Translations under genes and position numbers: made by a program
In this document: positions 1-64,000 of the stretch, one piece after another
Numbering within the stretch: the first letter of the stretch is position 1
Layout: every line of letters starts with the position of its first letter
The notes under the pieces: generated by a model
What the model was told of the DNA's origin: nothing
What the model saw: only the letters and a program-made list of their open reading frames with translations
Databases searched by the model: none
Sequence record: MW250785
Reading direction: 5' to 3' (one strand)
Length of the DNA stretch: 64,000 nucleotides
Source: Escherichia phage UPEC03

Positions 1-1
1 T

Positions 2-2119
2 GTCGTTGACCTGCTTCGTGATGGTATGACTACCAAACAGATCCAGGCTGTAGCGATCAAGTATGCAGCGGATCGAATCTCCGCAAAAGAACCTGACTGG
101 CAGTATGTAGCGGCTAACCTCGAAATGTTCGCCCTTCGTAAAACCGTTTACGGGCAGTTTGACCCGATTCCGTTCTACGACCACATCGCTAATCTGGTTC
201 TCGCTGGGAAATACGATAAAGAAATCCTGGCAAAATGGACTCCAGCGGAGATTGATTATCTGGAATCGAAAATCAATCACGATAAAGATTTTGAATTTTC
301 GTATGCTGGCGTTCAGCAGTTGATCGGGAAATATCTGTTACAGGATCGCACGTCCGGCGACATCTACGAAACACCACAGTATGCATTCATGCTGATCGCG
401 ATGTGTCTGCATCAGGACGAAAAACACGCTGATAAAATCAGTCATGTGGTTGACTTCTATAACGCAATTTCGGATCGTAAACTGTCATTACCTACGCCTA
501 TTATGGCGGGTGTGCGTACTCCTACGCGTCAGTTCTCCAGTTGTGTTGTAATCGAATCTGGTGATTCTCTGGGTTCTCTGAACGCTGTTACGTCCGCGAT
601 CGTGAAATATATCTCTCAACGTGCGGGTATCGGTGTCAACGCCGGACACATTCGCGCTATGGGTTCAAAAATCCGTGGTGGTGAAGCAGTCCATACAGGC
701 GTTATCCCGTTCTGGAAACACATTCAGACGGCGGTTAAATCCTGTTCACAGGGCGGTGTTCGTGGTGGTGCAGCAACCCTGTATTATCCGATCTGGCATC
801 TTGAAGTTGAAAACCTGCTGGTTCTGAAAAATAACCGTGGTGTTGAAGAAAACCGTATTCGTCACCTGGACTATGGCGTACAGCTTAACGATTTGATGTA
901 TAAGCGTTTAATCAATAACGATTACATCACCCTGTTCAGCCCTGACGTTGCAAACGATCGCCTGTATGACGCGTTCTATCAAGCGGATCAGAGTGAGTTT
1001 GAAGAACTCTATACCAGTCTGGAAAAAGACCCAACGGTACGCAAGAAACGCATCAAAGCGGTAGATCTGTTCCAGTTGCTTGTTCAGGAACGCGCACAGA
1101 CCGGACGCAAATACATTTTCAACAGTCATCACGTAAACCAGCAGGGTAGTTTCTCTGTTCCGGTTCGTATGTCGAACCTGTGTTGTGAAATCGCGATCCC
1201 AACTTCACCACTGGACGACGATGATAAACTGGCTGGCGAAATTGGACTGTGTACGCTTATGGCGATCGTTCTCGATAATGCCGATATAAGCGAATTCCCA
1301 GCCCTTACACGCATCGCAGTACGCGCACTGGATAACCTGCTGGATTATCAGAACTACCCTGTTGCAGCGGCTCTGAAAGCCAAACAGCGTCGTTCTCTGG
1401 GTGTTGGTATTACTAACTATGCATCATGGCTGGCAAGCAACTATTGCGACTACTCCGAAGCATACGCCGGAAACGTTCATGAGTTGATGGAAGCGTTTCA
1501 ATTTAACCTGCTGGTTGCCTCTATGGAACTCGCACAGGAACGCGGTGCATGTGGACTGTTCCACGAAACGAAATATGCACAAGGGCTGTTGCCTATTGAC
1601 TGGTACTGCAAAAACGTTGATGAACTGGCAGCGCCTGTGTATAACTGCGACTGGGAATGGTTACGCGGTGAAATTAAAAAACACGGTTTGCGTAACTCAA
1701 CGCTTTCTGCTTTAATGCCTTGTGAAAGTAGCTCGCAGGTAAGTAACTCAACTAACGGGATCGAACCTCCGCGCGGCCCTGTGAGTGTGAAATCTTCGAA
1801 AGAAGGTTCATTCAATCAGGTAGTACCAAACCAGAATAATCAGATTGACTTCTATGATTATCTCTGGACAATGGCAAAACGTGGAAACAAAGGTTATCTG
1901 TCGCACGTAGCGGTTATGCAGAAGTTTGTTGATCAGGCTATCTCTGCAAACACAAACTATGATCCGGCTAACTTCCCAGATGGTAAAGTGAAATCTGAAA
2001 TCATCCTTGAAGATCTGCTGTATGCAAACTATTTCGGCATCAAAACGCTGTACTACCACAACACCCGTGACGGTGCAGGTGAGGAAGAAGCGGAAGATTG
2101 CGAAGGTTGCAAAATTTGA
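2..2119 (+). CDS. nrdA: Ribonucleotide reductase class Ia large subunit NrdA (5' end cut by window edge)
   Basis: Frame is open from nt 2 with no stop before the ATG at 26. Contains the SNLCCEIAIPT active-site loop and a C-terminal CEGCKI tail. Followed by nrdB as in T4. Confidence 0.95.
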   Translation, partial: VVDLLRDGMTTKQIQAVAIKYAADRISAKEPDWQYVAANLEMFALRKTVYGQFDPIPFYDHIANLVLAGKYDKEILAKWTPAEIDYLESKINHDKDFEFSYAGVQQLIGKYLLQDRTSGDIYETPQYAFMLIAMCLHQDEKHADKISHVVDFYNAISDRKLSLPTPIMAGVRTPTRQFSSCVVIESGDSLGSLNAVTSAIVKYISQRAGIGVNAGHIRAMGSKIRGGEAVHTGVIPFWKHIQTAVKSCSQGGVRGGAATLYYPIWHLEVENLLVLKNNRGVEENRIRHLDYGVQLNDLMYKRLINNDYITLFSPDVANDRLYDAFYQADQSEFEELYTSLEKDPTVRKKRIKAVDLFQLLVQERAQTGRKYIFNSHHVNQQGSFSVPVRMSNLCCEIAIPTSPLDDDDKLAGEIGLCTLMAIVLDNADISEFPALTRIAVRALDNLLDYQNYPVAAALKAKQRRSLGVGITNYASWLASNYCDYSEAYAGNVHELMEAFQFNLLVASMELAQERGACGLFHETKYAQGLLPIDWYCKNVDELAAPVYNCDWEWLRGEIKKHGLRNSTLSALMPCESSSQVSNSTNGIEPPRGPVSVKSSKEGSFNQVVPNQNNQIDFYDYLWTMAKRGNKGYLSHVAVMQKFVDQAISANTNYDPANFPDGKVKSEIILEDLLYANYFGIKTLYYHNTRDGAGEEEAEDCEGCKI

Positions 2120-2125
2120 TTCAAT

Positions 2126-2144
2126 GCCCCTTCGGGGGCTTTTT
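2126..2144 (+). terminator. Rho-independent terminator/attenuator between nrdA and nrdB
   Basis: GCCCC-TTCG-GGGGC hairpin followed by TTTTT. Confidence 0.6.
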
Positions 2145-2157
2145 ATAAGGTAAATCC

Positions 2158-3333
2158 ATGTTAACTGTAATGAACACAAACCCAGATCACAAACACTTAG
2201 AACAGCCTATGTTCTTTGGTGAGGATACGGGCGTAGCACGATACGAAGAACAGAAACACCGTGTATTCGAAACCCTGACTGAAAAACAACTGTCATTCTT
2301 CTGGCGACCGGAAGAAGTGGATCTGTCGATCGACCGTATGCAGTACGCGAAAATGCCGGAACACGAAAAAATCATTTTCGATTCGAACCTGCAATATCAA
2401 ACCCTGTTGGATACCATTCAGGGGCGCGGCCCTAACCTGGCTTTCCTCCCTATCGCTTCCGATGTCTCAATGGAAACGTGGATCGAAACATGGGCGTTCA
2501 GTGAAACAATTCATAGCCGCAGTTATACGCACATTCAGCGCAATTTACACATCGACCCGTCGAAAGAGTTCGATAAAATTCTGCGCAACGAAGCGATCAT
2601 GAAACGTTCGGCTTCCATGACAAAATACTACGATGACCTGATCGCAGAATGTCACGAACTGAAAAACATTGTGCTCAAAATCGAAATGTTAACGTCCCAC
2701 GGATACCCAGACGAATCGATCGCAGAGTACGAAAAGAAACGCAAAGAGCAAATGCGTAAATGCAAGGTTGCTCTATACCTGTGTATGCACGCTGTCAACG
2801 CTCTGGAAGCGATCCGCTTCTACGTGTCGTTTACCTTCACGTTCAACTTTGCCGAACAAGGCAAGATGGAAGGTAACGCGAAGATCATGCGTCTGATTGC
2901 CCGTGATGAAGCACTTCACCAGAAAGGCACTCAAAGCAAGATCCGACTCTGGCAGATGGGTAAAGATGACCCAGAAATGGCGGAAATCGCTTACCAGTAC
3001 GAAGAGGAAGCGACAAAGATTTTCCTGGAAGTATACGAACAGGAAAAAGAATGGGCTGAACACCTGTTCTCTATCGGTGATGTAGACGGCGTATCCCTGA
3101 AAAGTACGATCGCTTATATCGAACACCTGACAGATCAGCGTATGCGAGCGGTTGGCTTGCAGTCTCCATTTAAACCAACGCCGAACCCGTATCCGTGGAT
3201 GAACAAATGGTTGAAGTCTGACAACGTACAGGTAGCCCCACAGGAAGTAGAAGTGAGTTCTTACCTGGTTGGCAACCTCAACACCGAGATCAGCGACGAA
3301 TCCTATGCAAAATGGCGACAAAAATACGCTTGA
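2158..3333 (+). CDS. nrdB: Ribonucleotide reductase small subunit NrdB (no intron)
   Basis: 391 aa. Diiron/ferritin-like motifs (SETIHSRSY, IARDEALH). N-terminus MLTVMNTNP resembles T4 NrdB as recalled. Confidence 0.95.
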   Translation: MLTVMNTNPDHKHLEQPMFFGEDTGVARYEEQKHRVFETLTEKQLSFFWRPEEVDLSIDRMQYAKMPEHEKIIFDSNLQYQTLLDTIQGRGPNLAFLPIASDVSMETWIETWAFSETIHSRSYTHIQRNLHIDPSKEFDKILRNEAIMKRSASMTKYYDDLIAECHELKNIVLKIEMLTSHGYPDESIAEYEKKRKEQMRKCKVALYLCMHAVNALEAIRFYVSFTFTFNFAEQGKMEGNAKIMRLIARDEALHQKGTQSKIRLWQMGKDDPEMAEIAYQYEEEATKIFLEVYEQEKEWAEHLFSIGDVDGVSLKSTIAYIEHLTDQRMRAVGLQSPFKPTPNPYPWMNKWLKSDNVQVAPQEVEVSSYLVGNLNTEISDESYAKWRQKYA

Positions 3334-3616
3334 TTGTCGCGTCGTAAACAAGTATAAAGGTAGCTGGGATGTCGATATTCAGAGAGGTACGAAATTCGGC
3401 AATCCCTTCTACAAGGGAACACGGGCTGAAAACATAATGAACTTCATCCCGTATTTCCAAAACTTGATTCGAACTGGCGTGATCACAATCGACGAACTGA
3501 AAGCATTGGACGGGAAGCGGTTAGGATGTACATGCAAACCTCTACCGTGCCACGGTGATTATATTGCTCACTGCGTCAATGTGTTGACCGGAAAGGTGAA
3601 TAAGTTGGATATATAA
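3305..3616 (+). CDS. DUF4326-like small protein
   Basis: 103 aa from ATG 3305, overlapping the nrdB 3' end. Contains GNPF and a C-x-C-x4-CHGD signature. Confidence 0.6.
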   Translation: MQNGDKNTLDCRVVNKYKGSWDVDIQRGTKFGNPFYKGTRAENIMNFIPYFQNLIRTGVITIDELKALDGKRLGCTCKPLPCHGDYIAHCVNVLTGKVNKLDI

Positions 3617-4014
3617 TGGACGATGTAACATTTGGTGTAATATTTCCTTTGCGTCTGGGTTCAGACAAGAGGATAGACCGGAGTTTCGTTAAATGTGGCG
3701 AATTCCGGCATTGTGTGTATTTTATTGAAATTGACGGTCGGATAGTGTATGTTGGAAAATGTCGTGATTTGTGGAAGCGGTTAGACACATACCGCAATTC
3801 GAAATACTGGCGGGAAGCAAACCCCAGTAATATTCTGAAAACCGCACGTCTGGAAATGGCAATCAAAAAACGTAAGCGTGTAAATCTTATCGTGACAACA
3901 CACGATGAAGACACATATCATGATTTTGAAATAAACATGATCCGAAAAATCAATCCTGAATGGAACAAACAGCACTATGACAAAGCTAACCAAAAATCAG
4001 AAAACCCTCTTTGA
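3616..4014 (+). CDS. denA: GIY-YIG nuclease, endonuclease II (DenA)-like
   Basis: 132 aa. GIY-YIG-like core VYFIEIDGRIVYVGK..R..E..N. Same size and position (between nrdB and gene 63) as T4 denA. Confidence 0.6.
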   Translation: MDDVTFGVIFPLRLGSDKRIDRSFVKCGEFRHCVYFIEIDGRIVYVGKCRDLWKRLDTYRNSKYWREANPSNILKTARLEMAIKKRKRVNLIVTTHDEDTYHDFEINMIRKINPEWNKQHYDKANQKSENPL

Positions 4015-5134
4015 CCAGTTGATGAAACTGTGTAACGAAAGCGAATGCTTCTACTTCATTGATCAAAAAACTGTGATGCAAACCAATGTTCGCATCTTTA
4101 ACTATCGCATGGCGAGCTATTCCGACTGGTTAAAACCTGGTGCGCTGGAATGTCGCGGCATCATGTTTGTAATGGATGGGGATACCCCCGTAAAACTCGC
4201 CAGTCGCCCTATGGAGAAGTTTTTCAACTATGCCGAGGTAAAGGCATGGGAAGCGCTGAAAGCCTCTCCTGTGACGATTGGTGAAACCGTAGTGGATGTG
4301 ATGATTAAGGAAGATGGTTCCCTGATCTCCACCTTCTGTGATTCCGGCTATCTGGGCGTTAAGTCTAAAGCATCCGTTCAATCTGAACAGGCTATGGACG
4401 CTATGAGCGTGATCCAGACTAACCGCGCATTGTTCGACCGCCTGACCGAACTGGTTAACGATGGTTTCACAGTCAACATGGAATACGTCGCACCGACAAA
4501 CCGTATTGTAATTGGCTATCAGGAACCAGCAGTGGTGATCCTGAACATCCGTAATAACGACACGGGCGAATATGTCGATTATCAGGATATCTTCGCAGAT
4601 GGTGTATTACGTCCGTTCCTGGTTGAGCGCGAGAAAATCGAAATCACCGATCTGGATGCGTTCATTACCGAAGCCTACACGAAAGAAGGTTTCGAGGGTT
4701 ACGTGATCAAAACTGATAAAGGTTTTGTGAAAGCGAAAACCAACTGGTATGTAAACCTTCACCGCACTAAGGATAGCATCAACAATAATAAGGATCTGTT
4801 CTTAAATATTGTTGAAAATACCGTCGATGACCTGAAACAAATGTTCCTCGATGATATGTACGCACTCAAGAAGATCGACGCGTTCGAAACGTTATTCCTT
4901 GATAGTCTGAATCGTCTGACTGCAAAAGCATTCCAGGCAATCGAAGACACGAAAGGCAAATCACGCAAAGATTACGCGATCGCCCTGAGCGCTGACTTAA
5001 CCCCTGACGGTCGTATTATCTTCGGGCCTATGATGCGTTATTTCGATGATACCGATAAGCAAAAGCTGGTCGATAACATCGTTGCATTAATGGCGAAGAA
5101 CTACGAACAGTTTATACCGGAAGAATATAAATGA
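3977..5134 (+). CDS. rnlA: RNA ligase 1 (gp63/RnlA)
   Basis: 385 aa. Lysine-adenylation motif IKEDGSL. Blocks ALECRGIMF, SRPMEKFFN and VAPTNRIV are collinear with T4 Rnl1 as recalled. Confidence 0.9.
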   Translation: MTKLTKNQKTLFDQLMKLCNESECFYFIDQKTVMQTNVRIFNYRMASYSDWLKPGALECRGIMFVMDGDTPVKLASRPMEKFFNYAEVKAWEALKASPVTIGETVVDVMIKEDGSLISTFCDSGYLGVKSKASVQSEQAMDAMSVIQTNRALFDRLTELVNDGFTVNMEYVAPTNRIVIGYQEPAVVILNIRNNDTGEYVDYQDIFADGVLRPFLVEREKIEITDLDAFITEAYTKEGFEGYVIKTDKGFVKAKTNWYVNLHRTKDSINNNKDLFLNIVENTVDDLKQMFLDDMYALKKIDAFETLFLDSLNRLTAKAFQAIEDTKGKSRKDYAIALSADLTPDGRIIFGPMMRYFDDTDKQKLVDNIVALMAKNYEQFIPEEYK

Positions 5135-5457
5135 CATTACCAGCCTTTCCAAAGTTAACTTCTTTGGTGTGGCCTGTCATTGTAGCCCTGTCTTTGGCAG
5201 GGCTTTTGTACATGACAATCACGCTAAAGAGCGAAAACGATCAATTGGCTAAAGATATCAAAGAGTTACAGGCTGATATCAAAAAAGTCAAAGAGACAAA
5301 CAACACCAATACGGTGATCTATGTCGAACAGAAAGCGAAGGATCAGCAGTTGGTCAAGGATGCCGGACGTAAAGACCTGCTGTTCAAGAAACCAGGACTG
5401 ATCGAAATCAAGATCAACAAGTCCTTCGAAGAGTATATGGCGGAGTACGACAAATGA
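5131..5457 (+). CDS. i-spanin (PseT.3-like)
   Basis: 108 aa with an N-terminal TM helix and a charged coiled-coil. ATGA-coupled to the following lipoprotein gene. Sits next to pseT as in T4. Confidence 0.65.
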   Translation: MTLPAFPKLTSLVWPVIVALSLAGLLYMTITLKSENDQLAKDIKELQADIKKVKETNNTNTVIYVEQKAKDQQLVKDAGRKDLLFKKPGLIEIKINKSFEEYMAEYDK

Positions 5458-5771
5458 AAATTGCAACGATAGCCCTTGTTCTGGGCGTTCTGTTGGTTGG
5501 GTGTGCGGAGAAGCCCCCAGAAAAGATTTTGCCTACACTCCCCGCTAAGGTGAATCCGGTGAATGTGAAATGGAAAGTGGTTGCAGAAGTCCGAGAGATT
5601 GACGGTAAAAAATACCTTGTCATGCCTTATGACGGAAACCCATACGTTGCCCTTTCATATCCCGATTCGTTAATCTTCCGTAGCTGGATGAATGACGTTA
5701 AGCGTCAGAAAGACCAGACGGATAACATTCTGTGTACCGTGGGATACCCTGAGAAATGCAAGTCAAAATAA
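5454..5771 (+). CDS. o-spanin lipoprotein (PseT.2-like)
   Basis: 105 aa. Signal peptide with lipobox LLVGC. Follows the i-spanin candidate. Confidence 0.65.
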   Translation: MKIATIALVLGVLLVGCAEKPPEKILPTLPAKVNPVNVKWKVVAEVREIDGKKYLVMPYDGNPYVALSYPDSLIFRSWMNDVKRQKDQTDNILCTVGYPEKCKSK

Positions 5772-5929
5772 TCAAGTCATTTTTCCGTGACATAACCGAA
5801 GGAAAGGTTTATGATGCGAAGAAGGACAAAGAAGGTCTCTGGATCGAAAATGACTGGAACCGTGATATGTGGCTCAATCTAACGAATGAGCATAACAAAG
5901 AACTGATTGAATATGAGATTGTGAAATGA
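5756..5929 (+). CDS. Hypothetical protein (57 aa; below ORF-track cutoff)
   Basis: Open frame MQVKIIKSFFRD...EYEIVK fills the gap to pseT. Its stop overlaps the pseT ATG (ATGA). Weak SD. Confidence 0.4.
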   Translation: MQVKIIKSFFRDITEGKVYDAKKDKEGLWIENDWNRDMWLNLTNEHNKELIEYEIVK

Positions 5930-6813
5930 ATCTGTTTATTACTGTAGGCGTACCAGGTAGCGGGAAAACTACATGGGCGAAAGAAAAAGCGCGTCAACTG
6001 GGGAACACGCTGACTGTTTCCCGTGACGATATCCGCAAAACCCTTTACTGTGCTGGCGGTGATCTGACTAACTACCGATTCACCGAAGAGAAAGAACTGT
6101 TTGTTTGCCGTGTGCAAGAAGATACAGTTCGTAATGCCCTGGCGAGTGGAAAGAACGTTATCGTTCACAATACCCATTTACACCAAAAAGATCATGATGT
6201 GTGGCGAGAGATCGCGAAAGAGTTCAATGCTGATTTCCATATCGAATGGATTGATGCCGATATCGTAGAACTCCTGAAACGCAACCATAAACGCGGTGTG
6301 AATGCTCTACCTGTTTCCCGTGTCTGGGCGATGTTCGAACAGTACCGTAAACTCCGTGGCTGGGTTCCGGCTATGAGCTATGCAGATCCGAGCAAACCGA
6401 AATGCGTTATCTTCGACGTTGACGGGACATTAACCAAAGTTGGACAACGTAGCCCGTATGACTTCACGAAGGTTATCAACGATCCGCCTAACCCTCCTGT
6501 TCAAGAACTGTTCAGGATGTATAAGGCCGCTGGTTATGCCTGTGTTGTTGTGTCTGGGCGTGAGGGTACTGCACAGTGCGCACATGATACCGCTGCAAGC
6601 CTGATCGGGTACGATATTGACCTGAGTGATGGTATCTACATGCGCGAAGAAGGTGATCATCGTCACGATTTCCACGTAAAAGAGCAAATACTTGTTGAAA
6701 AGATTCTCGATAAGTATTATCCTGTTCTTGCAGTGGACGACAGGGATACACCAGTCGGGATGTGGCGAATGAACGGTATCCCATGTTTCCAGGTTGATTA
6801 CGGCGACTTCTAA
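5926..6813 (+). CDS. pseT: Polynucleotide 5'-kinase / 3'-phosphatase
   Basis: 295 aa. P-loop GVPGSGKTT kinase domain plus DxDGT phosphatase motif VIFDVDGTL. C-terminal end ..CFQVDYGDF resembles T4 Pnk. Confidence 0.92.
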   Translation: MNLFITVGVPGSGKTTWAKEKARQLGNTLTVSRDDIRKTLYCAGGDLTNYRFTEEKELFVCRVQEDTVRNALASGKNVIVHNTHLHQKDHDVWREIAKEFNADFHIEWIDADIVELLKRNHKRGVNALPVSRVWAMFEQYRKLRGWVPAMSYADPSKPKCVIFDVDGTLTKVGQRSPYDFTKVINDPPNPPVQELFRMYKAAGYACVVVSGREGTAQCAHDTAASLIGYDIDLSDGIYMREEGDHRHDFHVKEQILVEKILDKYYPVLAVDDRDTPVGMWRMNGIPCFQVDYGDF

Positions 6814-6819
6814 AAACAG

Positions 6820-6856
6820 TTGACAGTGAAGTGCGGGTGTGATAAGATACCCGCAC
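6820..6856 (+). promoter_or_regulatory. Sigma70-type early promoter with -10 inside a stem-loop
   Basis: TTGACA (6820-6825), 17 nt spacer, TAAGAT (6843-6848). An 8-bp stem GTGCGGGT/ACCCGCAC (6831-6838 / 6849-6856) encloses the -10. SD AAGGAG and ATG 6874 lie downstream. Confidence 0.7.
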
Positions 6857-6873
6857 AAACAAAGGAGAATATT

Positions 6874-7140
6874 ATGGTTATTCGTGAAAATGAAAATGTG
6901 ATGGTTGAACTGGGTGATCGTGTTAAAGTTGAGAATCCTGTTGAACTTCAACTGAAACTCAACCAGTTAGGCCAGCGCATTGCTGATAAAATTCCTGCTG
7001 GTTATACAGTGAAGATTGTCCGCGATGGTCAGTTCTCCTTCCTCCTGGGTATTTTGAGTCAACGCAACATCGTTGAACAACAGTTCGGGATTCAGTGGAA
7101 TCCGGTAACTAAATTCGTAACATGGGCGGCAGTATTATGA
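6874..7140 (+). CDS. Hypothetical protein (88 aa)
   Basis: ATG preceded by AAGGAG; the track ORF start at 6820 lies inside the promoter. Confidence 0.6.
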   Translation: MVIRENENVMVELGDRVKVENPVELQLKLNQLGQRIADKIPAGYTVKIVRDGQFSFLLGILSQRNIVEQQFGIQWNPVTKFVTWAAVL

Positions 7141-7391
7141 GTGACAAAATCAGAAAGATCCATCAAGCATGGTTCTGTACTGAACCAACGATGCTTCGGT
7201 ATGGTTGTGTGTTTGGGTTGGTTGATAATGATCCGCAACAGGACATTGCAACAAGTCCGGTTGTTGAATACGCGATTCCGGCGAACAAATCGTTTGTTGA
7301 AGTAGTGACACGTTCAGGTACTACGTATCACATCGTTAACCCTGATAACGATTTCATCAAAGACATTCTGAAATATATGGATGACCGTTAA
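7137..7391 (+). CDS. Hypothetical protein (84 aa)
   Basis: ATGA coupling to the upstream ORF and TAATG coupling to cd. Confidence 0.55.
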   Translation: MSDKIRKIHQAWFCTEPTMLRYGCVFGLVDNDPQQDIATSPVVEYAIPANKSFVEVVTRSGTTYHIVNPDNDFIKDILKYMDDR

Positions 7392-7921
7392 TGAAATTCA
7401 AAGTAATGAATATGCTGAGAGCAATCGATCGGAGTCAACGTTCTCAATGTATTTCGAATCGTGTAGGTGCTATTATCGCGATGGGTGGTCGTGCCGTCGC
7501 GTGGGGAGAAAATAATACGGTTGACCTTGATTGTCGTTGCAACTCATGCAACAATCATATGGTGAATGATGACGGTAAACTGAAAGCGGTTGATCGTCCT
7601 GAACATTCAGCGTGGTCAAACGATAACGAAATTCATGCAGAAATGAAAGCGCTATTGAGTGCGCACACAAGAGGTGTTATACTCAAAGATGCAGCACTTT
7701 ACACAACTGCATCGCCTTGCCCTAACTGCGCGAAACATATCGAATGGTATGTTGCTAGCGGGGCGATTACATCGGTGTATTATCTCGATAAATACGATCG
7801 TGGTAATGATGAATGGATTTCACGCTTGCAGAAATATGGCTGTGTCGTGGAACAAATTAAACGGGAAGAGTTAGAATCGTTTATCGACTTTTCCAAAGTA
7901 GTGTTTAACAACAATGAGTAA
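7391..7921 (+). CDS. cd: dCMP deaminase
   Basis: 176 aa. Zinc motifs HAEMKAL and PCPNCAKHI. T4-like position between pseT and gene 31. Confidence 0.9.
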   Translation: MKFKVMNMLRAIDRSQRSQCISNRVGAIIAMGGRAVAWGENNTVDLDCRCNSCNNHMVNDDGKLKAVDRPEHSAWSNDNEIHAEMKALLSAHTRGVILKDAALYTTASPCPNCAKHIEWYVASGAITSVYYLDKYDRGNDEWISRLQKYGCVVEQIKREELESFIDFSKVVFNNNE

Positions 7922-8270
7922 AGAAATGTCTGAACTGAAAGTAAAAGCATCCGGCGAATATGTGATCATCGAAGCTACTGCGCGTCCGCAGGGTTCCGAA
8001 ATCAAATCTGAATCTGGTATCGTGGTTGGTGTACGCCAGCACGGGGAACAACCTTTTTATGGTAAAGTTGTTTCTGTAGGCGTAGACGTTCCAGCAGAAG
8101 CGGCAGAACGAATCCTGGGTAAATATATCCCACTGCCAAGCGCTCACATGGCGAATGTTCCTGACCCTGATCTGGTTGCGGGTTACATTTCCGAAAAAGA
8201 AGCAAAAGAGAAGGAAACAAAATACGTTTCCGCACATTACAAAGCAATCCAGGCAATCTACGAGATCTAA
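7914..8270 (+). CDS. 31: Head-assembly co-chaperonin gp31 (GroES-like)
   Basis: 118 aa. GEYVII, VSVGVDVP and the C-terminal HYKAIQAIYEI resemble T4 gp31 as recalled. Confidence 0.85.
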   Translation: MSKEMSELKVKASGEYVIIEATARPQGSEIKSESGIVVGVRQHGEQPFYGKVVSVGVDVPAEAAERILGKYIPLPSAHMANVPDPDLVAGYISEKEAKEKETKYVSAHYKAIQAIYEI

Positions 8271-8272
8271 AA

Positions 8273-8524
8273 ATGGCTAAATCAATTCAAGCAATTATCG
8301 CTGATACCGTCAGCAAATCCAAAAAGCTGTTCGACAAAGGCGAAATTCTGGAAGCCCCGACGCGTATTGACGTAATGACATCAATGATCATTGATGCGCA
8401 TCAGGGTAAACTAAAATCCCGTGCCGATGAAGTCATGGCGTACATCGTCCAGTTCGAAGACGTATGTAAGTACGCGAAAGATGTTGATCCGCTGGTTCGC
8501 GAAATCTATCGCAAACAGTTCTAA
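8273..8524 (+). CDS. rIII: rIII-like lysis-inhibition accessory protein (by position and size)
   Basis: 83 aa, immediately after gene 31 as in T4. No motif-level proof. Confidence 0.4.
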   Translation: MAKSIQAIIADTVSKSKKLFDKGEILEAPTRIDVMTSMIIDAHQGKLKSRADEVMAYIVQFEDVCKYAKDVDPLVREIYRKQF

Positions 8525-8531
8525 AAATTCC

Positions 8532-8608
8532 GGCCCTTTAGCTTAATTGGTTAGAGCGGGTGACTCATAATCGCGCGGTTGCTGGTTCGAATCCAGCAGG
8601 GGCCACCA
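8532..8608 (+). tRNA. tRNA-Met (anticodon CAU; could also be a lysidine-type Ile)
   Basis: Hand-folded cloverleaf. Acceptor GGCCCTT/AGGGGCC, anticodon loop CTCATAA, T-arm GCTGG-TTCGAAT-CCAGC, encoded CCA. There is one G-G mismatch at the top of the anticodon stem. Confidence 0.85.
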
Positions 8609-8613
8609 AATAC

Positions 8614-8689
8614 GCAGGTGTAGTTCAATTGGTAGAATATCTGGTTTCCATCCAGATTGTTGAGGGTTCGAGTCCCTTCACCTGCTCCA
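8614..8689 (+). tRNA. tRNA-Gly (anticodon UCC)
   Basis: Acceptor GCAGGTG/CACCTGC, anticodon stem TCTGG/CCAGA with loop TTTCCAT, T-arm GAGGG-TTCGAGT-CCCTT, encoded CCA. Confidence 0.9.
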
Positions 8690-8838
8690 ATTCGGGTGCG
8701 TAGCGCAATGCCGTTAAATGGTTCGGAATATGCAACCTTATCGTATGCGATAGGCTCTGTTGGTATCCGGTAATAGGTTCCCCGGAATGCGGGGTGAAGT
8801 AAAGAAACTTCCAGCCCACAAATTTAAAAGAGAAAAAT

Positions 8839-9258
8839 ATGAAAGGTCTCCAAAAGCTGTTTGAGTTAACCCCAAAAATTCGCGAAATCGTCGCTGCATC
8901 AACTGAAAAAGAAATCAACGGTAAATTGATGAAACTGTTTACCGAAGAAATCACTGATTTCGATAAAGAATATCGTAAAGCGTTCGATGCGTATTCTGTT
9001 GATGGTTTCTTTGCATCACCGCAGGTGAATAGCAAACATGAATATCATCGACGATTCTTTGACTGGTCGATCGTCAATATCGTTCGACGAACTGATATCG
9101 AACCTACGAACCATCAGTTGATCTCTATGGATTCTTCTGTGTTCTTTATCCAGTATCTTATTACTGGTGGATTTAAAGCAGAAGGTATTCCGTTCTACAA
9201 CGAAGCTCTGGAAGAAGAATTCGCAGAAGCGTATAAGTATATCAAAGCAGTTCGTTAA
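8839..9258 (+). CDS. Hypothetical protein (139 aa)
   Basis: ORF with an A-rich leader, followed by a strong terminator. Confidence 0.6.
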   Translation: MKGLQKLFELTPKIREIVAASTEKEINGKLMKLFTEEITDFDKEYRKAFDAYSVDGFFASPQVNSKHEYHRRFFDWSIVNIVRRTDIEPTNHQLISMDSSVFFIQYLITGGFKAEGIPFYNEALEEEFAEAYKYIKAVR

Positions 9259-9263
9259 TCAAC

Positions 9264-9289
9264 AGGCTATCTTCGGATAGCCTTTTTTC
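9264..9289 (+). terminator. Rho-independent terminator
   Basis: AGGCTATC-TTCG-GATAGCCT followed by TTTTTT. Confidence 0.8.
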
Positions 9290-9300
9290 TGGAGAAGCAC

Positions 9301-9870
9301 ATGCGCTTTTTAAAATACGCAAGCTGGTTTGTACTGGTTCCCCTGGATATTCTGTCCGGTGTTCTGGCTATTCTGCTGGCTCCTTTCGTGGTTCCGTTCT
9401 ACAGTGACGAAACAGGACATTTGCCTAAAGGGTTCCGTTGGATGGAAACATTCGATAACCCGATCGATGGTGATGGTGGACATATCCGGCGTTGGGCTAA
9501 CATCCGGTATCACTTAGGCGCTCTGGGTGTGTATGCGCAGCGTGTAGGCTGGTTGTGGCGTAACAAGGCGTACAACTTCGCTTATAACGTCTTAGGGCGT
9601 GAAGCACAATCAGACTTCGACTGGAAGGGAAACCCGAAAACAGAAGGTGGTTCCGACCCATCACGTCACGGTTATCTGTTGATGTGGAATGATTCGGCAT
9701 GGGGGCTTTATGTCTTCAAACCGTGGCTTAAAGTCGGAAAGGTTCAGTTCTGCTTACGCGTGTATTGCGGGTGGAAACTGAAACAGGAAGTAACTGACCC
9801 TAACGGGCTGGATCGTGCAATGCTGGCGTTCCATATCAACCCGTTACGTTATTATGTCGTAGAAAGGTAA
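9301..9870 (+). CDS. Membrane-anchored hypothetical protein (189 aa)
   Basis: SD GGAG upstream. N-terminal hydrophobic helix [23 protein letters not shown]. Confidence 0.6.
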
Positions 9871-9874
9871 TACA

Positions 9875-10237
9875 ATGAAAGCATATCAGATTTTAGAAGG
9901 TTTACACACTGGTACAATCTACCTGGAAGAAGGTAATGATGTTCGTGTGGTGGTATCCAAAACCCTCGAAATGGATTCAGTGATCGGTAAAGCTCGCGTT
10001 GCTCCATTCGCAAAACGTGAAGTCGATATTGAATTTCAACCCACTGTTAAAGTGGAAGGTGGACAACACTTAAACGTAAACGTGTTGCGCCGTGAAACTC
10101 TGGAAGACGCTGTGAAGCATCCAGAAAAATACCCACAGTTAACGATCCGTGTGTCCGGCTATGCAGTGCGTTTCAATTCACTGACTCCTGAACAACAGCG
10201 CGACGTTATCGCCCGAACCTTTACAGAGAGTCTATAA
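9875..10237 (+). CDS. grcA: Autonomous glycyl-radical cofactor (GrcA/YfiD-like)
   Basis: 120 aa. The C-terminal ~60 aa ([61 protein letters not shown]) match E. coli GrcA as I recall it, including the glycyl-radical motif RVSGYA. The N-terminal half is unrelated. Confidence 0.85.
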
Positions 10238-10518
10238 TGGCGATTGAAGACGTACAGGGCTATAAGCCCCATTCAAAAGAAAAGATCGACAAAGTAAACC
10301 ACATCAAGGCCGCTGAAATTGCCCTGGGCGAAATCTTCAAAGAACTGGATGAAGAGTATTCAAGCGATTACGCGGTATCAGATACCGATTCATTCACCAC
10401 AGAAGAACTCGATGCGATGCTTGAACGTGTCCATCAAATCCAACTGGCGAAAGACCGACTGAAAGAAGCCTCTATGTGGGCGTGTCGTGCGGTGTTCCAG
10501 CCAGAAGAAAAGTATTAA
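10237..10518 (+). CDS. Acidic hypothetical protein (93 aa)
   Basis: TAATG coupling to the grcA-like gene. Confidence 0.55.
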   Translation: MAIEDVQGYKPHSKEKIDKVNHIKAAEIALGEIFKELDEEYSSDYAVSDTDSFTTEELDAMLERVHQIQLAKDRLKEASMWACRAVFQPEEKY

Positions 10519-10523
10519 AATCC

Positions 10524-10552
10524 AGCCGTTGCCGAAAGGTAGCGGCTTTTTT
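10524..10552 (+). terminator. Rho-independent terminator
   Basis: AGCCGTTGCC-GAAA-GGTAGCGGCT (two G-U pairs) followed by a T-run. Confidence 0.65.
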
Positions 10553-10573
10553 CGTTTTTATGCAAAATAATGC

Positions 10574-10602
10574 TTGCACTGAATCAGGCTTTCTTGTATC
10601 TT
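10574..10602 (+). promoter_or_regulatory. Sigma70-type early promoter
   Basis: TTGCAC, 17 nt spacer, TATCTT. The upstream AAATAATGCTTGC is shared with the promoter at 14957. Confidence 0.5.
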
Positions 10603-10643
10603 TAACCACGTAGGCAAGACAACTTAACTTTGAGGATGACATT

Positions 10644-10937
10644 ATGAAAACTTACAACATGAAAGAACTGGTTTGCTTCAACACTCGTCGTGAAGCCCGT
10701 GCGTATGTTCTGGCGGCTGGTAAGAATACCTCTGCTGTAATCGACCTGGGTACTGATAAAGCTGTTGGCGCACGTTGGGCTGCTGTTGTGGTTATCGCTG
10801 CTCCTGTGACTCCTGTTAAAACTCTGGTTCTGGGTGCGCGTAAAGCCGAAACTCTGAAAACCAGCACTTGCGGGGCGGGTGGTGTTCATAATGTTACGGT
10901 CATTCGAAAAAGATCTTTTAATCGAGTCGGTGTATGA
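10644..10937 (+). CDS. Hypothetical protein (97 aa)
   Basis: SD GAGGA 8 nt upstream. The N-terminal 45 aa look protein-like; the Ala/Val-rich C-terminal half is less certain. Confidence 0.5.
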   Translation: MKTYNMKELVCFNTRREARAYVLAAGKNTSAVIDLGTDKAVGARWAAVVVIAAPVTPVKTLVLGARKAETLKTSTCGAGGVHNVTVIRKRSFNRVGV

Positions 10938-11027
10938 AGGTATACGGGGAAAACATAAAGAACAATCTCCGAAGAGATTGATGTAATCAATGAATTTCTA
11001 TGTAGACCATACGTTAAGAGAGTTATT

Positions 11028-11468
11028 ATGAATATTGGTAGTGGTGATTCATACCCATCATGCGCATTGAGCAACTTCGCCCCGCATCCGTTTACGTTTG
11101 ACGGGGTAGAATGTGCATCAATGGAGGGCTTTTTACAAAGTCTGAAATTCAGCAATCCAGATATGCAAGCGCATGTGTGTACGCTGGTTGGTAAAGCCGC
11201 CAAGTTCAAAGGCAAGAAAAAGAAATGGTATCGCGATCAGACCCTATACTGGAAGGGTATGCCGATTCACCGTGAATCAGAAGCATATCAAATCCTGATT
11301 GAAAACGCGTACAATGCTCTTTTCCTGAATGACGGGTTCCGCCGTGCGCTGGCTGCAACCGGAAAAAGTACCTTGACTCATTCAATGGGAAAGAATAAGA
11401 TGAATGAAACGGTACTCACTGAACGTGAGTTTGTCCGAAATTTAACCCGATTGAGAGATCTGTTATGA
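11028..11468 (+). CDS. NADAR / YbiA (DUF1768)-like domain protein
   Basis: 146 aa. LSNFAPHPFTFDGVECASMEGFLQSLKF matches the N-terminal NADAR signature (SNF..PF..DG..Y.S.EH.FQA.KF). Confidence 0.6.
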   Translation: MNIGSGDSYPSCALSNFAPHPFTFDGVECASMEGFLQSLKFSNPDMQAHVCTLVGKAAKFKGKKKKWYRDQTLYWKGMPIHRESEAYQILIENAYNALFLNDGFRRALAATGKSTLTHSMGKNKMNETVLTEREFVRNLTRLRDLL

Positions 11469-11743
11469 TAGGTTATAAAGATTATGATGAAAGAGTAGAA
11501 TGCGCGTTCCTGTTCAAAGGCGCGATTAACCCGTTGGCATTACTCCACGCACAGGGTGCTTTGAGTTCTACCCTGATTATGGGTGTTATCTACAAAGCAG
11601 GTGTGTATTACGTTACCATCGGCGCAAACAACATTAACGTGATCAACAGCTACGTTGAAAAATGTAAGCTGAAAGATATTGTGTTCGATAAAGTCGAAAT
11701 GGATGTTCCAGGCTTCGACGCTGTTTATATGTACAAGGGCTGA
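11465..11743 (+). CDS. Hypothetical protein (92 aa)
   Basis: ATGA coupling to the upstream ORF. Confidence 0.55.
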   Translation: MIGYKDYDERVECAFLFKGAINPLALLHAQGALSSTLIMGVIYKAGVYYVTIGANNINVINSYVEKCKLKDIVFDKVEMDVPGFDAVYMYKG

Positions 11744-11745
11744 TA

Positions 11746-11991
11746 ATGAGTTACGTAATTTATTTCGATTGTTCGGATCTTGATCCTTTCGTTCTGCAAC
11801 AGGCAAAGAAATATCATCAAGATATCACTGGTATCAGTGTCACGAACGATGATATGCTGTGCATCGAATTTGATTATTATCGTACATTTGAGCGTGACAA
11901 ATTCCTTGCGGATATTGAAGCGTTTAAAGTACCCTTTTCTTTGATCGTTATGAGGTTAAATCTTGAAACCAGTTATTCTTACCGACATTGA
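11746..11991 (+). CDS. Hypothetical protein (81 aa)
   Basis: Starts 2 nt after the upstream stop. Confidence 0.5.
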   Translation: MSYVIYFDCSDLDPFVLQQAKKYHQDITGISVTNDDMLCIEFDYYRTFERDKFLADIEAFKVPFSLIVMRLNLETSYSYRH

Positions 11992-12568
11992 CGGGATCGC
12001 CGTAAAATGGCAGTCGGGGTTGCCGTTCTTTTTGTCTAAACACAACATGCCGACCGATATCGCGCTGGATATGGTTACGGATGAAAAGTTCCGCGATATG
12101 ACCGAAATCTTCGGGTGTGATCACCAACTGGCGAAAATTCTCATGGAAGAATACAACAACAGTTCGTTTATTCGCTATCTAAGCGCGTATGACGATGCGT
12201 TAATTGTTATCAACCGTCTGAAAGCCAAATATGATTTTGTGGCTGTCACGGCGCTGGGAACCACTCCTACGGCAAGCCTTAACCGTATTGCAAACCTGAA
12301 CACGCTGTTCCCTTCTGCATTCAAAGAGGTTTGTGTTGTCGGTCACGGCGAAACGAAAGTACATCGTTACCTGGAAGCCAAAGCAAAATATGGCGATCGT
12401 TTAGTATGTTTCATTGATGACCTTGCAGTAAACTTGAATGAGTGTCATAACGTCATCAGTCAGTTGCCGTTATTCCATATGTTGCGTGGCGAACGTAGTG
12501 AACCGAGTGTACCTCATACTAAAGTGAATAACTGGCATGAAATTGAAAAAGCAATTGAGAACTCTTGA
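11963..12568 (+). CDS. HAD-superfamily hydrolase (5'-nucleotidase-like)
   Basis: 201 aa. TTG start with SD GAGGT. Motif I ILTDIDGI and motif IV CFIDD. Confidence 0.6.
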   Translation: MKPVILTDIDGIAVKWQSGLPFFLSKHNMPTDIALDMVTDEKFRDMTEIFGCDHQLAKILMEEYNNSSFIRYLSAYDDALIVINRLKAKYDFVAVTALGTTPTASLNRIANLNTLFPSAFKEVCVVGHGETKVHRYLEAKAKYGDRLVCFIDDLAVNLNECHNVISQLPLFHMLRGERSEPSVPHTKVNNWHEIEKAIENS

Positions 12569-13088
12569 TGAAGAAACGCAAGGTATAGAAAACCTACTAC
12601 AATGTATTCGAGTAGAACCAGAAACCGGAAAATGTTTCTGGTTGGAAAAGAGAAGTAATAAAATTCCTGCTGGAAGTGAAGCAGGTTCTTTTCATAAATC
12701 AAGTGGATATACGCGAATAAAATTCGAAAATGCGATGTACATCCGGTCACGGGTGATATTTTATTACGTTAATGGTTATCTTCCAGTGATGGTTGACCAT
12801 GTTCACGGTGTTGAATGCGGTGATATGATTTCTAATCTAAGGGAGTCCAATCAGGTAACAAATCAACAAAACCGCACACGGAATAAAAATAATACCGTTG
12901 GGTTTAAGGGCGTGTCATTCAACAAGAAATCGCAAAAATATAGCGCCAAAATCACTTTACATGGAGTGACTAAGTGGTTAGGATTTTATGATTCTGCCGA
13001 GGAAGCAAGTGAAGCATATAAGGCCAAAGCACTCGTTTCCTTTACACATAATGAAAGGTACTTAAATGATCTTACAGATTCTAAATGA
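12537..13088 (+). CDS. Free-standing HNH homing endonuclease with AP2 DNA-binding domain (paralog 1 of 3)
   Basis: 183 aa. HNH core VDHVHGVECGDMISNLRESNQVTNQQN and AP2-like FKGVSF..KYSAKI..LGFYDSAEEASEAYKAKA. Overlaps both the HAD 3' end and the ligase 5' end. Confidence 0.8.
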   Translation: MKLKKQLRTLDEETQGIENLLQCIRVEPETGKCFWLEKRSNKIPAGSEAGSFHKSSGYTRIKFENAMYIRSRVIFYYVNGYLPVMVDHVHGVECGDMISNLRESNQVTNQQNRTRNKNNTVGFKGVSFNKKSQKYSAKITLHGVTKWLGFYDSAEEASEAYKAKALVSFTHNERYLNDLTDSK

Positions 13089-14589
13089 ACTCGCTTCGAC
13101 TCTGAAAATTTCAGAGAAGGAAGCGATCCTGAAACGTAATGCAGGTAATGATCTGCTGAAAGAGATTTTCCGCATTACGTACACGAAACAGATTATGTTT
13201 CACATTAAGAAGTTTCCGCAGGTGGACGGTAAGCCAGGCACAACCCCGCTATCGAATGCTATCGCGGATTTGATGTCTGATTTGGCAACGCGAAAATATA
13301 CGGGCAACGCAGCCCGTGATCGTCTGCTGGATATCGTATCATCGGTGAACGAGAATGATCGCGAAGTGCTTCGCCGTATCATTAACCGCGATCTGGAATG
13401 TGGTGCTGGTACAACGTTACCGAACCGCGTATGGAAGAAACTCATTCCAGAACAGCCTCAATGCCTCGCTACGCCGTTTAGTGAGAAAGCCTTAAAACGT
13501 ATTCGCTTCCCTGCTTACTCGCAGCTTAAAGCCGATGGTGCGCGTTGTATGTCCGATCTGTTAGAGAATCAGATCCGCAAAGCAACCCGCGCGGGAAATG
13601 AGTATGAAGGTTTGGTGAATCTGGACAAGGATCTGAAAAAGATTCGTGAATATCTGGGTTATGATGTTGTACTTGATGGAGAACTGATTTATGTCCCTGC
13701 TGAAAAAACTGCTGTCGTTCCTTCAAACAGCGTTCCATTTAGTCTTGCTGGGTTTATGGGCGATGACGACGATTCTGTTTCTGACCTTGTGGCAGATGTT
13801 AGGCGGGAAGCTACCGAGAACGAGACACAAGCGGAAGCGAAACGCGAAGAGGGCAACGGGATTGTAAACAAATCCCTGAAAGGTACTATCAGCGACGAAG
13901 AACAGCGCAATATCGTTTATGTTGTCTGGGATATCGTACCGTATGAAGTATACTATGGCGATGCTCCGAGTGTTCAACCATATTGCGATCGTTTCTCTAT
14001 CCTGGAAGGTGCGCTGGCTGGCTCTGGTGTAACATCGGTTAAGTTGATCCCTTCTATCCTGGTGCAGAACTACGCGGAAGCGAAAAAGGATTACAACAAT
14101 TACCGCAATGACGGTAAAGAGGGTTCAATCCTGAAAAACGTTGATTTCAAATGGAAGGATTCACGCGTTGCGGATCAGGTGAAGTTGAAGAACAAAACCC
14201 CGATTGAACTGCGAATCATCGACGTGTACGAACACACCAAAGAAGCTCATAAGGTCGGAGGGTTCGTGGTTGAGGACTTATCAGGAGAAGCCAGAACAAA
14301 CACAGGTTCCGGTCTGACTGATACGGACTACCGATACGATGAAGACGGTATTAACCGCGTGTACATCCCGTTAGAAGAACGTGGTGAACTGGATCGCGAA
14401 TACATCATGGCGAACAAAGATGACTATATCGGCGCTATCGTCGAAATGGAAGTTGACGGACTCCAGAAGTCTAAAACGCGTAAGAAGGGCGAACCTGAGT
14501 TCAGTTTCTTCTTGCCAATCATCAAGAAGATCCGACGCGATAAGACCGAACCGGATGATATTCACGTTATCTTCGCTGATCTGTTTTAA
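13066..14589 (+). CDS. 30: ATP-dependent DNA ligase (gp30)
   Basis: 507 aa. N-terminus MILQILNELAS and AQLKADGARC (KxDG) resemble T4 ligase as recalled. Has an acidic insertion around residues 225-270. Confidence 0.92.
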   Translation: MILQILNELASTLKISEKEAILKRNAGNDLLKEIFRITYTKQIMFHIKKFPQVDGKPGTTPLSNAIADLMSDLATRKYTGNAARDRLLDIVSSVNENDREVLRRIINRDLECGAGTTLPNRVWKKLIPEQPQCLATPFSEKALKRIRFPAYSQLKADGARCMSDLLENQIRKATRAGNEYEGLVNLDKDLKKIREYLGYDVVLDGELIYVPAEKTAVVPSNSVPFSLAGFMGDDDDSVSDLVADVRREATENETQAEAKREEGNGIVNKSLKGTISDEEQRNIVYVVWDIVPYEVYYGDAPSVQPYCDRFSILEGALAGSGVTSVKLIPSILVQNYAEAKKDYNNYRNDGKEGSILKNVDFKWKDSRVADQVKLKNKTPIELRIIDVYEHTKEAHKVGGFVVEDLSGEARTNTGSGLTDTDYRYDEDGINRVYIPLEERGELDREYIMANKDDYIGAIVEMEVDGLQKSKTRKKGEPEFSFFLPIIKKIRRDKTEPDDIHVIFADLF

Positions 14590-14604
14590 ATAGCACTTTT
14601 TGCT

Positions 14605-14643
14605 AAAAAGCCCCTTGCATGAGTAAGGGGCTTTTGTTATATT
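14605..14643 (+). promoter_or_regulatory. PeSL-type terminator/early-promoter stem-loop (class A)
   Basis: Hairpin 14609-14632 with T-run. -35 TTGCAT (14615-14620) sits in the loop, then a 17-nt spacer and -10 TATATT (14638-14643). Downstream: leader CATCGAAACGAAAC, SD AGGA and ATG 14681. Confidence 0.75.
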
Positions 14644-14680
14644 ACAAACATCGAAACGAAACAGACAAAAGGAACATCCC

Positions 14681-14953
14681 ATGCAAATCACTAAAGAACT
14701 CGAAGGCAAAGTAATCGTTCTGGTAAATGAAGACCGTTTGGCACAACTGGGTAACGGTGGTGAAAAACTGCCAGCGGACGCACTCGAAAGCCTTTCTAAA
14801 ATGCGTGTGATGCGTGTTACTGACGGTTGGGTTACTTGTCTGCCTCTGAACGACGAAGACAAAGCCGTATACGATGCACAAGCGGATTCATGGGATATCG
14901 AAGTACCTCTGGTAAACATCGAAGTTGAAGAGTGCTACGAAATCGAAAAATAA
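14681..14953 (+). CDS. Hypothetical protein (90 aa)
   Basis: First ORF after the PeSL. Confidence 0.6.
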   Translation: MQITKELEGKVIVLVNEDRLAQLGNGGEKLPADALESLSKMRVMRVTDGWVTCLPLNDEDKAVYDAQADSWDIEVPLVNIEVEECYEIEK

Positions 14954-14956
14954 TGC

Positions 14957-14989
14957 TTGCTTACTGGGTAATGTAGTGGTACATTACCC
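14957..14989 (+). promoter_or_regulatory. Early promoter overlapped by a perfect 10-bp stem-loop (class B)
   Basis: TTGCTT (14957-14962), 17 nt spacer, TACATT (14980-14985). Stem GGGTAATGTA/TACATTACCC (14966-14975 / 14980-14989). Leader TATCGAAACGAAAGGAG. Confidence 0.6.
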
Positions 14990-15014
14990 ATATCGAAACG
15001 AAAGGAGAAACATC

Positions 15015-15194
15015 ATGAAAATTATGCACACTGCAAATCAACTTCAAAACGGCAACTACGCTATCCACGATGCTATCGGTGCGCTGGTTGGGGTTTATCT
15101 TCATGGTATCAAACTCCTTGAAGTAAGTGGGAATACCTTTTATGGTGTTGAAAACATCGAAGCAGCGATGGAAATTATCGGTGACCTGAAATGA
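15015..15194 (+). CDS. Hypothetical protein (59 aa)
   Basis: ATG 15015 preceded by AAAGGAG. The track start at 14925 runs through the promoter. Confidence 0.55.
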   Translation: MKIMHTANQLQNGNYAIHDAIGALVGVYLHGIKLLEVSGNTFYGVENIEAAMEIIGDLK

Positions 15195-15382
15195 GTAAGA
15201 AACTCGAAATATTCGAAACTATCAGCGAAGACCCTAATCATCGCTGGTGCTGTGCGAAAACTGGTTTTGATGCTGCATGGGGTGATACTCCAGAACAGGC
15301 GCGTAAAAACTGGGAACACCAACAATTGTTTTTTGCCTGTCGGGTTCCTACCAATTATGAGGGGAGTCAATTGTTAGCATGA
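15191..15382 (+). CDS. Hypothetical protein (63 aa)
   Basis: ATGA coupling. Confidence 0.5.
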   Translation: MSKKLEIFETISEDPNHRWCCAKTGFDAAWGDTPEQARKNWEHQQLFFACRVPTNYEGSQLLA

Positions 15383-15675
15383 AAAATAAAGAATATGACC
15401 CAATAGAAGTTAAAGAGCGGTTATCGGTAGCAAGAAGATTCCTTGAATCTATCGACCCTGATAAACTTGGAAAATGCCCTGATACGATTTGCCTTAATTG
15501 TGGGCGATCCGTAATGGTTGGAAAGTGCTGTGATAATCAGAATATCGTTATCATGGACAGGAAAGAAGTTTCACCGGAAGTATGGGATCGGATTCAAGAG
15601 ATCATCAAAAACCCACCTGAACCGACGAAACGTTTACGCGAACTTATGAGCAGGAAACCACGTTATGAAAAATGA
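15379..15675 (+). CDS. Hypothetical zinc-ribbon protein (98 aa)
   Basis: ATGA coupling. Cys cluster CPDTICLNCG...CC. Confidence 0.5.
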   Translation: MKNKEYDPIEVKERLSVARRFLESIDPDKLGKCPDTICLNCGRSVMVGKCCDNQNIVIMDRKEVSPEVWDRIQEIIKNPPEPTKRLRELMSRKPRYEK

Positions 15676-16039
15676 ACCAAGTAAAACTATCCGCCTGATC
15701 CGTTGGGAAGGGCAAGAAATCCGTTATGAAGACGACGACCGCGAATTCGTCCATGAAATGCTTGCGCATAATCTGGGATTCAAAAACGCCGCACTGGTGA
15801 TGATGCAACAAACCAGCGATGAAGACACCTGGCAATGCGTCATTCTCGATCTGGACAAAAACAAGGAATACACCGAAGATGAACTGTTTGCGCTCACAGA
15901 GAACGCTACAGCGCGTCAGAAGTGCTTCATGATCGATATGCCTCGCGAGAACTACGAGAATATCAAGAAAGCCCGTAAACAGAACAAGAACAACGTGTTC
16001 GACCTGTTCATGGGCTATCATGAAGAAACTACGGCCTAA
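15665..16039 (+). CDS. Acidic hypothetical protein (124 aa)
   Basis: Overlaps the upstream ORF by 11 nt. Its stop codon overlaps the stop of convergent gene 27. Confidence 0.5.
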   Translation: MKNEPSKTIRLIRWEGQEIRYEDDDREFVHEMLAHNLGFKNAALVMMQQTSDEDTWQCVILDLDKNKEYTEDELFALTENATARQKCFMIDMPRENYENIKKARKQNKNNVFDLFMGYHEETTA

Positions 16040-17139
16040 GCCTCACTTGTTTTGCTGGTGTCGTTAGTAGCCGCTGCCACCTGTACACATTCCAATGTTT
16101 GCAGGTGGAAATCTTTTGATACGTCGCGGACACATTCAACGATCAGATACTTCCCTGAATATTCATCCCCTAACACCTCAATCAATGCCCCCACTTTAAC
16201 ATCCATTCGACCCTGATTGATATCAAACCGAATACGTTTTTCATAGCTGGATAACGTCTGACACTTCACAGCCTGGAACGGTTGACCCTGTTTGTCTGGG
16301 TTCTGGAAGTTGTTCTCATATACCGCGTTTCTGTTCATGGTGATCCATGCGTTTTCAATATCGGTACTCGCAAGGATATCACTATACAGTTTTTTATCCG
16401 TCATCGAGAAACTAAAGAAACTTGCATCCCCTAACAGGGTAGTGTTATCCTTATGGGTAATGTATTCACCTTTCGTGAATACCAAAGCGTCACCTAAAAA
16501 CGGGTTACTTACGTTGAACTTGTAAGCCTTTAACGGGGTTTGTGCGAGGATCTCCGTATTGCTTTTCATAAAGATACCGGAACCATCTTCCCACAGATAA
16601 CAGAAGTCAGACGAATCTACGCTCTGCCCGTTGTCACGGATGTAATCAAACACGGTTTCATACGTCCCGCTCAGGCAAGCCGGAGGAATACGCACGTTTG
16701 ATGCGTCGATATGCGGCGTGATCAACTTCATATCGTTATACAGTGCCGTCATGCACTCTGTAATCGTCTGTACGGCGTTGTTACTGAACGAACGGGAAAA
16801 CTTACGACGAAACACCGTATGCACCGGAGAAAGGTTTAGGCGCAGTATAGAGCGGTTCATATCATCGGTTTCGACGTTTGAATACAGAACACCGTAGTAA
16901 TGCTGTTCTAACGTTTCGTTATACTGGAAGGATACCTGAATAATCGGTTTTTCTGTCAACTGATAGATTAACTGGTTATCATAGATCTGCATCAATGTTT
17001 CAGAAGTACCGTTAATGATGGTTTTCTCACTCATTGAGACAAGGGCAGGTAACAATTCAAGATAGACGTTATCAGCGAACTTTTCATATGTTGGATATAA
17101 TTTAACCGACACGACGCGGTTTATAACTTTACTGGACAT
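16036..17139 (-). CDS. 27: Baseplate hub subunit gp27
   Basis: 367 aa. N-terminal VSVKLYPTYEKFADNVYLEL..MQIYDNQ..IIQVS and C-terminal YLIVECVRDVS are collinear with T4 gp27 as recalled. Confidence 0.7.
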   Translation of the reverse strand: MSSKVINRVVSVKLYPTYEKFADNVYLELLPALVSMSEKTIINGTSETLMQIYDNQLIYQLTEKPIIQVSFQYNETLEQHYYGVLYSNVETDDMNRSILRLNLSPVHTVFRRKFSRSFSNNAVQTITECMTALYNDMKLITPHIDASNVRIPPACLSGTYETVFDYIRDNGQSVDSSDFCYLWEDGSGIFMKSNTEILAQTPLKAYKFNVSNPFLGDALVFTKGEYITHKDNTTLLGDASFFSFSMTDKKLYSDILASTDIENAWITMNRNAVYENNFQNPDKQGQPFQAVKCQTLSSYEKRIRFDINQGRMDVKVGALIEVLGDEYSGKYLIVECVRDVSKDFHLQTLECVQVAAATNDTSKTSEA

Positions 17140-17160
17140 TAGACATCCTCCCTTTATATT

Positions 17161-17175
17161 CTATTTACTAAATAG
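17161..17175. promoter_or_regulatory. Divergent late-promoter motifs in the 27/28 intergenic region
   Basis: Palindrome CTATTTA-C-TAAATAG. The + strand reads CTAAATAG (17168-17175), 27 nt before ATG 17202. The - strand reads GTAAATAG. Confidence 0.5.
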
Positions 17176-17201
17176 TAAATATCGGGATACTTGAGGCGAT
17201 C

Positions 17202-17780
17202 ATGAAAGAGAAGAAAAACACACTTGATAAATTTATGGTTACGCGTTTAAACATCAAGAACAGCAAAAATAAAGTAGTCACGTTGCCTACTGGTGAACAG
17301 GTTACGATCCCCCGTCTGGGCTATCGTCATTTCACCCAGATTAAAGCAATGAAAGACCCAATGCAGTTGCTTGAGTATATCATCAAAGAGATTCAACCGC
17401 GCGAATTAACCGCAGCAGAAACCGAATTCCTTTTGATTCACCTGCATTATCACAATGACGATAAAGCAATGGCGATACTGAAAGAGATCGGTATTAATCT
17501 GGATGATATGAAAATCAGCGAAGCTAAGTATGAACATACTTTTGATAACCTTCGATTGGTCTTCAATAAACCGACCCTAATGCTGGATGATCTGGCATTA
17601 CTGCTTAAAGAAGCGTATGACAACGGGAAGCCGATCGAACTGACGGACGAAAACCGTATTCAATTAATTAACTGCCTGTATCGTTATGAATATGACGATG
17701 TAAAACGTGGCGTACTCCAGGAAGTCTATATTGTGCATGAGGGGAAAACCATTAAAGGGCTTAACATCATCGGTGAATGA
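17202..17780 (+). CDS. 28: Baseplate hub distal subunit gp28-like
   Basis: 192 aa, directly upstream of and ATGA-coupled to gp29. Assigned by size and position. Confidence 0.5.
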   Translation: MKEKKNTLDKFMVTRLNIKNSKNKVVTLPTGEQVTIPRLGYRHFTQIKAMKDPMQLLEYIIKEIQPRELTAAETEFLLIHLHYHNDDKAMAILKEIGINLDDMKISEAKYEHTFDNLRLVFNKPTLMLDDLALLLKEAYDNGKPIELTDENRIQLINCLYRYEYDDVKRGVLQEVYIVHEGKTIKGLNIIGE

Positions 17781-19525
17781 TAATGGCTAGCAATCCATAT
17801 TTTAACGAAGAACAACGTCGCCGGATGCAGAATCCACCAAAACCACAGGCGCAACCGACTGTTCGTAAGATCCAGGCAACGTTAGATAAAGATTCGATGC
17901 GCGAGTTAAAGGATATCAATGATAATACCCTTGAAACCGCGCTGAATACACTGGACATCAAAGACAGTGTGAAATCCTTTGAGGATCGTTTCAAAGAGAA
18001 ATTCGCTGGCTTCCAGGAACAATACGAACAGGATCAGCAACCACTTGCTGAACAGTTGCCCGATTTTGTTGGGCCAGCGCGTCCACCATCATTAACAGAC
18101 AACAGCACAACCAGTGTTGATAACTCCGTCAGTGTATCGAACCAGCATAACCCATTTGCGAAAATCGAAACATACACCGGAACGATTGCAGAAGCAATCA
18201 CCAAGTTTATCGAACTCGCTGAAAAGAAACCAGCCCCCGCGCCGGAACCTGAACCAGTACCGGAAGAGGAACCGGAGGTCGATCGGGACAAGAAGAAGAT
18301 CCGCGATAAGGATAAAGACGAGAAGAAATTCAGCAAGAAAGTATTGTCTTTGCTGGGTGCAATCAAGGATAATACATCCGGTCTTCTGGCTCGCTTTATC
18401 GGTTATTCTCTCGAAGCGCTGGCGAAGTTTGCAAAATGGACTCTGATTATCGGTAGTATCGTATTTGCGATCGACGTACTGAGTAAGGTTGTTCAGAAGT
18501 GGTTCCAGGATATTCTTGCAGAGGGTGAAGCCTCGAAAGATTTGTTTGGTTCATACTTCGGGAATATCAAAACCCTTGCTGAGAAAATCAACGAAGGTCT
18601 GCAAAACTTTGATATGAGTAATTTGGGCGAATCGCTGAAAAACTTGTTCCTTGAACCGTTTAAGGTTCTGGGCGATACCATCAAAACCGCAATCACGGAA
18701 GGTATCGGTAATCTGATTTACGCTCTGGGTGAATATACCGGATCTGAAACAATTACCAACGCCGGACGCGGAATGAAAGTATCAGCACTGCGCGACAAAC
18801 AAAAATACGGTCTTGAAATTGATCCCGATGACCTGATTCTGCTGAAACAGCAGGAGATCCAGGATCAGAATGATAAAGTGGTTGAGGCACGTTCTAAGGT
18901 TGTCGAACAGGTTAAGGCTACCCAGGGCGCATTCTCATATAGTTTCGGACAGCAAACAGACGCACAGAAAGCATTGTCTAAGCAATTGGAACAGATGCGC
19001 GATCGTGTGGCTATTGAAGAAAAGATCACCGAAGAGAAGAAGAAAGAACTGAAAGCATTGCAGGAAAACCCCGCACTGTTACAGGCTGAGGTTGATAAAG
19101 AGAATACCGCTAATCGTAAGCGCGTGGACGAAACCAAACAGATCGAAGCCGCGCAAGCGAAAGCGAAACCTAAAGCGGATAATGAATTCGATCAGGGCGA
19201 TGAAATCCTGAACAAAGACAATCTGACGGGCAACGATAAAAAGGTAATGGAAAAACTCATAGAATCGCTTGAAGAGAAAAACAACTCCAAGAAACTTGAC
19301 GAAGACGATAGCGAACGATTCCGCTCAATGCTTGACCAGTGGCAGAACAAGATCGCCGCAGTACCGGAAAGCAGTGCAAGTATTGACAAGCAACCGGAAG
19401 CAGTGAAAGCCCCTGTTCAGCCTACAACGCCTAACAGCGTTCAGGTCAACAACAAAACAGTAAACAACACGGTTCAGCATTCAGTACAACGAACTGACCG
19501 TAAATCATTGATTGCATTAGCTTAA
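17777..19525 (+). CDS. 29: Baseplate hub / tail-length determinator gp29
   Basis: 582 aa (T4 gp29 is about 590). Low-complexity acidic/Pro-rich N-terminal third and long coiled-coil regions. Position 28-29-48. Confidence 0.7.
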   Translation: MIMASNPYFNEEQRRRMQNPPKPQAQPTVRKIQATLDKDSMRELKDINDNTLETALNTLDIKDSVKSFEDRFKEKFAGFQEQYEQDQQPLAEQLPDFVGPARPPSLTDNSTTSVDNSVSVSNQHNPFAKIETYTGTIAEAITKFIELAEKKPAPAPEPEPVPEEEPEVDRDKKKIRDKDKDEKKFSKKVLSLLGAIKDNTSGLLARFIGYSLEALAKFAKWTLIIGSIVFAIDVLSKVVQKWFQDILAEGEASKDLFGSYFGNIKTLAEKINEGLQNFDMSNLGESLKNLFLEPFKVLGDTIKTAITEGIGNLIYALGEYTGSETITNAGRGMKVSALRDKQKYGLEIDPDDLILLKQQEIQDQNDKVVEARSKVVEQVKATQGAFSYSFGQQTDAQKALSKQLEQMRDRVAIEEKITEEKKKELKALQENPALLQAEVDKENTANRKRVDETKQIEAAQAKAKPKADNEFDQGDEILNKDNLTGNDKKVMEKLIESLEEKNNSKKLDEDDSERFRSMLDQWQNKIAAVPESSASIDKQPEAVKAPVQPTTPNSVQVNNKTVNNTVQHSVQRTDRKSLIALA

Positions 19526-19536
19526 AGGAAATTTAA

Positions 19537-20622
19537 ATGAAAATTACAGTATTGCAAGACACTGTACAATCATTTGCTGAAATCAAAAATGCTGGCATCC
19601 CCTCTGGGGGTGCTGCAACAACTAAAAACGCGTTGACTCAACCGATCGTAACAGCGGAATTTCCTTCCCAACGTGCAGCAGGTATTGATAACGCTTATAA
19701 TGCATCAAGCCTGTATAATAACGGCTTGCTGTTCACAGCATATGATTTCACGGGTGGACTTGCACCAGGCAGTAAAGACAACTACCGCTCATTACGTCAG
19801 GCAGCACAGAACGCGCAACAGATCCTTAGTGCCAACACTGGGAACGTTCGATACAAACAGGTTTTGAATACCCGTACTATGGGTACACTTAACCCCATTT
19901 GTCAAATACTTTTACCGCGAAGCCTGAACGATAACGAAGTGAACTCACACCGTTATCAGGATGCAACCGATAGTATTGTTGCTAAAGGTTTATCCCGTGC
20001 GGTATCAAACGTTATCTGGGGCGCTGTAGAATCCGTTTCTGGTGGTATTCTGGCAGACCGTAGGGAAGCAATCGACATCGGTACGAAAGCAGCGTTTCAA
20101 GGCTCTGATAAGCGCACAAAGATGTATTACAATACATTCGTTATCGAAAGCCGTTATGACCTGCTGGAACTGATTAAAATCTATTACCTGTTCACGGTGC
20201 TGGGTTATGGTACTACTTCTGGCGGTACTCCAGCAGAATTAGCCGGACTGGTTAAACAAGCGTATAATTCCAGCGCTTCGAAGGTTGCAAACGTTTTTGC
20301 ACCATCAACAAACCAGACGACAGCAAGCGATTTCAACGGCAGCATCGGGGATCAGATTGTTGACTTCGTATCGAACGTTGAAGTTATTAAATCGCCTCCT
20401 GTGTGGTTTATTCGTGACTTCCAGACAGGTGACAGTTTGCGGTTCCCTCATTCCACGTTCGGGCCAGCAGGTATTACCAGCGTTCGTTTCGGGCGTACAA
20501 TGGACAACATTGTAAATACGTTGAGAGAATCACCGAACACCCCGATCGCAGTTGAAATCGAAATTCAGTTTATGGAACTGATCGATATGCGTCAGGATTC
20601 GATTTTTGATACGCAGTATTAA
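19537..20622 (+). CDS. 48: Baseplate tail-tube cap gp48
   Basis: 361 aa (T4 gp48 is about 364), between 29 and 54. Confidence 0.65.
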   Translation: MKITVLQDTVQSFAEIKNAGIPSGGAATTKNALTQPIVTAEFPSQRAAGIDNAYNASSLYNNGLLFTAYDFTGGLAPGSKDNYRSLRQAAQNAQQILSANTGNVRYKQVLNTRTMGTLNPICQILLPRSLNDNEVNSHRYQDATDSIVAKGLSRAVSNVIWGAVESVSGGILADRREAIDIGTKAAFQGSDKRTKMYYNTFVIESRYDLLELIKIYYLFTVLGYGTTSGGTPAELAGLVKQAYNSSASKVANVFAPSTNQTTASDFNGSIGDQIVDFVSNVEVIKSPPVWFIRDFQTGDSLRFPHSTFGPAGITSVRFGRTMDNIVNTLRESPNTPIAVEIEIQFMELIDMRQDSIFDTQY

Positions 20623-20631
20623 GGGGGAACA

Positions 20632-21495
20632 ATGTTCTATAGCGTAGATGAATTTTTGTCAGGAATGGCAAATAGAGACTTTCAGCGAAGCAACCTGTTT
20701 AGTGTTGTATTCGCAACCAGTCCTGCATCACGCATTCTCGACAGCACGATCGGGAGTATCCGCGATACTTTAATAGATGGTACTATGAGTTCCATTAACG
20801 CGAATAACCCGAACGAGTTCATGAACGCTATTACAGGGGGCGTAAGCAAGCTATTCAGCTATACAGTTGATAAAGCTATTATGTCCCTGAACAAAACAGG
20901 TTTCAGTAAAATCATGGGGGCGTTAAGCCCTCGTTTAATTACTTCCCTGTTTGGTGATAGTGTTTACGGACAGATGCTAACAGAATTCCGTGACAAAATG
21001 ATGTATAATATGGGGTTGAGCATCGTTGGTGTTCAGTTGCCTGGCAAAACGCTGGGTTATGAATACGTGTATAATGGCGGTGTACCCCAGATCCGATTCA
21101 CCCGACCGGAGAATGGAGAATTATCACTAACGTTCCGTGTGGATTCAGAAGCGCGTAACCTGAAAGTATTCAACGAATGGTTATCGGCTATTCGCGATGA
21201 TATTACAGGCCAGTTCGCATTCATTGATGAAGTATCAAGCGCGATCCAGGTAAACTTACACAATCGCGATGGTGTCCCGCACAGCACGTATGTATTCCAG
21301 AAGTGTTTGCCTGTTAAAGTCAGCAACCCAGAACTGAGTTATGAAAGCAATAACGAAATCTGGACATTCACTGTTGACTTTGCATATAAAACAGGCTGGC
21401 TTGTCGAAGCAGATAAAGAAGGTTGGGACGGATTCAAACAATCACTTATCGAAGGGGCAGCAATTGCCGTTCGTGGTGTGGTTACAGGACAATAA
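20632..21495 (+). CDS. 54: Baseplate tail-tube initiator gp54
   Basis: 287 aa. MFYSVDEFLSGMANRDFQRSNLFSVVFATSP matches the recalled T4 gp54 N-terminus (gp19-like fold). Confidence 0.85.
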   Translation: MFYSVDEFLSGMANRDFQRSNLFSVVFATSPASRILDSTIGSIRDTLIDGTMSSINANNPNEFMNAITGGVSKLFSYTVDKAIMSLNKTGFSKIMGALSPRLITSLFGDSVYGQMLTEFRDKMMYNMGLSIVGVQLPGKTLGYEYVYNGGVPQIRFTRPENGELSLTFRVDSEARNLKVFNEWLSAIRDDITGQFAFIDEVSSAIQVNLHNRDGVPHSTYVFQKCLPVKVSNPELSYESNNEIWTFTVDFAYKTGWLVEADKEGWDGFKQSLIEGAAIAVRGVVTGQ

Positions 21496-21513
21496 GGGGC
21501 GAAAGCCCCTTTT
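21495..21513 (+). terminator. Hairpin with T-run after gene 54 (attenuator)
   Basis: AGGGGC-GAAA-GCCCCT followed by TTTT, inside the late operon. Confidence 0.45.
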
Positions 21514-21522
21514 GAGGTTAAA

Positions 21523-22266
21523 ATGATTGACATAATCCGCGTAAAACTCCCAGGTGGAGTGAAGCGATTCCCTATGTTTACCGTGCGCGATCAATTGAGT
21601 TTCTTACTCACAAGCGCGGACATGGAAGGGAAGACGCTCACAGAACAGCAAGAAATGCTGGATGAAATTTTAGATATTCTGTATCCGGGTTATTCCCGCA
21701 CCGAACAGGAAAACATTTTCACTAAGGTGTATTGTGTATCGTTCGGTAAGAACGCAATCAAGATCCGAATCAAAGGCAGCAGCGGACAATCAGAAGCATT
21801 CATGCATGTAACTGATTACGTTTTGCAAAATGAATATGCCCTTGATGATTCGCTTACTCTGGGATTCAAATTCCCGAAACATCGTAACAACAGTGAACAA
21901 TTATTCCTTGAATGTATCCAGTATGTCAAGCAGGACGGCGAAAGATACGAATGGAATGCATTAGACGAGGATACAAAGAACGCGATCCTGGATCTGGTGT
22001 CTATTGAAGATATGGAAAATATCGTTAAACTGTTACGCAAGTCCTGTCATGTTACCGTGCGTGATATTGAGTTCAGCGACTTATTGACACTGTACAAAAT
22101 CCTGTTCAACAAATCAGAACTGAATGAGTTCTTCAAAACCAACTATTTGTTAAATAAGAATACCGTACAGATTGAACCTATAATGAATGGAAGCCCGATG
22201 GAACGTTCAATTTACGTTGCATTGCTGGCAGAAGACTTGAAACGAAAAGAGAATGCAAATGCGTAA
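21523..22266 (+). CDS. Baseplate hub assembly protein (gp51-like by size and position)
   Basis: 247 aa (T4 gp51 is about 249), in the late operon between 54 and 25. Confidence 0.4.
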   Translation: MIDIIRVKLPGGVKRFPMFTVRDQLSFLLTSADMEGKTLTEQQEMLDEILDILYPGYSRTEQENIFTKVYCVSFGKNAIKIRIKGSSGQSEAFMHVTDYVLQNEYALDDSLTLGFKFPKHRNNSEQLFLECIQYVKQDGERYEWNALDEDTKNAILDLVSIEDMENIVKLLRKSCHVTVRDIEFSDLLTLYKILFNKSELNEFFKTNYLLNKNTVQIEPIMNGSPMERSIYVALLAEDLKRKENANA

Positions 22267-22816
22267 ACATACCCCCCGACATATCCCAAAATATAATGTG
22301 ACTTATCGCCCGTTAACCATTGGCGATCTTGATGATACGGATAACTTCATCATTGAAGGTGATGTGTTCAGGCATCAGCGCGATTATGTTTACATTATGG
22401 CTCTGTTCGACAGTATCAACAAAGAGACTGTAGATCTCCAAATCAAATGCCCTGAATGCGGGGAACTGATTAAGTTTGTGCTCAACCGTCATCATATCAT
22501 GGTGGATGAATACGAAGAAAAGCTGTATGGCAATGAGATCAAGATTTCAGTTGAACCACGTCGCACCGGAAAGGAAGAGTTACCCGAACTGATTAAGTTT
22601 GTTGTCATCGACGGTGAACAAATCTTATGGGATGACTGTAAAGAGTCAGAGAAAGAAGCCGTTCTGGATAGTATCGACTATCCGGTCTTTAAATCAATAA
22701 ATAGCGCCCTGGATAAGCCAGCAATCGTTGCAAACATTCCGGTAAGGTGTTCGTGTGGCTACGAGCATATCGTTGCACTGAGAGGCTTAGAGGCGTTTCT
22801 AAAGGTGGTTGGATAA
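22253..22816 (+). CDS. Baseplate hub protein (gp26-like by position) with zinc ribbon
   Basis: 187 aa, adjacent to gene 25 as gene 26 is in T4. Contains CPECG...CSCG. Confidence 0.4.
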   Translation: MQMRKHTPRHIPKYNVTYRPLTIGDLDDTDNFIIEGDVFRHQRDYVYIMALFDSINKETVDLQIKCPECGELIKFVLNRHHIMVDEYEEKLYGNEIKISVEPRRTGKEELPELIKFVVIDGEQILWDDCKESEKEAVLDSIDYPVFKSINSALDKPAIVANIPVRCSCGYEHIVALRGLEAFLKVVG

Positions 22817-22817
22817 A

Positions 22818-23210
22818 ATGGGTGTTAACCTTCGCTTACTGTATAGCGATATCGATCCCAACTTAACAAAAGACTGGAACAATGACGTAACCGCCTCGAA
22901 AGGGGCGGCAGCGGTAAAGAATAGTCTGATCGGTATCGTAACAACACAAAAAGGCACACGGCCTTTCGATAGCAACTTTGGTTGTGAGATCGGGGAACAG
23001 ATTTTCGAGAACATGAACCCGCTAACAGCGGAAGCAGTAAGGACTTCGATTGTCTCCGCGATCCGCACATACGAACCCCGTGTTTACAATCTGGATGTTG
23101 AAGTGATTCCGCAGTATGACGAAAACGCAATCACCGTGACGATTTACTACAGCATCATTGATGAACCGGAAGAAGTAGAAAGAATCAAACTCCAGCTATC
23201 ATCCTCATAA
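22818..23210 (+). CDS. 25: Baseplate wedge subunit gp25
   Basis: 130 aa from ATG 22818. LYSDIDPNLTKDWNNDV..TRPFDSNFGC..YEPRV..IKLQLSSS is collinear with T4 gp25 as recalled. Confidence 0.9.
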   Translation: MGVNLRLLYSDIDPNLTKDWNNDVTASKGAAAVKNSLIGIVTTQKGTRPFDSNFGCEIGEQIFENMNPLTAEAVRTSIVSAIRTYEPRVYNLDVEVIPQYDENAITVTIYYSIIDEPEEVERIKLQLSSS

Positions 23211-23212
23211 CA

Positions 23213-23234
23213 AAAAGCCCCTTTCGGGGCTTTT
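23213..23234. terminator. Bidirectional terminator between convergent late (+) and early (-) units
   Basis: AAAAGCCCC-TTTC-GGGGCTTTT, with A/T runs on both sides. Confidence 0.8.
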
Positions 23235-23235
23235 C

Positions 23236-23733
23236 TTATTCCATCACGATCCAGCCCATTAGCTGTTGATATCGCAATTCGAACGGGGTGATGAAAGAGC
23301 GGTTATTGATAACCTTCGTCCCGTTGTAGGACTTAATCACTTCTTCACCACGAAGTACATATTCGTATACTTCGTCCATAGTGTCGTAACGCACTTCTTC
23401 GACTTCGAAGCAGAAGTTGGAATATTCAATCATCCCGATCTTGTTCGCGTAACGACGTTCGATACAACCCTGTTTTTCAATCTGAGTAATCGCAGTATCA
23501 ATGAACTGCGCAAGTGCTTGCATGAAATTACCACATTCGACTTCACGGCCCCCGCTTGAGATAGCCAGGTAAACGCGGTTCAATCCATCATTACCGATGT
23601 AGCCGATGCAATCGCCACCGATATTAACAGCCCACACTTTACCCATTGGCCCCATACCCATTCTGTTCTCACTACGAGAAACACCTTTCAGTAACAGTGC
23701 CATGATACCGCCGCGAACGTAATTCATTTTCAT
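23236..23733 (-). CDS. Hypothetical protein (165 aa)
   Basis: SD AAGGGG upstream. Confidence 0.6.
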   Translation of the reverse strand: MKMNYVRGGIMALLLKGVSRSENRMGMGPMGKVWAVNIGGDCIGYIGNDGLNRVYLAISSGGREVECGNFMQALAQFIDTAITQIEKQGCIERRYANKIGMIEYSNFCFEVEEVRYDTMDEVYEYVLRGEEVIKSYNGTKVINNRSFITPFELRYQQLMGWIVME

Positions 23734-23743
23734 GATAAGCCCC

Positions 23744-23974
23744 TTATTTTTTCAGGTTGATTAACCAAGATGGTTGGGTTTCTAAACTAACCGCTTTCCA
23801 AGCATATGCAACACTATAACCGGAATACGTCTGACATACAACAGCATTTTCATTTAAATATTTCACTTTGTGATTTGCCTCTTGTTCATCCAGGGCAGCA
23901 CACACGATATTCTTTTCATACACCCCGCCGTTTGGCTGGATAATGGTTTCTTCAATCAGATAAACGCTGTTCAT
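23744..23974 (-). CDS. Hypothetical protein (76 aa)
   Basis: ATGA coupling. Confidence 0.55.
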   Translation of the reverse strand: MNSVYLIEETIIQPNGGVYEKNIVCAALDEQEANHKVKYLNENAVVCQTYSGYSVAYAWKAVSLETQPSWLINLKK

Positions 23975-24186
23975 GCTAATTCCTTCTCGATTGCTTCGAT
24001 GATGTGGAGAACGTAACCGTTCAGTTCTTTTGCTTTATCAGCGGCTTCAACCATACCGTAACGAGGAACTTCTAAAACGTTCGCACCTTCGAGCAGGTTG
24101 CTTTCGATGTCTACGATTACGTAGCTCTCACCGATTACTGCGCCTTTTCTCCAGTCTTTTACGAACTTCATCATTTTAGCTTTCAT
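23971..24186 (-). CDS. Hypothetical protein (71 aa)
   Basis: ATG 24186 preceded by AAAGGAACGAGAAC. The longer track ORF reads through the PeSL. Confidence 0.55.
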   Translation of the reverse strand: MKAKMMKFVKDWRKGAVIGESYVIVDIESNLLEGANVLEVPRYGMVEAADKAKELNGYVLHIIEAIEKELA

Positions 24187-24224
24187 GTTCTCGTTCCTTT
24201 TGGCTGTTCCGTTTCGATATGTGT

Positions 24225-24263
24225 AATATAACAAAGCCCTCACCGAGAGGCAAGGGCTTTTTT
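24225..24263 (-). promoter_or_regulatory. PeSL-type terminator/early-promoter stem-loop (class A)
   Basis: - strand: hairpin 24260-24233, -35 TTGCCT (24253-24248), 17 nt spacer, -10 TATATT (24230-24225), leader ACACATATCGAAACGGAAC. Confidence 0.7.
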
Positions 24264-24266
24264 GAT

Positions 24267-24557
24267 TTAATGCATAAAAGATTTGACGTACTTCACGATT
24301 TCTTCACGACACATATCGACCGGAGTATCCTCTGCAATAGCAGCATGACAGAAGATTTCACCATCCAGCCAGAACGATAGCATGTACTGAATATCCCGAC
24401 CTTCGTTTTCTTTCTGGTGTTTCTTGATGCGATCAAATGCATCATCCATACTTTCGGTAGCTGTAAGCATTTCAGATTCACCCGCTACAGCAGCCATTTC
24501 CCCAGCTTCATCACTGAATTCGCTTTCCAGTTCTTCCCAGTATACTATCGTTATCAT
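24267..24557 (-). CDS. Acidic hypothetical protein (96 aa)
   Basis: Last ORF of the coupled array, followed by the PeSL terminator. Confidence 0.55.
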   Translation of the reverse strand: MITIVYWEELESEFSDEAGEMAAVAGESEMLTATESMDDAFDRIKKHQKENEGRDIQYMLSFWLDGEIFCHAAIAEDTPVDMCREEIVKYVKSFMH

Positions 24558-24560
24558 GGA

Positions 24561-24701
24561 TTACCCCAAACAGATTTTACATTTACAGAGAGGACATTCC
24601 GCCTCTTTAACGCGCAAGCGCTTTGTTGCTGTTCGCTTCGCTGTGTTGTGATCATACACATGCAAACAGCGATAACAGATCACCAATCGTTTAGCCGTCA
24701 T
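24561..24701 (-). CDS. Small zinc-ribbon protein (46 aa; below track cutoff)
   Basis: MTAKRLVICYRCLHVYDHNTAKRTATKRLRVKEAECPLCKCKICLG. Has CxxC...CxxCxCxxC. The ATG overlaps the upstream stop by 11 nt. Confidence 0.5.
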   Translation of the reverse strand: MTAKRLVICYRCLHVYDHNTAKRTATKRLRVKEAECPLCKCKICLG

Positions 24702-25164
24702 AACCACCACCGCAACGAACATCACCTTCAATGAACAGTTCGCGGTTATCTCTCAGGAGATTGTATTTCTTTTCGAGTTCCGGCCCGAATGCGTCCGCGT
24801 CGTCATACCAGTCATAGTTATAACTTCCGGTTTCCTCGTCGTATTCCGGTTCGTCGCCGCACTCATTGAAGTGAACGATTTTAACATCATCCAGATTCAG
24901 TTCTTTCAGCTTGTCCCAGATGCGGGTTATTTCGACGCTATTACATCCGAACGCTTCCAGTGTGATTGTACCGTCATCATGTACTTGAGGAACACCCCAG
25001 CGCGGACGATGATGAATTTCGGTGATCATATCCATCAGCGATTCAACGTTTGACTCACCGTAAATCTTTGCAACTTCCTGTTCTTTACCAGGGCGGACAA
25101 GTCCTATCCCGATAATGAAACTACTGCTTGAGCTATTGCTCACGAACCCAGAACGGATCTTCAT
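24691..25164 (-). CDS. SNSSSSSF-motif protein, paralog B (157 aa)
   Basis: N-terminus MKIRSGFVSNSSSSSFI is identical to that of the ORF at 28599-29111. Acidic/aromatic C-terminal half. ATGA-coupled. Confidence 0.75.
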   Translation of the reverse strand: MKIRSGFVSNSSSSSFIIGIGLVRPGKEQEVAKIYGESNVESLMDMITEIHHRPRWGVPQVHDDGTITLEAFGCNSVEITRIWDKLKELNLDDVKIVHFNECGDEPEYDEETGSYNYDWYDDADAFGPELEKKYNLLRDNRELFIEGDVRCGGGYDG

Positions 25165-25352
25165 CGCCTTGCCTCGTATTTCGCGTTATCTGCGATTTTC
25201 TCATGATACAGGTTGTATGACAACACCAGCGGGATACAAGCTACTATAAGCCCGATGATAGCCAGTTGATATTCGCGTTTATCGAACGCCATGAATGTAA
25301 TCGTAGCGCCCAGAATAAACACACCTAACGCAATGATGAAGAATAATGTCAT
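25161..25352 (-). CDS. Small two-TM membrane protein (63 aa)
   Basis: Two hydrophobic helices. ATGA coupling on both sides. Confidence 0.6.
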   Translation of the reverse strand: MTLFFIIALGVFILGATITFMAFDKREYQLAIIGLIVACIPLVLSYNLYHEKIADNAKYEARR

Positions 25353-25975
25353 TTTGGCAGGGTATCCATTTCACGAGATTTTGCTTTCAGGATGTCAATC
25401 ACAGTAGTCATCGCCTGTTCTACATCACCATCATAGTGAACCAGGAATGTTTTGTGAAGTCCCATGATCAGACGATTGATGATATAAGCCATTTCTGACG
25501 GTAACAGTTTACCATTCTGGCGATCGTACTTTCCAAACAAGCGGTAGAGTTCTGCGCTGTTGCCTGGCTTCTCAATGCTGAAATTATGCATCCCAGACAG
25601 AATACCATCCAGATACAGAACAGTTTTGTTATCACTACGCAGGTGTCCGCCGACCTTGTAGTAGTTGCTGAATACATACGGTTTTTCGCGGATATCTTCG
25701 ATATCGAAATCACCATGATCTTCGATGTTGCCAACATGGGCGAAGAAATGATGATCTTCCAGTTCGAGAAGGATTGCACCCTTTTTGTATGGGAATCCGA
25801 CTAAATCGATCTGCCAGCCATTTTCACCGACAAAGACATCATCGACAACCACGAAATCCGGCAGCATAGGCGCGTATGCGTGGTTCTTTTCGTTGTTTTC
25901 ACGATAGGCTTGTGGTTCGGACAGATACAGGATATCGCCTTTTACAACTTCACCCCAGAATACGTTACGTGACAT
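25349..25975 (-). CDS. Hypothetical protein (208 aa)
   Basis: ATG 25975 preceded by GAGGAAAATAAT. The track start at 26014 lies inside the hairpin. Confidence 0.6.
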   Translation of the reverse strand: MSRNVFWGEVVKGDILYLSEPQAYRENNEKNHAYAPMLPDFVVVDDVFVGENGWQIDLVGFPYKKGAILLELEDHHFFAHVGNIEDHGDFDIEDIREKPYVFSNYYKVGGHLRSDNKTVLYLDGILSGMHNFSIEKPGNSAELYRLFGKYDRQNGKLLPSEMAYIINRLIMGLHKTFLVHYDGDVEQAMTTVIDILKAKSREMDTLPK

Positions 25976-25992
25976 ATTATTTTCCTCAATAT

Positions 25993-26008
25993 GCCCCCTT
26001 TCGGGGGC
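25993..26008 (-). promoter_or_regulatory. Intercistronic GC hairpin after the vWA gene
   Basis: GCCCCC-TTTC-GGGGGC with no strong T-run. Candidate RNA-stability or attenuation element. Confidence 0.4.
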
Positions 26009-26016
26009 GGTCATTG

Positions 26017-28263
26017 TTAGATTTTGACTTCTTTTTCTTCCAGGACGATTTCACATTCGAATGATGTGGTTTCCCAGACTTTCCAGAAATCGGATGGAAT
26101 ATTATCTTCTTTCGGAAGAATATCTTTTGCAGCGATAGAAACTTTGGTTTCTTCGAAGTCCAGATCCGCGAACCATGCATGGGCTACTACAACACCGTAC
26201 ATTACGCGACTTAAACGGGCATTCAGTTTACGGACTTCCTGAATCGTTGCCTTTGTCTGCTTATCAAGATACTCGACTACCTGATCTTTGTCAAGCGCAT
26301 CCAGTTCAGATTTCACCTGATCGTAAGCCCACAGGATAATCAGGTCGCCGTTGTTCAGTTTCTTCTTACCTTCGTCACGTTTCGCGACGGTAGCCGCTAC
26401 AGCAGGAAGGGAGGAAACACCCTTGACTTTCACGTTCAGTTCTTTCGACATGTAAACATCAGTCGATTCTGTGCGCTCAACCTTCGGAGAGAACCCGTAA
26501 TCACGAATATCCTGTTCAGACAGCCATTCACCCGCTGCATCACCAAAGCGCTGTTTCAGCCCTTCTGCGTTGCGCAGTCCGATCGCGTTGTCACGGAAGA
26601 ACTTCATAACCTTCTGACGGCCTTTCAGGATTTCCAGACGCACGTTATCAGTCACGAACTCTTTACCGCTTAACCCGCGAGTCATGCCACGGTTAACCAG
26701 AGGCAGAGAGGTAAAGTCTACCAGTACCGACATACGGTCATCACCGATTTTTTCCAGCGGCTTGATAGTCAGGCCAGAAGCGCGAAGGTTTTTCAGTGTC
26801 GGAATATCAGTTTCCAGCGGCAGAACTTTCACGTTCACGATACCATCTTTAACGATGGTGAAGTTACGCACCTGCTTAGTTTCGATTTTTTCCGGCAGAC
26901 CGAATTCTTTCTGTTTGCTTTCTGGGATAGTCACATACCCTTCCAGATCCGTGTTGATGGAAATGTTAGGACGGGAACTGTTACCCACCAGATGTTTAAC
27001 CGATACTTTGGTTGTGGTCTGGGTAAATTTCGGTGTCCAGACTTCATGCGCTACCATTTGCGCCGCCAGTGCTTTACGTTCTTCTGGGATTGCAGCGTTT
27101 GCGATCTGTTCGGTCAGTTGATCCAGTGTATCATCTTCTTTCTGTACAGTCTGACGGCCTGTGCGGTTATACGCCCAGTGCTCAGAAGACAGGTCGATCA
27201 CTGTGTCAGTTTGTGCCAGCAGTTCGAGCGCATCAACCAGAGTGAACGCGTTTTCGTCTGGAACCATGTTGTAATCAATACCATCAACGAAACGCTGTGA
27301 TGGATCTACAACAGCCTGTGCAATCAGGTCTTTCGCGTTGGAGTAGTCCTGTTTGGTAAAGCAGTTGTCATACGCCTTGATCAGACGGACATCACCCAGC
27401 TTTTGAAGCACTTTCCATGCCAGATCAGGGTTCATTGTGTGCAGTGCATGATAAAGCACGACATACAGAACTTGCTGTTCGCTGGCGATGTTCGGATCGA
27501 ATCCGTCAACATCATTAATCGCGTTTTCACCCAGCGCCCAGATGTTTTTGATGTGTTCTGGAACTAGCACAACACCGTTTGCAGCGTTCAGGACATACAC
27601 GCACCCTTCGTCCAGGTAGATCGCATGGGTAGCATCAGCAACTTTGACTTCGATACGCGCGGAAGTCTGCGCGGTGATGATTTCGTTAAATGCTGGTTCG
27701 TATGCGTCGAAACCTTCAACGAATTTGTGCAATGCGTTGGTTGCTTCTGCCATTTTTTCCAGCAGAGGACGGTTTACATAATAACCGTATTCCAGGAACG
27801 CGATACTGTTGAAAGTCAGTGGCAGAACCGCACACGCTTTCAGAATATCATCGGTACGCCAGCAGTTATCATAACCATCAGTCAGGAAGATCAGGCTGTT
27901 CAGGTTGCCGTTTTCAGATTGCAGATCGGTAGCGATTTCCGCAGCCAGATTCAACGGCTCAACAAAGCCAGTACAACCCGTAGGTTTCAGGTAACGGTCG
28001 ATAGCCGCGCAGATGTTAGACAGGTCAGAGACATTGCTAACCTTCTCACCACGGAACACCGTGCCGTAATCGCCTTTGCTGGAGAAGTACAGGATCGAAA
28101 CGGTGTCATCCTGTTTAACCAGACTCGCCAGATTTGCTTTCAGGTGTTTACGGATCTTAGGCAGTTCGTTGTACATTGAACCGGATACGTCACACACGAA
28201 AACGTGGTTTGTCGGGGTTGGCTTCGATACAGCGTTTTTGAATTCGATATTTGTGATTGACAT
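26017..28263 (-). CDS. von Willebrand factor A (vWA) domain protein with complete MIDAS motif
   Basis: 748 aa. N-terminal vWA with DVSGSM (DxSxS), TGCTGF (Thr) and IFLTDG (Asp). About 550 aa of unassigned C-terminal sequence. Confidence 0.8.
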   Translation of the reverse strand: MSITNIEFKNAVSKPTPTNHVFVCDVSGSMYNELPKIRKHLKANLASLVKQDDTVSILYFSSKGDYGTVFRGEKVSNVSDLSNICAAIDRYLKPTGCTGFVEPLNLAAEIATDLQSENGNLNSLIFLTDGYDNCWRTDDILKACAVLPLTFNSIAFLEYGYYVNRPLLEKMAEATNALHKFVEGFDAYEPAFNEIITAQTSARIEVKVADATHAIYLDEGCVYVLNAANGVVLVPEHIKNIWALGENAINDVDGFDPNIASEQQVLYVVLYHALHTMNPDLAWKVLQKLGDVRLIKAYDNCFTKQDYSNAKDLIAQAVVDPSQRFVDGIDYNMVPDENAFTLVDALELLAQTDTVIDLSSEHWAYNRTGRQTVQKEDDTLDQLTEQIANAAIPEERKALAAQMVAHEVWTPKFTQTTTKVSVKHLVGNSSRPNISINTDLEGYVTIPESKQKEFGLPEKIETKQVRNFTIVKDGIVNVKVLPLETDIPTLKNLRASGLTIKPLEKIGDDRMSVLVDFTSLPLVNRGMTRGLSGKEFVTDNVRLEILKGRQKVMKFFRDNAIGLRNAEGLKQRFGDAAGEWLSEQDIRDYGFSPKVERTESTDVYMSKELNVKVKGVSSLPAVAATVAKRDEGKKKLNNGDLIILWAYDQVKSELDALDKDQVVEYLDKQTKATIQEVRKLNARLSRVMYGVVVAHAWFADLDFEETKVSIAAKDILPKEDNIPSDFWKVWETTSFECEIVLEEKEVKI

Positions 28264-28599
28264 TTAAATTTTCTCGTATTTGAATTTTTCTAAAATTTCG
28301 TTAACTTTATTGCTTACTGCTTCGACTGTACGATCACACCCGAACTTACGCGCCAGGAGTTCAACGTATTCATCCATCGTAGTGAGTTTGGATTCTGCAA
28401 CGTCAAACGCAAGCGCATACATTACTGGATTCAATACTCGAACGATTTGGAGAGTATACTCGTTCAGTTCAAAACGTTCAAGATATTTTCGCAGAGAAAA
28501 TACATCAAACGGTGCGGGGCGATCCTGGCTAAAGGGGATCGACTCCCCTAATGCATAGCGAGGCATAACAACACAGACTTCGGTTTTTAACTTATCCAT
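28264..28599 (-). CDS. Hypothetical protein (111 aa)
   Basis: TGATG coupling upstream; TAA-ATG abutment with the vWA gene. Confidence 0.6.
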   Translation of the reverse strand: MDKLKTEVCVVMPRYALGESIPFSQDRPAPFDVFSLRKYLERFELNEYTLQIVRVLNPVMYALAFDVAESKLTTMDEYVELLARKFGCDRTVEAVSNKVNEILEKFKYEKI

Positions 28600-29111
28600 C
28601 AGTGATGACTCTTTGATGTGTGTTCAAGGTTACGGAAGATGTTTCCATGTTCCAGTTGAGTTCCGATCGGGCCGCATTCATCGGAGTACGTGAATTCATA
28701 GATAAACACGCCGTCCTGATTGCCATACTTCGTGTTGTACTCTTCATACAACCACATTTTGATCAGAGCGTCTTTCTCTTCTGTGTCCAGATCGTACCAG
28801 TCTCGCCCGTCATACGCAAGCGCAATTTGAGGGTTTGAACGGTAGCGGGTTTCTGCGCTTTCTTCGGTTTCCCAGTCATAGCGTTTATCGTCGTAGAACG
28901 ATTCAAAGCTATTACCCAGATGACCGCCTAAGTCACGGTGAACATGATTGACCACTTCTTCCGCTGTTAACGGAGGATTGTAGTAACCGCAGTTCGGAAC
29001 GCAATCACCCATCATTTCGCGCAGGTTGTCGATATTAGTCGGATCTTTCGGGAACCGGACGATGAAACTACTTGATGAACTGTTGCTCACAAAACCAGAA
29101 CGGATTTTCAT
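28599..29111 (-). CDS. SNSSSSSF-motif protein, paralog A (170 aa)
   Basis: N-terminus MKIRSGFVSNSSSSSFI. Acidic/aromatic C-terminal half. ATGA-coupled. Confidence 0.75.
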   Translation of the reverse strand: MKIRSGFVSNSSSSSFIVRFPKDPTNIDNLREMMGDCVPNCGYYNPPLTAEEVVNHVHRDLGGHLGNSFESFYDDKRYDWETEESAETRYRSNPQIALAYDGRDWYDLDTEEKDALIKMWLYEEYNTKYGNQDGVFIYEFTYSDECGPIGTQLEHGNIFRNLEHTSKSHH

Positions 29112-29341
29112 TTTACATCCTCAAATTGTAAGTTTTCTTTGGTTGCGTTCGCAATGGCTTTTTCGTTGCTCAGTGTTACTATGCGCAGACGTTCTCCAGT
29201 AAAGCCGTCGCATTCAGTGATACTTACCCAGTCAAAAGGTTTAGCCATTTCAATCGCACGTTCCAGCGATACGGTAGAACCGACCAAATCACTAAATGTA
29301 TAGTAATCTTCGCTTAAACTTTCAACAGTATAAATTTTCAC
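29108..29341 (-). CDS. Hypothetical protein (77 aa)
   Basis: Starts MKIYTVESL, similar to MIYTVECL of the ORF at 29577-29849. ATGA coupling. Confidence 0.55.
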   Translation of the reverse strand: MKIYTVESLSEDYYTFSDLVGSTVSLERAIEMAKPFDWVSITECDGFTGERLRIVTLSNEKAIANATKENLQFEDVK

Positions 29342-29580
29342 GATACTTTACCTTTTGTTTCAGATTTCAGGACGATGTTACTGTAAGGATCTTTTGCTAC
29401 CAGTTCCCACAGGTCGCCAGGATGTTCCCCGCTACGGTAGACGGATGAACGGATGATTTCGTTAAACTTGCTCAGGGCTTCGTCTATGTCGTCATACCCG
29501 CATTTGAGAGGCTTACGGTTGCAACGAATGAAGAACATTTCGTTGGTATTCTCCCAGCGTTCGGCGTTTTTAACCTTCAT
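29338..29580 (-). CDS. Hypothetical protein (80 aa)
   Basis: ATGA coupling. Confidence 0.55.
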   Translation of the reverse strand: MKVKNAERWENTNEMFFIRCNRKPLKCGYDDIDEALSKFNEIIRSSVYRSGEHPGDLWELVAKDPYSNIVLKSETKGKVS

Positions 29581-29849
29581 ACCGCCTCCATTTTACCAAT
29601 GACTTCTTCGTATGTCACAGGGTTAGGTTCATAGCCGTTAGCGCCTATTGTATCGCCTACTCTGTTTCCTACTAAAGAAGCAACCGCAACTTTCTTGCCG
29701 TCTTTCCACGCAGTGAAATGCAGATTATCCGCAACATACGGGAAGGTTTCGTGATTGTTCACCGCGTCGATGCAGTCCATAACGGTATCAGACGCGCAGA
29801 TCAGATTACCAGGTTCATAATCAACCAAACATTCAACAGTGTAAATCAT
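29577..29849 (-). CDS. Hypothetical protein (90 aa)
   Basis: SD GAGGAAATTATT upstream. First gene of the coupled array. Confidence 0.55.
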   Translation of the reverse strand: MIYTVECLVDYEPGNLICASDTVMDCIDAVNNHETFPYVADNLHFTAWKDGKKVAVASLVGNRVGDTIGANGYEPNPVTYEEVIGKMEAV

Positions 29850-29864
29850 AATAATTTCCTCACG

Positions 29865-29885
29865 AAAAAGCCCCTTTCGGGGCTT
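29865..29885 (-). terminator. Rho-independent terminator
   Basis: - strand AAGCCCC-GAAA-GGGGCTT followed by TTTTT. Confidence 0.7.
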
Positions 29886-29891
29886 GATTAA

Positions 29892-30170
29892 TCAGTGTCC
29901 GAACACACCACGAATAGACTCTGCGAACGCGTACAGTTCAGGGTTTTTCGCTTTCACTGTTTCGATTTGTTCCAGGATGTAATCTGGTTTGTATTTCGCA
30001 CCGAACCAGCAGTAAGAGAAAGAACGATCCCACATGAACACGTTGTAGTATTCACCGTTACGCACTTCAACCATCACGTAACCTGGATTAGAACCCAGCG
30101 GGTAATCTTTCAGTAGATTAAATTTCGCACCAGCGCCAGTACATCCGTTAAACAGGTCATTAAAAGTCAT
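29892..30170 (-). CDS. Hypothetical protein (92 aa)
   Basis: SD AAAGGAAC upstream. Confidence 0.6.
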   Translation of the reverse strand: MTFNDLFNGCTGAGAKFNLLKDYPLGSNPGYVMVEVRNGEYYNVFMWDRSFSYCWFGAKYKPDYILEQIETVKAKNPELYAFAESIRGVFGH

Positions 30171-30205
30171 GGTATGTTCCTTTTCAGTTTCGTTTCGGTA
30201 AAGCT

Positions 30206-30234
30206 AATGTATCACTATCCTGGTCAGTATGCAA
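30206..30234 (-). promoter_or_regulatory. Sigma70-type early promoter; -35 lies in the last codons of the HNH gene
   Basis: - strand TTGCAT (30234-30229), 17 nt spacer, TACATT (30211-30206), leader ACCGAAACGAAAC. Confidence 0.6.
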
Positions 30235-30760
30235 TGTTTAATTTTGCAAATTTACCAAAATGTTTTATCGCTTCCCGATCGTATGCTTTTGCAGCCTCGT
30301 ATTCGTCACGATAGGAACCGATATGTTTAACCTTGCCGTCAATCTTTATCTGTGCAATGTAACGTATTCCAGTAGGTTGATCACGTACACATACACCCTT
30401 GAATCGACTGGTTGCTACTCTTCGTTTAGTCCGGTTCTGACAGTTTCGGGATTGATCCGCTTCACGCAAGTTATCAATCCCGTCGCCAGCCTCAACACCA
30501 TTTTTATGATCAATCACATCAGGCAGTTTTCCGGTTGCAACGTAGTAGATGATTCGATGACGTAGATATCCTTTGCTTTTGAAATAAACGCGGGTATATC
30601 CTCCTTTAATCTTCGAACCTACTTCCTTTCCGATCAAGTCAGAACGTTTGTGTGACGTTCGTATAATTGTCCCCGTTTGTATATCAACAGAAACAGTTTT
30701 AAGGAATTCGTCAATTCCTTTCTGTTCTTCTTCGATTGTTCTTAGTCCGTTGTGTGACAT
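30224..30760 (-). CDS. Free-standing HNH homing endonuclease with AP2 domain (paralog 2 of 3)
   Basis: 178 aa. IDHKNGVEAGDGIDNLREADQSRNCQN and FKGVC..RYIAQIKIDGKVKHIGSYRDEYEAAKAYDREA. Overlaps the methyltransferase 3' end by 19 nt. Confidence 0.8.
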   Translation of the reverse strand: MSHNGLRTIEEEQKGIDEFLKTVSVDIQTGTIIRTSHKRSDLIGKEVGSKIKGGYTRVYFKSKGYLRHRIIYYVATGKLPDVIDHKNGVEAGDGIDNLREADQSRNCQNRTKRRVATSRFKGVCVRDQPTGIRYIAQIKIDGKVKHIGSYRDEYEAAKAYDREAIKHFGKFAKLNIAY

Positions 30761-31665
30761 AACACCTTCTTGATTTGTTTTGCTATAGCCTCGATTACTG
30801 GTATTGAAACAGAATTACCTGCTTGTTTATACGCTTGCATCTTGCTTTTGTTGATAATAAACGAATCTGGGAAACCCTGCAAACGAAAACACTCACGGGG
30901 AGTAAGTCTTCGGGGGTTCTTTCCTTCCTGCAATACCAGACATTGAACACCATCTTTATAGTAATTTGCAGTGATAGTCCCAGTGTGCGTAGAATCGCTT
31001 GTGACGGCCTGATAACCGAAACCCTTACCGTTTGCCTTATTTCGTTCCTTACGCTCTCTAAAGCCCTTCCATGCGTTATCTGACAGGGTGAACGAATCAT
31101 CAGCATCTTCGAGGATGTCGCCTACGCGTGTAGGGGTACGCGGGGGAACCGGAAACGAAAAGAATACATCATCCAGGAAGCAGACAATAAACACGCGTTC
31201 CCGTCTTTGGGGTAGTCCGAAATCCTTTGTGTTCAGGCGTTGATAGAATACGTTATATCCTTCGGCCTCCAGAAGCCCGTAAATCGTTTTAAACGTCTTC
31301 CCCTTGTCATGGGTTAGCAGTTCAGGCACGTTCTCAAAGAACAACACACGGGGCTTTTTAGCGCGTATAATGCGGAGGATTTCGAAGAACACCGTACCGC
31401 GTACATCATCAAAGCCCAGTTTCAATCCGGCTTTACTGAACGCCTGACACGGGAACCCCGCGAGCAGGATATCATGATCAGGTACTTTGTTTTCATCAAT
31501 GGCGAATAGATCACCCTGTAGGTTATCATCGCCCCAGTTTTCGATATATGTTTGCTGTGCGAACTTGTCGATTTCAGACGTTAAAAGGCATTCGACACCG
31601 CCGAACGCCTTATCAAATCCTAATCGAACCCCGCCCACACCAGCGCAGAGGTCAATTATTTTCAT
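30742..31665 (-). CDS. DNA (cytosine-5)-methyltransferase
   Basis: 307 aa. Motif I DLCAGVGG, IV GFPCQAFS, VI FFENV, VIII QRRERVFIV, X GNSVS. Confidence 0.9.
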   Translation of the reverse strand: MKIIDLCAGVGGVRLGFDKAFGGVECLLTSEIDKFAQQTYIENWGDDNLQGDLFAIDENKVPDHDILLAGFPCQAFSKAGLKLGFDDVRGTVFFEILRIIRAKKPRVLFFENVPELLTHDKGKTFKTIYGLLEAEGYNVFYQRLNTKDFGLPQRRERVFIVCFLDDVFFSFPVPPRTPTRVGDILEDADDSFTLSDNAWKGFRERKERNKANGKGFGYQAVTSDSTHTGTITANYYKDGVQCLVLQEGKNPRRLTPRECFRLQGFPDSFIINKSKMQAYKQAGNSVSIPVIEAIAKQIKKVLCHTTD

Positions 31666-31931
31666 ACGTCAAAATCAATCTCGTCGATTTTGTATGAGTT
31701 TTCGTCAATGTCCGCCCATAGGGTTACATTAACGTGTTTGCTATCTTCGTACAACTGGCGACCATCAATCCCGCCCGTGTAATTGCTTTCGGTACGTTCA
31801 GTAACTTCCAGTCGGAGGCTATCGCGCATGATCTGAACAACAGCCTGTTCCAGTGTAACTGCGTCTGGGTTTTTGGTATCGCCCAGTACAACATCTTTAA
31901 CGTTCAAAATAATATCAGTCATTAGTGCCAC
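31662..31931 (-). CDS. Hypothetical protein (89 aa)
   Basis: ATGA-coupled to the methyltransferase gene. Confidence 0.55.
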   Translation of the reverse strand: MALMTDIILNVKDVVLGDTKNPDAVTLEQAVVQIMRDSLRLEVTERTESNYTGGIDGRQLYEDSKHVNVTLWADIDENSYKIDEIDFDV

Positions 31932-32164
31932 TCCGTTTTAATACCATGTCGGTATGCGTCAATCCCCAGCGGGGTAATCAGCAACCATGCTTTCGAATTA
32001 TCGTGATAGCCCGTTACCCTTCGAGCGTAACCTTTTTGAATCAGGGCATCACGCCCTGATTTGCTGGGTACGTCATCGAAATCTAAGTCTAGCACCTTAG
32101 TTGCATATCCGTAAAGTTTATACAGAACATCAATTTCAGCGCCGGACAATTTAGGATACATCAT
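31922..32164 (-). CDS. Hypothetical protein (80 aa)
   Basis: ATGA coupling upstream. Confidence 0.55.
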   Translation of the reverse strand: MMYPKLSGAEIDVLYKLYGYATKVLDLDFDDVPSKSGRDALIQKGYARRVTGYHDNSKAWLLITPLGIDAYRHGIKTEWH

Positions 32165-33162
32165 TTGTAATACCCCACAACATGATCGCGGTATACGCGT
32201 TCGATGAAATCGTTCCAGAATTCGCGGTCAACTTCTTTCGGATATGTTGAAATCGCTGCAAGCCGTTCGACTTCGCCCATGACTTCTTCCAGCTTTTCCT
32301 GTACGGTTGCGAACGGTACGCCGCCAGCTTTAACCAGTTTCAGGAATGCGCTATCAGGCAGAGGATAAACGATATCACCATCTTTGTAAATCTGGATCAA
32401 CTGCATACCACCGCGCAACGCGTGACTTAAAGCCTTCCAGTCGATGCCGTTGTTGGCTTCTGCTTGTCGTGCGCGTTCTCCGTATTCATCCCAGAGTTTG
32501 TACACTGACTTACGCATTTCATCGGCTTTGATCGTGAACTGGAATTTACGCCCCAGCACTTCATAGAAGTCCTGACAACCAGATTTCATTGTCGTGTCGG
32601 TAACGAATCGGCAGAACTCGTTTGTAGGGAAACGATTCTTGATGTCAGACACTTTCACTTCACGCGTATAGCGTTTCATATCTGGTGTGAATTCCTGAAT
32701 ACCACCGATCGTTTCGGTTTCTTTCAGTACATCGACAACTTCGCGCAGTGCAGCCAGTCGGGAACCTTTCACACCATATTTTGCGGCTTGCTTGCGAACA
32801 TAACCGAACAGGCCAGTTAGTTCAGTGGTGTAAAAACGCCAGCGGTTAGCGCGGATATACTGCCAGATTTCAGAGTTAGCGATCAGCTTGTCATCCGAAG
32901 CGTGAAGCATATCGAGCGCTACGGTATCACCATCACACGCAAGGCTGATAAACTTAGTCAGACTATACAACTGACGATCAACGTCGTCTACGGTGTTTTT
33001 AGAGCTTTTATCGCCCGTGCTGGTGTCGATAGACTTCTTCGCAGTGCCTAACAGGATTTCGCGAGGATGAGGGAGATAGATCCCTTTGTAGTCTTTATCG
33101 CTTGTTGGTGTTTCCAGTCCGTAAAGATGGGATCCAAAAATCATTTCAGTAATCATTTTCAT
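32161..33162 (-). CDS. Pol-beta-superfamily nucleotidyltransferase (RlaP / PF10127-like)
   Basis: 333 aa from ATG 33162. N-terminal GSHLYGLETPTSDKDYKG matches the GS..YG...SD.D nucleotidyltransferase signature. Confidence 0.6.
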   Translation of the reverse strand: MKMITEMIFGSHLYGLETPTSDKDYKGIYLPHPREILLGTAKKSIDTSTGDKSSKNTVDDVDRQLYSLTKFISLACDGDTVALDMLHASDDKLIANSEIWQYIRANRWRFYTTELTGLFGYVRKQAAKYGVKGSRLAALREVVDVLKETETIGGIQEFTPDMKRYTREVKVSDIKNRFPTNEFCRFVTDTTMKSGCQDFYEVLGRKFQFTIKADEMRKSVYKLWDEYGERARQAEANNGIDWKALSHALRGGMQLIQIYKDGDIVYPLPDSAFLKLVKAGGVPFATVQEKLEEVMGEVERLAAISTYPKEVDREFWNDFIERVYRDHVVGYYK

Positions 33163-33920
33163 TATACAAATCTCCAATAAAACCCTTTATGAGTTTTTCT
33201 TTTACCGTTACAGCATGAACTTACATGCCCTTTGTTATACCCCATTTCAACGGCTTCCACAATACCACCATTTAAAATAGTTTCTCTTTCTGTTTTGATA
33301 CATTTCATAATCAAAGGTTTTATCAATTCCGTCTTCTTTTGTGAAATATTAGCTAATGCAATTACATTTCTGATATCAGATTCACTCATTAAATCAGAAA
33401 TCTTCTTTCTTAACCATACATAGCCTTGACTTTTGGCAAGTTTGCCGGAGCAACATTCATGAATATGACTAGGGTTAAATCCACGCAATTTCATTTCTTG
33501 CCGACCGCCTAATATGATAATCTCGTCTCCTGTTTCAAGGTTGAATCCGACAACTGGAATTATTTGCCGTTCCGACATTTTCTTTCTCGCTTCTTTCGTG
33601 AATATTGTAAGAGATTTTAATTTTCTCGCGTCGCTCATTTGCGAAGATGTCGTTTTGTATTTCTTAGTATTATGAGACATACGGAAAAAAGCATATCTCA
33701 TTTTATCACCAGCATACTTAGCAAGTAGATGATGAGCAAGATAATGCTCTTTATATGTTAAATATACTAAATTTTCGGGTTCATCAGTACCACCTAATGA
33801 CTTAGCAACGATATGGTGTATATCATAACCGCGCTTTCTATACTTTTTCGAGTAACCTTTAGGTATATCTCTTCTTTTTGCCAATGTAATTAGTTGGTCG
33901 TAAATACGCTTATAGTTCAT
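33162..33920 (-). CDS. Free-standing HNH homing endonuclease (Mob-like) with repeated C-terminal DNA-binding modules
   Basis: 252 aa from ATG 33920 (SD AGGAG). HHIVAKSLGGTDEPENLVYLTYKEHYLAHH. Two repeats of CC(S/N)GK..K.(Q/H)G(Y/F).W. Paralog of 61728-62396. Confidence 0.8.
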   Translation of the reverse strand: MNYKRIYDQLITLAKRRDIPKGYSKKYRKRGYDIHHIVAKSLGGTDEPENLVYLTYKEHYLAHHLLAKYAGDKMRYAFFRMSHNTKKYKTTSSQMSDARKLKSLTIFTKEARKKMSERQIIPVVGFNLETGDEIIILGGRQEMKLRGFNPSHIHECCSGKLAKSQGYVWLRKKISDLMSESDIRNVIALANISQKKTELIKPLIMKCIKTERETILNGGIVEAVEMGYNKGHVSSCCNGKRKTHKGFYWRFV

Positions 33921-33947
33921 ACACTCTCCTTTAGGCGTATTTATCAC

Positions 33948-33983
33948 TTAAAATCCGAACACGGTTTCCATAATCATTTTCAT
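33948..33983 (-). pseudogene. Duplicated 5' fragment of the RlaP-like gene upstream of the HNH gene
   Basis: - strand ATGAAAATGATTATGGAAACCGTGTTCGGATTTTAA (MKMIMETVFGF*) against the real start ATGAAAATGATTACTGAAATGATTTTTGGATCC (MKMITEMIFGS). The first 13 nt are identical. Confidence 0.55.
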
Positions 33984-34050
33984 CAGAATTCAACCTTTAA
34001 TGTTTTTGCGATCCCGCGCAATTCCGCGGTAGTAATAACAGGGATCATAA

Positions 34051-34323
34051 TCATTTCCTCACAGTTTCAAATTCTTCGTCAGATTTCCAGTACACGTTAA
34101 AGTTACGGCAATCGTGGTCGGAAGTCAACGTATATTTTTCTTTTGTTTTCTCGTCGGTGATCACCATCGTTTCATTCTCGATCGAGTCCACACCATAGAC
34201 GAATACTTTATCACCGCGTTTATTCAGGAACGCTTCACCTGTTTCAACCAACTGCCAGCAGTTGACGGGTAAACCACCCGCACAGATCGGACGGTTTACG
34301 AGGCAGTAAGGACGTTTAATCAT
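34051..34323 (-). CDS. Hypothetical protein (90 aa)
   Basis: ATGA coupling. Confidence 0.55.
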   Translation of the reverse strand: MIKRPYCLVNRPICAGGLPVNCWQLVETGEAFLNKRGDKVFVYGVDSIENETMVITDEKTKEKYTLTSDHDCRNFNVYWKSDEEFETVRK

Positions 34324-34514
34324 TTAAATTCTTCCATTGCATAGGAAGTAAGATCTTTGAAATACCTTGCGGTGTTGCCTTCTGGGTTGTTTGTAATCTC
34401 CATCAGGATAACAGCACCATCAACTCCTGCTTTCTTAGCCATGAATGAAATGGCTTCGGTAGCAATAATCGTTGCTTTCATAACATCAGCTTTAGAAACG
34501 TTGATCGTATTCAT
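34320..34514 (-). CDS. Hypothetical protein (64 aa)
   Basis: SD AAAGGAAG upstream; first ORF after the PeSL. Confidence 0.55.
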   Translation of the reverse strand: MNTINVSKADVMKATIIATEAISFMAKKAGVDGAVILMEITNNPEGNTARYFKDLTSYAMEEFK

Positions 34515-34550
34515 TTTTCTTCCTTTTCATTATTCATGCGGTATGTGTAT

Positions 34551-34590
34551 ATAATACAAAAGCCCTCACGCGAACGCAAGGGCTTTTTTA
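34551..34590 (-). promoter_or_regulatory. PeSL-type terminator/early-promoter stem-loop (class A)
   Basis: - strand hairpin about 34587-34558, -35 TTGCGT (34579-34574), 17 nt spacer, -10 TATTAT (34556-34551). Confidence 0.65.
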
Positions 34591-34598
34591 ATCTTTTA

Positions 34599-35654
34599 TC
34601 AGAGTCCCGTGAAAGCTACAACGATTTGATAGTGGTCATCGAAGAATTCCCCTTGTCGTTGTACGACCTCATGTAAGGGCATCCAGAACGCCTCTAACGC
34701 ATCGTCAGAACCGCCCATAATGCGGGGCAGACTACCATCATTGTTAGGCTCTAACTTGATGTACTGCGCCACAGTCGGTTTTGAGAAGTGTACGGAACGC
34801 TTCGGATGATCGAACAACATCGAATTGCGGATTGAACCACGGATAACCTTTTCAGGAACCTTGATCCGTACCTCTTCGAGCAGTTCGCGGATCGCACAAT
34901 CCAGGAACGTTTCATTTGCGTTTTTGTGTCCGCCGGGAAGGGCTAACGCGTCTTTACCTGGGGCGAACTTACGACGAATTACCAGCAGGTGATTGTTGCA
35001 CACAACCACACTATCACCCGTGCAACAGTTTAGCGCGTCGGGGTATGGGTAGTTTTTGAATTTCTCCAATTCGCTTTCCCATTTCTCGTATTCGTAGAAT
35101 AAACGCCAGAACGTGTCTTCCATCATCCATTTGTCGATATAATCAACGGTTGCTTGAGGAACAAAGCGCAACAGTTTCTTATCCCACCCGTTTTTATGGT
35201 TAAAGATAATCGGACGCAGATCGGTTGCTGATAGATCCTTGCCGTTAATCTGGACAGGTGGAACTGGTACGTGTGTCCATCCGAACGCTTTAAGCCAGTA
35301 TGAACCTGCATCTTTTTCGTAACCGTAGATAGCGATTTTGTCGCCTTTGGTTTCCCTGATAGCAGTACGAACAGAGGTTTTCCATTTCTCTTCGTTGTAA
35401 AGATAATCTGGAATGTGCTCAAACTGAACACGAACAACATCTTCGATCGGGAAGTTAGCGTTTAACCATGAGAAGATCATGGTTTGACGCTCACGCGCCG
35501 TCAGCGGGTTTAAAACGTTAGGGTAAGCATATGCTGAACCCAGAAGGATGTAAACGATCTTTGCTTCTCCGAGTGCTTTACGCACCATTGCTGCATGACC
35601 ATTATGGAAGGGTTGGAATCTGCCAATTACGACAGCTTTATCAAATTGTTTCAT
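34599..35654 (-). CDS. natV: Bifunctional NMN adenylyltransferase / Nudix hydrolase (NatV-like)
   Basis: 351 aa from ATG 35654. N-terminal GRFQPFHNGH (HxGH nucleotidyltransferase motif). C-terminal Nudix box GGHKNANETFLDCAIRELLEEV. Confidence 0.8.
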   Translation of the reverse strand: MKQFDKAVVIGRFQPFHNGHAAMVRKALGEAKIVYILLGSAYAYPNVLNPLTARERQTMIFSWLNANFPIEDVVRVQFEHIPDYLYNEEKWKTSVRTAIRETKGDKIAIYGYEKDAGSYWLKAFGWTHVPVPPVQINGKDLSATDLRPIIFNHKNGWDKKLLRFVPQATVDYIDKWMMEDTFWRLFYEYEKWESELEKFKNYPYPDALNCCTGDSVVVCNNHLLVIRRKFAPGKDALALPGGHKNANETFLDCAIRELLEEVRIKVPEKVIRGSIRNSMLFDHPKRSVHFSKPTVAQYIKLEPNNDGSLPRIMGGSDDALEAFWMPLHEVVQRQGEFFDDHYQIVVAFTGL

Positions 35655-35679
35655 AACGTGCTCCACGTTTAAAGGTTAA

Positions 35680-35778
35680 TCATAAAACAGACGCAATCAC
35701 CAATACACCAAGAAAACCGCCAATAAAGCCGAAGAATAGCGAAATGAAGATAGTAAGGATGATCTGTTTTATGTTCAT
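35680..35778 (-). CDS. Small hydrophobic protein (32 aa; below track cutoff)
   Basis: MNIKQIILTIFISLFFGFIGGFLGVLVIASVL, a single TM helix. Confidence 0.35.
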   Translation of the reverse strand: MNIKQIILTIFISLFFGFIGGFLGVLVIASVL

Positions 35779-35798
35779 TGTAGTATTCTCGTTCGGAG

Positions 35799-35821
35799 AA
35801 AGCCCCCGCTCTGGGGGCTTT
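35799..35821 (-). terminator. GC hairpin after the SPFH gene
   Basis: AAAGCCCCC-(5 nt)-GGGGGCTTT with a weak T-run. Confidence 0.45.
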
Positions 35822-35827
35822 AAACCC

Positions 35828-36754
35828 TTATTTACGAGAATCGAAAATCACTTTACCAGCGTAATCAGAACCCATGACAGTTTGAGGTACACCGCCCTGA
35901 TATTTTTCCGCGATGGTCTGCTGAACATCAAGTTCTTTCCAGCGAATCATTTCTGGTGTAATGGTACGCTGCAACACGGCGTTCGCTTCGGCTTCTTTCT
36001 TAGCCGCATACAGACGGGCATCAGCATCACGCTCGTTAGCCTGTGCAGCATTGCTACGGGCTTCTTTATCGGCAATTGCCTGAACAACTGCCTGTTGAGC
36101 GATTTGCTCTTTACGTGCCAGTTCTGCTTTCTCTGCGTTCACCTGTTCTTCACGAATTTTCGTGTTTTCAACCTGCTTCTTGATCGCTTCCGGCAGGTCG
36201 ATATCCTGCAAGAATACCTGTTTCACGGTGTAACCGTAAGGGCGGGCATACTCTTCAACTTCCTGCTGGATCGCGATCTGTAGCTGGCTTTGAACTTCTG
36301 CATTATACAGATCCTGTGCTTTCGGTACAGATTTACCGAACTCACGGACAGTTGACAGAAGTTTTTCAGTCACATATTTATCCAGCGCCTGATCCTGACT
36401 ACCCGCATTGATACGGTTGATCGGGGCTTTGCTACCATCGAACTGTAACATCACGGTCATATCCACAGTGGATTTGAATTTATCCTGGGACGGAACCTGC
36501 AATTTGTCAAACTTCATTGCGATGTCTTTGGTGTTGAACACCTCGAAATCAGCCAGTGGATTTACCAGGTGGAAACCAGGCAGAACAGGCTTCGGTGAAA
36601 CTTTACCCATGAAGGTTTGAGTTTTTACCGTACCATCCTGAACGATAGTGTACGAGTTCGGAACCAGCCACAGAGCGGCGATTACGCCCAGAGCGATCAG
36701 TGTGGTTTTCTTCGGGTTGTTTACGATAGTGTTTAAGTTCATCATTATTTCCAT
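35828..36754 (-). CDS. SPFH / band-7 (prohibitin/HflC-like) membrane protein
   Basis: 308 aa. N-terminal TM helix, SPFH core and an Ala/Glu-rich coiled-coil tail. Start could be 36745 or 36742. Confidence 0.75.
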   Translation of the reverse strand: MEIMMNLNTIVNNPKKTTLIALGVIAALWLVPNSYTIVQDGTVKTQTFMGKVSPKPVLPGFHLVNPLADFEVFNTKDIAMKFDKLQVPSQDKFKSTVDMTVMLQFDGSKAPINRINAGSQDQALDKYVTEKLLSTVREFGKSVPKAQDLYNAEVQSQLQIAIQQEVEEYARPYGYTVKQVFLQDIDLPEAIKKQVENTKIREEQVNAEKAELARKEQIAQQAVVQAIADKEARSNAAQANERDADARLYAAKKEAEANAVLQRTITPEMIRWKELDVQQTIAEKYQGGVPQTVMGSDYAGKVIFDSRK

Positions 36755-36780
36755 TGGGTTTATGTTTCAATTCGATAGTT

Positions 36781-36808
36781 ATTCTATCATCACTTTTTCG
36801 CTTGTCAA
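36781..36808 (-). promoter_or_regulatory. Sigma70-type early promoter
   Basis: - strand TTGACA (36808-36803), 16 nt spacer, TAGAAT (36786-36781). Confidence 0.6.
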
Positions 36809-36815
36809 ACTCTTT

Positions 36816-37205
36816 TTAAGAAAGTTTTGTCAGCTTGTAAATCGTTTGATAGCACAAGCCTTTGATCTCGTCCAGGACGTTCTTCAATGAACTATCTACT
36901 GAATCATAGATTTCGTTGGCTTCATCGGCTATTTTACGGAGATACGCGACCGTGTCAAGCACATTTTCTGTTTTTAATACGGGTTTGTATCGACCAGTAA
37001 TGCCTATATGGATTTCGGTGAATTTATCAACCAAATCCTGCATATCTTCGTAAAACCCTTCAAATGCTTTATGCTGTGAATATGAACCAGTCGCAAAATG
37101 TGCGCTGTGCATATAGGTTACAGACATTAAGCAAGTGCCAATAAAGGCATCAATTTTACTCGCGGTATCGCGTTCTGTTACTTCGTTAAACGTCTGCATC
37201 TTCAT
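36816..37205 (-). CDS. Dps/ferritin-like four-helix-bundle protein
   Basis: 129 aa. HSAHFATGSYSQHKAFEGFYEDMQDLVDKFTE fits the Dps pattern H..V.G..F...H..FE..Y. Confidence 0.45.
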   Translation of the reverse strand: MKMQTFNEVTERDTASKIDAFIGTCLMSVTYMHSAHFATGSYSQHKAFEGFYEDMQDLVDKFTEIHIGITGRYKPVLKTENVLDTVAYLRKIADEANEIYDSVDSSLKNVLDEIKGLCYQTIYKLTKLS

Positions 37206-37208
37206 CCC

Positions 37209-37493
37209 TTATGAACGATGAATAGCGGCGAATTCACTTGCAACCCGTAGCCCTAAACGTTTACATTCGGGTTCGGATTTACATTGCTTCTGCTGCCATT
37301 TTCGTTCCATGTAATTATAGAATAGTTCACTGATATTTACGCTGGGAGGGATGGTGTCAAGATATACCTGTAGCGCCGCATTGATATAGTAATCGAACTC
37401 TTTGGCGACTACTGACCTATCATCAGCATGTGATGACGGAGACAAGATTAACAAACCAAACATCAGCGCTTTAGATATGCGTTTAATGTTCAT
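37209..37493 (-). CDS. Secreted small protein (94 aa)
   Basis: Signal peptide MNIKRISKALMFGLLILSPSSHA|DDR. The same HADDR junction occurs in the ORF at 39930-40250. Confidence 0.55.
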   Translation of the reverse strand: MNIKRISKALMFGLLILSPSSHADDRSVVAKEFDYYINAALQVYLDTIPPSVNISELFYNYMERKWQQKQCKSEPECKRLGLRVASEFAAIHRS

Positions 37494-37543
37494 AAGCAAT
37501 TCTCTACGTGCTTACGGATCAACAATAGATCCGTTCCTGTATA

Positions 37544-37551
37544 TATTTATA
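37544..37551 (-). promoter_or_regulatory. T4-type late promoter TATAAATA
   Basis: Exact TATAAATA on the - strand just after the terminator, 50 nt upstream of ATG 37493. A 7-bp hairpin ACGGATC/GATCCGT lies in the leader. Confidence 0.55.
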
Positions 37552-37553
37552 GC

Positions 37554-37576
37554 AAAAAAGGGGCGATTCGCCCCTT
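37554..37576 (-). terminator. Rho-independent terminator
   Basis: - strand AAGGGGCG-AAT-CGCCCCTT followed by TTTTTT. Confidence 0.75.
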
Positions 37577-37600
37577 ATGTAAAATTAGTCTAAAAATACA

Positions 37601-37993
37601 TCAAGTTATCTCATACCAGCATAAGCTACGCTCAAAAGCGCGGATCTTATTTGCGTTCTCGATATTTTCATCCCATCCAATCACGCCAGCTTTCATCCGG
37701 CGTAACTCCTGACGCATTTTAGCGCGTACTTTCGAATCAATCTTTTTGACTGCGATTGAAAGCATCGCGGAGATATCACGATGAGCTTTGTTACCGTCGC
37801 GATTCAGGTTTTTATCGAACCGGATATATGCACAACCTGATTTGTGTTTCCAGTTGGTTGAGTACCAACGAATACCATCAGGGCTTTCTCCGTGCTGTGC
37901 ATAATACTGTGAAAATGCTTTTGTCTCTTCGATTTGTTCGATAGAGGACTTATCACGGACTGGAACATATTTCTTACGGTAAGTACGGCTCAT
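37601..37993 (-). CDS. Basic hypothetical protein (130 aa)
   Basis: SD-like AAAGGAGAAC upstream. Confidence 0.6.
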   Translation of the reverse strand: MSRTYRKKYVPVRDKSSIEQIEETKAFSQYYAQHGESPDGIRWYSTNWKHKSGCAYIRFDKNLNRDGNKAHRDISAMLSIAVKKIDSKVRAKMRQELRRMKAGVIGWDENIENANKIRAFERSLCWYEIT

Positions 37994-38023
37994 AGTGTTC
38001 TCCTTTGTTTGTCTGAATACACC

Positions 38024-38608
38024 TTAACAGTTCAGACCAACATTATCAAGAAGTTTTTCGTGATAATGTTTGCGACAGAGCGAAACGTATTTGTCTTCGG
38101 CTCCGATCTCAACCTGCGCCCCTTCGGTTACGAAGTTGCCTTGTGCGTCGATACGTGCAACCGTAGTTGCTTTACGCCCACAGTGACACATTCCGCGCAG
38201 TTCTCGGATCTCGTCTGCCCAGGCCAGCAACCAGTAAGAACCCTCGAACAGATTCAACTGAAAATCAGTACGCAGACCGTAAGCCATTACAGGGATTTCG
38301 AGTTCATCAACAACGCGACATAGATCGAAAACGTTTTTCTTCGAAAGGAATTGCGCCTCGTCAACGAAGATGCAAGCAATTTTATTCCGGCGCTGAATGT
38401 CCCAGAACAGATCCATATCAGGCGCAATCAATTCACACTTTTCGTTCAGCCCGATACGCGAACTCACTGTGTTTGATGTGCGGGTGTCGATTGCTGGCTT
38501 ATAGATTACAACTCGCATACCGCGCTCTTTGTAATTGTGCGCGTCCGTCAATAGTCGCGCACTTTTGCCAGCGTTCATGGATGCATAGTGATAATACAAT
38601 TTAGCCAT
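38024..38608 (-). CDS. tk: Thymidine kinase
   Basis: 194 aa from ATG 38608. MAKLYYHYASMNAGKSARLL, VDEAQFL and CHCGRKAT..CRKHY resemble E. coli Tdk and T4 Tk. Confidence 0.92.
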   Translation of the reverse strand: MAKLYYHYASMNAGKSARLLTDAHNYKERGMRVVIYKPAIDTRTSNTVSSRIGLNEKCELIAPDMDLFWDIQRRNKIACIFVDEAQFLSKKNVFDLCRVVDELEIPVMAYGLRTDFQLNLFEGSYWLLAWADEIRELRGMCHCGRKATTVARIDAQGNFVTEGAQVEIGAEDKYVSLCRKHYHEKLLDNVGLNC

Positions 38609-38831
38609 TGACACGCTCCACAAACTTAATATGATTCTGGAATTTGCCCTCACCTTCATGGTTTTTGCATGTTTTGTTTGAACAGTATATCCACCAATCC
38701 CACTCGTCGTAAGGGGGTTTGTCAATGTTCATGACGCAAATCAAAGGAAAATGACAATCCCGACAACGAACTTTTTCTATAATGTGTGCGTTAGCCAATT
38801 GAAAACCATCCTTTACCCATGAGTTTTTCAT
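38601..38831 (-). CDS. Cys-rich hypothetical protein (76 aa; start uncertain)
   Basis: CRDCHFPLIC...YCSNKTCKNH. Overlaps the upstream ORF; an alternative TTG start near 38794 is possible. Confidence 0.45.
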   Translation of the reverse strand: MKNSWVKDGFQLANAHIIEKVRCRDCHFPLICVMNIDKPPYDEWDWWIYCSNKTCKNHEGEGKFQNHIKFVERVNG

Positions 38832-39006
38832 TATGTCGCGCAAGATGCTCTTTGATTTCCGGTATCTGGATAGCAATATCATACTCTTCTTTCGTCATAG
38901 TATGATTTGCGCAACCCATACACCCGCACACCTGCGCGTTACACCAACGGAGTGTTCCGTATGTCGCAATCACCTTCATTGCTTTAGCTTTGATTTTGTC
39001 AGTCAT
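38791..39006 (-). CDS. Cys-rich hypothetical protein (71 aa)
   Basis: WCNAQVCGCMGCANH cluster. Confidence 0.5.
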   Translation of the reverse strand: MTDKIKAKAMKVIATYGTLRWCNAQVCGCMGCANHTMTKEEYDIAIQIPEIKEHLARHNEKLMGKGWFSIG

Positions 39007-39211
39007 GATTAGCTCGCTCCACCGCTACCGCATCACGAACAGCATCGGTGATTTCATTTTCAACGAAATCCAGGATATCCGCTGTAATATCGTCGATACA
39101 GGATTGATTGTAGTTACGTGAATCAGGATCATCATCTTCGGCATAATCCTGATACGCTTCGCCCAGTTGTTTCAGCTTGTGTTTTAACAGCTTTTGTTCT
39201 TGCGGTCTCAT
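38999..39211 (-). CDS. Acidic hypothetical protein (70 aa)
   Basis: ATGA-coupled to the macro-domain gene. Confidence 0.5.
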   Translation of the reverse strand: MRPQEQKLLKHKLKQLGEAYQDYAEDDDPDSRNYNQSCIDDITADILDFVENEITDAVRDAVAVERANHD

Positions 39212-39705
39212 GATAAATCCGCCTTATGTGGATCAACCGATGGATCGAAGTGAACAACGATGATTGGATAATCACCCGTACACTCGTCGATAATGGCGCT
39301 AATACGCAACCAATCGCCACCAGCAAGCCCCGCACCGATAAGAGGGGTAATGATAGGCAATTTTTCAGGAAACGCACTGGCGCGTTCTACGGCGCTCACA
39401 AAGCATGATCGGATTGCGTCATAATCCACTTGCGGGCCAGTACCCCAGAATTTAAACTGAGTGTAGGCATTGAAGACAATCTGACCTTCTTCCGTCATGT
39501 AGATGGAGTTAGTGCCTAACTTACGCTGGTCTCCTTTCATCGTCAATGCATCAATTTTGAACGCACCAGGGATTTTGTGCTTCACTTCTTTAGCAATACC
39601 CGCACCCATGTTGCAATAACAGTTACACCCATGAATCAAGTGTACTTTTCGTTTCAGGAACAACTCTACAGCGTTCCCTTTGATTTCTTTAATAATCATT
39701 TTCAT
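39208..39705 (-). CDS. Macro domain (ADP-ribose binding/hydrolase) protein
   Basis: 165 aa. HGCNCYCNMGAGIAKE and PLIGAGLAGGDW match the macro-domain phosphate-binding loops. Confidence 0.75.
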   Translation of the reverse strand: MKMIIKEIKGNAVELFLKRKVHLIHGCNCYCNMGAGIAKEVKHKIPGAFKIDALTMKGDQRKLGTNSIYMTEEGQIVFNAYTQFKFWGTGPQVDYDAIRSCFVSAVERASAFPEKLPIITPLIGAGLAGGDWLRISAIIDECTGDYPIIVVHFDPSVDPHKADLS

Positions 39706-39787
39706 CACCTGTATAGTGGCGGTAAGCCAGCACAGCCAGCCCCGCGATCACAACAATAACACACATTAAGATATAACCTGTGTTCAT
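39689..39787 (-). CDS. Small TM protein (32 aa; below track cutoff)
   Basis: MNTGYILMCVIVVIAGLAVLAYRHYTGDENDY. ATGA-coupled to the upstream mini-ORF. Confidence 0.3.
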   Translation of the reverse strand: MNTGYILMCVIVVIAGLAVLAYRHYTGDENDY

Positions 39788-39930
39788 TTAAATTGGTCAT
39801 CCCATCTTTGCCACGCTTCCAACTCGTCATCATATACAGGGAACGAGCTTTCGTTTGGCTTTTTAACGTAATACCAGATAATGATTGCAGCAGCAATCAC
39901 ACACCCATAAAAGATCACTAATCCCAACAT
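39784..39930 (-). CDS. Small TM protein (48 aa; below track cutoff)
   Basis: MLGLVIFYGCVIAAAIIIWYYVKKPNESSFPVYDDELEAWQRWDDQFK. TGATG-coupled upstream. Confidence 0.4.
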   Translation of the reverse strand: MLGLVIFYGCVIAAAIIIWYYVKKPNESSFPVYDDELEAWQRWDDQFK

Positions 39931-40250
39931 CAGTATAATCCTATACCAGCGTTATATTCTTCAACCAGGTAAGTACGGAGTTTTTCACAACGTTCCTTAT
40001 TTGGCGCTTTGGTGCAGAGGTTCATCATCGGTTCAGACTGCAAAAACTCACGCTGTTTAACCAGCTTCTGACGCTTGAAGAGGTGCGCATTTTCTTCGCC
40101 CCATACATAAGCCGCGTCCAGTTGTTCAGCGATTACCTGTTCACATACCGCAACGTCTTTAATGTCACGATTATTGCAGAGTTCAGCCAGTCGATCATCA
40201 GCATGAGCAAAGCCAGCAAACAGAGTGAGTAACAGCGCAAGTTTTTTCAT
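39930..40250 (-). CDS. Secreted small protein (106 aa)
   Basis: Signal peptide MKKLALLLTLFAGFAHA|DDR. Confidence 0.6.
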   Translation of the reverse strand: MKKLALLLTLFAGFAHADDRLAELCNNRDIKDVAVCEQVIAEQLDAAYVWGEENAHLFKRQKLVKQREFLQSEPMMNLCTKAPNKERCEKLRTYLVEEYNAGIGLY

Positions 40251-40259
40251 CGTTTTACC

Positions 40260-40871
40260 TTAGTATGAATCGTTTTCGATAGGGGTATAATAATGGGTTT
40301 CGCAGACATAAGCAAGCACTGATCGCAAACTATCGCTTTCAAATTCTGGCTTTTGATTGAGTTCCAGACTCCAGCCAGTGAAGCACATCCAGCGTTCTTC
40401 TGCAACGTCAAAGGCTAACCAATACATGTTGAACTGTGAACATGTATGTTCGAAGATGTCGAATAGTAGTTTACCGCCGATCGGTTTCACATATGGTTTC
40501 ACGCGTTGAAGCGATTTCAGGACTGTTTCGAGGTTACTGCGATCCTCATTCATCGCGATACGAAGAATATGCTGATTGGTTTCTGGGTTGTATCCATCAA
40601 TCCCCAACCCCATATCCTGGAAGAACTTAGTCGCATCATGGAAAATCTCTCGTCCGCTGTTCGGGGAATTGATGTAAAACTTAATGCGTTGTTTTGGAGT
40701 CATCGCGCGGACACGGGAAGCGGTTTTGTGATCGATCTCTTCTTTGATGTCTTTGCGAGCGTTCAGAAGTTTATTCAGCTTTTCCTGGTAAGGTTTCATT
40801 ACCGCCCTGATCTCGTCGATACGTTCATCAACGATCGCTAACTGCTGTTCCGGTGTCAGTTTAGTTTCCAT
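40260..40871 (-). CDS. Hypothetical protein (203 aa)
   Basis: Tightly packed with its neighbours. Confidence 0.6.
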   Translation of the reverse strand: METKLTPEQQLAIVDERIDEIRAVMKPYQEKLNKLLNARKDIKEEIDHKTASRVRAMTPKQRIKFYINSPNSGREIFHDATKFFQDMGLGIDGYNPETNQHILRIAMNEDRSNLETVLKSLQRVKPYVKPIGGKLLFDIFEHTCSQFNMYWLAFDVAEERWMCFTGWSLELNQKPEFESDSLRSVLAYVCETHYYTPIENDSY

Positions 40872-40872
40872 G

Positions 40873-41277
40873 TTAAGCCCCTACGCACACAAAGCGATCT
40901 TCAATTGCATCATTAACACATTCGTAAATGCTAACGTCATTCGGGACGTGCTTACGAATACCCACTTTCACGATATCCATGATCTCTTTGTTGCTGCCCC
41001 ACACGTTCAGGTTGAAGTAAACACCGCCGCTATGAATTGTGCTGTTGCCAACATCAAGATACGTATCTTGACTTTCGCAGATAAACAGTTTGCGTTTTTC
41101 TTCTCCGTATGCGAAGTAGATACTGAACGATTCCATACGATGACGATCGACCGTGATGGTTTCCACTTTAACCTTTGGATCTTTGTTCAGTTCATCTAAC
41201 ACACCCTGAATGATGTGCAGCATGTTCGGCTTGATGATAGTCGGATGACTGGTGATAACTCGATGTGATGTGCTCAT
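40873..41277 (-). CDS. Hypothetical protein (134 aa)
   Basis: SD GAGGA upstream; first ORF after the PeSL. Confidence 0.6.
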   Translation of the reverse strand: MSTSHRVITSHPTIIKPNMLHIIQGVLDELNKDPKVKVETITVDRHRMESFSIYFAYGEEKRKLFICESQDTYLDVGNSTIHSGGVYFNLNVWGSNKEIMDIVKVGIRKHVPNDVSIYECVNDAIEDRFVCVGA

Positions 41278-41305
41278 AATTTAATCCTCAATAGTTGGTA
41301 CACAC

Positions 41306-41343
41306 ATAATAAAAAAGCCCCTGCGAAAATGCAAGGGCTTTTT
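41306..41343 (-). promoter_or_regulatory. PeSL-type terminator/early-promoter stem-loop (class A)
   Basis: - strand hairpin 41343-41312, -35 TTGCAT (41334-41329), 17 nt spacer, -10 TATTAT (41311-41306). Confidence 0.65.
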
Positions 41344-41344
41344 A

Positions 41345-41992
41345 TCAGATAATGCGTTTTTCTTCTAACAGCTTCGCGGTATGGTTAACCATGCGAGCAT
41401 AATCACGGGCTTCTTTCTTTGAATACTTGAACCCCGCGTTGTAACTCGCCAGCGCCTTTTTCAAGTCGCCTTTGTGGTAATCAAGCCAGTATTCCAGTTC
41501 GTGAAGTGCGTACTTGGAACCACCCCGAAGGGTTTCGAGCTTATTGATTACTACGCGTTTGGAATATGATTTATCCATTCGTGCGGACGCGCTACGGGCT
41601 GTTACTTGAAAACAACCATAAGCATGATGATTCTTTTTGCCTTTCCCTACGTTCTCACATGCGCGAGACTCGATCCAGGCAATAGCCGCTAAATGATATC
41701 CCAAACGTTTCGATGTTTCCGATTCAACTGGCTTTGCAGTTTTGAGATCGTATTCGTTACCGATCCTGAAAGCGTACTCCAAAACCTTTTTCTGCTTTGG
41801 TGTAATATCATCCAATTCCTTAACATAGCTGAGGGCATTGGCTGGCGCTTTCTTCATTACTGTTGCTTGTTGTAGCGGTAAAGTTGACTTCACAGAAGGG
41901 AGTGTTTGGATAAACTCTCCTAACGGATCAGTCGCCGCGTTGCCAGAAAAAGAGCATAAGAAAATGCTGGCAGCAAAGATAATTTTCTTCAT
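41345..41992 (-). CDS. Secreted lytic transglycosylase (SLT domain)
   Basis: 215 aa from ATG 41992. Signal peptide MKKIIFAASIFLCSFSGNAA. Contains AIAWIESR, YGCFQV and YNAG. Confidence 0.75.
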   Translation of the reverse strand: MKKIIFAASIFLCSFSGNAATDPLGEFIQTLPSVKSTLPLQQATVMKKAPANALSYVKELDDITPKQKKVLEYAFRIGNEYDLKTAKPVESETSKRLGYHLAAIAWIESRACENVGKGKKNHHAYGCFQVTARSASARMDKSYSKRVVINKLETLRGGSKYALHELEYWLDYHKGDLKKALASYNAGFKYSKKEARDYARMVNHTAKLLEEKRII

Positions 41993-42043
41993 TGTAATAC
42001 CTATTTGTAACAAGAGAGGGCTATGATACCCTCGTCTTATTAT

Positions 42044-42613
42044 TTATGCAACGATTTTACGCTGTTTTGCTTCGGTCAGCTTTTTCTCGATGAATTCAGC
42101 AATGTTATAGTTTGAAATTGACGCAATCGGATCGTACAGCGCTATGATTTCATCAAACGATACCCGAACCACATGTTTAAAGTAAACGCTCCAGCTTGTC
42201 GTAAAGATTTCGCTGTGATCAAATCCACAATTAGGACTGAACAAGGCGCGGTATTGGTATCCGCTGTATTTGGTCAGACGGCTTGTGCTGTGCGCGTTAC
42301 TGGTGATGAGGAATTTCCCTGTGTGAGTCTCAACCACGAAGAAATAACCCAGACGTTCTTTGTTGTCCAGCATCGTTTCAAACTTACGATTGTTTTCTTC
42401 GCGCTCAACACGGGTTTCGATCATCTTCCAGACCTGTTCATATTCAGGCCAATCATGCTCGACAACAACCCCTTTTATGGGTTCTTTGCCTTGCTCTTTA
42501 CGATAGCGATCAATTTTATTCACTACCGCAGAGAGAAGCAGTTTGTCGCTATCACTTAACGCCGCATCAATATCCGCATATTTAAGCACTGCATAACGTT
42601 CTTCGCGTTTCAT
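42044..42613 (-). CDS. Hypothetical protein (189 aa)
   Basis: ATGA-coupled to the upstream mini-ORF. Confidence 0.6.
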   Translation of the reverse strand: MKREERYAVLKYADIDAALSDSDKLLLSAVVNKIDRYRKEQGKEPIKGVVVEHDWPEYEQVWKMIETRVEREENNRKFETMLDNKERLGYFFVVETHTGKFLITSNAHSTSRLTKYSGYQYRALFSPNCGFDHSEIFTTSWSVYFKHVVRVSFDEIIALYDPIASISNYNIAEFIEKKLTEAKQRKIVA

Positions 42614-42780
42614 ACTACTACATCCTTATCACAGACTGGACACCGGATCACACGATACACATCACGACCGCCAGTGTAATCAGTAGATACCTTTTCTTTG
42701 ACATCCTGCGCAGTGTATGACAGAACAGCACCACAACGACAGGCAGTTTGTTTTGGGGTAATGCTTACAACTTGAACCAT
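42610..42780 (-). CDS. Small zinc-ribbon protein (56 aa; below track cutoff)
   Basis: MVQVVSITPKQTACRCG...RCPVCDKDVVV. SD GAGGT upstream. Paralog of 42788-42982. Confidence 0.55.
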   Translation of the reverse strand: MVQVVSITPKQTACRCGAVLSYTAQDVKEKVSTDYTGGRDVYRVIRCPVCDKDVVV

Positions 42781-42787
42781 AATAACC

Positions 42788-42982
42788 TCACAAAAATAGT
42801 TTCACTTCGCTACCGCATTTCGGGCAGACGATATGTTTTTTCACGATGTAATCAGCAGCACGGAAGAAACCGTTGTAGAACACTTCGTTTTTCTTCTGTA
42901 CATCAGACAATTCATACTCTAACCCACTTTTGCAGTTAGCGCAAACGGTAATTAGCTTTGGACTAACAATAACGCTGATCAT
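42788..42982 (-). CDS. Small zinc-ribbon protein (64 aa)
   Basis: ATG 42982 with SD GAGGT. MISVIVSPKLITVCANC...VCPKCGSEVKL. Confidence 0.55.
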   Translation of the reverse strand: MISVIVSPKLITVCANCKSGLEYELSDVQKKNEVFYNGFFRAADYIVKKHIVCPKCGSEVKLFL

Positions 42983-42993
42983 GTATACCTCAC

Positions 42994-43017
42994 GAAAAAG
43001 GGGGCCGAAGCCCCCTT
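42994..43017 (-). terminator. Rho-independent terminator after phoH
   Basis: - strand AAGGGGGC-TTCG-GCCCCCTT followed by TTTT. Confidence 0.75.
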
Positions 43018-43019
43018 GA

Positions 43020-44366
43020 TTAAAAGTTCTCTTCGACGAATGCAGCCAGTCGCCCACGATATACGGTATCCAGGATCACATGACTTGAATGACCGTACTC
43101 TTTAAGTTTTTCAACCGCATACACAAAGCCGTTGTTAACAGCAGTGTTGCGCGGGTTGTCAATCTGTTTAATGTTCCCGCATAGTATCAGAAGGGTGTTC
43201 TCACCGCAACGGGAAATGATGGATTTGATTTCGTGATTGCTCAAGTTTTGACATTCATCAACAATCAGAACCGAACCTTTACCCGGATCAGGATGCCCGA
43301 TTGAGCGCCCACGGAAGTAATACAGGCTAGGGAACTGGACAACGTTTTTCTCCAGCAGCCCTTCTACGTATTTGTCAACTTCCGGTTGATCCTTAAACAG
43401 AATGTTCAGGCTCGTAATACATGGTTCTACAGCAGGACGCAGTTTTTCGCCAAGAGTACCAGGTAAGAACCCGATTTCGCCCGACAGAGGGCTATCTGCC
43501 TTGACATACATCAGGTTTGCGAAGTGTCCCGCGTTTACCATGTGCATTGCACCAGCAACAGCCAGCATGGTTTTACCTGAACCCGCCGCGCCCATGATGG
43601 TCACAACGTCATTGTTTTTGTCCAGAATAGCATCAACGAATGACGCTTGCAGAGCATCGCGAGGCTGAATTGTTTTCATCAGCTTACGCTTTAACGCCTG
43701 TTCGTGCTTAATAGGCAACACTTCAAGCTGAAACTCTCCAGCATTCACCACACGCCCTACAATCTCACCACACGATAGAATGTATTGGTTAGGGTAGAAA
43801 TCCGCGTCAGGAAGCGATGAATACGTTATAACGGCAACAGGCCCGACATACTCCAGGACTTCAACAGTTTCCCAGAACAGAGGCAGGTCGATATAACCTG
43901 AATACAACACATCACTATCTTTCAGCGAGTCATCGCCAGTGTATTGAAGAACCGAACAACCTTTAGACATCGCGATCAACAGCATGTTAATGTCACGAGT
44001 CACCAGAGTTGCGCCCTGCTGAATACAAGTTGCAATGATCCGCGCATCCTGTTTATCCAGAGGGAATTCTTCGGTGCCGTCATAATCGACGATTTTCAGT
44101 GTTACGCTTTCCGGTACTGCTGGGTTCGATAAGTTTAACGAAACCCCTGTTTGGGTAATTGCTTCATAATTTTGTCCCAGGATTGCTTTGGACAAAAGCC
44201 GGATCGCCAGTCGTGCTTCATGAGCGGTTCGCTCTTTGCTTTTCAGGTGATCCAGTTCTTCCATCGTTGCAGCGGTGATAATGATTTCGCTGTCAGGTTC
44301 GATGTAAGAATAGATTGAATATGGGTTACTAATCAAAACATTGGTGTCTAATACGTATTTTGACAT
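43020..44366 (-). CDS. phoH: PIN-domain / PhoH-like ATPase fusion
   Basis: 448 aa. N-terminal PIN (YVLDTNVLI). Walker A GAAGSGKT and Walker B LIVDECQN. Confidence 0.85.
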   Translation of the reverse strand: MSKYVLDTNVLISNPYSIYSYIEPDSEIIITAATMEELDHLKSKERTAHEARLAIRLLSKAILGQNYEAITQTGVSLNLSNPAVPESVTLKIVDYDGTEEFPLDKQDARIIATCIQQGATLVTRDINMLLIAMSKGCSVLQYTGDDSLKDSDVLYSGYIDLPLFWETVEVLEYVGPVAVITYSSLPDADFYPNQYILSCGEIVGRVVNAGEFQLEVLPIKHEQALKRKLMKTIQPRDALQASFVDAILDKNNDVVTIMGAAGSGKTMLAVAGAMHMVNAGHFANLMYVKADSPLSGEIGFLPGTLGEKLRPAVEPCITSLNILFKDQPEVDKYVEGLLEKNVVQFPSLYYFRGRSIGHPDPGKGSVLIVDECQNLSNHEIKSIISRCGENTLLILCGNIKQIDNPRNTAVNNGFVYAVEKLKEYGHSSHVILDTVYRGRLAAFVEENF

Positions 44367-44375
44367 ACATTAACC

Positions 44376-44900
44376 TTATGTGGTTTCGTTAAAAAATGTG
44401 CCGAAAACCTCTTTCGCTTTCCGGTCATAAACGGCTTTTGCTTCTTCTGGAGTGGTATAATACCCCAAAAATTTTCTTTTTCCATCTATGTTTATCTGCG
44501 CTTTATACTTCCCATTTGCTTTGTGATAAGAAACACCTTTCAACCCCGTACTGCTGTTTGAATTACATTTCTTTTTCATCGCGTTTTGTTGGTTCGTCGC
44601 TTTCTGTAGATTTCTTGCTGTATCTCCATTTTCAACACCATACACATGATCTACGATAGGAGGAAGATAACCATTCTCAACGTAAAACACTATTCGGTGT
44701 CGCAAATACATAGAACCTTTAAAATGAATTTGGGAATACTCGTTCTTGCTTCCGGCTTCACTTCCAGGAGACATAGGGCCGCGCTGAATTTTCCAATACA
44801 CTTTTCCCGTAGATGTATCAACATCTACATAACTCAGAAGAGACTCAATCCCTTGAATCTCTTCCTGTATGGTTCTTGATGAATAACCATGACTTTTCAT
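44376..44900 (-). CDS. Free-standing HNH homing endonuclease with AP2 domain (paralog 3 of 3)
   Basis: 174 aa from ATG 44900 (TAATG coupling). VDHVYGVENGDTARNLQKATNQQN and LKGVSYHKANGKYKAQINIDGKRKFLGYYTTPEEAKAVYDRKA. Confidence 0.8.
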   Translation of the reverse strand: MKSHGYSSRTIQEEIQGIESLLSYVDVDTSTGKVYWKIQRGPMSPGSEAGSKNEYSQIHFKGSMYLRHRIVFYVENGYLPPIVDHVYGVENGDTARNLQKATNQQNAMKKKCNSNSSTGLKGVSYHKANGKYKAQINIDGKRKFLGYYTTPEEAKAVYDRKAKEVFGTFFNETT

Positions 44901-45370
44901 TACATACCCAAACGGATAATATGGATATATGGGAACGGGTGAAGATGACTTGAACGCATACACAAGGTCAGTGTTTTTGCCAGTTCAAACCGTTCGTCGA
45001 TCGTCATGTCGCATTCATCGAAAATCAGGTTGATTGCCTGATACTTGATCGTTTGTCCACGGAAAATGGTATTCAGATCTTGACGTTTCGACAGAATGAA
45101 AGACGAATCAGCGCCCTTATCCATTCCATGTTCTGCCGCAGCACAAATACCCATTTGCTTTGTCGGCGCAACGTAGATATTCAGTGTCCCTTTCGACTGC
45201 TTGATGATATCGAAAGCCGCTTTGGTTTTACCCGACATCCGGCCCATATCCAGCGCAGTTTCGAAAATAGACACACCGCCGCATTCTTGCCCCCAACGCC
45301 CATCAATGATTCGCGCAAGGTGCAGGTTACGTGACTGCTTTACAGCGTCAACATAGAATTGTGAAATCAT
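44900..45370 (-). CDS. Small P-loop NTPase-like protein (156 aa)
   Basis: Walker A-like GRMSGKT and Walker B-like LIFDECD. Confidence 0.5.
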   Translation of the reverse strand: MISQFYVDAVKQSRNLHLARIIDGRWGQECGGVSIFETALDMGRMSGKTKAAFDIIKQSKGTLNIYVAPTKQMGICAAAEHGMDKGADSSFILSKRQDLNTIFRGQTIKYQAINLIFDECDMTIDERFELAKTLTLCMRSSHLHPFPYIHIIRLGM

Positions 45371-45379
45371 GTTGTCGCC

Positions 45380-45775
45380 TTATGCAAGTTCAACGTGTGG
45401 TGCGTCGATAAATTTCGTTTCAATAGGAAGATTTGGATCGTTCTTCCAGTTGATACCGTAACGCAGTTTTACACCCTGTTCACCAGCGGCTTGTTTCACT
45501 GCATTCAGGACAGGCAACCACACTTTCGGGTTAGTCTGCCAGCCAGCAGGGAGAACGCTAGGATACAGATCCACAGCATCACCAGTGATGTGTTTTGAGT
45601 TCATGGTCTGGGAAACACCCTTGCGGACGTTCTCGCGCTGTTGCTCTACGGTGCGCAGACCTTCGCGTACACCAAAATCAACAGGCGAGAGTTCCAAAGC
45701 ACGTTTTACCACCTTAACCAGTTCCGGCTTCACGCCTTGCAGGTTGTTCAGGCTTTTCTGACTAAATTTAAACAT
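45380..45775 (-). CDS. Endolysin, L-alanyl-D-glutamate peptidase (peptidase M15 / VanY-like)
   Basis: 131 aa. Zn ligand pattern SKHITGDAVDL ... DAPHVEL, as in T5-type endolysins. Confidence 0.8.
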   Translation of the reverse strand: MFKFSQKSLNNLQGVKPELVKVVKRALELSPVDFGVREGLRTVEQQRENVRKGVSQTMNSKHITGDAVDLYPSVLPAGWQTNPKVWLPVLNAVKQAAGEQGVKLRYGINWKNDPNLPIETKFIDAPHVELA

Positions 45776-45842
45776 ACATACCTCTTTATGAAAATACCCT
45801 ATGGGCTACACAGGGTATTTACGGTTTAAGAGGCGCAACGTT

Positions 45843-46241
45843 TTACATGTAACCCCAAATTGCATCTTCCGCGCGATCGCGTTTCCAGCGAATCGTCATT
45901 TCAACACTCTCCTGTTTGTCATCAGGAGGAAGTTTATCATTATTGATTTGTTCAATATATGCTTGCGCATCTGCTTCGCTACGGAACAACGCATGGAAAT
46001 TATAATGGTTGCGCCCAGTTACGTTACGATCATCCAGAGAGAATTGACCTTTATTTTCCCAATCATCATACACAGTGATTCCGTTAACAAACAGCCCCAG
46101 CCCACGATGTTCACGCGGGAAGCCAGTGATGATATGTTTTCGACCCATCTGTGCCTTTTCACCAGTGATACTGATTACTTCGTACAGGATTGCGCCAGGT
46201 TTGATATCTTTCAGGACAGCACGTTTTTCAAAAGCGTTCAT
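45843..46241 (-). CDS. Hypothetical protein (132 aa)
   Basis: ATG 46241 preceded by GAGGAATACATA. Confidence 0.55.
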   Translation of the reverse strand: MNAFEKRAVLKDIKPGAILYEVISITGEKAQMGRKHIITGFPREHRGLGLFVNGITVYDDWENKGQFSLDDRNVTGRNHYNFHALFRSEADAQAYIEQINNDKLPPDDKQESVEMTIRWKRDRAEDAIWGYM

Positions 46242-46296
46242 AATGTATTCCTCACAATTAGTTTTCATATACAGATTACCACAATCTGTTTTGATG

Positions 46297-46617
46297 TCAA
46301 CAAGGTCTATCGTTTTTATTTGGGAAAGTTAACTGGAACAGGCGATCGTGTAATCCCTCGATCCGCTCATACGCTTGTTTCAGGATCGTCTTATCTTCTG
46401 GGTTCGTTGTCTCGATACAGATCAGTTCGTCCGAGTCGATAGCGATCACATCATCCATCAGTGAAGCGAATACGTTCACGTCAGGGTGAGTCAATTCCTT
46501 TATCTCCGCTTCCATCCCGTCATGCTGGGATAACAGTTCGATGATATCGCGCTGTAGATCTCCCTGGTACGGGAATCCGGTTTGAAGATGGTTAATAATT
46601 CTTTCTGCTTTGGTCAT
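46297..46617 (-). CDS. Hypothetical protein (106 aa)
   Basis: First ORF after the terminator at 46628-46650. Confidence 0.55.
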   Translation of the reverse strand: MTKAERIINHLQTGFPYQGDLQRDIIELLSQHDGMEAEIKELTHPDVNVFASLMDDVIAIDSDELICIETTNPEDKTILKQAYERIEGLHDRLFQLTFPNKNDRPC

Positions 46618-46627
46618 ATTTCACCTA

Positions 46628-46650
46628 CAAAAAAAGCCCCTTTCGGGGCT
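46628..46650 (-). terminator. Rho-independent terminator
   Basis: - strand AGCCCC-GAAA-GGGGCT followed by TTTTTTT. Confidence 0.8.
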
Positions 46651-46654
46651 GGGA

Positions 46655-46918
46655 TTAAATGTCTTTGCACTGGCAAACACCGTATTTGGTGAAAGGCTTG
46701 TCACCGCTCAGGTAAGACCAGAAATCGCAAGCCTGTTCAGCGGTTTCGAAGATTACAGCATCATAGAAGCCGTGTTCTTCGTTACCATCTTTATTGAGGA
46801 ACACAGGAAGCCAGCTTTGCGGTTTGAAGCAGTCAGTAACAACTACCCAACCTTCTTTCGCTTTCATTGCTTCTTTGTTCGCTTCAACCATTTCCAGCAT
46901 TTCGTTCAGTAAGTTCAT
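46655..46918 (-). CDS. Hypothetical protein (87 aa)
   Basis: SD AAGGGGA upstream. Confidence 0.55.
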   Translation of the reverse strand: MNLLNEMLEMVEANKEAMKAKEGWVVVTDCFKPQSWLPVFLNKDGNEEHGFYDAVIFETAEQACDFWSYLSGDKPFTKYGVCQCKDI

Positions 46919-46959
46919 TTCAATCCCCTTGTTTATCTGTTTCGTTGTCTACGAGAGAG

Positions 46960-46987
46960 ATATTATCACAACGGGGATTAGTGTCAA
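46960..46987 (-). promoter_or_regulatory. Sigma70-type early promoter
   Basis: - strand TTGACA (46987-46982), 16 nt spacer, TAATAT (46965-46960), leader ...GACAACGAAACAG. ATCCCC (46979-46974) can pair with the SD GGGGAT (46928-46923). Confidence 0.65.
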
Positions 46988-46990
46988 CAG

Positions 46991-47254
46991 TTATTCGAAA
47001 CGAATTGTGCTATTTTTGAAAAACATTCCAGAGCACACAGATCCTTTGATCTGCTTGCCGTTCACACCAGTTGCTTCGAATCCGGTTGAGTATGTGTCTT
47101 TTTCAGAACATGCAAACCACTTGTAACCCGTGAACTGGATGTTCGTATAACCCTGTGCTTCCAGGATACGCTGTGCCTCTTTCTCGTCAGTACAGCTTGA
47201 CTGCAAGAACACAACAACGACAACCATCAAAATACACACAACAATTTTCCACAT
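46991..47254 (-). CDS. Probable lipoprotein / signal-anchored small protein (87 aa)
   Basis: MWKIVVCILMVVVVVFLQSSC. Hydrophobic N-terminus with a lipobox-like LQSSC, which is not canonical at -3. Confidence 0.5.
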   Translation of the reverse strand: MWKIVVCILMVVVVVFLQSSCTDEKEAQRILEAQGYTNIQFTGYKWFACSEKDTYSTGFEATGVNGKQIKGSVCSGMFFKNSTIRFE

Positions 47255-47257
47255 AAT

Positions 47258-47686
47258 TTATACTCTTTTAAGGTTAGTTTTGCTGGCTTCGATCCAGCTT
47301 ACTTGGTTAGATCCAATATCACCCAGACATACAGTTGTATGACTAAATGTGTTCGGTAAAGAAACACCATCAGGAGATAACAACAAATCATGTACACTTA
47401 CGCTGGTTGCATACAAATAACCACCGGACGTATACAGTGTTTTTATGAAATCATATGAATCGTTGGGCCACTTGAAACGGTATTTCTGGTTCCAGAGTTC
47501 AACTTCATGCACATCATATTCATCGAACAGGGGATCGTTGCCCTTTGTCGCTTCGTAAAGCGCACCGCGCCATTCAACTAAATCCGCTTCGATATCACTT
47601 ACACAAAACTCTTCTTTTGCGCTCAGTTTATCAAGCATCATTTCAATAGTGCGGATAGCCATGCTTAATTCACGATCGAGTTTCAT
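47258..47686 (-). CDS. Hypothetical protein (142 aa)
   Basis: ATG 47686 is ATGA-coupled. The track start is an upstream non-ATG extension. Confidence 0.55.
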   Translation of the reverse strand: MKLDRELSMAIRTIEMMLDKLSAKEEFCVSDIEADLVEWRGALYEATKGNDPLFDEYDVHEVELWNQKYRFKWPNDSYDFIKTLYTSGGYLYATSVSVHDLLLSPDGVSLPNTFSHTTVCLGDIGSNQVSWIEASKTNLKRV

Positions 47687-48045
47687 ACAATACCCTCTTC
47701 TTCGAGCACTTCCCAGATCAGGCGATCCAGGTGCATCAGGTTCCACATAACGGAGTCATACGAACCCAGCGAGCGGGAGTAAATCACTCCCCATGAACGA
47801 TAAGCCTTTTGGAATGATTCAGCACTGTTTTCATCGTGCGGCATATCGTCACCCGAAGCGATCAGCAGTTTCAGAACCATCAGGCTATTGAGTGCCTTTG
47901 GTGTGAATTCCTGTTCGCTTAACTTCATCGCGTAGCGTTCGATGATCGCGATTGACTTCGGATCTTTAATACGCCCATCTGTACGGCGCGTTTTAAACGC
48001 TCTCATTAATTCATCAACTACGGCGGTACACTTCATATGCTTCAT
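47683..48045 (-). CDS. Hypothetical protein (120 aa)
   Basis: ATG 48045 preceded by AGGAAAAGG. Confidence 0.5.
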   Translation of the reverse strand: MKHMKCTAVVDELMRAFKTRRTDGRIKDPKSIAIIERYAMKLSEQEFTPKALNSLMVLKLLIASGDDMPHDENSAESFQKAYRSWGVIYSRSLGSYDSVMWNLMHLDRLIWEVLEEEGIV

Positions 48046-48391
48046 CCTTTTCCTGTACAGACATCCGATTATAGCGGATCTCTTCGCGCTGTTCAACTTC
48101 TCTCACTGCTTCGGCTTTCTTTTCAGCGGTGAGTATGTGATGTACTACAGCGTTTCGGATTTCCCAGAGATATTCAATCATCTGCATATCTTCAACGGTG
48201 TGGTAGCCTTTCATATCACATTCAAATACAATTTCATCGCGTTCTGCCATTGCCACCTGTGCGGTAGAAGGACAAATAACCATTCCAGAGTATTTTTCAA
48301 TCAACGATTCCAGTGTACGCGGTTTTGCTGGAATGTCAATAGATACCGGAACCATTCGCATCGTTGAATCATTATGGGATTGGTAAATCAT
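48014..48391 (-). CDS. Hypothetical protein (125 aa)
   Basis: TGATG-coupled upstream. Confidence 0.55.
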   Translation of the reverse strand: MIYQSHNDSTMRMVPVSIDIPAKPRTLESLIEKYSGMVICPSTAQVAMAERDEIVFECDMKGYHTVEDMQMIEYLWEIRNAVVHHILTAEKKAEAVREVEQREEIRYNRMSVQEKDEAYEVYRRS

Positions 48392-48684
48392 CAGAATGTG
48401 ATCTCCGCAAACTGCATTCTACGCTCAATCGCATGGATAGCGTTATCACGCTGTTCTTTGTTTTCATATCCAGCCCAGGTAATCGGAGTTGAACAGATCA
48501 GGTGAAAAGTGATTGCTGGGTGTCTCTTCCCTTCAACAACGATTGTTGCATCATCTTCGATCCAGGTTACGTGATCCAGATTCACCGGATAGTTTCTTAC
48601 GGTAACAGTTTCACCAACCATAGGCGACACGTCCAGAATATCACGATCACGAACGTATGATTTAATACGAGATACGATTAACAT
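48391..48684 (-). CDS. Hypothetical protein (97 aa)
   Basis: TAATG-coupled to the radical SAM gene. Confidence 0.55.
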   Translation of the reverse strand: MLIVSRIKSYVRDRDILDVSPMVGETVTVRNYPVNLDHVTWIEDDATIVVEGKRHPAITFHLICSTPITWAGYENKEQRDNAIHAIERRMQFAEITF

Positions 48685-49838
48685 TATTTCAACTCCACTG
48701 CATATACATCGGTTTCAGGGGCTTTGTGTACGCGCATATCTTTACCACATACCGCATAAGCCGGACAGTTACGGCAACCGTTATGATCCTTGTTGCCCGT
48801 CAGTTCTTTACGGAACTGTTTTGTTTTCGGGTGTTCCCAGATATCCTTCACAAAATCTTCGGCTTCCAGAACATCCAGACCTTCTTCCCAGCCACCTTCA
48901 ACCCAACGTTCGGTAAACGAGCAAGGGAAGAACTGACCACGTTCATTAATGTAAGAGCTAAACATCGTCGCTTCACAGTCTTCGGCGTATTGCTTGTACT
49001 GTTCGAAGTTCGGGTGTCCCTCCATCGCTTCAACGAAAGCGGGGGCTGAACAGCTATCGAATCCAAATCCTACACCAGAATCGAGGCAATATTCAACAAG
49101 TTTTTTATATTGTTCGCGGGTAACGGTGTCCCAGTTCTTACCGCGTCCTTTTTGTTTCAGTCCCAGGAACACGATCGCGTTGACTTGTTTCAGGCGCGGA
49201 TCATTCTTCACGGCATCAACCACGTTAAACGCATCATCATAGGTTTTCGAGCTAACCATGAAGTGAAGGTTGATTTGCTGTTGTCCGGCTTCTGTCAGGT
49301 TCGCTACTGAGTCGAAAGCGACATCAAAACCAGCGTGTTTATAAACCGATACCGCAACAGCCCCAGCAACCGCCGCTAAACGCGCTGCAACGTCTTTTGA
49401 TACGTCAGCAATGGTAAGGTTCGGTACAATGCCTTTAGAACGCGCATACGCCATCATATCGAACATATCAGGGTTTGTTTGCCCCTGTGCATCAGCACCG
49501 AGTGCGCATTGAGTCAGCCAGGGCATTTTGTCGATGATTTTTTTGAAGTTGGCAAGATCCATGTTGAACCCGTTAGGGTTATTGGACTTGTAGCAGAACC
49601 CGCAGAGTTTACCAGCGGGACCATTACATTTGGTAGTGATCTCAACATCCAAGATTTCTGGGAATGGGGCATAGGTAGGATCAGTTTCGAACGATGTTCC
49701 CCAGCGAGCAAACTCACCAGTTTTAACGTTGAAATTGTAGTTGTACCAATTAGAGCGAGCGAAGCGCATATTACCCTGCTGGTAAATCATTAGCGAAGGG
49801 GCTTTCATTACAGTCTGTGCGCGGTCAATAATATCCAT
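48684..49838 (-). CDS. Radical SAM-like enzyme with atypical CX7CX2C cluster and SPASM/twitch-like C-terminal Cys motif
   Basis: 384 aa. ITTKCNGPAGKLCGFCYKSN has the T..CN..C..CY context with a 4-residue insertion. C-terminal GCRNCPAYAVCGKD (CxxCx5C). Confidence 0.6.
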   Translation of the reverse strand: MDIIDRAQTVMKAPSLMIYQQGNMRFARSNWYNYNFNVKTGEFARWGTSFETDPTYAPFPEILDVEITTKCNGPAGKLCGFCYKSNNPNGFNMDLANFKKIIDKMPWLTQCALGADAQGQTNPDMFDMMAYARSKGIVPNLTIADVSKDVAARLAAVAGAVAVSVYKHAGFDVAFDSVANLTEAGQQQINLHFMVSSKTYDDAFNVVDAVKNDPRLKQVNAIVFLGLKQKGRGKNWDTVTREQYKKLVEYCLDSGVGFGFDSCSAPAFVEAMEGHPNFEQYKQYAEDCEATMFSSYINERGQFFPCSFTERWVEGGWEEGLDVLEAEDFVKDIWEHPKTKQFRKELTGNKDHNGCRNCPAYAVCGKDMRVHKAPETDVYAVELK

Positions 49839-49849
49839 GTATATAGTTC

Positions 49850-50056
49850 TCAGAATTTAATGTGGGATTGGAAAACAGCACGAGCAAGTGTTTCGCTATC
49901 GAACGGGATTGATGTTCCCTGGTCTTTGCTGTCAATGTTAACGCGCCAGAACTCACTAGACCCGTTTTTGGTGGAGTAATGCATCAGCGTTACCGTCTTA
50001 TTCTTTTCCAGGAAGGTGCGTTTATCAATCTCTGTTTTTATTTCGTGCTGCATCAT
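49850..50056 (-). CDS. Hypothetical protein (68 aa)
   Basis: ATGA coupling. Confidence 0.5.
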   Translation of the reverse strand: MMQHEIKTEIDKRTFLEKNKTVTLMHYSTKNGSSEFWRVNIDSKDQGTSIPFDSETLARAVFQSHIKF

Positions 50057-50313
50057 TTTACACTCCGTTTCAGTTTACGTTCGTCAGCCAGTTCTTTTTT
50101 GTACGTTTTGATGTACTTCCCGTTAAGGATGCGAAGCTGTTGGAAAACTTTGTTGCACAAAGCACGTTTTGCTTTGTATTCCTGCGTATTACGGATTGAT
50201 TCGACCGTCATACCCATTTCGTTTTTAGGGTACGCGCTCAACTCCCTGCCGATCTCTCTGTGCCAGTTGCTTAACTGATCACGCTGTGCTTTGTACTCTT
50301 CAAAAGTTAACAT
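50053..50313 (-). CDS. Basic hypothetical protein (86 aa)
   Basis: SD GGAG upstream; first ORF after the promoter stem-loop. Confidence 0.55.
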   Translation of the reverse strand: MLTFEEYKAQRDQLSNWHREIGRELSAYPKNEMGMTVESIRNTQEYKAKRALCNKVFQQLRILNGKYIKTYKKELADERKLKRSVK

Positions 50314-50337
50314 AACAATCTCCGGTTTCGTTTCTAT

Positions 50338-50372
50338 GTGTGTAAGGTATCATTACCCTACACACAACGCAA
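50338..50372 (-). promoter_or_regulatory. Early promoter overlapped by a 12-bp stem-loop (class B)
   Basis: - strand TTGCGT (50372-50367), 17 nt spacer, TACCTT (50349-50344). The stem 50365-50354 / 50349-50338 has one pair that is G-U only on the - strand RNA. Leader ATAGAAACGAAACC. Confidence 0.55.
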
Positions 50373-50379
50373 GCGATTT

Positions 50380-50580
50380 TTATTTTCCGTAAAGAACACA
50401 ATATTCTTTATATTTTTCACGGGCTTTTTCTTCATTACTAAAGGAAACTCCCATTCCAAAATCAGAACCTTCGAACGTAACATCCCACGATTCATACCCA
50501 TCTTCCGAATAATAGGAAAGTGTTATTTTACGATCTTCAAGAACAAGTTGTTCAACAACAATATCAATTTCAGTAGTCAT
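50380..50580 (-). CDS. Hypothetical protein (66 aa)
   Basis: ATGA-coupled to the upstream 48-aa ORF. Confidence 0.55.
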   Translation of the reverse strand: MTTEIDIVVEQLVLEDRKITLSYYSEDGYESWDVTFEGSDFGMGVSFSNEEKAREKYKEYCVLYGK

Positions 50581-50723
50581 AGTTCATTTCCATAATCTTT
50601 TGCTGCATCTTCGGGGGTTGCGTCCAGTCGGTAAAGCTCAACGGCTAACGGACTGGGTTTGATTTCGCGGTTCAGGATCTCACTGATACCGCGAAGGAAT
50701 TCGATATAAGGACGGAATCTCAT
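50577..50723 (-). CDS. Hypothetical protein (48 aa; below track cutoff)
   Basis: MRFRPYIEFLRGISEILNREIKPSPLAVELYRLDATPEDAAKDYGNEL. ATGA overlaps at both ends fill an otherwise 139-nt gap. Confidence 0.55.
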   Translation of the reverse strand: MRFRPYIEFLRGISEILNREIKPSPLAVELYRLDATPEDAAKDYGNEL

Positions 50724-50971
50724 TTGATACGTACCGCGTTAAAAGCCTGGTTGCGCAGTTCATAAGCCTGTTCAAGCTGTTCTGTAGTGAACAGAGGACT
50801 ATCGGTGTTAGTGGTGAAACTGCAAATGGTTTTGTTGTCGGCGTTAACTTCTTCAACAACGATTTCATAACCCCAGATCCCGCTGTACTCACATTTCACG
50901 TTACGGTACTTGATGTAAACCGCAGCAACATCTTCTTTTTTGTAGTTCCGGCTTTTGTAGATGATTTCCAT
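50720..50971 (-). CDS. Hypothetical protein (83 aa)
   Basis: ATG 50971 preceded by GAAGGAGGATATC. The longer track ORF reads through the PeSL. Confidence 0.6.
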   Translation of the reverse strand: MEIIYKSRNYKKEDVAAVYIKYRNVKCEYSGIWGYEIVVEEVNADNKTICSFTTNTDSPLFTTEQLEQAYELRNQAFNAVRIK

Positions 50972-50998
50972 GATATCCTCCTTCGTTTCGATGTGTGT

Positions 50999-51037
50999 AA
51001 TATAACAAAACCCCTCACCATAGACAAGGGGTTTCTT
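50999..51037 (-). promoter_or_regulatory. PeSL-type terminator/early-promoter stem-loop (class A)
   Basis: - strand hairpin 51034-51008, -35 TTGTCT (51027-51022), 17 nt spacer, -10 TATATT (51004-50999), leader ACACACATCGAAACGAAGGAGG. Confidence 0.7.
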
Positions 51038-51053
51038 TAACAAAAAGTGCTAT

Positions 51054-51656
51054 TTAATAGTATCCAGGATCTTTGAAGTGTGCTTTCATATATCGCAGAA
51101 TTTCACGCAACATCTGGGTTTGCTCATGTCCACACTGTGAAGCCATATCGATCATGACGCGAGTCATTTCGACGTTCTCCAAGCTGGTTATACGCTGTTT
51201 TAAGGCTTTGTTTTCCTCTTCCAACTCAACCATACGGTCATATGCTTTGATGCGCTCCAAAGGCATATCAGGGCGCTGTTTGAGGACACGGGCGCGTGAC
51301 ACTTCGCATTCGTGATTTGCTTTCCAGTGATCACGTTCACCAGCAATTTTATCATTCTCCTGGTGTAGACGTACAATCTCTTTAAGGAGGCGTTCAGTGG
51401 TATCGGGATCAAACGAAACCATGTATTGCATCAGGGATTGCAACCACAGATCCTCTTGTACCGCCTGTAACGCTTTAGGCCCAATAATGGTAAACTCGCG
51501 TTTCTTCATGTTGCTACCGCAACCGTAGTTAACGTTACCCGCAATCGAACCTGGTTGATTAGTACCATCCCATTTGTCACCGATAACAGGTTTTACTTGC
51601 TGAATAGCACGATTCAGCATTTCGAATTCTTCATCTAAAATCATTTCATATCCCAT
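51054..51656 (-). CDS. Coiled-coil hypothetical protein (200 aa)
   Basis: The central RDHWKANHECEVSRARVLKQRPDMPLERIKAY segment recalls prophage ead/Ea22-like proteins. That is memory only and unverified. Confidence 0.55.
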   Translation of the reverse strand: MGYEMILDEEFEMLNRAIQQVKPVIGDKWDGTNQPGSIAGNVNYGCGSNMKKREFTIIGPKALQAVQEDLWLQSLMQYMVSFDPDTTERLLKEIVRLHQENDKIAGERDHWKANHECEVSRARVLKQRPDMPLERIKAYDRMVELEEENKALKQRITSLENVEMTRVMIDMASQCGHEQTQMLREILRYMKAHFKDPGYY

Positions 51657-52045
51657 AATTCATATTGTGAGCGAAGGATAGCGTAAAGGCTACCGATATG
51701 GATTGTGTCTACCGGACACTGGAAAAGATCCCCGCGCATCATGTTAAACTCGATATCGTTACGTTCAACATAGTTACCGATCATTGATGTCCAACCCATC
51801 ACCAGGTTATAACCATCTTCTGATAACCCATAAGCCAGCCTAACCATGATACAACGCTTATCAGCCAGTTCTACGCGCATATGGGTACTGGTATGAGTGA
51901 CCTTGTTCGGGAATCTGCGAAACATTTTAGTAAGGAGTTTGGCGGTTTCAATATTGAACGCCAGTTCTTGATCCTTACTGGTCTGGTTGTCATGACGGCG
52001 ATTCAGATACTTTTCCATTTTTGGGTTGAGATTCACATGTTGCAT
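51641..52045 (-). CDS. Hypothetical protein (134 aa)
   Basis: Overlaps its neighbours by 13-16 nt. Confidence 0.55.
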   Translation of the reverse strand: MQHVNLNPKMEKYLNRRHDNQTSKDQELAFNIETAKLLTKMFRRFPNKVTHTSTHMRVELADKRCIMVRLAYGLSEDGYNLVMGWTSMIGNYVERNDIEFNMMRGDLFQCPVDTIHIGSLYAILRSQYELWDMK

Positions 52046-52224
52046 AATATATTCCTCACAGGTTTAAAGCGTTCTTTTCCGGTTCCATTACATGAACTGC
52101 ATTTCGGAGATCGGTCGCTATCATATCGCCCAGATCCATTACATGCAACACATTTCCGTAATTTCCAGCCATACACGAACCGCATATAATCGGTTCGTGC
52201 GGCCTTGCGTTCGTGGAAGTTCAT
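52033..52224 (-). CDS. DnaJ-type zinc-finger mini-protein (63 aa)
   Basis: ATG 52224 is ATGA-coupled. Two CxxCxGxG repeats (CVACNGSG, CSSCNGTG). Confidence 0.55.
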   Translation of the reverse strand: MNFHERKAARTDYMRFVYGWKLRKCVACNGSGRYDSDRSPKCSSCNGTGKERFKPVRNILCNM

Positions 52225-52424
52225 ACTTTGTTGTAAACCTGAACAACCCACATTTCGATGTTCGGTGAGTAAGTAACGTTCACCATCGGCATAGTGCGGT
52301 ATTTGTATGCGGCTTTGTACGCATCGAGTTCAGTCGGAACACAGAAAGAGAAACCGTTGTCATAACGTTCTGCGTTAGAAACTTCACAACCAACTACAGA
52401 AGCAATGTTTTTGTTCATGTTCAT
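52221..52424 (-). CDS. Hypothetical protein (67 aa)
   Basis: ATG 52424 preceded by AGAAAGGAAAACATC. The longer track ORF reads through the PeSL. Confidence 0.6.
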   Translation of the reverse strand: MNMNKNIASVVGCEVSNAERYDNGFSFCVPTELDAYKAAYKYRTMPMVNVTYSPNIEMWVVQVYNKV

Positions 52425-52460
52425 GATGTTTTCCTTTCTCTGTTTCGTTTCGATGTGTGT

Positions 52461-52499
52461 AATATAACAAAGCCCCTGCATTGCTGCAAGGGCTTTTTT
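52461..52499 (-). promoter_or_regulatory. PeSL-type terminator/early-promoter stem-loop (class A)
   Basis: - strand hairpin 52496-52469, -35 TTGCAG (52489-52484), 17 nt spacer, -10 TATATT (52466-52461), leader ACACACATCGAAACGAAAC. Confidence 0.7.
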
Positions 52500-52503
52500 C
52501 ACT

Positions 52504-52812
52504 TTAATCGAATTTTTCTGGCAACTGGTCTACAAGTGCTTGAGTTTGATGAAGTTCTTCACTCAATTTATCACGATAATGAACCAATTCGCGGGTTCTT
52601 GATGCGGAATAGCTAATGAGTTTATCAGCGGTAGCGGTGTAACCGTAACCAGCACACGCGATTTCCAGTTTTGCGTTATCGCCGTTAGGTACGCGGATAT
52701 GAGCATACGCCAGCAAGTTTTTAACCGCTTGCAACAGTTCATGATCTTCTTTGCCGATGATAAACTGGTTTGGTTCTGCTGAATCCATATACAGTTCTTC
52801 GTCTTTGTTCAT
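52504..52812 (-). CDS. Hypothetical protein (102 aa)
   Basis: ATGA-coupled to the DUF262 gene. Confidence 0.55.
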   Translation of the reverse strand: MNKDEELYMDSAEPNQFIIGKEDHELLQAVKNLLAYAHIRVPNGDNAKLEIACAGYGYTATADKLISYSASRTRELVHYRDKLSEELHQTQALVDQLPEKFD

Positions 52813-53342
52813 TTTGCAGCCTTATACATTTCCAGGACGCGGTTCATGTGATCTTGAGATTGAGGCACACCCGCGAAGTTCAGTTTGATGAAGAATTCCA
52901 GACGATCCTTTTTGGTGCATTCATCCAGCCCCAGGGCAGGTAATGAAATGTTTTCAAAGGCTCGTTGTTCGTGTCGTGGTATTTCGTCCCAGAACAAACG
53001 GGAACCGTCCGGCATAGGAATCCCAATTTCACCTTCGTAGACTTTGATAATCGTCGTCAGGCGTTGTTTGCCGTCGATCACTTCTACCCAATGGGTTTCG
53101 TTGAACTGACTATCAACCGCGATCGCAATGATACCGCAAGGGAAACCACTGATCAGGGTAGTCAGAAACGCATCTTGCTCTTTCTGCGTCCACACATAGG
53201 GGCGCTGGTAAGATGGATTCAGATCCAGATCTTTATTCTTCCACCAATGCAGATAACTCCCAACCATGATCGCGTGATCGCGACTGCGAAAAGTTAACTG
53301 ATCGCGGATACGGTTATGAACCGGAATATCATCTTTAGACAT
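52809..53342 (-). CDS. Stand-alone DUF262 (ParB/GmrS-like NTPase) domain protein
   Basis: 177 aa. NPSYQRPYVWTQKEQDAFLTTLISGFPCG and VIDGKQRLTTI (DGQQR motif). No DUF1524/HNH nuclease half. Confidence 0.7.
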   Translation of the reverse strand: MSKDDIPVHNRIRDQLTFRSRDHAIMVGSYLHWWKNKDLDLNPSYQRPYVWTQKEQDAFLTTLISGFPCGIIAIAVDSQFNETHWVEVIDGKQRLTTIIKVYEGEIGIPMPDGSRLFWDEIPRHEQRAFENISLPALGLDECTKKDRLEFFIKLNFAGVPQSQDHMNRVLEMYKAAK

Positions 53343-53664
53343 GATTCACCACCCAGCCCAACAAACCAGTATTGATAGCCGCAACGGTAAGGCAAATCAC
53401 CGCCAACACCCGCGCGTTATGAACTTTGGTTTTCAGTTCTGCGATCTCCTGATCATTTTCACTTTCGAACTCTTCACGGGTTCCATAGTAACCAGGATCA
53501 GCAGCGGTTGCCGGACGAACTGCATCTTTTTCAACGATGGTTGCATAACCGCTCGTTACTTTCGTTGCTCCGTACCAGTCACCGCGATCGTTATTGATGA
53601 TCAGGTGATCACCCTTCGCGTTATGCTTCGACTTACCAATGACAACTACACGTTCACCATTCAT
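53335..53664 (-). CDS. Tail-anchored membrane protein (109 aa)
   Basis: C-terminal TM helix VLAVICLTVAAINTGLLGWVV. Confidence 0.55.
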   Translation of the reverse strand: MNGERVVVIGKSKHNAKGDHLIINNDRGDWYGATKVTSGYATIVEKDAVRPATAADPGYYGTREEFESENDQEIAELKTKVHNARVLAVICLTVAAINTGLLGWVVNHV

Positions 53665-53671
53665 AATATAA

Positions 53672-53932
53672 TCACTCTTTCACGTTTTGTTGTAAGAACT
53701 CTAACAGCTTTCCTTCGGCCTGTAAAGCATAAAGTTTATTCAGCTTTGCGATATTTTCAAAGTCTGATTTTTCGCTGAACGACCAGACCCCATCATCGGA
53801 AACCAGCGCACCGATTGATACGCCAGTTTCAGGATCACGCGTCAACGCCAGCCCCAGGGGATGCAGGATATCTTTATTGATTTTCCAAATCAGCCCCAAT
53901 TGAGATAAGGTGTTGAAATCAACGTGACTCAT
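53672..53932 (-). CDS. Hypothetical protein (86 aa)
   Basis: ATGA coupling upstream. Confidence 0.55.
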   Translation of the reverse strand: MSHVDFNTLSQLGLIWKINKDILHPLGLALTRDPETGVSIGALVSDDGVWSFSEKSDFENIAKLNKLYALQAEGKLLEFLQQNVKE

Positions 53933-54315
53933 TTAGGCAATGCCCCGAAAGACAGCAGCCCCATACGATGATCGTTATCTGATTCACCAGTGCTGAATTC
54001 AAATTCTTCACCGCTGATACTGATAGCGCGGAAACCGTCTTTCAGGTATGGCAACAGATACAGAGGGATCAGCATCATGTTTGAATCGTCGCTCCACTTA
54101 CGGAAGCCCAGATTTTTCATTTCTTCCAGCGTCAAATCATTCGGATCGACGGGTTCGAAATCAGGGGAAGCGTAAAGGCGTCCAGGCAGATCGCGAATAT
54201 TTTTCACGGTGAATGAATCACCCCAGGACTGATACACGGTAGGTTCAGCGGCGCGGGTTGCGGTAGCCAGGAGGATCATTTGACAGATTTGAAAAGTTGT
54301 TGCTTTTGGTTTCAT
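53929..54315 (-). CDS. Hypothetical protein (128 aa)
   Basis: ATGA-coupled to the Nudix gene. Confidence 0.55.
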   Translation of the reverse strand: MKPKATTFQICQMILLATATRAAEPTVYQSWGDSFTVKNIRDLPGRLYASPDFEPVDPNDLTLEEMKNLGFRKWSDDSNMMLIPLYLLPYLKDGFRAISISGEEFEFSTGESDNDHRMGLLSFGALPK

Positions 54316-54725
54316 GATGTATATCCCACAAGTTTAGTCAGTAAATTCCCCATAGTCTTACGCGCATGATCGCGGATCTGGCTATACGGAACATATTTGA
54401 AGTCATCCATTTCAGTAATGGTTCGACCATTTTTAACGAAGGTTGAAGCACAAACACATTTTTCTGCTTCGGGGTAATTATTACCCACATATACGAATAA
54501 CACAAGCTCTTTTTTACTCGTATAATCAATCAGACCCAGGCTCAACAGTTCGTGTTGTTCAACTACAACGCCCGTTTCCTCGAAGCATTCACGGATAGCA
54601 GCATTGATCGGGGATTCGCCTTTTTCGATATGCCCCTTTGGGATGTCCCAATGAGGCGTTTCGGTTGCGTGGCCCATTAAAACGCTGCCGTTATTCAGGA
54701 AGAGAATACCAGCAGACCGTTCCAT
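54312..54725 (-). CDS. Nudix hydrolase
   Basis: 137 aa. Nudix box GHIEKGESPINAAIRECFEETGV. Confidence 0.85.
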   Translation of the reverse strand: MERSAGILFLNNGSVLMGHATETPHWDIPKGHIEKGESPINAAIRECFEETGVVVEQHELLSLGLIDYTSKKELVLFVYVGNNYPEAEKCVCASTFVKNGRTITEMDDFKYVPYSQIRDHARKTMGNLLTKLVGYTS

Positions 54726-54970
54726 TACTGTGCTCCGAACTTACGATCGTATGCTGCCAGCGCTTTATCTGCTGCATCAACTGCCTGAGTGTGTTTGTTA
54801 GCGGATTTCTCGCTGAACACTTCGCGGTAAATGGCAACCCAGAGGGATCGGCGGGTCTGTTCGCTTTCTTCATTGACGCGAGAAGCCGCAAAAGCGTTAT
54901 GTTCTTTGATCAGTTGTGCGAATTCAGCATCATGATCAATGGTTTGTTGTTGAATAGCTGTAGAAGTCAT
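54725..54970 (-). CDS. Hypothetical protein (81 aa)
   Basis: TAATG/ATGA coupling on both sides. Confidence 0.55.
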   Translation of the reverse strand: MTSTAIQQQTIDHDAEFAQLIKEHNAFAASRVNEESEQTRRSLWVAIYREVFSEKSANKHTQAVDAADKALAAYDRKFGAQ

Positions 54971-55245
54971 AATTCACCTATTTCTTTCAGTTCAGTTTTG
55001 AGTTTTTCGAGAGTCGATTGGTACTGAATGCCGTTTTCTGGATTTGGCAGACGGGCATAATACAGCGTACCAGTTTTGTTGATGTCTGACAACACCTCTT
55101 GATCGAGGGTAGCCGGATCGATGCCAAAAGCCATTTTAAACATGGTTTCCGCGTCTGGGGCGAATCCGTGAGAGAATGCAAACCCCAGCTTTTTATCAAA
55201 CTGCATCAGGGATACTTTGTTACCCATTGATATCTTATTCCCCAT
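54967..55245 (-). CDS. Hypothetical protein (92 aa)
   Basis: ATG 55245 (or 55227) instead of the track's upstream start. Confidence 0.5.
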   Translation of the reverse strand: MGNKISMGNKVSLMQFDKKLGFAFSHGFAPDAETMFKMAFGIDPATLDQEVLSDINKTGTLYYARLPNPENGIQYQSTLEKLKTELKEIGEL

Positions 55246-55531
55246 AATGTTCTTCGTAATCCTCGCATTCTGGGAGATAGGTTTCGCAGAACATACACAG
55301 CGTGAAGAATGTAGGCTGGCGAATTCCGATATTATCGGGTAAGTACATCCAGAACGTGTTAGCAAACACGATGAACGTTTTCAGGTTTTCAACGGTTACG
55401 GTACTGACACCATCATAACCGGATTGAGCAATTGCGCGTTCCAGGGGAACAGGGTATTGCTCGCAGTAATCGACGTAATGATCGCTTGTTACAAGCGCAT
55501 TAGCCGCTTTTACGAGATCGGTAATTTTCAT
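55235..55531 (-). CDS. Hypothetical protein (98 aa)
   Basis: ATGA coupling upstream. Confidence 0.55.
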   Translation of the reverse strand: MKITDLVKAANALVTSDHYVDYCEQYPVPLERAIAQSGYDGVSTVTVENLKTFIVFANTFWMYLPDNIGIRQPTFFTLCMFCETYLPECEDYEEHYGE

Positions 55532-55794
55532 TCAATATATCCCCAACGAATTTTTACGTTATCTTCTGACGCCGGACTTGTAGGAGTTGGGTATGGATAA
55601 CTTTGCGCTTCCCACAGATAAACAATGGCGTGTTTTGTCAATTCTTCGATAACTTCATCGAAAGTACCGACACTGGTTTGTAAAGGCAACGAGAAAGGTT
55701 TATCGTTGGTTTCTACTTGAGCGATTGGCCCATCTACCAAGATAACACGAACCGTTGTGTGCTCAGACATATGAGCATAGATTTTGTTTTTCAT
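55528..55794 (-). CDS. Hypothetical protein (88 aa)
   Basis: ATGA coupling upstream. Confidence 0.55.
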   Translation of the reverse strand: MKNKIYAHMSEHTTVRVILVDGPIAQVETNDKPFSLPLQTSVGTFDEVIEELTKHAIVYLWEAQSYPYPTPTSPASEDNVKIRWGYIE

Positions 55795-56129
55795 GCGGGT
55801 ACATATTCCACTTTGACAGGTTTTGCAATAAGGCGTTCTTTGGTGAAGCCTTGCCCGTTACAGATATCACAAGTAACGTTGAAGTCTTCCATCTGATCAA
55901 CCCAGCCAGAATCCGGTAAGCCAGAAGGATACGTGTTAACACGCACAACTTCGAACCCTTTACCATCGCATTTCGGGCATTTGTGCGGGTACTGGGATTT
56001 AACCATACTCAGCAGTTGCCCCAGCGTTGTTGAACGATCGAAGCGTTCGACCAGTGCCATTACATCAGCAATACGAATCGAACCAGCATCAATAACGGTA
56101 TACAGGTTTTTCGGTACATTTGAGCGCAT
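55791..56129 (-). CDS. DnaJ-type zinc-finger protein (112 aa)
   Basis: ATG 56129. Two CxxCxGxG repeats (CPKCDGKG, CDICNGQG). Confidence 0.55.
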   Translation of the reverse strand: MRSNVPKNLYTVIDAGSIRIADVMALVERFDRSTTLGQLLSMVKSQYPHKCPKCDGKGFEVVRVNTYPSGLPDSGWVDQMEDFNVTCDICNGQGFTKERLIAKPVKVEYVPA

Positions 56130-56139
56130 AGTATATTTC

Positions 56140-56280
56140 TCACTTAAAAATTTTTTTGATGAAAGAGAGGAACAATCCACCACCGAACATGATCCAGTAT
56201 CCCGCGCCGTCACCGTTAAACAGGACATACACAGCGACACCATAGCAAAAGATTTCCGCGATATTCAGTAAGTTTCTCAT
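56140..56280 (-). CDS. Small membrane protein (46 aa; below track cutoff)
   Basis: MRNLLNIAEIFCYGVAVYVLFNGDGAGYWIMFGGGLFLSFIKKIFK. Strong SD GGAGGGAG upstream. Confidence 0.55.
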   Translation of the reverse strand: MRNLLNIAEIFCYGVAVYVLFNGDGAGYWIMFGGGLFLSFIKKIFK

Positions 56281-56306
56281 AACTCCCTCCTTTGTCTACA
56301 CCAGGT

Positions 56307-56334
56307 ATTTTACCAGAAAGTAGATTACTGTCAA
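56307..56334 (-). promoter_or_regulatory. Sigma70-type early promoter
   Basis: - strand TTGACA (56334-56329), 16 nt spacer, TAAAAT (56312-56307). Confidence 0.65.
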
Positions 56335-56369
56335 CAACAAAGTTTTATCAACCCACTTATCACCAGTCA

Positions 56370-56510
56370 TTAGTAATCCCCTACAGGTTGAGAAGATGCA
56401 ACGCTCAGTATACGGAAAGAGCATTCATTCCATTTGCAATAAGTTTTCGCACAGTGAACAGTGCCTTTCATTACAAACCCGTTTGAGAACACCAGCCAGT
56501 AAAGTTTCAT
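56370..56510 (-). CDS. Hypothetical protein (46 aa)
   Basis: ATG 56510 preceded by AAAGGAGGCAATC. The longer track ORF reads through the PeSL. Confidence 0.45.
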   Translation of the reverse strand: MKLYWLVFSNGFVMKGTVHCAKTYCKWNECSFRILSVASSQPVGDY

Positions 56511-56537
56511 GATTGCCTCCTTTGTTTCGACACCCCT

Positions 56538-56576
56538 AATATAACAAAAGCCCCTGCACGAATGCAAGGGCTTTTT
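56538..56576 (-). promoter_or_regulatory. PeSL-type terminator/early-promoter stem-loop (class A)
   Basis: - strand hairpin 56574-56547, -35 TTGCAT (56567-56562), 18 nt spacer, -10 TATATT (56543-56538), leader ..GTCGAAACAAAGGAGG. Confidence 0.65.
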
Positions 56577-57134
56577 TCAAATATTTTTCAACATGTGTAG
56601 TTGAGGCGGACAATCTTTTGAAGCAATCAGGCGATCCAGGCGTGACATAACGCGTCTGTAGCCGTCATACTCGAACTTGATTTTAGGTGCGATGTAATTA
56701 ACATGGATCGCGTTTCGCGTGTTCAGGCTCAATGTATACTCAGGGATAACGGTTCGGAATCGTACAGCAATCACTGGCTTTTCGTGAGCAATAGAATCAT
56801 CCATGTTTTCAAACATCTGGACGGTGAACGCACAGGCAAACACTTTGCCATTGATCCGGCGATATGCAATGACTTCCTGCATACCTTCGTTTTTCGCTTT
56901 CACCGCGTAATGCAGAACGTTACACGAATAATGTTTAGCGAGACTATTAAGAATTTCACTGTAGATCGCAAAGTCTTTTTTGACTGACGCGGAACGATCC
57001 AGGAATCGGTCTGCGATGTGATCTGTAGTCATTGAAACCTTTGTCACATACCAATCACTTAACGCTTTACTGAAATTTTGGTTAACTTCTCTGCGTAAGT
57101 TATTGATAACATACATCAATCGTGCTCTGTTCAT
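56577..57134 (-). CDS. Hypothetical protein (185 aa)
   Basis: Follows the 57B-like gene after a 3-nt gap. Confidence 0.6.
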   Translation of the reverse strand: MNRARLMYVINNLRREVNQNFSKALSDWYVTKVSMTTDHIADRFLDRSASVKKDFAIYSEILNSLAKHYSCNVLHYAVKAKNEGMQEVIAYRRINGKVFACAFTVQMFENMDDSIAHEKPVIAVRFRTVIPEYTLSLNTRNAIHVNYIAPKIKFEYDGYRRVMSRLDRLIASKDCPPQLHMLKNI

Positions 57135-57137
57135 AAA

Positions 57138-57761
57138 TCACCCATTATGTTTGAAGTATTCGATCTGACGCAGACGTTTTTCTGCTGCCTCTTTCGAATC
57201 ATATTCACCAAGTTCTTTCGTGCGATCATGGTTCAGCACAACCCACTTATCGCCGCGATGTTCGATGTGCTCCGTGATGTCTTCAACTTTCTTATCAAGA
57301 TCCAGCGGTTCAGCATCTTCCTCGATAATAGTCAAATCTACGGGCAGTGTCAACAGTCTTTTAACTCCGCTGATATCTTCGATGCGGGAATCATATGCGA
57401 GCGTTACGTGTGGTTTGTAATCGTCATAATCGTATGTTGCTCCAGCATCCATTGCATCTTTGAAGCGGCTATGGAGATAATCAGATTCCAGAACGCCCAC
57501 GATCGTATTACCGTATTTCGTTTCCCACTTCTCCACGTCAACCAGTCGGGCAGGTTCAGAGATACCGGAGGCAGGGAACAGATCAACCGTCTTACGGCTA
57601 TACACAATCGTTGTATGCAGTTTTGCAGCGGAAACAGGATTCTCTACACCCAGAAGTTTTTGCACCTTCGCGAGCGCTTCACAGGAAGCCTGATCGAACT
57701 TCGCACACATATAGATCCCCGGATCAACTACGGGTTTCGCTACTTCAATAAAACTTTTCAT
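57138..57761 (-). CDS. 57B: 2H phosphoesterase, gp57B / Acb1-like, with ~55-aa C-terminal extension
   Basis: 207 aa. Two H-x-T motifs (LHTTIVYS, PHVTLAY). Lies directly downstream of 57A as in T4. The extra C-terminal segment is GDKWVVLNHDRTKELGEYDSKEAAEKRLRQIEYFKH. Confidence 0.6.
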   Translation of the reverse strand: MKSFIEVAKPVVDPGIYMCAKFDQASCEALAKVQKLLGVENPVSAAKLHTTIVYSRKTVDLFPASGISEPARLVDVEKWETKYGNTIVGVLESDYLHSRFKDAMDAGATYDYDDYKPHVTLAYDSRIEDISGVKRLLTLPVDLTIIEEDAEPLDLDKKVEDITEHIEHRGDKWVVLNHDRTKELGEYDSKEAAEKRLRQIEYFKHNG

Positions 57762-57775
57762 GTGTACTCCAAATG

Positions 57776-57795
57776 AAAAAGGGGCTTTCGCCCCC
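57776..57795 (-). terminator. Hairpin with T-run between 57A and 57B-like gene
   Basis: - strand GGGGC-GAAA-GCCCC followed by TTTTT. Confidence 0.6.
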
Positions 57796-57819
57796 AGTGG
57801 TTAAACGCCTAAGCGTTAA

Positions 57820-58086
57820 TTATGCTTTTGATGCATCAATCGCTTCATTATCACCAGCGATTTCTACTGTTGCTGGCAGAAGTGCTTTGATCGCGCCGAT
57901 CAGGGCATCAGGGGATACACCCTGCGAACCGTCGATTTCCAGAAGACCGCAAATCTGGCCTACGAGTTGACGGTGATTTGCCAGTTCTTGTTCTTTACCC
58001 TGAATGATTTCGTTCAGGTCGAATACACGGGCTTTCAGGATCAGGACATCGTTTTGAAGCTGTTGGGTTTGGTTTTGTTCAGTCAT
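57820..58086 (-). CDS. 57A: Tail-fiber assembly chaperone gp57A
   Basis: 88 aa coiled-coil. MTEQNQTQQLQNDVLILKARVFDL resembles T4 gp57A as recalled. Position next to gene 1. Confidence 0.75.
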   Translation of the reverse strand: MTEQNQTQQLQNDVLILKARVFDLNEIIQGKEQELANHRQLVGQICGLLEIDGSQGVSPDALIGAIKALLPATVEIAGDNEAIDASKA

Positions 58087-58089
58087 TGT

Positions 58090-58758
58090 TTACACTCTTA
58101 AAAGATTGAATACATTAAGCACGTTGCGTTTCAAATCGTCTAACGTACCATTATTTAGGATTGTATAATCACTCAAGCCAGGTGTCAAACCTTTCTCCGT
58201 TGAATGATTATCTTCAATACCAGTTTCACGTTCAAGGAACACAAAGCGAGTCCCGAACTTGCTCAGGTATTTATATTCGTGCGGTTGACGCACATCGGTA
58301 ATGATAAAGTGATCCGCGTAGGATTTCAACATTTTTTGAAGCGCAATTGAAGTCCAGATAGACGGATCTACTTTACAAACAATATCAGTCCCGAACACCT
58401 GCATCAAACGGCGAATCGTCCAGGGCTGGGTGTTTTCTTCGCAAATTTTATGAGCGATAACATCTGCGTTACTCATGAAGAACCCGCGAGAACTTAATTT
58501 TTTGATACCGCTAGAAAACAGCGTGTATGCATCGTTATTGGACATCACCAGCGGGGCTTCACGATCACCCTCATAGAATGGGTTCTTCGCTGCCAGCGCT
58601 CGCAATTGCGTGTTATCGTGATGTTCCATAGAACGTTTCAGGATAGCTTTGATTTCGTCGGCTAACGCGATAACTTCAACATTGCGGAAGTTATGCACAA
58701 CCATTTGAGCAACGGTATCTTTACCCGTTCGCTTTTTACCACAAATACCATAAATCAT
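58090..58758 (-). CDS. 1: Deoxynucleoside monophosphate kinase (gp1)
   Basis: 222 aa. GKKRTGKDT P-loop variant, WTIRRLMQVFGTD, ITDVRQPHE and a C-terminal NNGTLDDL block, as in T4 gp1. Confidence 0.85.
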   Translation of the reverse strand: MIYGICGKKRTGKDTVAQMVVHNFRNVEVIALADEIKAILKRSMEHHDNTQLRALAAKNPFYEGDREAPLVMSNNDAYTLFSSGIKKLSSRGFFMSNADVIAHKICEENTQPWTIRRLMQVFGTDIVCKVDPSIWTSIALQKMLKSYADHFIITDVRQPHEYKYLSKFGTRFVFLERETGIEDNHSTEKGLTPGLSDYTILNNGTLDDLKRNVLNVFNLLRV

Positions 58759-59294
58759 TTTTGCGTTTTCCGTGGAGTAGGCACGATCACCCGTCCGTCG
58801 ATCTCAATTTCCATGTGAGCGAAGTTGAACATCGTCATACAGGATACGGCTTCATCCGAATCATTGGTATACATAAGCTCAAGCTCTCCGAGGTTGGAGG
58901 GCCAAGCGCCATAGAAGCGAAATGTCGCTACAGTTTTTGACTGCGAGTTATCCAGGATATGCAAAGCCATTGCCTGTTGTGGTTCACTCCAACGCACGGA
59001 ATCGAAGGTGTTAAAATCGACAGTACCGAGCATCCAAAGGTAAACCCCAAGATACGATCGCAGTTCTTCATCAACAGCAAAACGAATAGTCAGTGGATCG
59101 AACTCCATTGCAGATCCTGGGATCTTCCCTCGAATCATTGGGTTCAGTGGGACATCCGTAATTGGAATGTTGATAGAAGGTAGTGTAACACCCTGAACTT
59201 GTAGTTTCAACCCTTTTACATAATCATTGTCAGGAATATCTAACATGAAGTTAGTAGGTGAAATCTGGTTCAGGATCATAGCAGTTGTATTCAT
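58755..59294 (-). CDS. 3: Tail completion / tube terminator protein gp3
   Basis: 179 aa from ATG 59294 (SD GGAG). gp19-family pattern (MEFDPLTIRF...WPSNLGELEL). ATGA-coupled to gene 1. Confidence 0.65.
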   Translation of the reverse strand: MNTTAMILNQISPTNFMLDIPDNDYVKGLKLQVQGVTLPSINIPITDVPLNPMIRGKIPGSAMEFDPLTIRFAVDEELRSYLGVYLWMLGTVDFNTFDSVRWSEPQQAMALHILDNSQSKTVATFRFYGAWPSNLGELELMYTNDSDEAVSCMTMFNFAHMEIEIDGRVIVPTPRKTQK

Positions 59295-59313
59295 GATGAT
59301 CTCCATTTTATAG

Positions 59314-59321
59314 ATATTTAG
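59314..59321 (-). promoter_or_regulatory. Late-promoter motif CTAAATAT upstream of gene 3
   Basis: Same 8-mer as at 62432-62425. Lies 20 nt upstream of ATG 59294. A canonical TATAAATA also lies at 59395-59388 on the - strand. Confidence 0.5.
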
Positions 59322-59332
59322 ATCAAGACCGT

Positions 59333-59489
59333 GAGCGAAGCGAACACACGAACGAAGTGAGTGTTATGTACGATGTACTGTTTATAATATTTATATTTTA
59401 TATATAGAGAAAACAGTACATTTCCGTATACTTTTTATACAATCGTTAACTATCCGTCTTCGCTTCGCTTGACGGAACTCGCTTCGCTC
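59333..59489. repeat. Inverted repeat GAGCGAAGCGA / TCGCTTCGCTC flanking an AT-rich core
   Basis: Arms at 59333-59343 and 59479-59489, each next to a GATC. Further CGAAGCGAA-type sub-repeats lie in both arms. Confidence 0.7.
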
Positions 59490-59517
59490 GCGATCTAATT
59501 TTTAGTTGATCTATTCA

Positions 59518-59540
59518 ATAAATAGGTATATCATACCTAT
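59518..59540 (+). promoter_or_regulatory. Late-promoter-like ATAAATAG followed by an 8-bp palindrome
   Basis: ATAAATAG (59518-59525). ATAGGTAT-ATC-ATACCTAT (59522-59540). About 38 nt upstream of ATG 59563. Confidence 0.45.
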
Positions 59541-59562
59541 ACTTTCAAAAGAGATTGAAAAC

Positions 59563-60348
59563 ATGAAATCATTCAAAGAACTACTTTCTGAATCTGTTCA
59601 GAACAAAAAATTTGCTAAGACCGTTGATCTGGTTGACCGTGGTAACGCTGCAAAAGGTCAGATCGGTTTCCTGCATTTTGCACATGGTGCTGATTACGAT
59701 GTGTATGCGCCGGACTCCCACGATCTCGCTTACTTCGGTAAAGGTGTTGTCCGCCTGAAAGGTAAAACCACTGGTAAGACTCAGGCAGCGTATATTGACT
59801 GGGCGAAAGGCACTGTTTCATTCTACAGCGGTGATCCTGCTGACGATCTGAAATTTGACAAGCCACTGAAATTCAAAGGCGCTTCCCTGTACAAAGAAGC
59901 CGAAGAAAACCTGGATCTGTACAATCAGTTGGCGGAAGATTTCGAGATTGATCTGCCTCTGGATGAAGCATTGGTGAAAGGAAAGGTGTACAAGCTCCCA
60001 AGTAACGATATGTGCTTGCTGTATACCGGACGTACCAAAACCAAAGAAACAGGTGAATACGCCGTGTTTACGGTTGTAGATGCCTCTGGTAAGCCTCGTC
60101 TGGTATCGGGTAAACGCTTTACCCAGGAATACAAAGGTGATGTTCTGTCTAAACTGGTTCTAGCTGAATCAGAAGATTTGAACGAAGCCGCTAAAGATAT
60201 TCGCGAAAAAGTTATTGCGGTGTTGGTGAAACGTGGGTTTAACGAAAAAGACGCAGAAAAGATGGTTGATAAAAACCTGAAAGATGCGATGAAGGTTCGA
60301 CCTGGCGCAACCCCTGGCAAACTCGCGGAAATCGTGAGTATCCTGTAA
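59563..60348 (+). CDS. Internal head protein-like protein with capsid-targeting-sequence-like N-terminus
   Basis: 261 aa from ATG 59563. MKSFKELLSE|S mirrors the T4 IP capsid targeting sequence MKTYQEFIAE| (prohead-protease L/I-x-E site). Lys-rich body. Confidence 0.6.
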   Translation: MKSFKELLSESVQNKKFAKTVDLVDRGNAAKGQIGFLHFAHGADYDVYAPDSHDLAYFGKGVVRLKGKTTGKTQAAYIDWAKGTVSFYSGDPADDLKFDKPLKFKGASLYKEAEENLDLYNQLAEDFEIDLPLDEALVKGKVYKLPSNDMCLLYTGRTKTKETGEYAVFTVVDASGKPRLVSGKRFTQEYKGDVLSKLVLAESEDLNEAAKDIREKVIAVLVKRGFNEKDAEKMVDKNLKDAMKVRPGATPGKLAEIVSIL

Positions 60349-60352
60349 AAAT

Positions 60353-60383
60353 AAAGCCCCTTCCTTTCGGTTGGGGCTTTTTT
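60353..60383 (+). terminator. Rho-independent terminator
   Basis: AAAGCCCC...GGGGCTTT followed by TTTT, between convergent genes. Confidence 0.75.
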
Positions 60384-60384
60384 G

Positions 60385-61239
60385 TTAATATCTGTTCCAA
60401 ACTTTCTTCGCGCTGTATGGTTTTCCTTTGGACTGGAAAGCCTGTGTAGGCAACCAAACTGCTTTCGCCCAATCTTTTGGGGCGATCTCTGCAAGTGGTG
60501 AACGTAGATGGGCTGGCAGATAGGCTTTGATCATTTGATCAGCCCCGCGCATTCCCTTCACGTTGTTCCAGTTGATTTTCAGTCTGGTTTTGTTAGAAAG
60601 TCGATCTGTTGATCCGTAGCCACGTTTCAGGAGTTCTTCTAAAAACTCTTGACGTGCTCGCGGTGGCGCATAGTGCAAGTTCAGCCCGTAAAGAACCAAG
60701 TTACCCGCTTTCGAACGTCCTGAACCCAGGAAAATGATCAGCGGGAACCGATCCCAGTATGGCAGGGTGTCTTTGTATTTCGCATCGTAGATGAACGTAT
60801 ACAAACGACCCGTTGCTGGTTTCGCAACCCTGTGCGTCTTAATGCTGGTTTTGATGAAATCACCAAACCAATCGGTCGAATCTTTCTGACGTTTCGCAGC
60901 GGTTACACCAACAGTCATTTTCTTCAAACTGTTGCGGAAATCGTTTACGATATCAACCGCGTGTTTTTTGCGATAATCATTACGTTTGCGTCGGGCTTCG
61001 GTTTCTGCTTTACGGCGTTCGATTTCATCATCAATCTGCTGCTTATAGCGGTGCATAGACTTTGTGAACGTTGCGTATGCAATCCCGTTTTCGTCCGCGA
61101 ACTTTTTGGCTGTCATGCCTTTTAATTTTGCGCGTCGGAATTTGATACCAAGTTCAACCCATTCACCCAGCTTTCGCTTCGGTGGTGGTTTTGGCTTGTC
61201 TTCTTCTGCGATGATCTCGAACTCAAAAATAAAACTCAT
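60385..61239 (-). CDS. 2: DNA end-protector protein gp2
   Basis: 284 aa. YDAKYKDTLPYWDRFPLIIFLG and LNLHYAPPRAR are typical of gp2 as recalled. Confidence 0.8.
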   Translation of the reverse strand: MSFIFEFEIIAEEDKPKPPPKRKLGEWVELGIKFRRAKLKGMTAKKFADENGIAYATFTKSMHRYKQQIDDEIERRKAETEARRKRNDYRKKHAVDIVNDFRNSLKKMTVGVTAAKRQKDSTDWFGDFIKTSIKTHRVAKPATGRLYTFIYDAKYKDTLPYWDRFPLIIFLGSGRSKAGNLVLYGLNLHYAPPRARQEFLEELLKRGYGSTDRLSNKTRLKINWNNVKGMRGADQMIKAYLPAHLRSPLAEIAPKDWAKAVWLPTQAFQSKGKPYSAKKVWNRY

Positions 61240-61260
61240 AATTCCCTCCGTTTAGGGTAT

Positions 61261-61728
61261 TTATTGCCCTTTCCATCCGAACACACGTTTCAATGTGTCC
61301 TCTGTGATGATCTTGAACTCCCAGCCCTTTTGTTTTGCTGCTGCATTCGCGGCTTTCCATTTGTCAATGTTTACTGCATACGTATACAGTGCATCAACGA
61401 ATTTCTTTTTGTTGTGAACGTTGTTGTTCGCTGGCTTAGGTGGGGGCAACGTTTCTTTCATCGGTTTGACTTCCCAAAGGTAGGTCACTCCATTATCCAT
61501 TTCGACATAGAAATCCATGAAGTAACGCCGTCGCTTTCCGTCTGCGTTGCTGAAATAAGGGATCACAACGCATTCTGAATTCCACCTCTTTACGTGGGGA
61601 TTTCGGTCTAACCAATTCATTATATATTTTTCCCATGAAGAACGATATGTTATTTTTCTGGGATCTCCTTTATACTTTTCTATCTGTTGTGGCATAAAGG
61701 AACCTTTGTATGTCTGTCTTCCAGTCAT
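61261..61728 (-). CDS. 4: Head completion protein gp4
   Basis: 155 aa. KYKGDPRKITYRSSWE..VIPY..YFMDFYVE..WEVKP resembles T4 gp4 as recalled. Confidence 0.8.
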   Translation of the reverse strand: MTGRQTYKGSFMPQQIEKYKGDPRKITYRSSWEKYIMNWLDRNPHVKRWNSECVVIPYFSNADGKRRRYFMDFYVEMDNGVTYLWEVKPMKETLPPPKPANNNVHNKKKFVDALYTYAVNIDKWKAANAAAKQKGWEFKIITEDTLKRVFGWKGQ

Positions 61729-62396
61729 TATTTCACCTTACAATTATCAAAATGCCACCTATACATTGCTCTGGGGTTTCCTTCTTTTCCGCAATGTGGA
61801 CATATTACAGGTTTCGTGTTTTTAGCTGAGTCGCGCATCTTTTGTTTTGCTTCTTCGCTAATAATTCTTCCTGTTAACGAAGCGCTAAGGTTATCTCTAT
61901 GCTCTTTAGAACGGTTTGACGCAACTCTACTCATTTTTTGTTTGAATTCATCACTTCTCTTTATTCCGGTCATCCCTTCGGAAATACTTTTCTTGTGTGC
62001 TTCTGATAGCGGTTTCCCTTTTATTGATTCTCGTCTTTTTCGTTTCCAATCATCGCTACGTGGTGGGTGTTTAGTCCCTATAGAATTGATTCGATTTTGT
62101 TCGGCTACTTTCTCTCTGATCCATCCGTAAGTTCGAGAAGTCATTCTTCCAGAATGAAATCTTGATGCCATTGACATCATCTTACACGCGTATATAAGTT
62201 TTCCGTTTGTTGGGTACATTTTGACGAGTAGTTGATGGGCGAGATAGTGTTCTTCGGCAGTGAGACAAACGATATTTTCGGGTTCGTCCATTCCTCCCAT
62301 ACACCGAGGGATGATGTGATGGTTTTCTGAATACCCGCTTATAGTTCTTGATTGTGCTCTTTTGATAAGAAGTTCATAGTGTTTGCGGTAATTCAT
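61728..62396 (-). CDS. Free-standing HNH homing endonuclease (Mob-like)
   Basis: 222 aa. HHIIPRCMGGMDEPENIVCLTAEEHYLAHQ plus basic repeats (SEAHKKSISEG.., SKEHRDNLSAS.., EEAKQKMRDS..). Paralog of 33162-33920. Confidence 0.8.
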   Translation of the reverse strand: MNYRKHYELLIKRAQSRTISGYSENHHIIPRCMGGMDEPENIVCLTAEEHYLAHQLLVKMYPTNGKLIYACKMMSMASRFHSGRMTSRTYGWIREKVAEQNRINSIGTKHPPRSDDWKRKRRESIKGKPLSEAHKKSISEGMTGIKRSDEFKQKMSRVASNRSKEHRDNLSASLTGRIISEEAKQKMRDSAKNTKPVICPHCGKEGNPRAMYRWHFDNCKVK

Positions 62397-62405
62397 GCGT
62401 ATTCC

Positions 62406-62432
62406 CTAAATAGTAGTAATATTCATATTTAG
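62406..62432. promoter_or_regulatory. Divergent late-promoter motifs (CTAAATAG + strand, CTAAATAT - strand)
   Basis: CTAAATAG at 62406-62413, 31 nt before GTG 62444. CTAAATAT on the - strand at 62432-62425, upstream of ATG 62396. Confidence 0.55.
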
Positions 62433-62443
62433 GAGAAGCCATC

Positions 62444-62998
62444 GTGTTGTTCTCATTCTTTCCACCAGTTGATTACAAAGGCACACCAACTACTGATATC
62501 TACCGCGATTATCGTTTTTACTTTAACCGCGTGATCAGGAATTATAAGCCGCGTACATATCAACTGACAGGTTCATTAAGACCCGAACAATTAGCGGAAA
62601 CGCTATACGGAAACCAGCAATACTACTGGGTTATCCTGATGCTTAACGATAATTACGATCCGTTTTACGGATGGATTACCGATCAGGAAACGGCTTATCA
62701 ATGCGCTATCCAGCGTTATTCAAAAGCAGGTGGTGAACAGGTTCTTTATCATATGGATGGTAAGGGCAACCGTTATTACAATTTGGTTGAAGACCCTACG
62801 AATCCCGGTCATTGGTATGACAAAGGCGATAAGAACATGCGTTATTTGCAGTACCAGGGAACATTAGTCCCTGTAGATATTTATGAAGATGCGGTGCTTC
62901 AAAATGAAGCAAAACGAACCATCAAGATTATTAACCCCTCTGATATTCAATCATTTGTAAGTGATTATATCAAGGAAATGGAAAAGGCAAACCTATGA
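62444..62998 (+). CDS. 53: Baseplate wedge subunit gp53
   Basis: 184 aa. GTG start with SD AGGAG. MLFSFFPP.., YGNQQYYWVILMLNDNYDPFYGWIT matches T4 gp53 as recalled. Confidence 0.88.
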   Translation: MLFSFFPPVDYKGTPTTDIYRDYRFYFNRVIRNYKPRTYQLTGSLRPEQLAETLYGNQQYYWVILMLNDNYDPFYGWITDQETAYQCAIQRYSKAGGEQVLYHMDGKGNRYYNLVEDPTNPGHWYDKGDKNMRYLQYQGTLVPVDIYEDAVLQNEAKRTIKIINPSDIQSFVSDYIKEMEKANL

Positions 62999-64000
62999 AA
63001 TACGGTGGAAATAAATACTCCCCTTTCTTTGAGGGGGTGGTCGAAGAAGTCGATGATCCTCGTCTATTGGGGCGTGTTCAGGTGCGTGTATTCGGTGAGC
63101 ATCCGGCACAGAAACAAAAATCTGAAACTATCGGTATTCCGGTTGAGGAATTGCCGTGGATGATGCCTATTCAGGATATTCGCAGCGCCGCTATTTCTGG
63201 TGTTGGTTTTTCCCCGACTGGTATCACGCGCGGTAGTTTCGTTATCGGTTACTGGCGCGATAAATGGCACCAGGACGGCGTTATACTGGGAACCTTTGCG
63301 GGTGAGTACCGAGAGAAGCCGGACACCCAGAAAGGCTTCTGTGACCCGTTTGGTGAGTATCCTCGTTATGTAGGTAACGATGTCAACGTACTGGCTCGCG
63401 GTGGCGCAGAGGGGCGCGGTTCTTCAAGCGTGATTATTCGTGATGCTAACAGTTCGTTAGCTGTCAATCCAGATGATCGCCCACTTGACGAGATCCCAGA
63501 AGATAACCGACCTGATACTGGTGGGTTTACGATAGAAAAAATGATCCGTGGTGATGAAGGTATTAGATTGACGTGGTATTATGATGTTAAAGGTTATACC
63601 ATCGGGATCGGGCACTTTTTCTTAACCGCACCACAAGGAACAGACCCAGCAGTTGTTAACGCTGCGTTATCTAAACAAATTGGCAGAACGGTTACTGGTG
63701 TTCCTGGATCAATCACTGCTGATGAAGCGAGTGTTTTATTTCAGCAGGATTTAGCTAAAGTTCATAACGATATTCAGAATAATAGCAAAGTTCGCGAAGT
63801 GTATGTGACGTTAAACCGTCCTCGTCAAATGGCTATTGAAAATATGTGCTTCCAGATGGGTGTTGGTGGTGTCGCCAAATTTACGAATGCTCTGGCTGCT
63901 ATGAAGCGTCAGGACTGGCAAACCGCTTACAACGAACTGCGAAACTCTACATGGGCTAACCAGACGCCAGGACGTTCTTCACGCGTATCTAAAATCGTTC
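62995..64000 (+). CDS. 5: Baseplate hub + tail lysozyme gp5 (3' end beyond window)
   Basis: ATGA-coupled to 53 and open to the window end. GRVQVRVFGEHP (OB-fold), NPDDRPLDEIPED and the lysozyme block DEGIRL..GYTIGIGH..RQMAIENMCFQMGVGGVAKF match T4 gp5. Confidence 0.92.
   Translation, partial: MKYGGNKYSPFFEGVVEEVDDPRLLGRVQVRVFGEHPAQKQKSETIGIPVEELPWMMPIQDIRSAAISGVGFSPTGITRGSFVIGYWRDKWHQDGVILGTFAGEYREKPDTQKGFCDPFGEYPRYVGNDVNVLARGGAEGRGSSSVIIRDANSSLAVNPDDRPLDEIPEDNRPDTGGFTIEKMIRGDEGIRLTWYYDVKGYTIGIGHFFLTAPQGTDPAVVNAALSKQIGRTVTGVPGSITADEASVLFQQDLAKVHNDIQNNSKVREVYVTLNRPRQMAIENMCFQMGVGGVAKFTNALAAMKRQDWQTAYNELRNSTWANQTPGRSSRVSKIV

Follow-up and report, generated by a model that had tools for sequence, protein, structure and literature searches.

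How does a bacteriophage come to encode a protein whose last 61 residues match, without a single exception, those of a metabolic repair protein of Escherichia coli? The question is raised by an open reading frame (ORF) at positions 9875-10237 of a 64,000-nucleotide stretch (hereafter the window) from Escherichia phage UPEC03 (sequence record MW250785), a Pseudotevenvirus (Straboviridae) genome. An initial annotation, made from the sequence alone, had described the gene as a chimera in which a glycyl radical domain identical to that of the host protein GrcA (YfiD) is attached to an unrelated N-terminal half, and had offered as explanations either a recent capture of the host gene or recombination with it, or extreme constraint imposed by host pyruvate formate-lyase (PFL) and its activase. 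The reading favored here, to which a probability of roughly 0.78 is given, is that the gene is the Pseudotevenvirus ortholog of T4 vs.6/Y06I, a spare-part glycyl radical protein in which the identity over residues 60-120 is maintained by purifying selection and the N-terminal half is homologous to that of GrcA.

Family Membership and Gene Neighborhood

The protein matches the Pfam Gly_radical model (PF01228) with 66.9 bits, well above the cutoff of 22.2, and is covered from end to end by phrog_1209 (E 1.1e-59, residues 1-120 against profile positions 1-121), to which the N-terminus alone also matches (E 4.6e-10). The NCBIfam GrcA equivalog TIGR04365 (IPR011140) aligns residues 18-120 with profile positions 23-126 and scores 155.5 bits, under its cutoff of 170 because the N-terminal half has diverged. 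Two shorter relatives, GrcA2 and GrcA3 (NCBIfam NF008341 and NF038360; approximately 80 aa), have a radical domain in common with the phage protein (scores of 106.5 and 93.1 bits, respectively) but lack an N-terminal half; the phage protein retains this half and scores under both cutoffs. The ORF is bounded by neighboring ORFs and encodes a stand-alone protein of 120 aa without the catalytic barrel of PFL, so that, unlike PflB, it cannot be an enzyme by itself. Matches of PFL-type enzymes to the phage protein are confined to their last ~40-70 residues, and the C-terminal domain of E. coli PflB (PDB 1H16/2PFL, residues 689-759) has the same fold element and radical motif and is identical to phage residues 60-120 at 48 of 61 positions. 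Within the motif RVSGYAV, R92-V93-S94-G95-Y96 are invariant in an alignment of 58 sequences.

Phage T4 vs.6/Y06I (NP_049730) is likewise 120 aa long and colinear with the phage protein without gaps, with identity at 91/120 positions (23/47, 9/12, and 59/61 over residues 1-47, 48-59, and 60-120); it belongs to the same PHROG family and also has a vs.4 homolog downstream. The class proposed initially, that of phage GrcA proteins akin to T4 Y06I, is therefore the right one. The T4 locus differs in arrangement, since vs.5 lies between vs.6 and vs.4, the upstream genes are not those of the window, and vs.6 is located between denV and regB, whereas the window gene lies between the cd/tRNA genes and the ligase gene. 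E. coli GrcA/YfiD (P68066; PDB 6OWR; TIGR04365) shares with the phage protein its two-part architecture, but is seven residues longer and is encoded between ung and eamB, whereas the phage gene sits in a cluster of the early-gene type.

The gene is one of an apparent three-gene unit bracketed by terminator-like hairpins, consisting of a phrog_2143 ORF, the GrcA gene, and a vs.4 homolog (Table 1). The stop codon of the GrcA gene overlaps the ATG of the vs.4 homolog (TAATG), which suggests a shared transcript. The downstream product is 52.7% identical to T4 vs.4 (E 1e-29, BLASTP); the upstream 189-aa ORF matches neither T4 vs.7 nor vs.8 significantly. Because a vs.4 homolog follows directly downstream, the gene sits within a block inherited across the Straboviridae, and the vs.4-adjacent arrangement is also annotated in Klebsiella phage Mineola. 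The 15 kb around the gene share 94-99% identity with phages of Enterobacter, Klebsiella, Cronobacter, and Citrobacter, and homologs were found by tblastn in 1,587 phage records, mostly of T4-like phages with some T5-like and jumbo phages. In both DNA and protein, the gene is 100% identical to a coding sequence of Enterobacter phage EC-W2 annotated as "autonomous glycyl radical cofactor." It is thus an ordinary T4-type phage spare-part protein that public annotation already names correctly; a literature search that was not exhaustive turned up no earlier description of the phage GrcA/vs.6 family.

Table 1. Features of the phage GrcA locus (positions in the window).
Feature	Position	Strand	Basis
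Terminator-like hairpin and T-run, upstream bound of the unit	9264..9283	+	consensus scan only
Upstream 189-aa ORF, phrog_2143, function unknown, first of the apparent three-gene unit	9301..9870	+	ORF list, PHROG match
Shine-Dalgarno-like GAAAGG, 7 nt before the ATG	9862..9867	+	read from sequence
Stop codon of the upstream ORF	9868-9870	+	read from sequence
Phage autonomous glycyl radical cofactor CDS, 120 aa and stop, ATG start	9875..10237	+	ORF listing
Residues 1-47, fast-evolving homolog of the GrcA N-terminal half	9875..10015	+	profile comparison, shuffles, conserved positions
Residues 48-59, transition segment partly conserved with bacterial GrcA	10016..10051	+	alignment
Residues 60-120, glycyl radical domain	10052..10234	+	alignments to GrcA, PflB
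GGC codon, Gly95 in RVSGYAV, predicted glycyl radical site (= PFL Gly734)	10157..10159	+	motif alignment with PFL, YfiD
Downstream 93-aa ORF, T4 vs.4 homolog, phrog_717	10237..10518	+	BLASTP, PHROG match
Terminator-like hairpin (10 pairs) and T-run, downstream bound of the unit	10524..10547	+	consensus scan only

Other elements of the region include adjacent tRNA-Met (CAT) and tRNA-Gly (TCC) genes at 8532-8608 and 8614-8689, approximately 1.2 kb upstream of the GrcA gene; the EC-W2 annotation lists tRNA-Gly alone in this neighborhood. Several homing or HNH endonuclease genes (EC-W2 ECW2_0139/0141/0159; window region 10771-11298) are annotated in EC-W2 among the small early genes near the locus, and such interspersed endonuclease genes are typical of mosaic regions in T4-like phages.

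Constraint on the Radical Domain

Residues 60-120 (VEGGQ...TESL) are identical at 61/61 positions to residues 67-127 of E. coli GrcA/YfiD (PDB 6owr_A; E. coli grcA), RVSGYAV included, which bears out the original impression that the last ~60 residues are those of the E. coli protein. The identity does not extend to the underlying DNA. Over the 61 codons and the stop codon, 31 of 186 bases differ from E. coli grcA, 28 of them at third and three at first codon positions, and all are synonymous. The absence of any nonsynonymous change against 31 synonymous ones indicates extreme purifying selection. The same 61-residue domain shows just 0-4 differences when 80 species of the Enterobacterales and Pasteurellaceae are compared, reaching as far as Haemophilus and Aggregatibacter, and many bacteria, among them E. 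coli, Citrobacter, Cronobacter, Serratia, Pectobacterium, Erwinia, and Edwardsiella, have a domain identical to that of the phage. Given this near-invariance, identity between the phage and E. coli means that both keep the consensus. The 61/61 identity is thus kept by very strong purifying selection and the domain is an old resident of the phage gene; of the explanations originally offered, extreme constraint is the one upheld. Selection of this intensity is in keeping with a domain that has to insert into host PflB and to be recognized by the host activase PflA.

The description "host-identical" holds for E. coli but not for the recorded hosts Enterobacter and Klebsiella, in which two residues of GrcA differ (LMDAVEH in Enterobacter and LLDAVEH in Klebsiella vs. 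LEDAVKH in the phage). For these hosts, an exact fit of the phage domain to the host is consequently not literally true. The possibility that the gene is a pseudogene or relic was considered and rejected, with dN at 0 over the 61 codons relative to E. coli and dN/dS at ~0.07 in the N-terminal half.

Origin of the N-Terminal Half

The initial annotation stated that residues 1-55 do not resemble GrcA, and at the level of pairwise identity this is accurate. Identity to E. coli GrcA is 10/47 (~21%) over residues 1-47 and 6/12 over residues 48-59, and residues 48-60 are identical at 11/13 positions to Ewingella REVPMEFQPTVRV. Similarity to GrcA therefore falls stepwise, from 100% to ~50% to ~21%, with no clean junction. 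A single-sequence phmmer search with the 47-residue N-terminus against 1.84 billion representatives retrieved no bacterial GrcA, and no alternative donor family for the N-terminal half was found in it. Besides two fragments of the vs.6 family, the matches were large repeat proteins, which were dismissed as artefacts because their scores sum 6-22 insignificant repeats of 1-7 bits each.

More sensitive comparisons reveal the relationship. Although direct HMM searches between bacterial and phage N-termini yield 0.7-14 bits, which is not database-significant, the two types are linked by a bridging group of homologs of 130-137 aa (P0020, P0026, P0029, and others). When N-termini alone were aligned with hhalign, with everything from REV onward removed, the phage type matched the bridging group with E 4.9e-13 and the bridging group matched bacterial GrcA with E 7.4e-12, the whole segment being aligned in both cases. 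Direct comparison of the phage and bacterial N-terminal profiles gave P 1.8e-4, and none of 300 column-shuffled controls reached the real score (22.3, against a shuffled maximum of 16.6). R24 does not vary among the 58 phage and bacterial sequences, and each of Q5, I6, K29, D34, R48, E49, P56, and V58 is conserved in at least 90% of them. The bridging sequences, the profile-profile and shuffling results, and the conserved positions together show that the N-terminal half is homologous to that of GrcA. It is the same domain as in bacterial GrcA, strongly diverged between the phage and bacterial lineages, and with dN/dS of ~0.07 relative to Slopekvirus it is constrained within the clade. The description of the gene as chimeric, with an unrelated N-terminal half, thus cannot be retained, and in the initial annotation's own terms a gene with a homologous N-terminal half is not chimeric.

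In YfiD, residues 1-60 help the protein to bind cleaved PFL and to be activated, yet catalysis does not require them, while residues 61-127 sit in the PFL active site (PMC8683613). The step in conservation along the phage protein coincides with this domain boundary. AlphaFold, when supplied with the 58-sequence alignment, predicts residues 1-50 (window 9875-10024) as a five-strand beta domain with pLDDT ~91, and the radical domain with lower confidence than the N-terminal half; from the single sequence the model has a pLDDT of 35 and is unusable. A confidently predicted beta fold of this kind contrasts with the disorder in solution reported by NMR for YfiD residues 1-60 (PMC8683613). Foldseek recovered only 6OWR and PFL from the PDB, in a comparison that does not extend to the N-terminal fold since the 6OWR library entry holds only the 60 ordered C-terminal residues, and KOW/L14e-like matches were weak (E 0.1-1) and not significant.

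The gene for P0029, a member of the bridging group (130 aa; L083:6001-6393, ENA contig NODE_10_length_150797), is situated two genes downstream of a 276-aa ORF (L083:4512-5342) that scores 25.6 bits against Radical_SAM, under the cutoff of 29.5, and that adjoins a phage HP1-like gene and a YadA-type adhesin gene. This locus may be a mobile element with its own activase.

Synonymous Divergence of the Radical Domain

Amino acid identity of 100% to a host protein is no evidence of recent transfer before the synonymous sites are checked. The DNA of the radical domain is 83% identical to its counterpart in each of the 5,426 complete E. coli genomes. Among the grcA genes of 82 bacterial species none exceeds 83.6% identity (Buttiauxella), and no identical run is longer than 29 nt, a donor beyond this sample being formally possible; Cronobacter grcA, which encodes the same 61 residues as the phage, is 80.3% identical at the DNA level. 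By the Nei-Gojobori method, dS is ~1.8 relative to E. coli and at least 1.26, mostly saturated, relative to 80 grcA genes of the Enterobacterales and Pasteurellaceae, estimates that rest on ~46 synonymous sites and, being saturated, give no date. The use of synonymous divergence to date the capture, as the initial annotation had advised, hence yields saturation in place of an age and refutes recent capture for the window gene. Differences from E. coli grcA, 31 in all, occur evenly along the tract, and the GC content at third codon positions (GC3) of the C-terminal half, 0.459, is typical of the phage (mean of window ORFs 0.473, sd 0.064).

Base composition is unusual in the other half of the gene. 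GC3 of the N-terminal half (window 9875-10051) is 0.305, which places it at around the 3rd percentile of 61-codon windows across the phage ORFs, so that the compositional outlier is the phage-specific N-terminal half and not the host-like C-terminal half.

Comparison of the window gene with those of two Slopekvirus phages gave dS of 1.04 for the N-terminal half and 0.48-1.31 for the C-terminal half, with dN of 0.077 and 0.022, respectively. Both halves are constrained, and the similarity of their dS values indicates that they have been inherited together since before the split of the genera. The C-terminal half is accordingly shared with Slopekvirus by descent, a further result at odds with recent recombination with the host gene.

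Host-to-Phage Conversion in T4 and Related Phages

The situation in T4 itself is quite different. The C-terminal half of vs.6 (NC_000866 63557-63919; L084:7558-7920, minus strand) is 97.3% identical to E. coli grcA at the DNA level, with a perfect run of 138 nt and dS of 0.07, whereas the C-terminal half of the window gene is saturated relative to every sampled bacterium and, at 83.6% and 29 nt, is far from a tract of the T4 type. The T4 tract begins at the IEGGQ codons and ends 6 nt short of the stop codon, and its flanks are unrelated to the E. coli sequence. Relative to Karamvirus EnC07, T4 shows dS of 0.61 in the N-terminal half and 1.87 in the C-terminal half, a discordance that fits replacement of the C-terminal half. 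GC3 is 0.41 in the T4 C-terminal half and 0.43 in E. coli grcA, against 0.30 for the whole T4 gene. Identity of at least 95% to E. coli grcA nt 200-384, reaching 99.5% at the highest, is found in 520 of 1,508 matching phage records, mainly of T4-like phages of Escherichia and Shigella. In T4 and these ~520 related coliphages the 3' half of the gene is a real host-to-phage conversion tract, and the window lineage is without one. The suggestion of recombination with the host gene, mistaken for the window gene, therefore turns out to apply to T4 and its close relatives, in which the 3' half is E. coli DNA. The DNA identity between T4 vs.6 and E. coli did not turn up as described in the literature, in a search that was not exhaustive.

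In a few coliphages, such as Escherichia phage vB_EcoM-RPN187 (OL770074.2 62007-62229), the match to E. coli grcA begins ~38 nt earlier on the upstream side, at nt 162, with ~90-92% identity over the extension, which suggests conversion tracts with varied 5' boundaries. Klebsiella phages of two genera (Mineola, L085:1501-1860; Slopekvirus, L087 and L088:1501-1860) carry L77 and E81 (LLDAVEH) where the window protein has E77 and K81, the L77/E81 pair being that of Klebsiella and Salmonella GrcA. Their DNA is just 84-87% identical to sampled Klebsiella grcA, and that of Mineola is 90.7% identical to a Pseudocitrobacter grcA. The residue pair in these phages could reflect older conversion or co-adaptation.

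Alternative Histories of the Gene

Could the window gene nonetheless be a recent chimera, either a fusion of an unrelated phage N-terminal segment to the radical domain of host grcA or a phage gene whose 3' half was overwritten by it? Identity to GrcA does drop from 100% to ~21% over roughly 13 residues, and the process is demonstrable within the family, as T4 vs.6 and the ~520 coliphage records attest. Against this, no sampled bacterial gene approaches the phage DNA, be it in overall identity, uninterrupted run, or dS; the differences from E. coli are spread along the whole tract; the C-terminal half has the GC3 of the phage and does not exceed the N-terminal half in its divergence from Slopekvirus; and the N-terminal half is itself homologous to GrcA. 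A recent chimera is accordingly extremely improbable. An event of the same kind in the more distant past, namely a T4-style conversion of the C-terminal half before the split of Pseudotevenvirus and Slopekvirus, with synonymous sites since saturated and ameliorated, is easier to accommodate yet still unlikely. Conversion is frequent in sister lineages, Mineola (Jiaodavirus) reaches 90.7% DNA identity to a Pseudocitrobacter grcA, and GC3 differs between the two halves, being lower in the N-terminal one; but this last contrast arises from an AT-rich N-terminal half while the C-terminal half does not look foreign, no positive signal of conversion is left, and on present data the proposal is indistinguishable from simple vertical descent.

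A broader scheme would treat phage GrcA genes in general as serial mosaics, in which the radical half would be repeatedly overwritten, by homologous recombination, with the grcA of the current host while the N-terminal half would be a folded, phage-specific beta domain as opposed to a disordered tail, the window gene having been converted anciently or never. Such overwriting is demonstrable in the T4-like coliphages and possibly older in the Klebsiella phages with L77/E81; as an account of the family as a whole the scheme is doubtful. Orthology to T4 vs.6 with vertical descent and purifying selection is the reading retained here for the window gene.

Proposed Function

As a spare-part protein of this kind, the phage GrcA would act in infected cells under anaerobic or microaerobic conditions, where oxygen would cleave active host PFL at the glycyl radical, located at G734 (PMC8683613). 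The phage C-terminal domain, which is the same as in host GrcA and shares 79% identity with the C-terminus of PFL, would dock into the damaged enzyme and replace the lost fragment, and the host activase PflA would then install the radical on phage Gly95. Restored PFL activity would maintain production of acetyl-CoA, ATP, and formate through phage replication. This activity is presumed by analogy with experiments on T4 Y06I and YfiD. T4 Y06I, like YfiD, is reported to be activated by PFL-AE and to restore O2-cleaved PFL (PMC8683613, where Wagner et al., 2001 is cited for it), and function is transferred from Y06I to a protein that is 49% identical to it over residues 1-47.

No CxxxCxxC motif occurs in ORFs of at least 90 aa in the 64-kb window, in which no radical-SAM activase is present, and none is annotated within 20 kb on either side of the identical gene in EC-W2; the remark in the initial annotation that no phage activase is evident nearby was thus sound. 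A link to phage NrdD/NrdG was also considered and rejected, as neither is present in the window neighborhood and the C-terminal domain is of the PFL type.

The divergence of the N-terminal half invites a different proposal, in which this domain redirects the radical domain to TdcE or another glycyl radical enzyme, or in which the protein serves as a decoy that titrates PflA, in place of or in addition to PFL rescue. A half that is only 21% identical to bacterial GrcA, that is nonetheless held by purifying selection within the clade (dN/dS ~0.07), and that AlphaFold models as a confident five-strand beta domain (pLDDT ~91) might have acquired a partner of its own. However, the C-terminal domain is identical to that of GrcA and close to that of PflB, T4 Y06I has the same phage-type N-terminus and is reported to rescue PFL (PMC8683613), and the gene context points to no other partner. 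Such retargeting is therefore very unlikely, and rescue of host PFL by a vs.6/Y06I ortholog is preferred.

Implications

The window gene itself matters little, as T4-like phages are known to carry it as an auxiliary metabolic gene and its identity to the host protein has a conventional explanation. The wider value is one of method and lies in the lesson about synonymous sites drawn above. T4-type coliphages carry E. coli DNA in the radical half of the gene and the window lineage does not, and the two also provide a clean natural contrast for the study of host-to-phage gene conversion. The same contrast could reveal the GrcA residues on which PflB and PflA impose a true constraint.

Follow-up and report, generated by a model that had tools for sequence, protein, structure and literature searches.

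The literature has long placed the gp30.3 proteins of phages in a class called "phage NADAR". The T4 member is now called AdfN; it is a guanine-ADP-ribose DNA glycohydrolase, necessary and sufficient for DarTG1 resistance (Johannesman et al. 2025, PMC11825919). Chimeras of RB69 with T2 and with T4 served to map its gene, adfN (30.3). T4 and T2 deleted for adfN form no plaques on DarTG1 hosts, and expression of adfN rescues RB69. The purified enzyme strips ADP-ribose from DarT1-modified DNA, and its variants E36A and K43A are impaired. It is specific for guanine-ADPr, does not bind DarT1 and is without effect against DarTG2. In the RB69 allele a frameshift removes the C-terminal helix, which correlates with DarTG1 sensitivity, and T4 AdfN truncated in the same way has reduced activity (all PMC11825919). 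In an independent HIDEN-SEQ transposon screen, 30.3/adfN was dispensable on K-12 and lost under DarTG1 (bioRxiv 10.1101/2025.11.20.689424).

The T4 NADAR proved able in vitro to hydrolyse guanosine-ADPr, be it on DNA or on RNA (PMC11833690). Thymidine-ADPr is not reversed by NADARs, and reversal of cytidine-ADPr is listed for the NADAR and YbiA families only (PMC11125620, PMC11833690). Structures of PnNADAR with ADP-ribose reveal how the ligand is bound: E43 and E125 hold the distal ribose, K50 the pyrophosphate and the adenine. E. coli C7 DarG1 requires the equivalent residues, E88, D171 and K95, for catalysis (PMC11543638). A histidine in the last strand is the hallmark of phage NADARs (PMC11125620, PMC11543638). 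AdfN-T4 is fully active only during T-even infection and does not rescue uninfected cells from DarT1 toxicity (PMC11125620).

We here deal with the corresponding gene of Escherichia phage UPEC03 (MW250785). The stretch of DNA analysed, called the window in the following, comprises 64,000 nucleotides. A first-pass annotation, made from the letters alone, had proposed a NADAR-like protein that reverses guanine ADP-ribosylation. This candidate role is the published role of T4 gp30.3. The function is thus already known, and the experiments then proposed have already been done on the T4 ortholog.

The Gene and Its Distribution

The gene and the elements discussed below are:

11028..11468, plus strand: ATG-to-TGA open reading frame (ORF) of 146 amino acids; adfN/30.3 ortholog, a stand-alone "phage NADAR" core domain
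11016..11022, plus strand: Shine-Dalgarno-like AAGAGAG, purine-rich, 5 nt 5' of the adfN ATG; seen in the sequence, role presumed
11067..11078, plus strand: codons of L14-S15-N16-F17, conserved N-terminal NADAR motif, aligned by hhalign to 'FSNF' of YbiA
11124..11126, plus strand: E33 (GAG), predicted catalytic Glu; equals T4 E36, PnNADAR E43 and E. coli C7 DarG1 E88
11145..11147, plus strand: K40 (AAA), predicted ADP-ribose/phosphate-binding Lys; equals T4 K43, PnNADAR K50 and C7 K95
11379..11381, plus strand: H118 (CAT), last strand of the protein; equals T4 H123; His instead of the Glu of the YbiA family or the Asp of the DarG1 family
11421..11462, plus strand: C-terminal alpha-helix, residues 132-145, assigned by DSSP on the model and aligned to the end of T4 gp30.3

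The reading frame has exactly the coordinates first given for it, and the N-terminal signature quoted with it, LSNFAPHPFTFDGVECASMEGFLQSLKF, is found as residues 14-41 of the translated 11028-11468 ORF. The stop codon shares the ATGA at 11465-11468 with the start codon of the following ORF. It is a genuine conserved gene rather than a chance ORF. By tblastn the gene is present in 1,507 phage records, 173 of them with at least 90% identity. When 1.84 billion representatives were scanned exhaustively with HMMER, 711 cluster representatives of the family were hit at E ≤ 1e-10 and 1,166 at E ≤ 0.001. The product is 100% identical to a protein of Klebsiella phage Olmo annotated as 'hypothetical protein'; the RB16 record labels the orthologous gene '30.3'. 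Over the 5 kb around adfN the identity is 97-98% to Enterobacter phage EcL22g, Klebsiella phage Olmo, Citrobacter phage Citrof4 and Escherichia phage RB16. These relatives are Straboviridae of the genus Pseudotevenvirus, and the phage of the window is likewise an RB16-like Pseudotevenvirus.

Matches to sigma-70 promoters near adfN are not more frequent than in shuffled sequence, and inspection by hand of the sequence before 10644 gave no convincing MotA box of a middle promoter. The spacer contains, 48 nt 5' of the adfN start, a hairpin (CAATCTCCGAAGAGATTG, 10963-10980) with a perfectly paired 7-bp stem and the loop CGAA, which has no T-run on the plus strand. It may be a candidate RNA-stability or processing element.

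Family, Fold and Catalytic Residues

In Pfam the product belongs to PF08010, Phage_30_3 (188.5 bits, E 5.9e-56; cutoff 36), and its residues 9-144 cover positions 2-138 of the 138 in the profile. It also matches phrog_652 with an E value of 2e-52. BLASTP aligns it over its full length with T4 gp30.3 (X53848), residues 1-146 against 4-152, at 42% identity and E 1e-35. To judge from these alignments, the protein is the T4 gp30.3 (AdfN) ortholog of the RB16 lineage.

The first assignment to the NADAR family needs a qualification. The same Pfam scan leaves NADAR (PF08719) at 14.3 bits, below its cutoff of 35.1. The model of riboflavin-intermediate N-glycosidases, TIGR02464, reaches 17.9 bits against a cutoff of 73.7. 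A phmmer search of the PDB sequences with the product found no match, and PADLOC no match of the DarG1 type. Sequence models built on the cellular families simply miss the phage NADAR branch. A profile of 56 diverse relatives, used against the PDB sequences, had E. coli YbiA on top with an E value of 0.02. In hhalign the same family profile matched YbiA with a probability of 94.5% and E 8.2e-8, the Glu/Lys motif ExxxQxxK included. A confident AlphaFold2 model from 46 homologs (pLDDT 89.8, pTM 0.86), run with Foldseek against the PDB, again retrieved YbiA first (2b3w; E 6.9e-5, probability 1.00, TM 0.65). Phytophthora NADAR 8bau and the Geobacter lovleyi DarG1 NADAR 8bat completed the top three; the remainder was noise. 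The model shows the NADAR (YbiA) fold, a helical core flanked by small beta-hairpins. Plain sequence searches were sub-threshold or empty; membership is settled by fold and profile-profile comparison.

The resemblance to YbiA brings up the riboflavin-intermediate hydrolysis also mentioned in the first-pass annotation. A YbiA-like N-glycosidase would destroy reactive intermediates of riboflavin biosynthesis and thus serve metabolic damage control. YbiA is indeed the joint-best structural match, and the weak TIGR02464 hit spans residues 11-51. That hit, however, stays far below its cutoff, the last-strand Glu of the YbiA family is His in the adfN product, riboflavin genes are neither annotated nor seen near adfN, and the T4 ortholog has a defence phenotype. 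Such a metabolic role is most improbable.

The residues expected of a phage NADAR are all in place. L14, S15 and N16 each reach a conservation of 90% or more among 56 diverse relatives. In an alignment of 150 cluster representatives, the position of E33 is occupied by Glu in 147 of 154 domains, that of K40 by Lys in 149 of 154 and that of H118 by His in 137 of 142. The complete E-K-H triad is intact in 128 of the 138 domains that cover all three positions. The C-terminal helix is untruncated when compared with T4 and is kept in 30/30 of the closest relatives (protein clusters).

Could the gene nevertheless be a decayed, inactive remnant, like the truncated RB69 allele? Impaired natural alleles are known (RB69, PMC11825919), and the triad is broken in about 7% of the representative domains. 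The ORF of the window is, however, of full length, with triad and C-terminal helix intact, and the 173 phage records with copies of at least 90% identity, together with the 30/30 closest clusters that keep the helix, leave next to no likelihood for decay.

Domains of the gp30.3 type with an intact E-K-H triad were also found fused to BspA-type LRR, Lgt, FtsW/RodA-like and D-Ala-D-Ala-ligase-like modules. Tandem copies were seen as well, the second copy being degenerate. The "phage NADAR" family may perhaps extend beyond phages, unless the fusions are products of gene calling.

Comparison with Other NADARs

The T4 protein, with its 42% identity, represents the Tequatrovirus branch. The window protein belongs to a larger branch from RB16 and from Aeromonas, Vibrio and Sinorhizobium phages, whose members are 51-76% identical to it. 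The lineages differ further in that the one of the window phage lacks detectable AdfA, Alt, ModA and ModB.

More distant is DarG1 of the BC4488 family (G. lovleyi 8bat, E. coli C7). It comprises 219 residues with an N-terminal extension, which the window protein of 146 residues lacks; the catalytic Asp of the last strand of DarG1 corresponds to His in the window protein. DarG1 is encoded beside DarT1, whereas adfN is an orphan among phage genes. Moreover, the T4 counterpart of the window protein cannot replace DarG1 in uninfected cells (PMC11125620). E. coli YbiA, the riboflavin-intermediate N-glycosidase (2b3w), is about 18-23% identical to the window protein, carries Glu instead of His in the last strand and has a housekeeping context in contrast to phage counter-defence.

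AdfN-Bas32 and AdfN-Bas60, from Markadamsvirinae and Vequintavirinae, are likewise orphan NADARs of phages, directed against DarTG1 and specific for guanine-ADPr. They belong to other, independently acquired NADAR clades and are active without phage infection (PMC11825919), while the window protein falls into the gp30.3 clade.

Proposed Role of the Ortholog

What is observed is orthology, synteny, the NADAR fold, the conserved catalytic triad and the C-terminal helix. Substrate, chemistry and the role against DarTG1 we infer by analogy from T4 AdfN and the solved NADARs. Very probably, then, the product is the AdfN of the RB16 lineage, i.e., a minimal stand-alone ADP-ribosylglycohydrolase of the NADAR fold that counters DarTG1 by removing ADP-ribose from guanine N2. 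The earlier proposal of guanine de-ADP-ribosylation against a DarT-type toxin thereby gains its footing in the orthology to T4 AdfN (PMC11825919).

By analogy with the T4 enzyme, the protein would be made during infection and would bind the ADP-ribose on guanine N2 in phage DNA, the lesion that the host toxin DarT1 writes. K40 would hold the pyrophosphate; E33 and H118, placed on either side of the distal ribose, would hold and activate it. Cleavage of the N-glycosidic bond between guanine N2 and C1'' of the ribose would release ADP-ribose and restore the guanine, so that phage replication could proceed in hosts that carry DarTG1. The enzyme would be an "orphan antitoxin" that acts without binding the toxin. 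As AdfN-T4 is fully active only in T-even infection, activity in the genus Pseudotevenvirus, with its natural hosts Klebsiella, Enterobacter, Cronobacter and E. coli, could need a cofactor.

The Locus and the ADP-ribosyltransferases

In the window the order is cd, 31, tRNA-Met, tRNA-Gly, two ORFs, vs.6, vs.4, one ORF and 30.3, followed by two small ORFs, 30.2, a homing endonuclease, 30 (the ligase), five small ORFs and, on the opposite strand, gene 27. T4 has 31, rIII, 30.9-30.4, 30.3, 30.2, 30.1, 30, alt.1, alt and alt.-1 to alt.-3, converging on 54. With T4 proteins as tblastn queries, cd, 31, 30.3, 30.2 and 30 were located in the window in T4 order, so that adfN keeps its place in the early/middle block from 31 to 30; 30.1, 30.4-30.9, rIII and Alt (E ≤ 0.1 for Alt) were not found there. 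The genes upstream that matter below are:

9875-10237, plus strand: vs.6 ortholog, GrcA-like autonomous glycyl-radical cofactor, 76% identity to T4; precedes vs.4
10237-10518, plus strand: vs.4 ortholog, Acb2/Tad1-family cyclic-nucleotide sponge, PF24729 62 bits, 53% identity to T4 Vs.4

In T4, vs.4 and vs.6 are close to regB, at a distance of about 65 kb from 30.3; the RB16 lineage has them some 500 bp upstream of adfN, which brings two counter-defence genes close together. Directly after vs.4 there is a strong terminator-like hairpin (10524-10547, plus strand) with a 10-bp stem, a GAAA loop and a T-run. Further upstream, 9301-9870 (plus strand) encodes a DUF7338 protein, which in Olmo is annotated as a homing endonuclease.

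The position of adfN, about 500 bp downstream of the Acb2 sponge, might suggest that the enzyme works mainly on RNA or on soluble ADP-ribose derivatives, such as guanosine-ADPr RNA or NAD-derived signals, and counters RNA-targeting ADP-ribosyltransferases (ARTs) or Thoeris-like signalling. The T4 phage NADAR does hydrolyse G-ADPr on RNA in vitro (PMC11833690), and Iyer et al. predicted mostly soluble ADPr derivatives as targets of phage NADAR and Macro proteins (PMC9503650). However, the activity of the T4 NADAR on RNA is below that of DarG1 (PMC11833690), a soluble substrate is hypothetical, and the terminator-like hairpin and another ORF stand between vs.4 and adfN. Since the sole known genetic phenotype of the family is specific for DarTG1 (PMC11825919, bioRxiv 10.1101/2025.11.20.689424), we consider such a role unlikely. 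Of the counter-defence initially envisaged, the part against DarTG1 stands via the T4 ortholog; nothing ties this NADAR to Thoeris or to SIR2/TIR systems.

Another possibility is that the enzyme erases, for self-regulation, the marks of the phage's own ADP-ribosyltransferases of the Alt/ModA/ModB type. Several T4-like phages have their NADARs among the early genes and near ARTs (PMC9503650), and in T4 and phiAS5 alt lies directly beyond the ligase in the same block. Here, the ligase ends at 14589 and is followed by ORFs of at most 124 aa up to the next large gene (16036..17139, minus strand), which leaves no room for the 682-aa Alt; the best tblastn hit of Alt in the window has an E value of 0.18. 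The neighbours of adfN are phage genes, and a T4-type ART (queries Alt, ModA, ModB) is not adjacent to it. The first-pass annotation had found Alt absent from its T4 position between 54 and 30. The entire window lacks Alt, and the gene after the ligase in this lineage is 27, not 54.

For the parts of the phage outside the window, the RB16 genome (NC_014467), assembled from five pieces, served as a proxy; BLAST may miss a very divergent ART. In the window and this entire genome, tblastn with T4 Alt, ModA and ModB found none (best E 0.14-0.46), and AdfA (gp61.2) was equally undetected in the whole RB16 genome (best E 0.46). The same search of RB16 recovers AdfN at E 4e-25. That 30.3 is kept although Alt, ModA and ModB are undetected argues against a NADAR that erases T4-type marks of the phage itself. 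We have rejected self-ART reversal on this ground and regard it as very unlikely. With AdfA undetected, no known anti-DarT1 factor other than AdfN is detectable in the RB16 lineage.

The Neighbour 30.2

We looked at gp30.2 because AdfN-T4 needs a T-even factor for full activity and 30.2 is the conserved neighbour of 30.3.

11963..12568, plus strand: 30.2 ortholog, HAD-superfamily phosphatase-like, syntenic, downstream of adfN

In T4, 30.3 and 30.2 overlap by ATGA, whereas in the window two small ORFs lie between them. The protein has no sequence match in Pfam, NCBIfam or PDB; its HAD identity was revealed only by a fold search. In an alignment of 47 homologs, D8-x-D10-G, T96, K132 and D152-D153 are invariant and represent the four HAD motifs. 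A relationship to the NT5C-type deoxyribonucleotidases of RB16 was considered and rejected, as BLASTP detected no similarity. T4, Aeromonas phage phiAS5 and the window have 30.2 downstream of 30.3 at a distance of at most 1 kb; it is not within 4 kb of 30.3 in Vibrio phage D479, Sinorhizobium phage phiM9 and Ochrobactrum phage ORM_20. The linkage is thus not universal, and a functional link between gp30.2 and adfN is only a weak hypothesis. The AdfN of the RB16 branch may differ from AdfN-T4 in that it works without the T-even "potentiating factor" or uses gp30.2 as this factor, but there is little chance of that. If true, AdfN and gp30.2 would form a two-enzyme module of DNA de-ADP-ribosylation and clean-up.

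Two alphaproteobacterial T4-like phages, phiM9 and ORM_20, have the gene of a DinG-like helicase immediately after that of their gp30.3-type NADAR, in the same orientation. The NADAR gene ybiA of E. coli K-12 is likewise a neighbour of dinG, but the two are divergent. The coordinates of these pairs in the extracted pieces are 4094-6411 (phiM9), 3953-6155 (ORM_20) and 3469-6221 (K-12). This may be a NADAR-DinG association or coincidence.

Other Counter-Defence and NAD-Related Genes

The co-occurrence of Macro, NADAR and Nudix proteins in large myoviruses has already been described (PMC9503650). The corresponding genes of the window, and one more that is relevant to counter-defence, are:

34599..35666, minus strand: NadM/NatV-type NMN adenylyltransferase / Nudix (ADP-ribose pyrophosphatase), 355 aa; Pfam CTP_transf_like + NUDIX, phrog_395
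39208..39708, minus strand: macro-domain protein, ortholog of T4 Tk.4 (= AdfM); Pfam Macro 27.6 bits
54312..54725, minus strand: nudE ortholog, Nudix hydrolase, 137 aa; Pfam NUDIX 60 bits, 39% identity to T4 NudE; annotated nudE in RB16
57138-57761, minus strand: RB16 57B ortholog, 94% identity over 171 aa

T4 tk.4 is adfM, whose knockout sensitises T4 to DarTG2 (bioRxiv 10.1101/2025.11.20.689424); a chimallivirus AdfM has also been published. The window protein is 36% identical to T4 Tk.4 over its full length (E 4e-30), and its gene adjoins vs and is near tk. Its match to DarG models is confined to the macrodomain (PADLOC E 6e-8, NCBIfam 23.8 bits). The idea that it is a new DarG2-like orphan antitoxin was rejected, as it equals the T4 Tk.4 ortholog already published as AdfM. 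It resembles PhiKZ AdfM only weakly (26% identity), and BLAST puts a Phe opposite the catalytic K78 of PhiKZ. A tblastn search of the RB16 genome found no match to the macro-domain gene; at 95% identity or more it occurs in about 42 phage records. It is, therefore, a variable accessory gene within the lineage.

The NMNAT-Nudix fusion matches NCBIfam NF003786 over its full length (249 bits). RB16 encodes NadV, a nicotinamide phosphoribosyltransferase (RB16p239), outside the window. The published NARP2 pathway consists of Nampt and Nmnat, and NadV and the NMNAT-Nudix gene would pair as an NAD+ salvage route of the NARP2 type.

The four enzymes acting on ADP-ribose or NAD that had been noticed together all exist, at the coordinates first given. 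They do not form an operon: about 43 kb separate the outermost of the four, and while adfN is on the plus strand, the macro-domain gene, the NMNAT-Nudix fusion and nudE are on the minus strand. Three, 30.3, tk.4 and nudE, are ordinary T4 orthologs, which is the common T-even repertoire and not a special cluster.

T4 57B is Acb1, the anti-CBASS phosphodiesterase. With the orthologs of 57B and vs.4, the window thus carries both Acb1 and Acb2. Two further proteins were seen on the minus strand: a PIN-PhoH fusion of 448 aa (43020-44366) and a protein of 748 aa with a von Willebrand A domain at its N terminus (26017-28263).

Conclusions

The finding on adfN is ordinary and already known; it raises no new biological question. 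Its value is mainly one of annotation: GenBank names the gene in this phage group 'hypothetical protein' or 'gp30.3 conserved hypothetical protein', and it can be named adfN. Besides adfN, the window holds four counter-defence or NAD-related genes: the Tk.4/AdfM ortholog, vs.4/Acb2, 57B/Acb1 and the NatV-type NMNAT-Nudix. Taken together, they suggest that Pseudotevenviruses of Klebsiella, Enterobacter and Cronobacter share the layered repertoire of T4 against DarTG1, DarTG2, CBASS and NAD depletion. Knowledge of this repertoire is of use when phages are selected for therapy against hosts with DarTG.

Follow-up and report, generated by a model that had tools for sequence, protein, structure and literature searches.

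The ORF that straddles the junction between gp30.2 and the DNA ligase gene in the stretch above is one of five in the window (the whole stretch analysed, 64,000 nucleotides of Escherichia phage UPEC03, record MW250785) that a sequence-only reading had taken for free-standing homing endonuclease genes (HEGs) placed against conserved neighbours. The question that these ORFs raise is what kind of proteins they encode, whether they have moved among related phages, and which genes they would target. The phage, a T4 relative, is a Pseudotevenvirus and belongs with RB16 and RB43; RB16, EcL22g, Olmo and others match the window at 97-99% identity. All five ORFs were recovered in the sequence with the coordinates, motifs and overlaps that had been claimed for them; their positions, together with those of the adjoining regions discussed below, are collected in Table 1. 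We place the probability that these are five free-standing HEGs of two known kinds at roughly 0.8.

Table 1. Positions in the window of the five HEGs, of the divergent stretches that adjoin them and of a duplicated gene end.
Feature	Position	Strand	Basis
HEG1, AP2-HNH, 183 aa	12537..13088	+	ortholog of 'putative homing endonuclease RB16 4'
HEG1 divergence tract, last ~80 codons of gp30.2	12323..12568	+	identity drop vs Nando
HEG2, AP2-HNH, 178 aa	30224..30760	-	ORF, Pfam HNH_3 27.2 bits, phrog_99 3e-48
HEG2 divergence tract, last ~100 codons of C5-methyltransferase	30742..31035	-	identity drop vs Nando
HEG3, AP2-HNH, 174 aa	44376..44900	-	ORF, Pfam, empty-site alignment
HEG3 divergence tract, first ~300 codons of PIN-PhoH	43467..44366	-	identity drop vs EBPL
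HEG4, Mob-like HNH, 252 aa, probable I-HmuI/NUMOD-like C-terminal domain	33162..33920	-	ORF, Pfam, phrog_655 3e-33
HEG4 divergence tract, first ~65 codons of nrdC.11 (nucleotidyltransferase)	32971..33162	-	identity drop vs Nando
Relic duplicate of nrdC.11 5' end (MKMIMETVFGF*), just upstream of HEG4	33948..33983	-	sequence read
HEG5, Mob-like HNH, 222 aa, probable NUMOD3 repeats, C-terminal Cys/His motif	61728..62396	-	ORF, phrog_655 8e-64
HEG5 divergence tract, first ~60 codons of gene 4 (head completion)	61549..61728	-	identity drop vs Nando

HEG1, HEG2 and HEG3 are AP2-HNH paralogs (40-47% mutual identity, E 1e-32 to 1e-42), and all three carry both the N-terminal motif (RTLDEETQGIENLL, RTIEEEQKGIDEFL, RTIQEEIQGIESLL) and the HNH core DH..GVE.GD...NL that had been read in them. 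The core contains no inactivating change: residues D87, H88, N100 and N109 (HEG1 numbering) are kept in HEG1-3, and among 53 family members the first three are invariant and N109 is at least 90% conserved. In HEG1 these positions align with D74, H75, N87 and N96 of I-HmuI, and the Asp-His general-base pair, the structural Asn and the metal-binding Asn are all present in HEG1-3. A word-indexed homolog search gave three proteins only; a profile of 53 homologs matches I-HmuI (PDB 1U3E) at E=1e-9, and the proposed AP2-like C-terminus is borne out by matches of the family profile to WRI1 (2e-16), TEM1 (6e-9), ERF096 (2e-7) and AtERF1 (1e-5). Single-sequence Pfam scores fall below the curated cutoffs for AP2 in 3 of 3 genes and for HNH in 4 of 5. 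For PF13392 (HNH_3, cutoff 24.8 bits) HEG2 is above (27.2 bits) and HEG1 (19.2 bits) and HEG3 (21.2 bits) are below, and most homologs of HEG1-3 have PF13392 in their precomputed annotation; for PF00847 (AP2, cutoff 33.3 bits) two proteins score 21.9 and 24.4 bits and HEG2 has no match. Single-sequence searches of the PDB returned marginal matches only, and NCBIfam gave no naming match for the HEGs. The fold of HEG1-3 is similar to that of a solved HNH homing endonuclease, with an N-terminal beta-sheet, an HNH (beta-beta-alpha-metal) nuclease and then an AP2 domain in which a three-stranded sheet lies on a helix and is superposable on solved AP2 domains. Each of HEG1-3 combines an HNH nuclease of the I-HmuI type with an AP2 DNA-binding domain. 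I-HmuI, from Bacillus phage SPO1, has the same D-H...N...N active-site residues, but its gene is part of a group I intron and its DNA-binding domains, at the C-terminus, are helical and HTH, whereas HEG1-3 are free-standing and have AP2 instead.

The two genes described as Mob-like both match phrog_655 ('homing endonuclease'), and are 46% identical to each other across their first 84 residues, with the motif HH...N...H..AH readable in each (HHIVAKSLGGTDEPENLVYLTYKEHYLAH, HHIIPRCMGGMDEPENIVCLTAEEHYLAH). Their Pfam HNH scores are sub-threshold (18.8 and 16.9 bits for HEG4 and HEG5; cutoff 21.4); the C-terminus of HEG4 matches the I-HmuI_NUMOD-like domain exactly at the cutoff (27.0 bits), and HEG5 reaches 17.9 bits for NUMOD3, under the 20.4 cutoff. 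HEG4 and HEG5 are Mob-like HNH proteins with probable NUMOD-type tails. They resemble T4 Mob and Seg in their phrog_655 membership, in their location between conserved genes and in their variable presence; for HEG5, no protein encoded in 50,697 phage records exceeds 53% identity (best match, 52.7%).

Since no group I intron was found in the window by Rfam (and only two tRNAs), the five genes are free-standing; each is an ORF of its own, lying between its neighbours or overlapping their ends. A tblastn search of the window with the five proteins, with RB16's other four HEGs and with RB16p168 found no additional HEG paralog. The density that had been remarked upon (5 in 64 kb, or 7.8 per 100 kb) is correct but ordinary for HEG-rich T4 relatives, as Table 5 of PMC2993671 gives 15 HEGs in T4 and 10 in RB16. 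Among the names first given to the neighbours, RlaP-like, PIN-PhoH, C5-methyltransferase and ligase are confirmed by Pfam; 'HAD' (gp30.2) and 'P-loop' (44900-45370) find no Pfam support at E<0.001.

Co-oriented with the genes around them and joined to the operon almost without a seam by TAATG or longer overlaps, the HEGs are presumably transcribed, and partly translationally coupled, with the neighbouring genes. In T4, free-standing endonuclease genes are regulated by late promoters and by hairpins that sequester the RBS. Scanning of the upstream regions found no clear promoters of their own, and the exact late-promoter box TATAAATA does not occur upstream of any of the five. Boxes with one mismatch lie 18-24 nt upstream of HEG4 (GATAAATA, 33945-33938) and HEG5 (TATGAATA, 62427-62420). 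However, the window shows no excess of such boxes over chance (51 against an expected 66), so dedicated late promoters for HEG4 and HEG5 were dropped and no promoter is claimed for them.

If these genes are mobile, their presence would be expected to vary among relatives, and it does: HEG1 to HEG5 occur respectively in 14/176, 21/173, 22/148, 12/176 and 0/63 related phage records, the last value referring to the DNA level. Uniform occupancy among relatives and a broken HNH core, the two results named beforehand as telling against homing, were thus both looked for and neither was seen. Nando, a relative of ~96% identity, is without all five, and the five largest window-specific segments with respect to Nando are the five HEGs, with a total of 3,290 bp. 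RB16 carries over the same region three other AP2-HNH genes and a GIY-YIG Seg-like gene; with respect to RB16, the window has HEG2-5, which RB16 does not, and by tblastn is without orthologs of RB16 genes 3, 5, 6 and of the Seg-like gene.

This distribution bears on the suggestion that the HEGs are maintained chiefly through a benefit to the phage, by excluding co-infecting relatives or by serving as accessory nucleases or regulators of their neighbours, with spread being secondary. All five are indeed co-oriented with, and tightly coupled to, the conserved ligase, methyltransferase, nrdC.11, phoH and gene 4; plant AP2 domains are transcription-factor domains; and HEGs near essential genes, with HEG-linked exchange or competition, are described in phages by PMC10448857 and PMC13096335. 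However, as relatives at ~96% identity lack all five, the neighbouring genes can function in the absence of any HEG. Moreover, the type of nuclease at a site varies by phage, AP2-HNH or Mob-like beside nrdC.11 and GIY-YIG or HNH around gene 4, and such differences in paralog or nuclease type among phages at one site are how selfish elements behave, rather than dedicated partners. In mechanism, marker exclusion and homing are one process, so this explanation, which we consider improbable, concerns the selective benefit and not the mechanism.

A second alternative is that the five genes are old vertical residents, perhaps inactive, whose present distribution came about through repeated losses, or through mosaic recombination of a general kind at hypervariable loci. 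The ORFs, however, are full length and their catalytic residues are intact, and the sequence next to them tells against it. A one-sided divergence tract of ~150-900 bp, consisting mostly of synonymous change, abuts the HEG at 5 of 5 sites. The minimum 200-bp flank identity at these sites is 0.80-0.88, as compared with a null median of 0.97. Taken jointly in a permutation test, the five flanks give a Fisher p=0.004 (p=7e-4 for the mean of the five sites), on a baseline that consists of one comparator genome with null positions that are not independent. At any single site p is only 0.05-0.12, because the window also has comparably large divergent patches away from any HEG (at 35000-35500, 45800-46200 and 63500-63800, among others); about 8% of 100-bp bins are below 90% identity, a point in favour of old residence. 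Flanking sequence thus appears to be co-inherited with the HEGs, on statistical support that is modest for each site taken singly.

HEG1 is 99.5% identical to the annotated gene 'RB16 4', which occupies the same gp30.2/ligase junction, and overlaps both neighbours as had been noted (gp30.2 by 32 nt, ligase by 23 nt). The original C-terminus of gp30.2 with its stop corresponds to the last 8 codons of HEG1 (LNDLTDSK*), and a replacement C-terminus of gp30.2 (…HEIEKAIENS*) overlaps the start of HEG1. Against the HEG1-less Nando, nucleotide identity is 52-88% in the tract and 93-100% farther upstream; on the other side, ligase matches the HEG1-less allele at 99-100%. Ligase, which had been guessed as the target, is therefore unsupported in that role, because the divergence sits in the 3' end of gp30.2. 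The remaining guesses (methyltransferase, phoH, the RlaP-like nrdC.11 and gene 4) agree with the location of the tracts, which lie in these genes.

HEG2 shares 19 nt with the 3' end of the C5-methyltransferase gene, in agreement with the initial description, and is 99% identical in EC-F1 and iPHaGe-KPN-11i. The methyltransferase next to it has a new C-terminus, 4 residues longer; codons 211-300 are 73-89% identical to Nando at the nucleotide level, with 31 synonymous and 7 amino-acid-changed codons, and the last 7 codons are lower still. The HEG2-positive EC-F1 is 98-100% identical to the window across the ~400 bp closest to HEG2. Comparison of alleles finds a conserved gene of 143-146 aa (RB16p117/Nando_0119) in HEG2's place in HEG2-less relatives, so that HEG2 did not enter an empty site but replaces this gene. 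As the locus holds alternatively a full-length RB16p117 homolog, a truncated one or HEG2, it may be no more than a hotspot of recombination at which cassettes are exchanged, and the existence of several alternatives is a further point for old residence with mosaic recombination. The promoter element that the last codons of HEG2 were said to contribute (a -35) is not called by a consensus scan; the TTGCAT hexamer in question is present in HEG2-less alleles too, so HEG2 is not its source. The 2.4-kb interval from HEG2 to HEG4 was also considered as a mobile 'HEG island' and rejected, as comparison with EC-F1 and phi1_146015 shows no single co-inherited block.

At the third site, the start of HEG3 forms a TAATG with the stop of the upstream gene and its phoH neighbour is as first described, the HEG3 stop lying 9 nt before the phoH ATG; a longer ORF with a GTG start extends to 44963, and relatives annotate the ATG start. 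Empty-site alignment shows HEG3 in place of a 54-bp spacer that contains a hairpin and separates a 156-aa gene from PIN-PhoH; this spacer is clean and conserved in the HEG3-less alleles of RB16 and EBPL. If HEG3 were an old resident, its absence from these two phages would need identical precise deletions. At the nucleotide level PIN-PhoH is 68-89% identical to that of EBPL over codons 1-300 and 98-100% over codons 302-448, and the flank opposite phoH is 95-100% identical; GAP161, in turn, is 100% identical to the window through HEG3 and its flanks. Among the 60 records listed, flank identity is 94-99.5% in those with the window's HEG3 and 86.5-89.5% in those with the empty site, that is, the flanks fall into two classes linked to the presence of HEG3. 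In the Slopekvirus-type records among the same 60, the phoH site is taken by a diverged HNH gene. This points to long occupancy, and long vertical residence accounts for it as well as recent invasion does.

The orthologs of HEG4 are annotated as mobE-like in relatives. HEG4 is 97-100% identical to the copy in the Slopekvirus KMI9, with flanks of only 72-85% identity, a difference between genera that vertical descent cannot explain and that supports lateral movement of HEG4 between genera. The stop of HEG4 overlaps the nrdC.11 ATG as TAATG. Nucleotide identity to Nando is 79-83% in the nrdC.11 tract and 97-100% in the remainder of the gene. The relic of the nrdC.11 5' end upstream of HEG4 and the working copy (MKMITEM…) downstream of it form a direct repeat that flanks the insertion, and 33955-34037 of the window matches the nrdC.11 start and upstream region of Nando at 82%. 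This site was not empty beforehand either: the allele with HEG4 is without three small ORFs of the HEG4-less allele.

HEG5 lies between the start of gene 4 and the gene 4/gene 53 control region, its stop overlapping the gene 4 ATG as TAATG. The gene 4 tract is 72-80% identical to Nando (25 synonymous and 5 amino-acid-changed codons); outside it, the rest of gene 4 is 93-100% and the gp53 side 95-100% identical. The exact HEG5 protein is found in 5 public contigs from independent samples, always between gp53 and gp4. HEG5 and its tract vary by just two mismatches across these contigs, while the outer flanks and wider backgrounds differ, another observation at odds with simple vertical residence. 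The tail of HEG5 is 31% identical (E=6e-10) to the tail of the RB16 GIY-YIG Seg-like gene, which is located one gene away. On balance, we give little credence to long residence as a general account of the five genes; variable occupancy together with the adjoining tracts supports recent mobility with co-conversion, as far as sequence comparison goes.

By analogy with T4 seg and mob, recent mobility would proceed as follows. In a mixed infection the enzyme would nick or cut the HEG-less allele of a co-infecting relative, in or near the neighbouring gene, and the break would be repaired by recombination with the HEG-carrying genome as template. The HEG would then be copied together with an adjoining stretch of the donor (co-conversion), and the many, mostly synonymous differences of the donor allele in that stretch may confer resistance to cleavage. 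I-HmuI nicks one strand. For HEG1-5 themselves, we infer cleavage, target positions, immunity and current activity from the patterns described above. HEG4 and HEG5 also resemble intronless homing and marker exclusion in T4 in their adjacent co-conversion-like tracts in the neighbouring gene. A similar picture emerges from work on HEGs of phage ICP1 (PMC10448857), in which HEGs lie beside conserved or essential genes, identity changes sharply at their borders, and nuclease and DNA-binding modules are shuffled; however, that work deals with large islands, above 10 kb in size and bracketed by HEGs, whereas the tracts in the window are short (~150-900 bp) and one-sided.

These results can be placed in the context of earlier work on the same phages. 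The richness of RB16/RB43-group phages in HNH-AP2 genes has already been published (PMC1524935, PMC2993671, PMC3861415), and neither the gene class nor its abundance in these phages is new, both being known from work of 2006-2013. HNH-AP2 genes of RB16, RB43, RB49, KP15 and GAP161 (Nolan 2006, PMC1524935; Petrov 2010, PMC2993671; Kushkina 2013, PMC3861415) have the same HNH_3 plus AP2 architecture, and annotated copies of HEG2 and HEG3 that are 99-100% identical exist in EC-F1 and GAP161. The plant AP2/ERF domain has been proposed to derive from this class (Magnani 2004, cited by PMC1524935 and PMC3861415). The literature searched yielded no account of a phage AP2-HNH enzyme that cleaves DNA or homes, so the class as a whole still rests on inference. 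The window is thus a well-documented instance of a known phenomenon and an annotation example of textbook quality. Comparison with HEG-less alleles narrows the likely targets to the 3' ends of gp30.2 and of the methyltransferase and to the 5' ends of phoH, nrdC.11 and gene 4, and none of the five enzymes to which these regions belong has been characterised so far. For phage therapy and taxonomy, it is of interest that much of what separates near-identical Pseudotevenvirus isolates in gene content is due to these selfish genes, and not to host-range or virulence functions.

Replacement ends are found for the C-terminus of gp30.2, the C-terminus of the methyltransferase and the N-terminus of nrdC.11; where insertion takes place inside a coding end, the cassette brings such an end with it, so that the host gene remains intact. 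A broader and more tentative proposal goes further. It is possible, although we rather doubt it, that insertion into the ends of conserved genes is routine for these cassettes and that, with their diverged replacement ends, they are a splicing-free equivalent of an intron, which would leave the host gene both whole and resistant to cleavage, and that HEG5 is an uncatalogued Mob-like enzyme in which the nuclease domain has been swapped on a Seg-like targeting tail aimed at the gene 4 region. Read in terms of replacement ends, HEG1 would give gp30.2 its new C-terminus and borrow the old last 8 codons and stop for itself, and HEG4 would bring a new 5' end to nrdC.11, with an 11-codon relic of the old one staying behind.

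All five homing endonuclease genes (HEGs) were found where the sequence-only reading had placed them (table below), and its view of them as free-standing mobile genes is the correct interpretation of a real finding, from which we infer homing itself. HEG1, HEG2 and HEG3 are paralogs (pairwise identity 40-47%), and the N-terminal and HNH-core motifs claimed for them are present in all three; HEG4 and HEG5 are 46% identical over residues 1-84. Single-sequence Pfam scores of the HEG proteins were mostly under the cutoffs. The profile of 53 AP2-HNH homologs hits I-HmuI, a homing endonuclease that nicks (1U3E, E=1e-9), and the plant AP2/ERF structures WRI1 (2e-16), TEM1 (6e-9), ERF096 (2e-7) and AtERF1 (1e-5); the family is a very large one, counting at E<=1e-10 ~169,000 cluster representatives. 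Among the 53 homologs D87, H88 and N100 (HEG1 numbering) are invariant and N109 is conserved in at least 90%, the aligned counterparts being D74, H75, N87 and N96 of I-HmuI; the AP2-HNH active sites are intact. HEG4 and HEG5 match the phrog_655 'homing endonuclease' family (3e-33 and 8e-64), and the HEG4 tail is I-HmuI/NUMOD-like (Pfam). Searches throughout the window found no extra HEG paralogs and no group I intron (Rfam).

Position, carriage and one-sided divergence tract of each HEG (nt identity of HEG-less relatives to the window)
Gene	Position	Strand	Type	Carriers/related records	Tract	Identity in tract	Identity beyond tract
HEG1	12537-13088	+	AP2-HNH	14/176	gp30.2, last ~80 codons	52-88%	93-100%
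HEG2	30224-30760	-	AP2-HNH	21/173	methyltransferase, last ~100 codons	73-89%, last 7 codons lower	92-99%
HEG3	44376-44900	-	AP2-HNH	22/148	phoH, codons 1-300	68-89%	98-100%
HEG4	33162-33920	-	Mob-like	12/176	nrdC.11, first ~65 codons	79-83%	97-100%
HEG5	61728-62396	-	Mob-like	0/63	gene 4, codons 1-60	72-80%	93-100%

Each HEG with 700 bp per side was searched against 50,697 phage records and counted as present if one match spanned 80% or more of the query length, a span out of reach without the HEG. Presence is polymorphic among related phages, with the carrier counts listed in the table. Pseudotevenvirus genomes, EcL22g, Olmo and RB16 among them, match the window at 97-99% identity, and over the matching region RB16 has a different HEG set, sharing only HEG1 (99.5% aa identity; annotated 'putative homing endonuclease RB16 4', UniRef name 'RB16 HNH(AP2) 4'). 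Its own AP2-HNH genes lie at nrdA/nrdB, beside nrdC.11 and near vs.1, and a GIY-YIG Seg-like gene lies between genes 2 and 4. The relative Nando, which can be aligned to 92.4% of the window (95.9% identity), lacks all five HEGs; sorted by size, the top five segments specific to the window in this comparison (565, 544, 928, 538 and 715 bp) are exactly the five HEG segments. Smaller segments absent from Nando are 10912-11051, 38608-38790, 50314-50585, 51008-51170 and 51330-51640.

HEG-less relatives are near-identical to the window except in a short stretch adjoining each HEG, on one side only at all five sites. The HEG carriers RB16 (HEG1) and GAP161 (HEG3) are identical to the window through the respective tracts, and EC-F1 (HEG2) is 98-100% identical over the ~400 bp nearest the gene. 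In gene 4, 25 codons of the tract are changed synonymously and 5 with an amino-acid change. With the whole window as null, the minimum 200-bp flank identity is 0.80-0.88 at the five HEG sites versus a null median of 0.97; single sites give p-values of 0.05-0.12, Fisher's combination 0.004 and the mean of the five sites 7e-4, so that the association is significant jointly, with one genome as the comparator. Sharp divergent patches free of HEGs (58-75% identity, relatives elsewhere around them 95-100%) also occur, at 35000-35500, 45800-46200 and 63500-63800, and show that a mosaic patch does not require an endonuclease gene in residence. Among 60 listed records for the HEG3 site, the flanks in carriers of the window's HEG3 are 94-99.5% identical and those of empty sites 86.5-89.5%, while more distant Slopekvirus-type records hold a diverged HNH gene there.

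The junctions are intimate. HEG1 lies within the 3' end of gp30.2, the gene 5' of ligase; its overlap with gp30.2, which had been claimed, measures 32 nt. Here gp30.2 gains a new C-terminus (…HEIEKAIENS*) and HEG1 ends on the eight last codons and stop that originally belonged to gp30.2, so that the original 23-nt overlap with ligase, also claimed, is kept. The HEG1 model has low confidence over its last ~11 residues, the borrowed stretch. The ligase 5' region (13100-13700, +) is 100% identical to HEG1-less Nando and 89-97% to HEG1-carrying RB16, which implies that a recombination crossover falls right at the HEG1 3' border. HEG2 shares 19 nt with the C5-methyltransferase gene, where an overlap had been predicted, slightly lengthens its C-terminus, and stands in for a gene of 143-146 aa that is conserved as RB16p117/Nando_0119 and truncated in Olmo. 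HEG3, whose start shares TAATG with the upstream stop as claimed, substitutes for a conserved 54-bp spacer between a 156-aa gene and phoH, the PIN-PhoH gene. The conserved GC-rich hairpin of this spacer (TACGCGG-N9-CCGCGTA; L005 6686-6741, L004 11600-11655 in HEG3-less alleles) may act as a terminator or in RNA processing, an element that HEG3-carrying phages would have lost. A direct repeat of the start of the RlaP-like gene nrdC.11 brackets HEG4: an 11-codon relic (MKMIMETVFGF*, 33983-33948) lies upstream and the working copy downstream, its ATG sharing TAATG with the HEG4 stop. Three small ORFs of Nando and RB16 are missing from this allele; a 21-codon ORF, MIPVITTAELRGIAKTLKVEF* (33983-34048, -), is the relic 3' end of the Nando_0125 homolog, the remainder of which is absent together with Nando_0126 and 0127 (~1.15 kb). 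HEG5 lies between the gene 4 ATG, which shares TAATG with its stop, and the retained short control region of genes 4 and 53. The neighbour labels 'HAD' and 'P-loop' and a -35 element in the last codons of HEG2 found no support, nor did dedicated late promoters for the HEGs. Gene 4 (head completion protein; 61261-61728, -) matches Pfam Tn7_TnsA-like_N, the family of N-terminal domains of TnsA-like endonucleases, above cutoff (E=7e-23).

Slopekvirus KMI9 has a HEG4 copy 97-100% identical to the window's, set among genes that reach just 72-85%, evidence in the sequences for recent lateral movement. The exact HEG5 protein occurs in five contigs from independent public runs, each time between gp53 and gene 4. 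Beyond HEG5 and its gene 4 stretch, three of these diverge from the window, one by 22 mismatches in gene 2 and another by 159 in gp53/gp5; HEG5 itself is identical in them, and ~430 bp of adjoining gene 4 have only two mismatches. No protein relative of HEG5 above 53% identity was found in the phage database; its tail resembles that of the RB16 Seg-like gene one gene away (31% identity, E=6e-10), which fits nuclease and DNA-binding modules having been shuffled. The 36-kb public contig Logan SRR16019039_38 is 100% identical to window 59408-64000 over the 4.6 kb compared; it probably represents the same phage or the source of the window, a phage that the August 2025 phage collection does not contain.

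The T4 seg/mob model of intronless homing is established. Firm observations are that the HEGs belong to homing endonuclease families, keep intact active sites, vary in presence, adjoin linked divergence tracts and, in the case of HEG4, have a near-identical copy in another genus; homing of this kind is the best explanation for all five. In a co-infecting relative the enzyme would cut or nick the HEG-less allele close to the insertion point, recombinational repair would transfer the HEG plus neighbouring donor sequence, and the sequence differences of the donor allele would protect it from cleavage. Likely targets, predicted from where the divergence tracts lie, fall at the 3' ends of gp30.2 and the methyltransferase gene and towards the 5' ends of phoH, nrdC.11 and gene 4; the last four agree with the targets guessed by the sequence-only reading, and its fifth, ligase, gives way to gp30.2.

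The five HEGs are a rediscovery of a published feature of RB16/RB43-type phages. Both the gene class and its variability are in print: AP2-HNH elements were noted in RB43 and RB49 (Nolan et al. 2006, PMC1524935), RB16 has 6 HNH-AP2, 1 mob-like and 3 GIY-YIG genes and RB43 3 HNH-AP2 and 1 mob-like (Petrov et al. 2010, Table 5, PMC2993671), and RB43-group phages have 1-6 such HNH-AP2 genes each, Lw1 having none (Kushkina et al. 2013, PMC3861415). By the Table 5 counts, five HEGs per 64 kb is no exceptional density for such a phage. Modestly new are the Mob-like allele HEG5, so far uncatalogued, the 'replacement end' anatomy at HEG1, HEG2 and HEG4, and concrete predicted target regions for phage AP2-HNH enzymes, a class for which we found no published functional test in the searchable literature.

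Nando_0063 (L012 3135-3554) bears the annotation 'homing endonuclease' and lies directly 5' of the RNA ligase gene; RB16 has DenA endonuclease II at this position, and the label is likely a naming difference rather than a further mobile gene. A 177-aa ORF (52812-53342, -) is 88.7% identical to RB16p168, which the RB16 annotation likens to DUF262 and an HNH endonuclease domain protein; the ORF is outside the five HEGs and looks conserved instead of polymorphic. Two tRNA genes (8532-8605 and 8614-8686, +; Rfam) have RB16 tRNA-Met and tRNA-Gly as counterparts.
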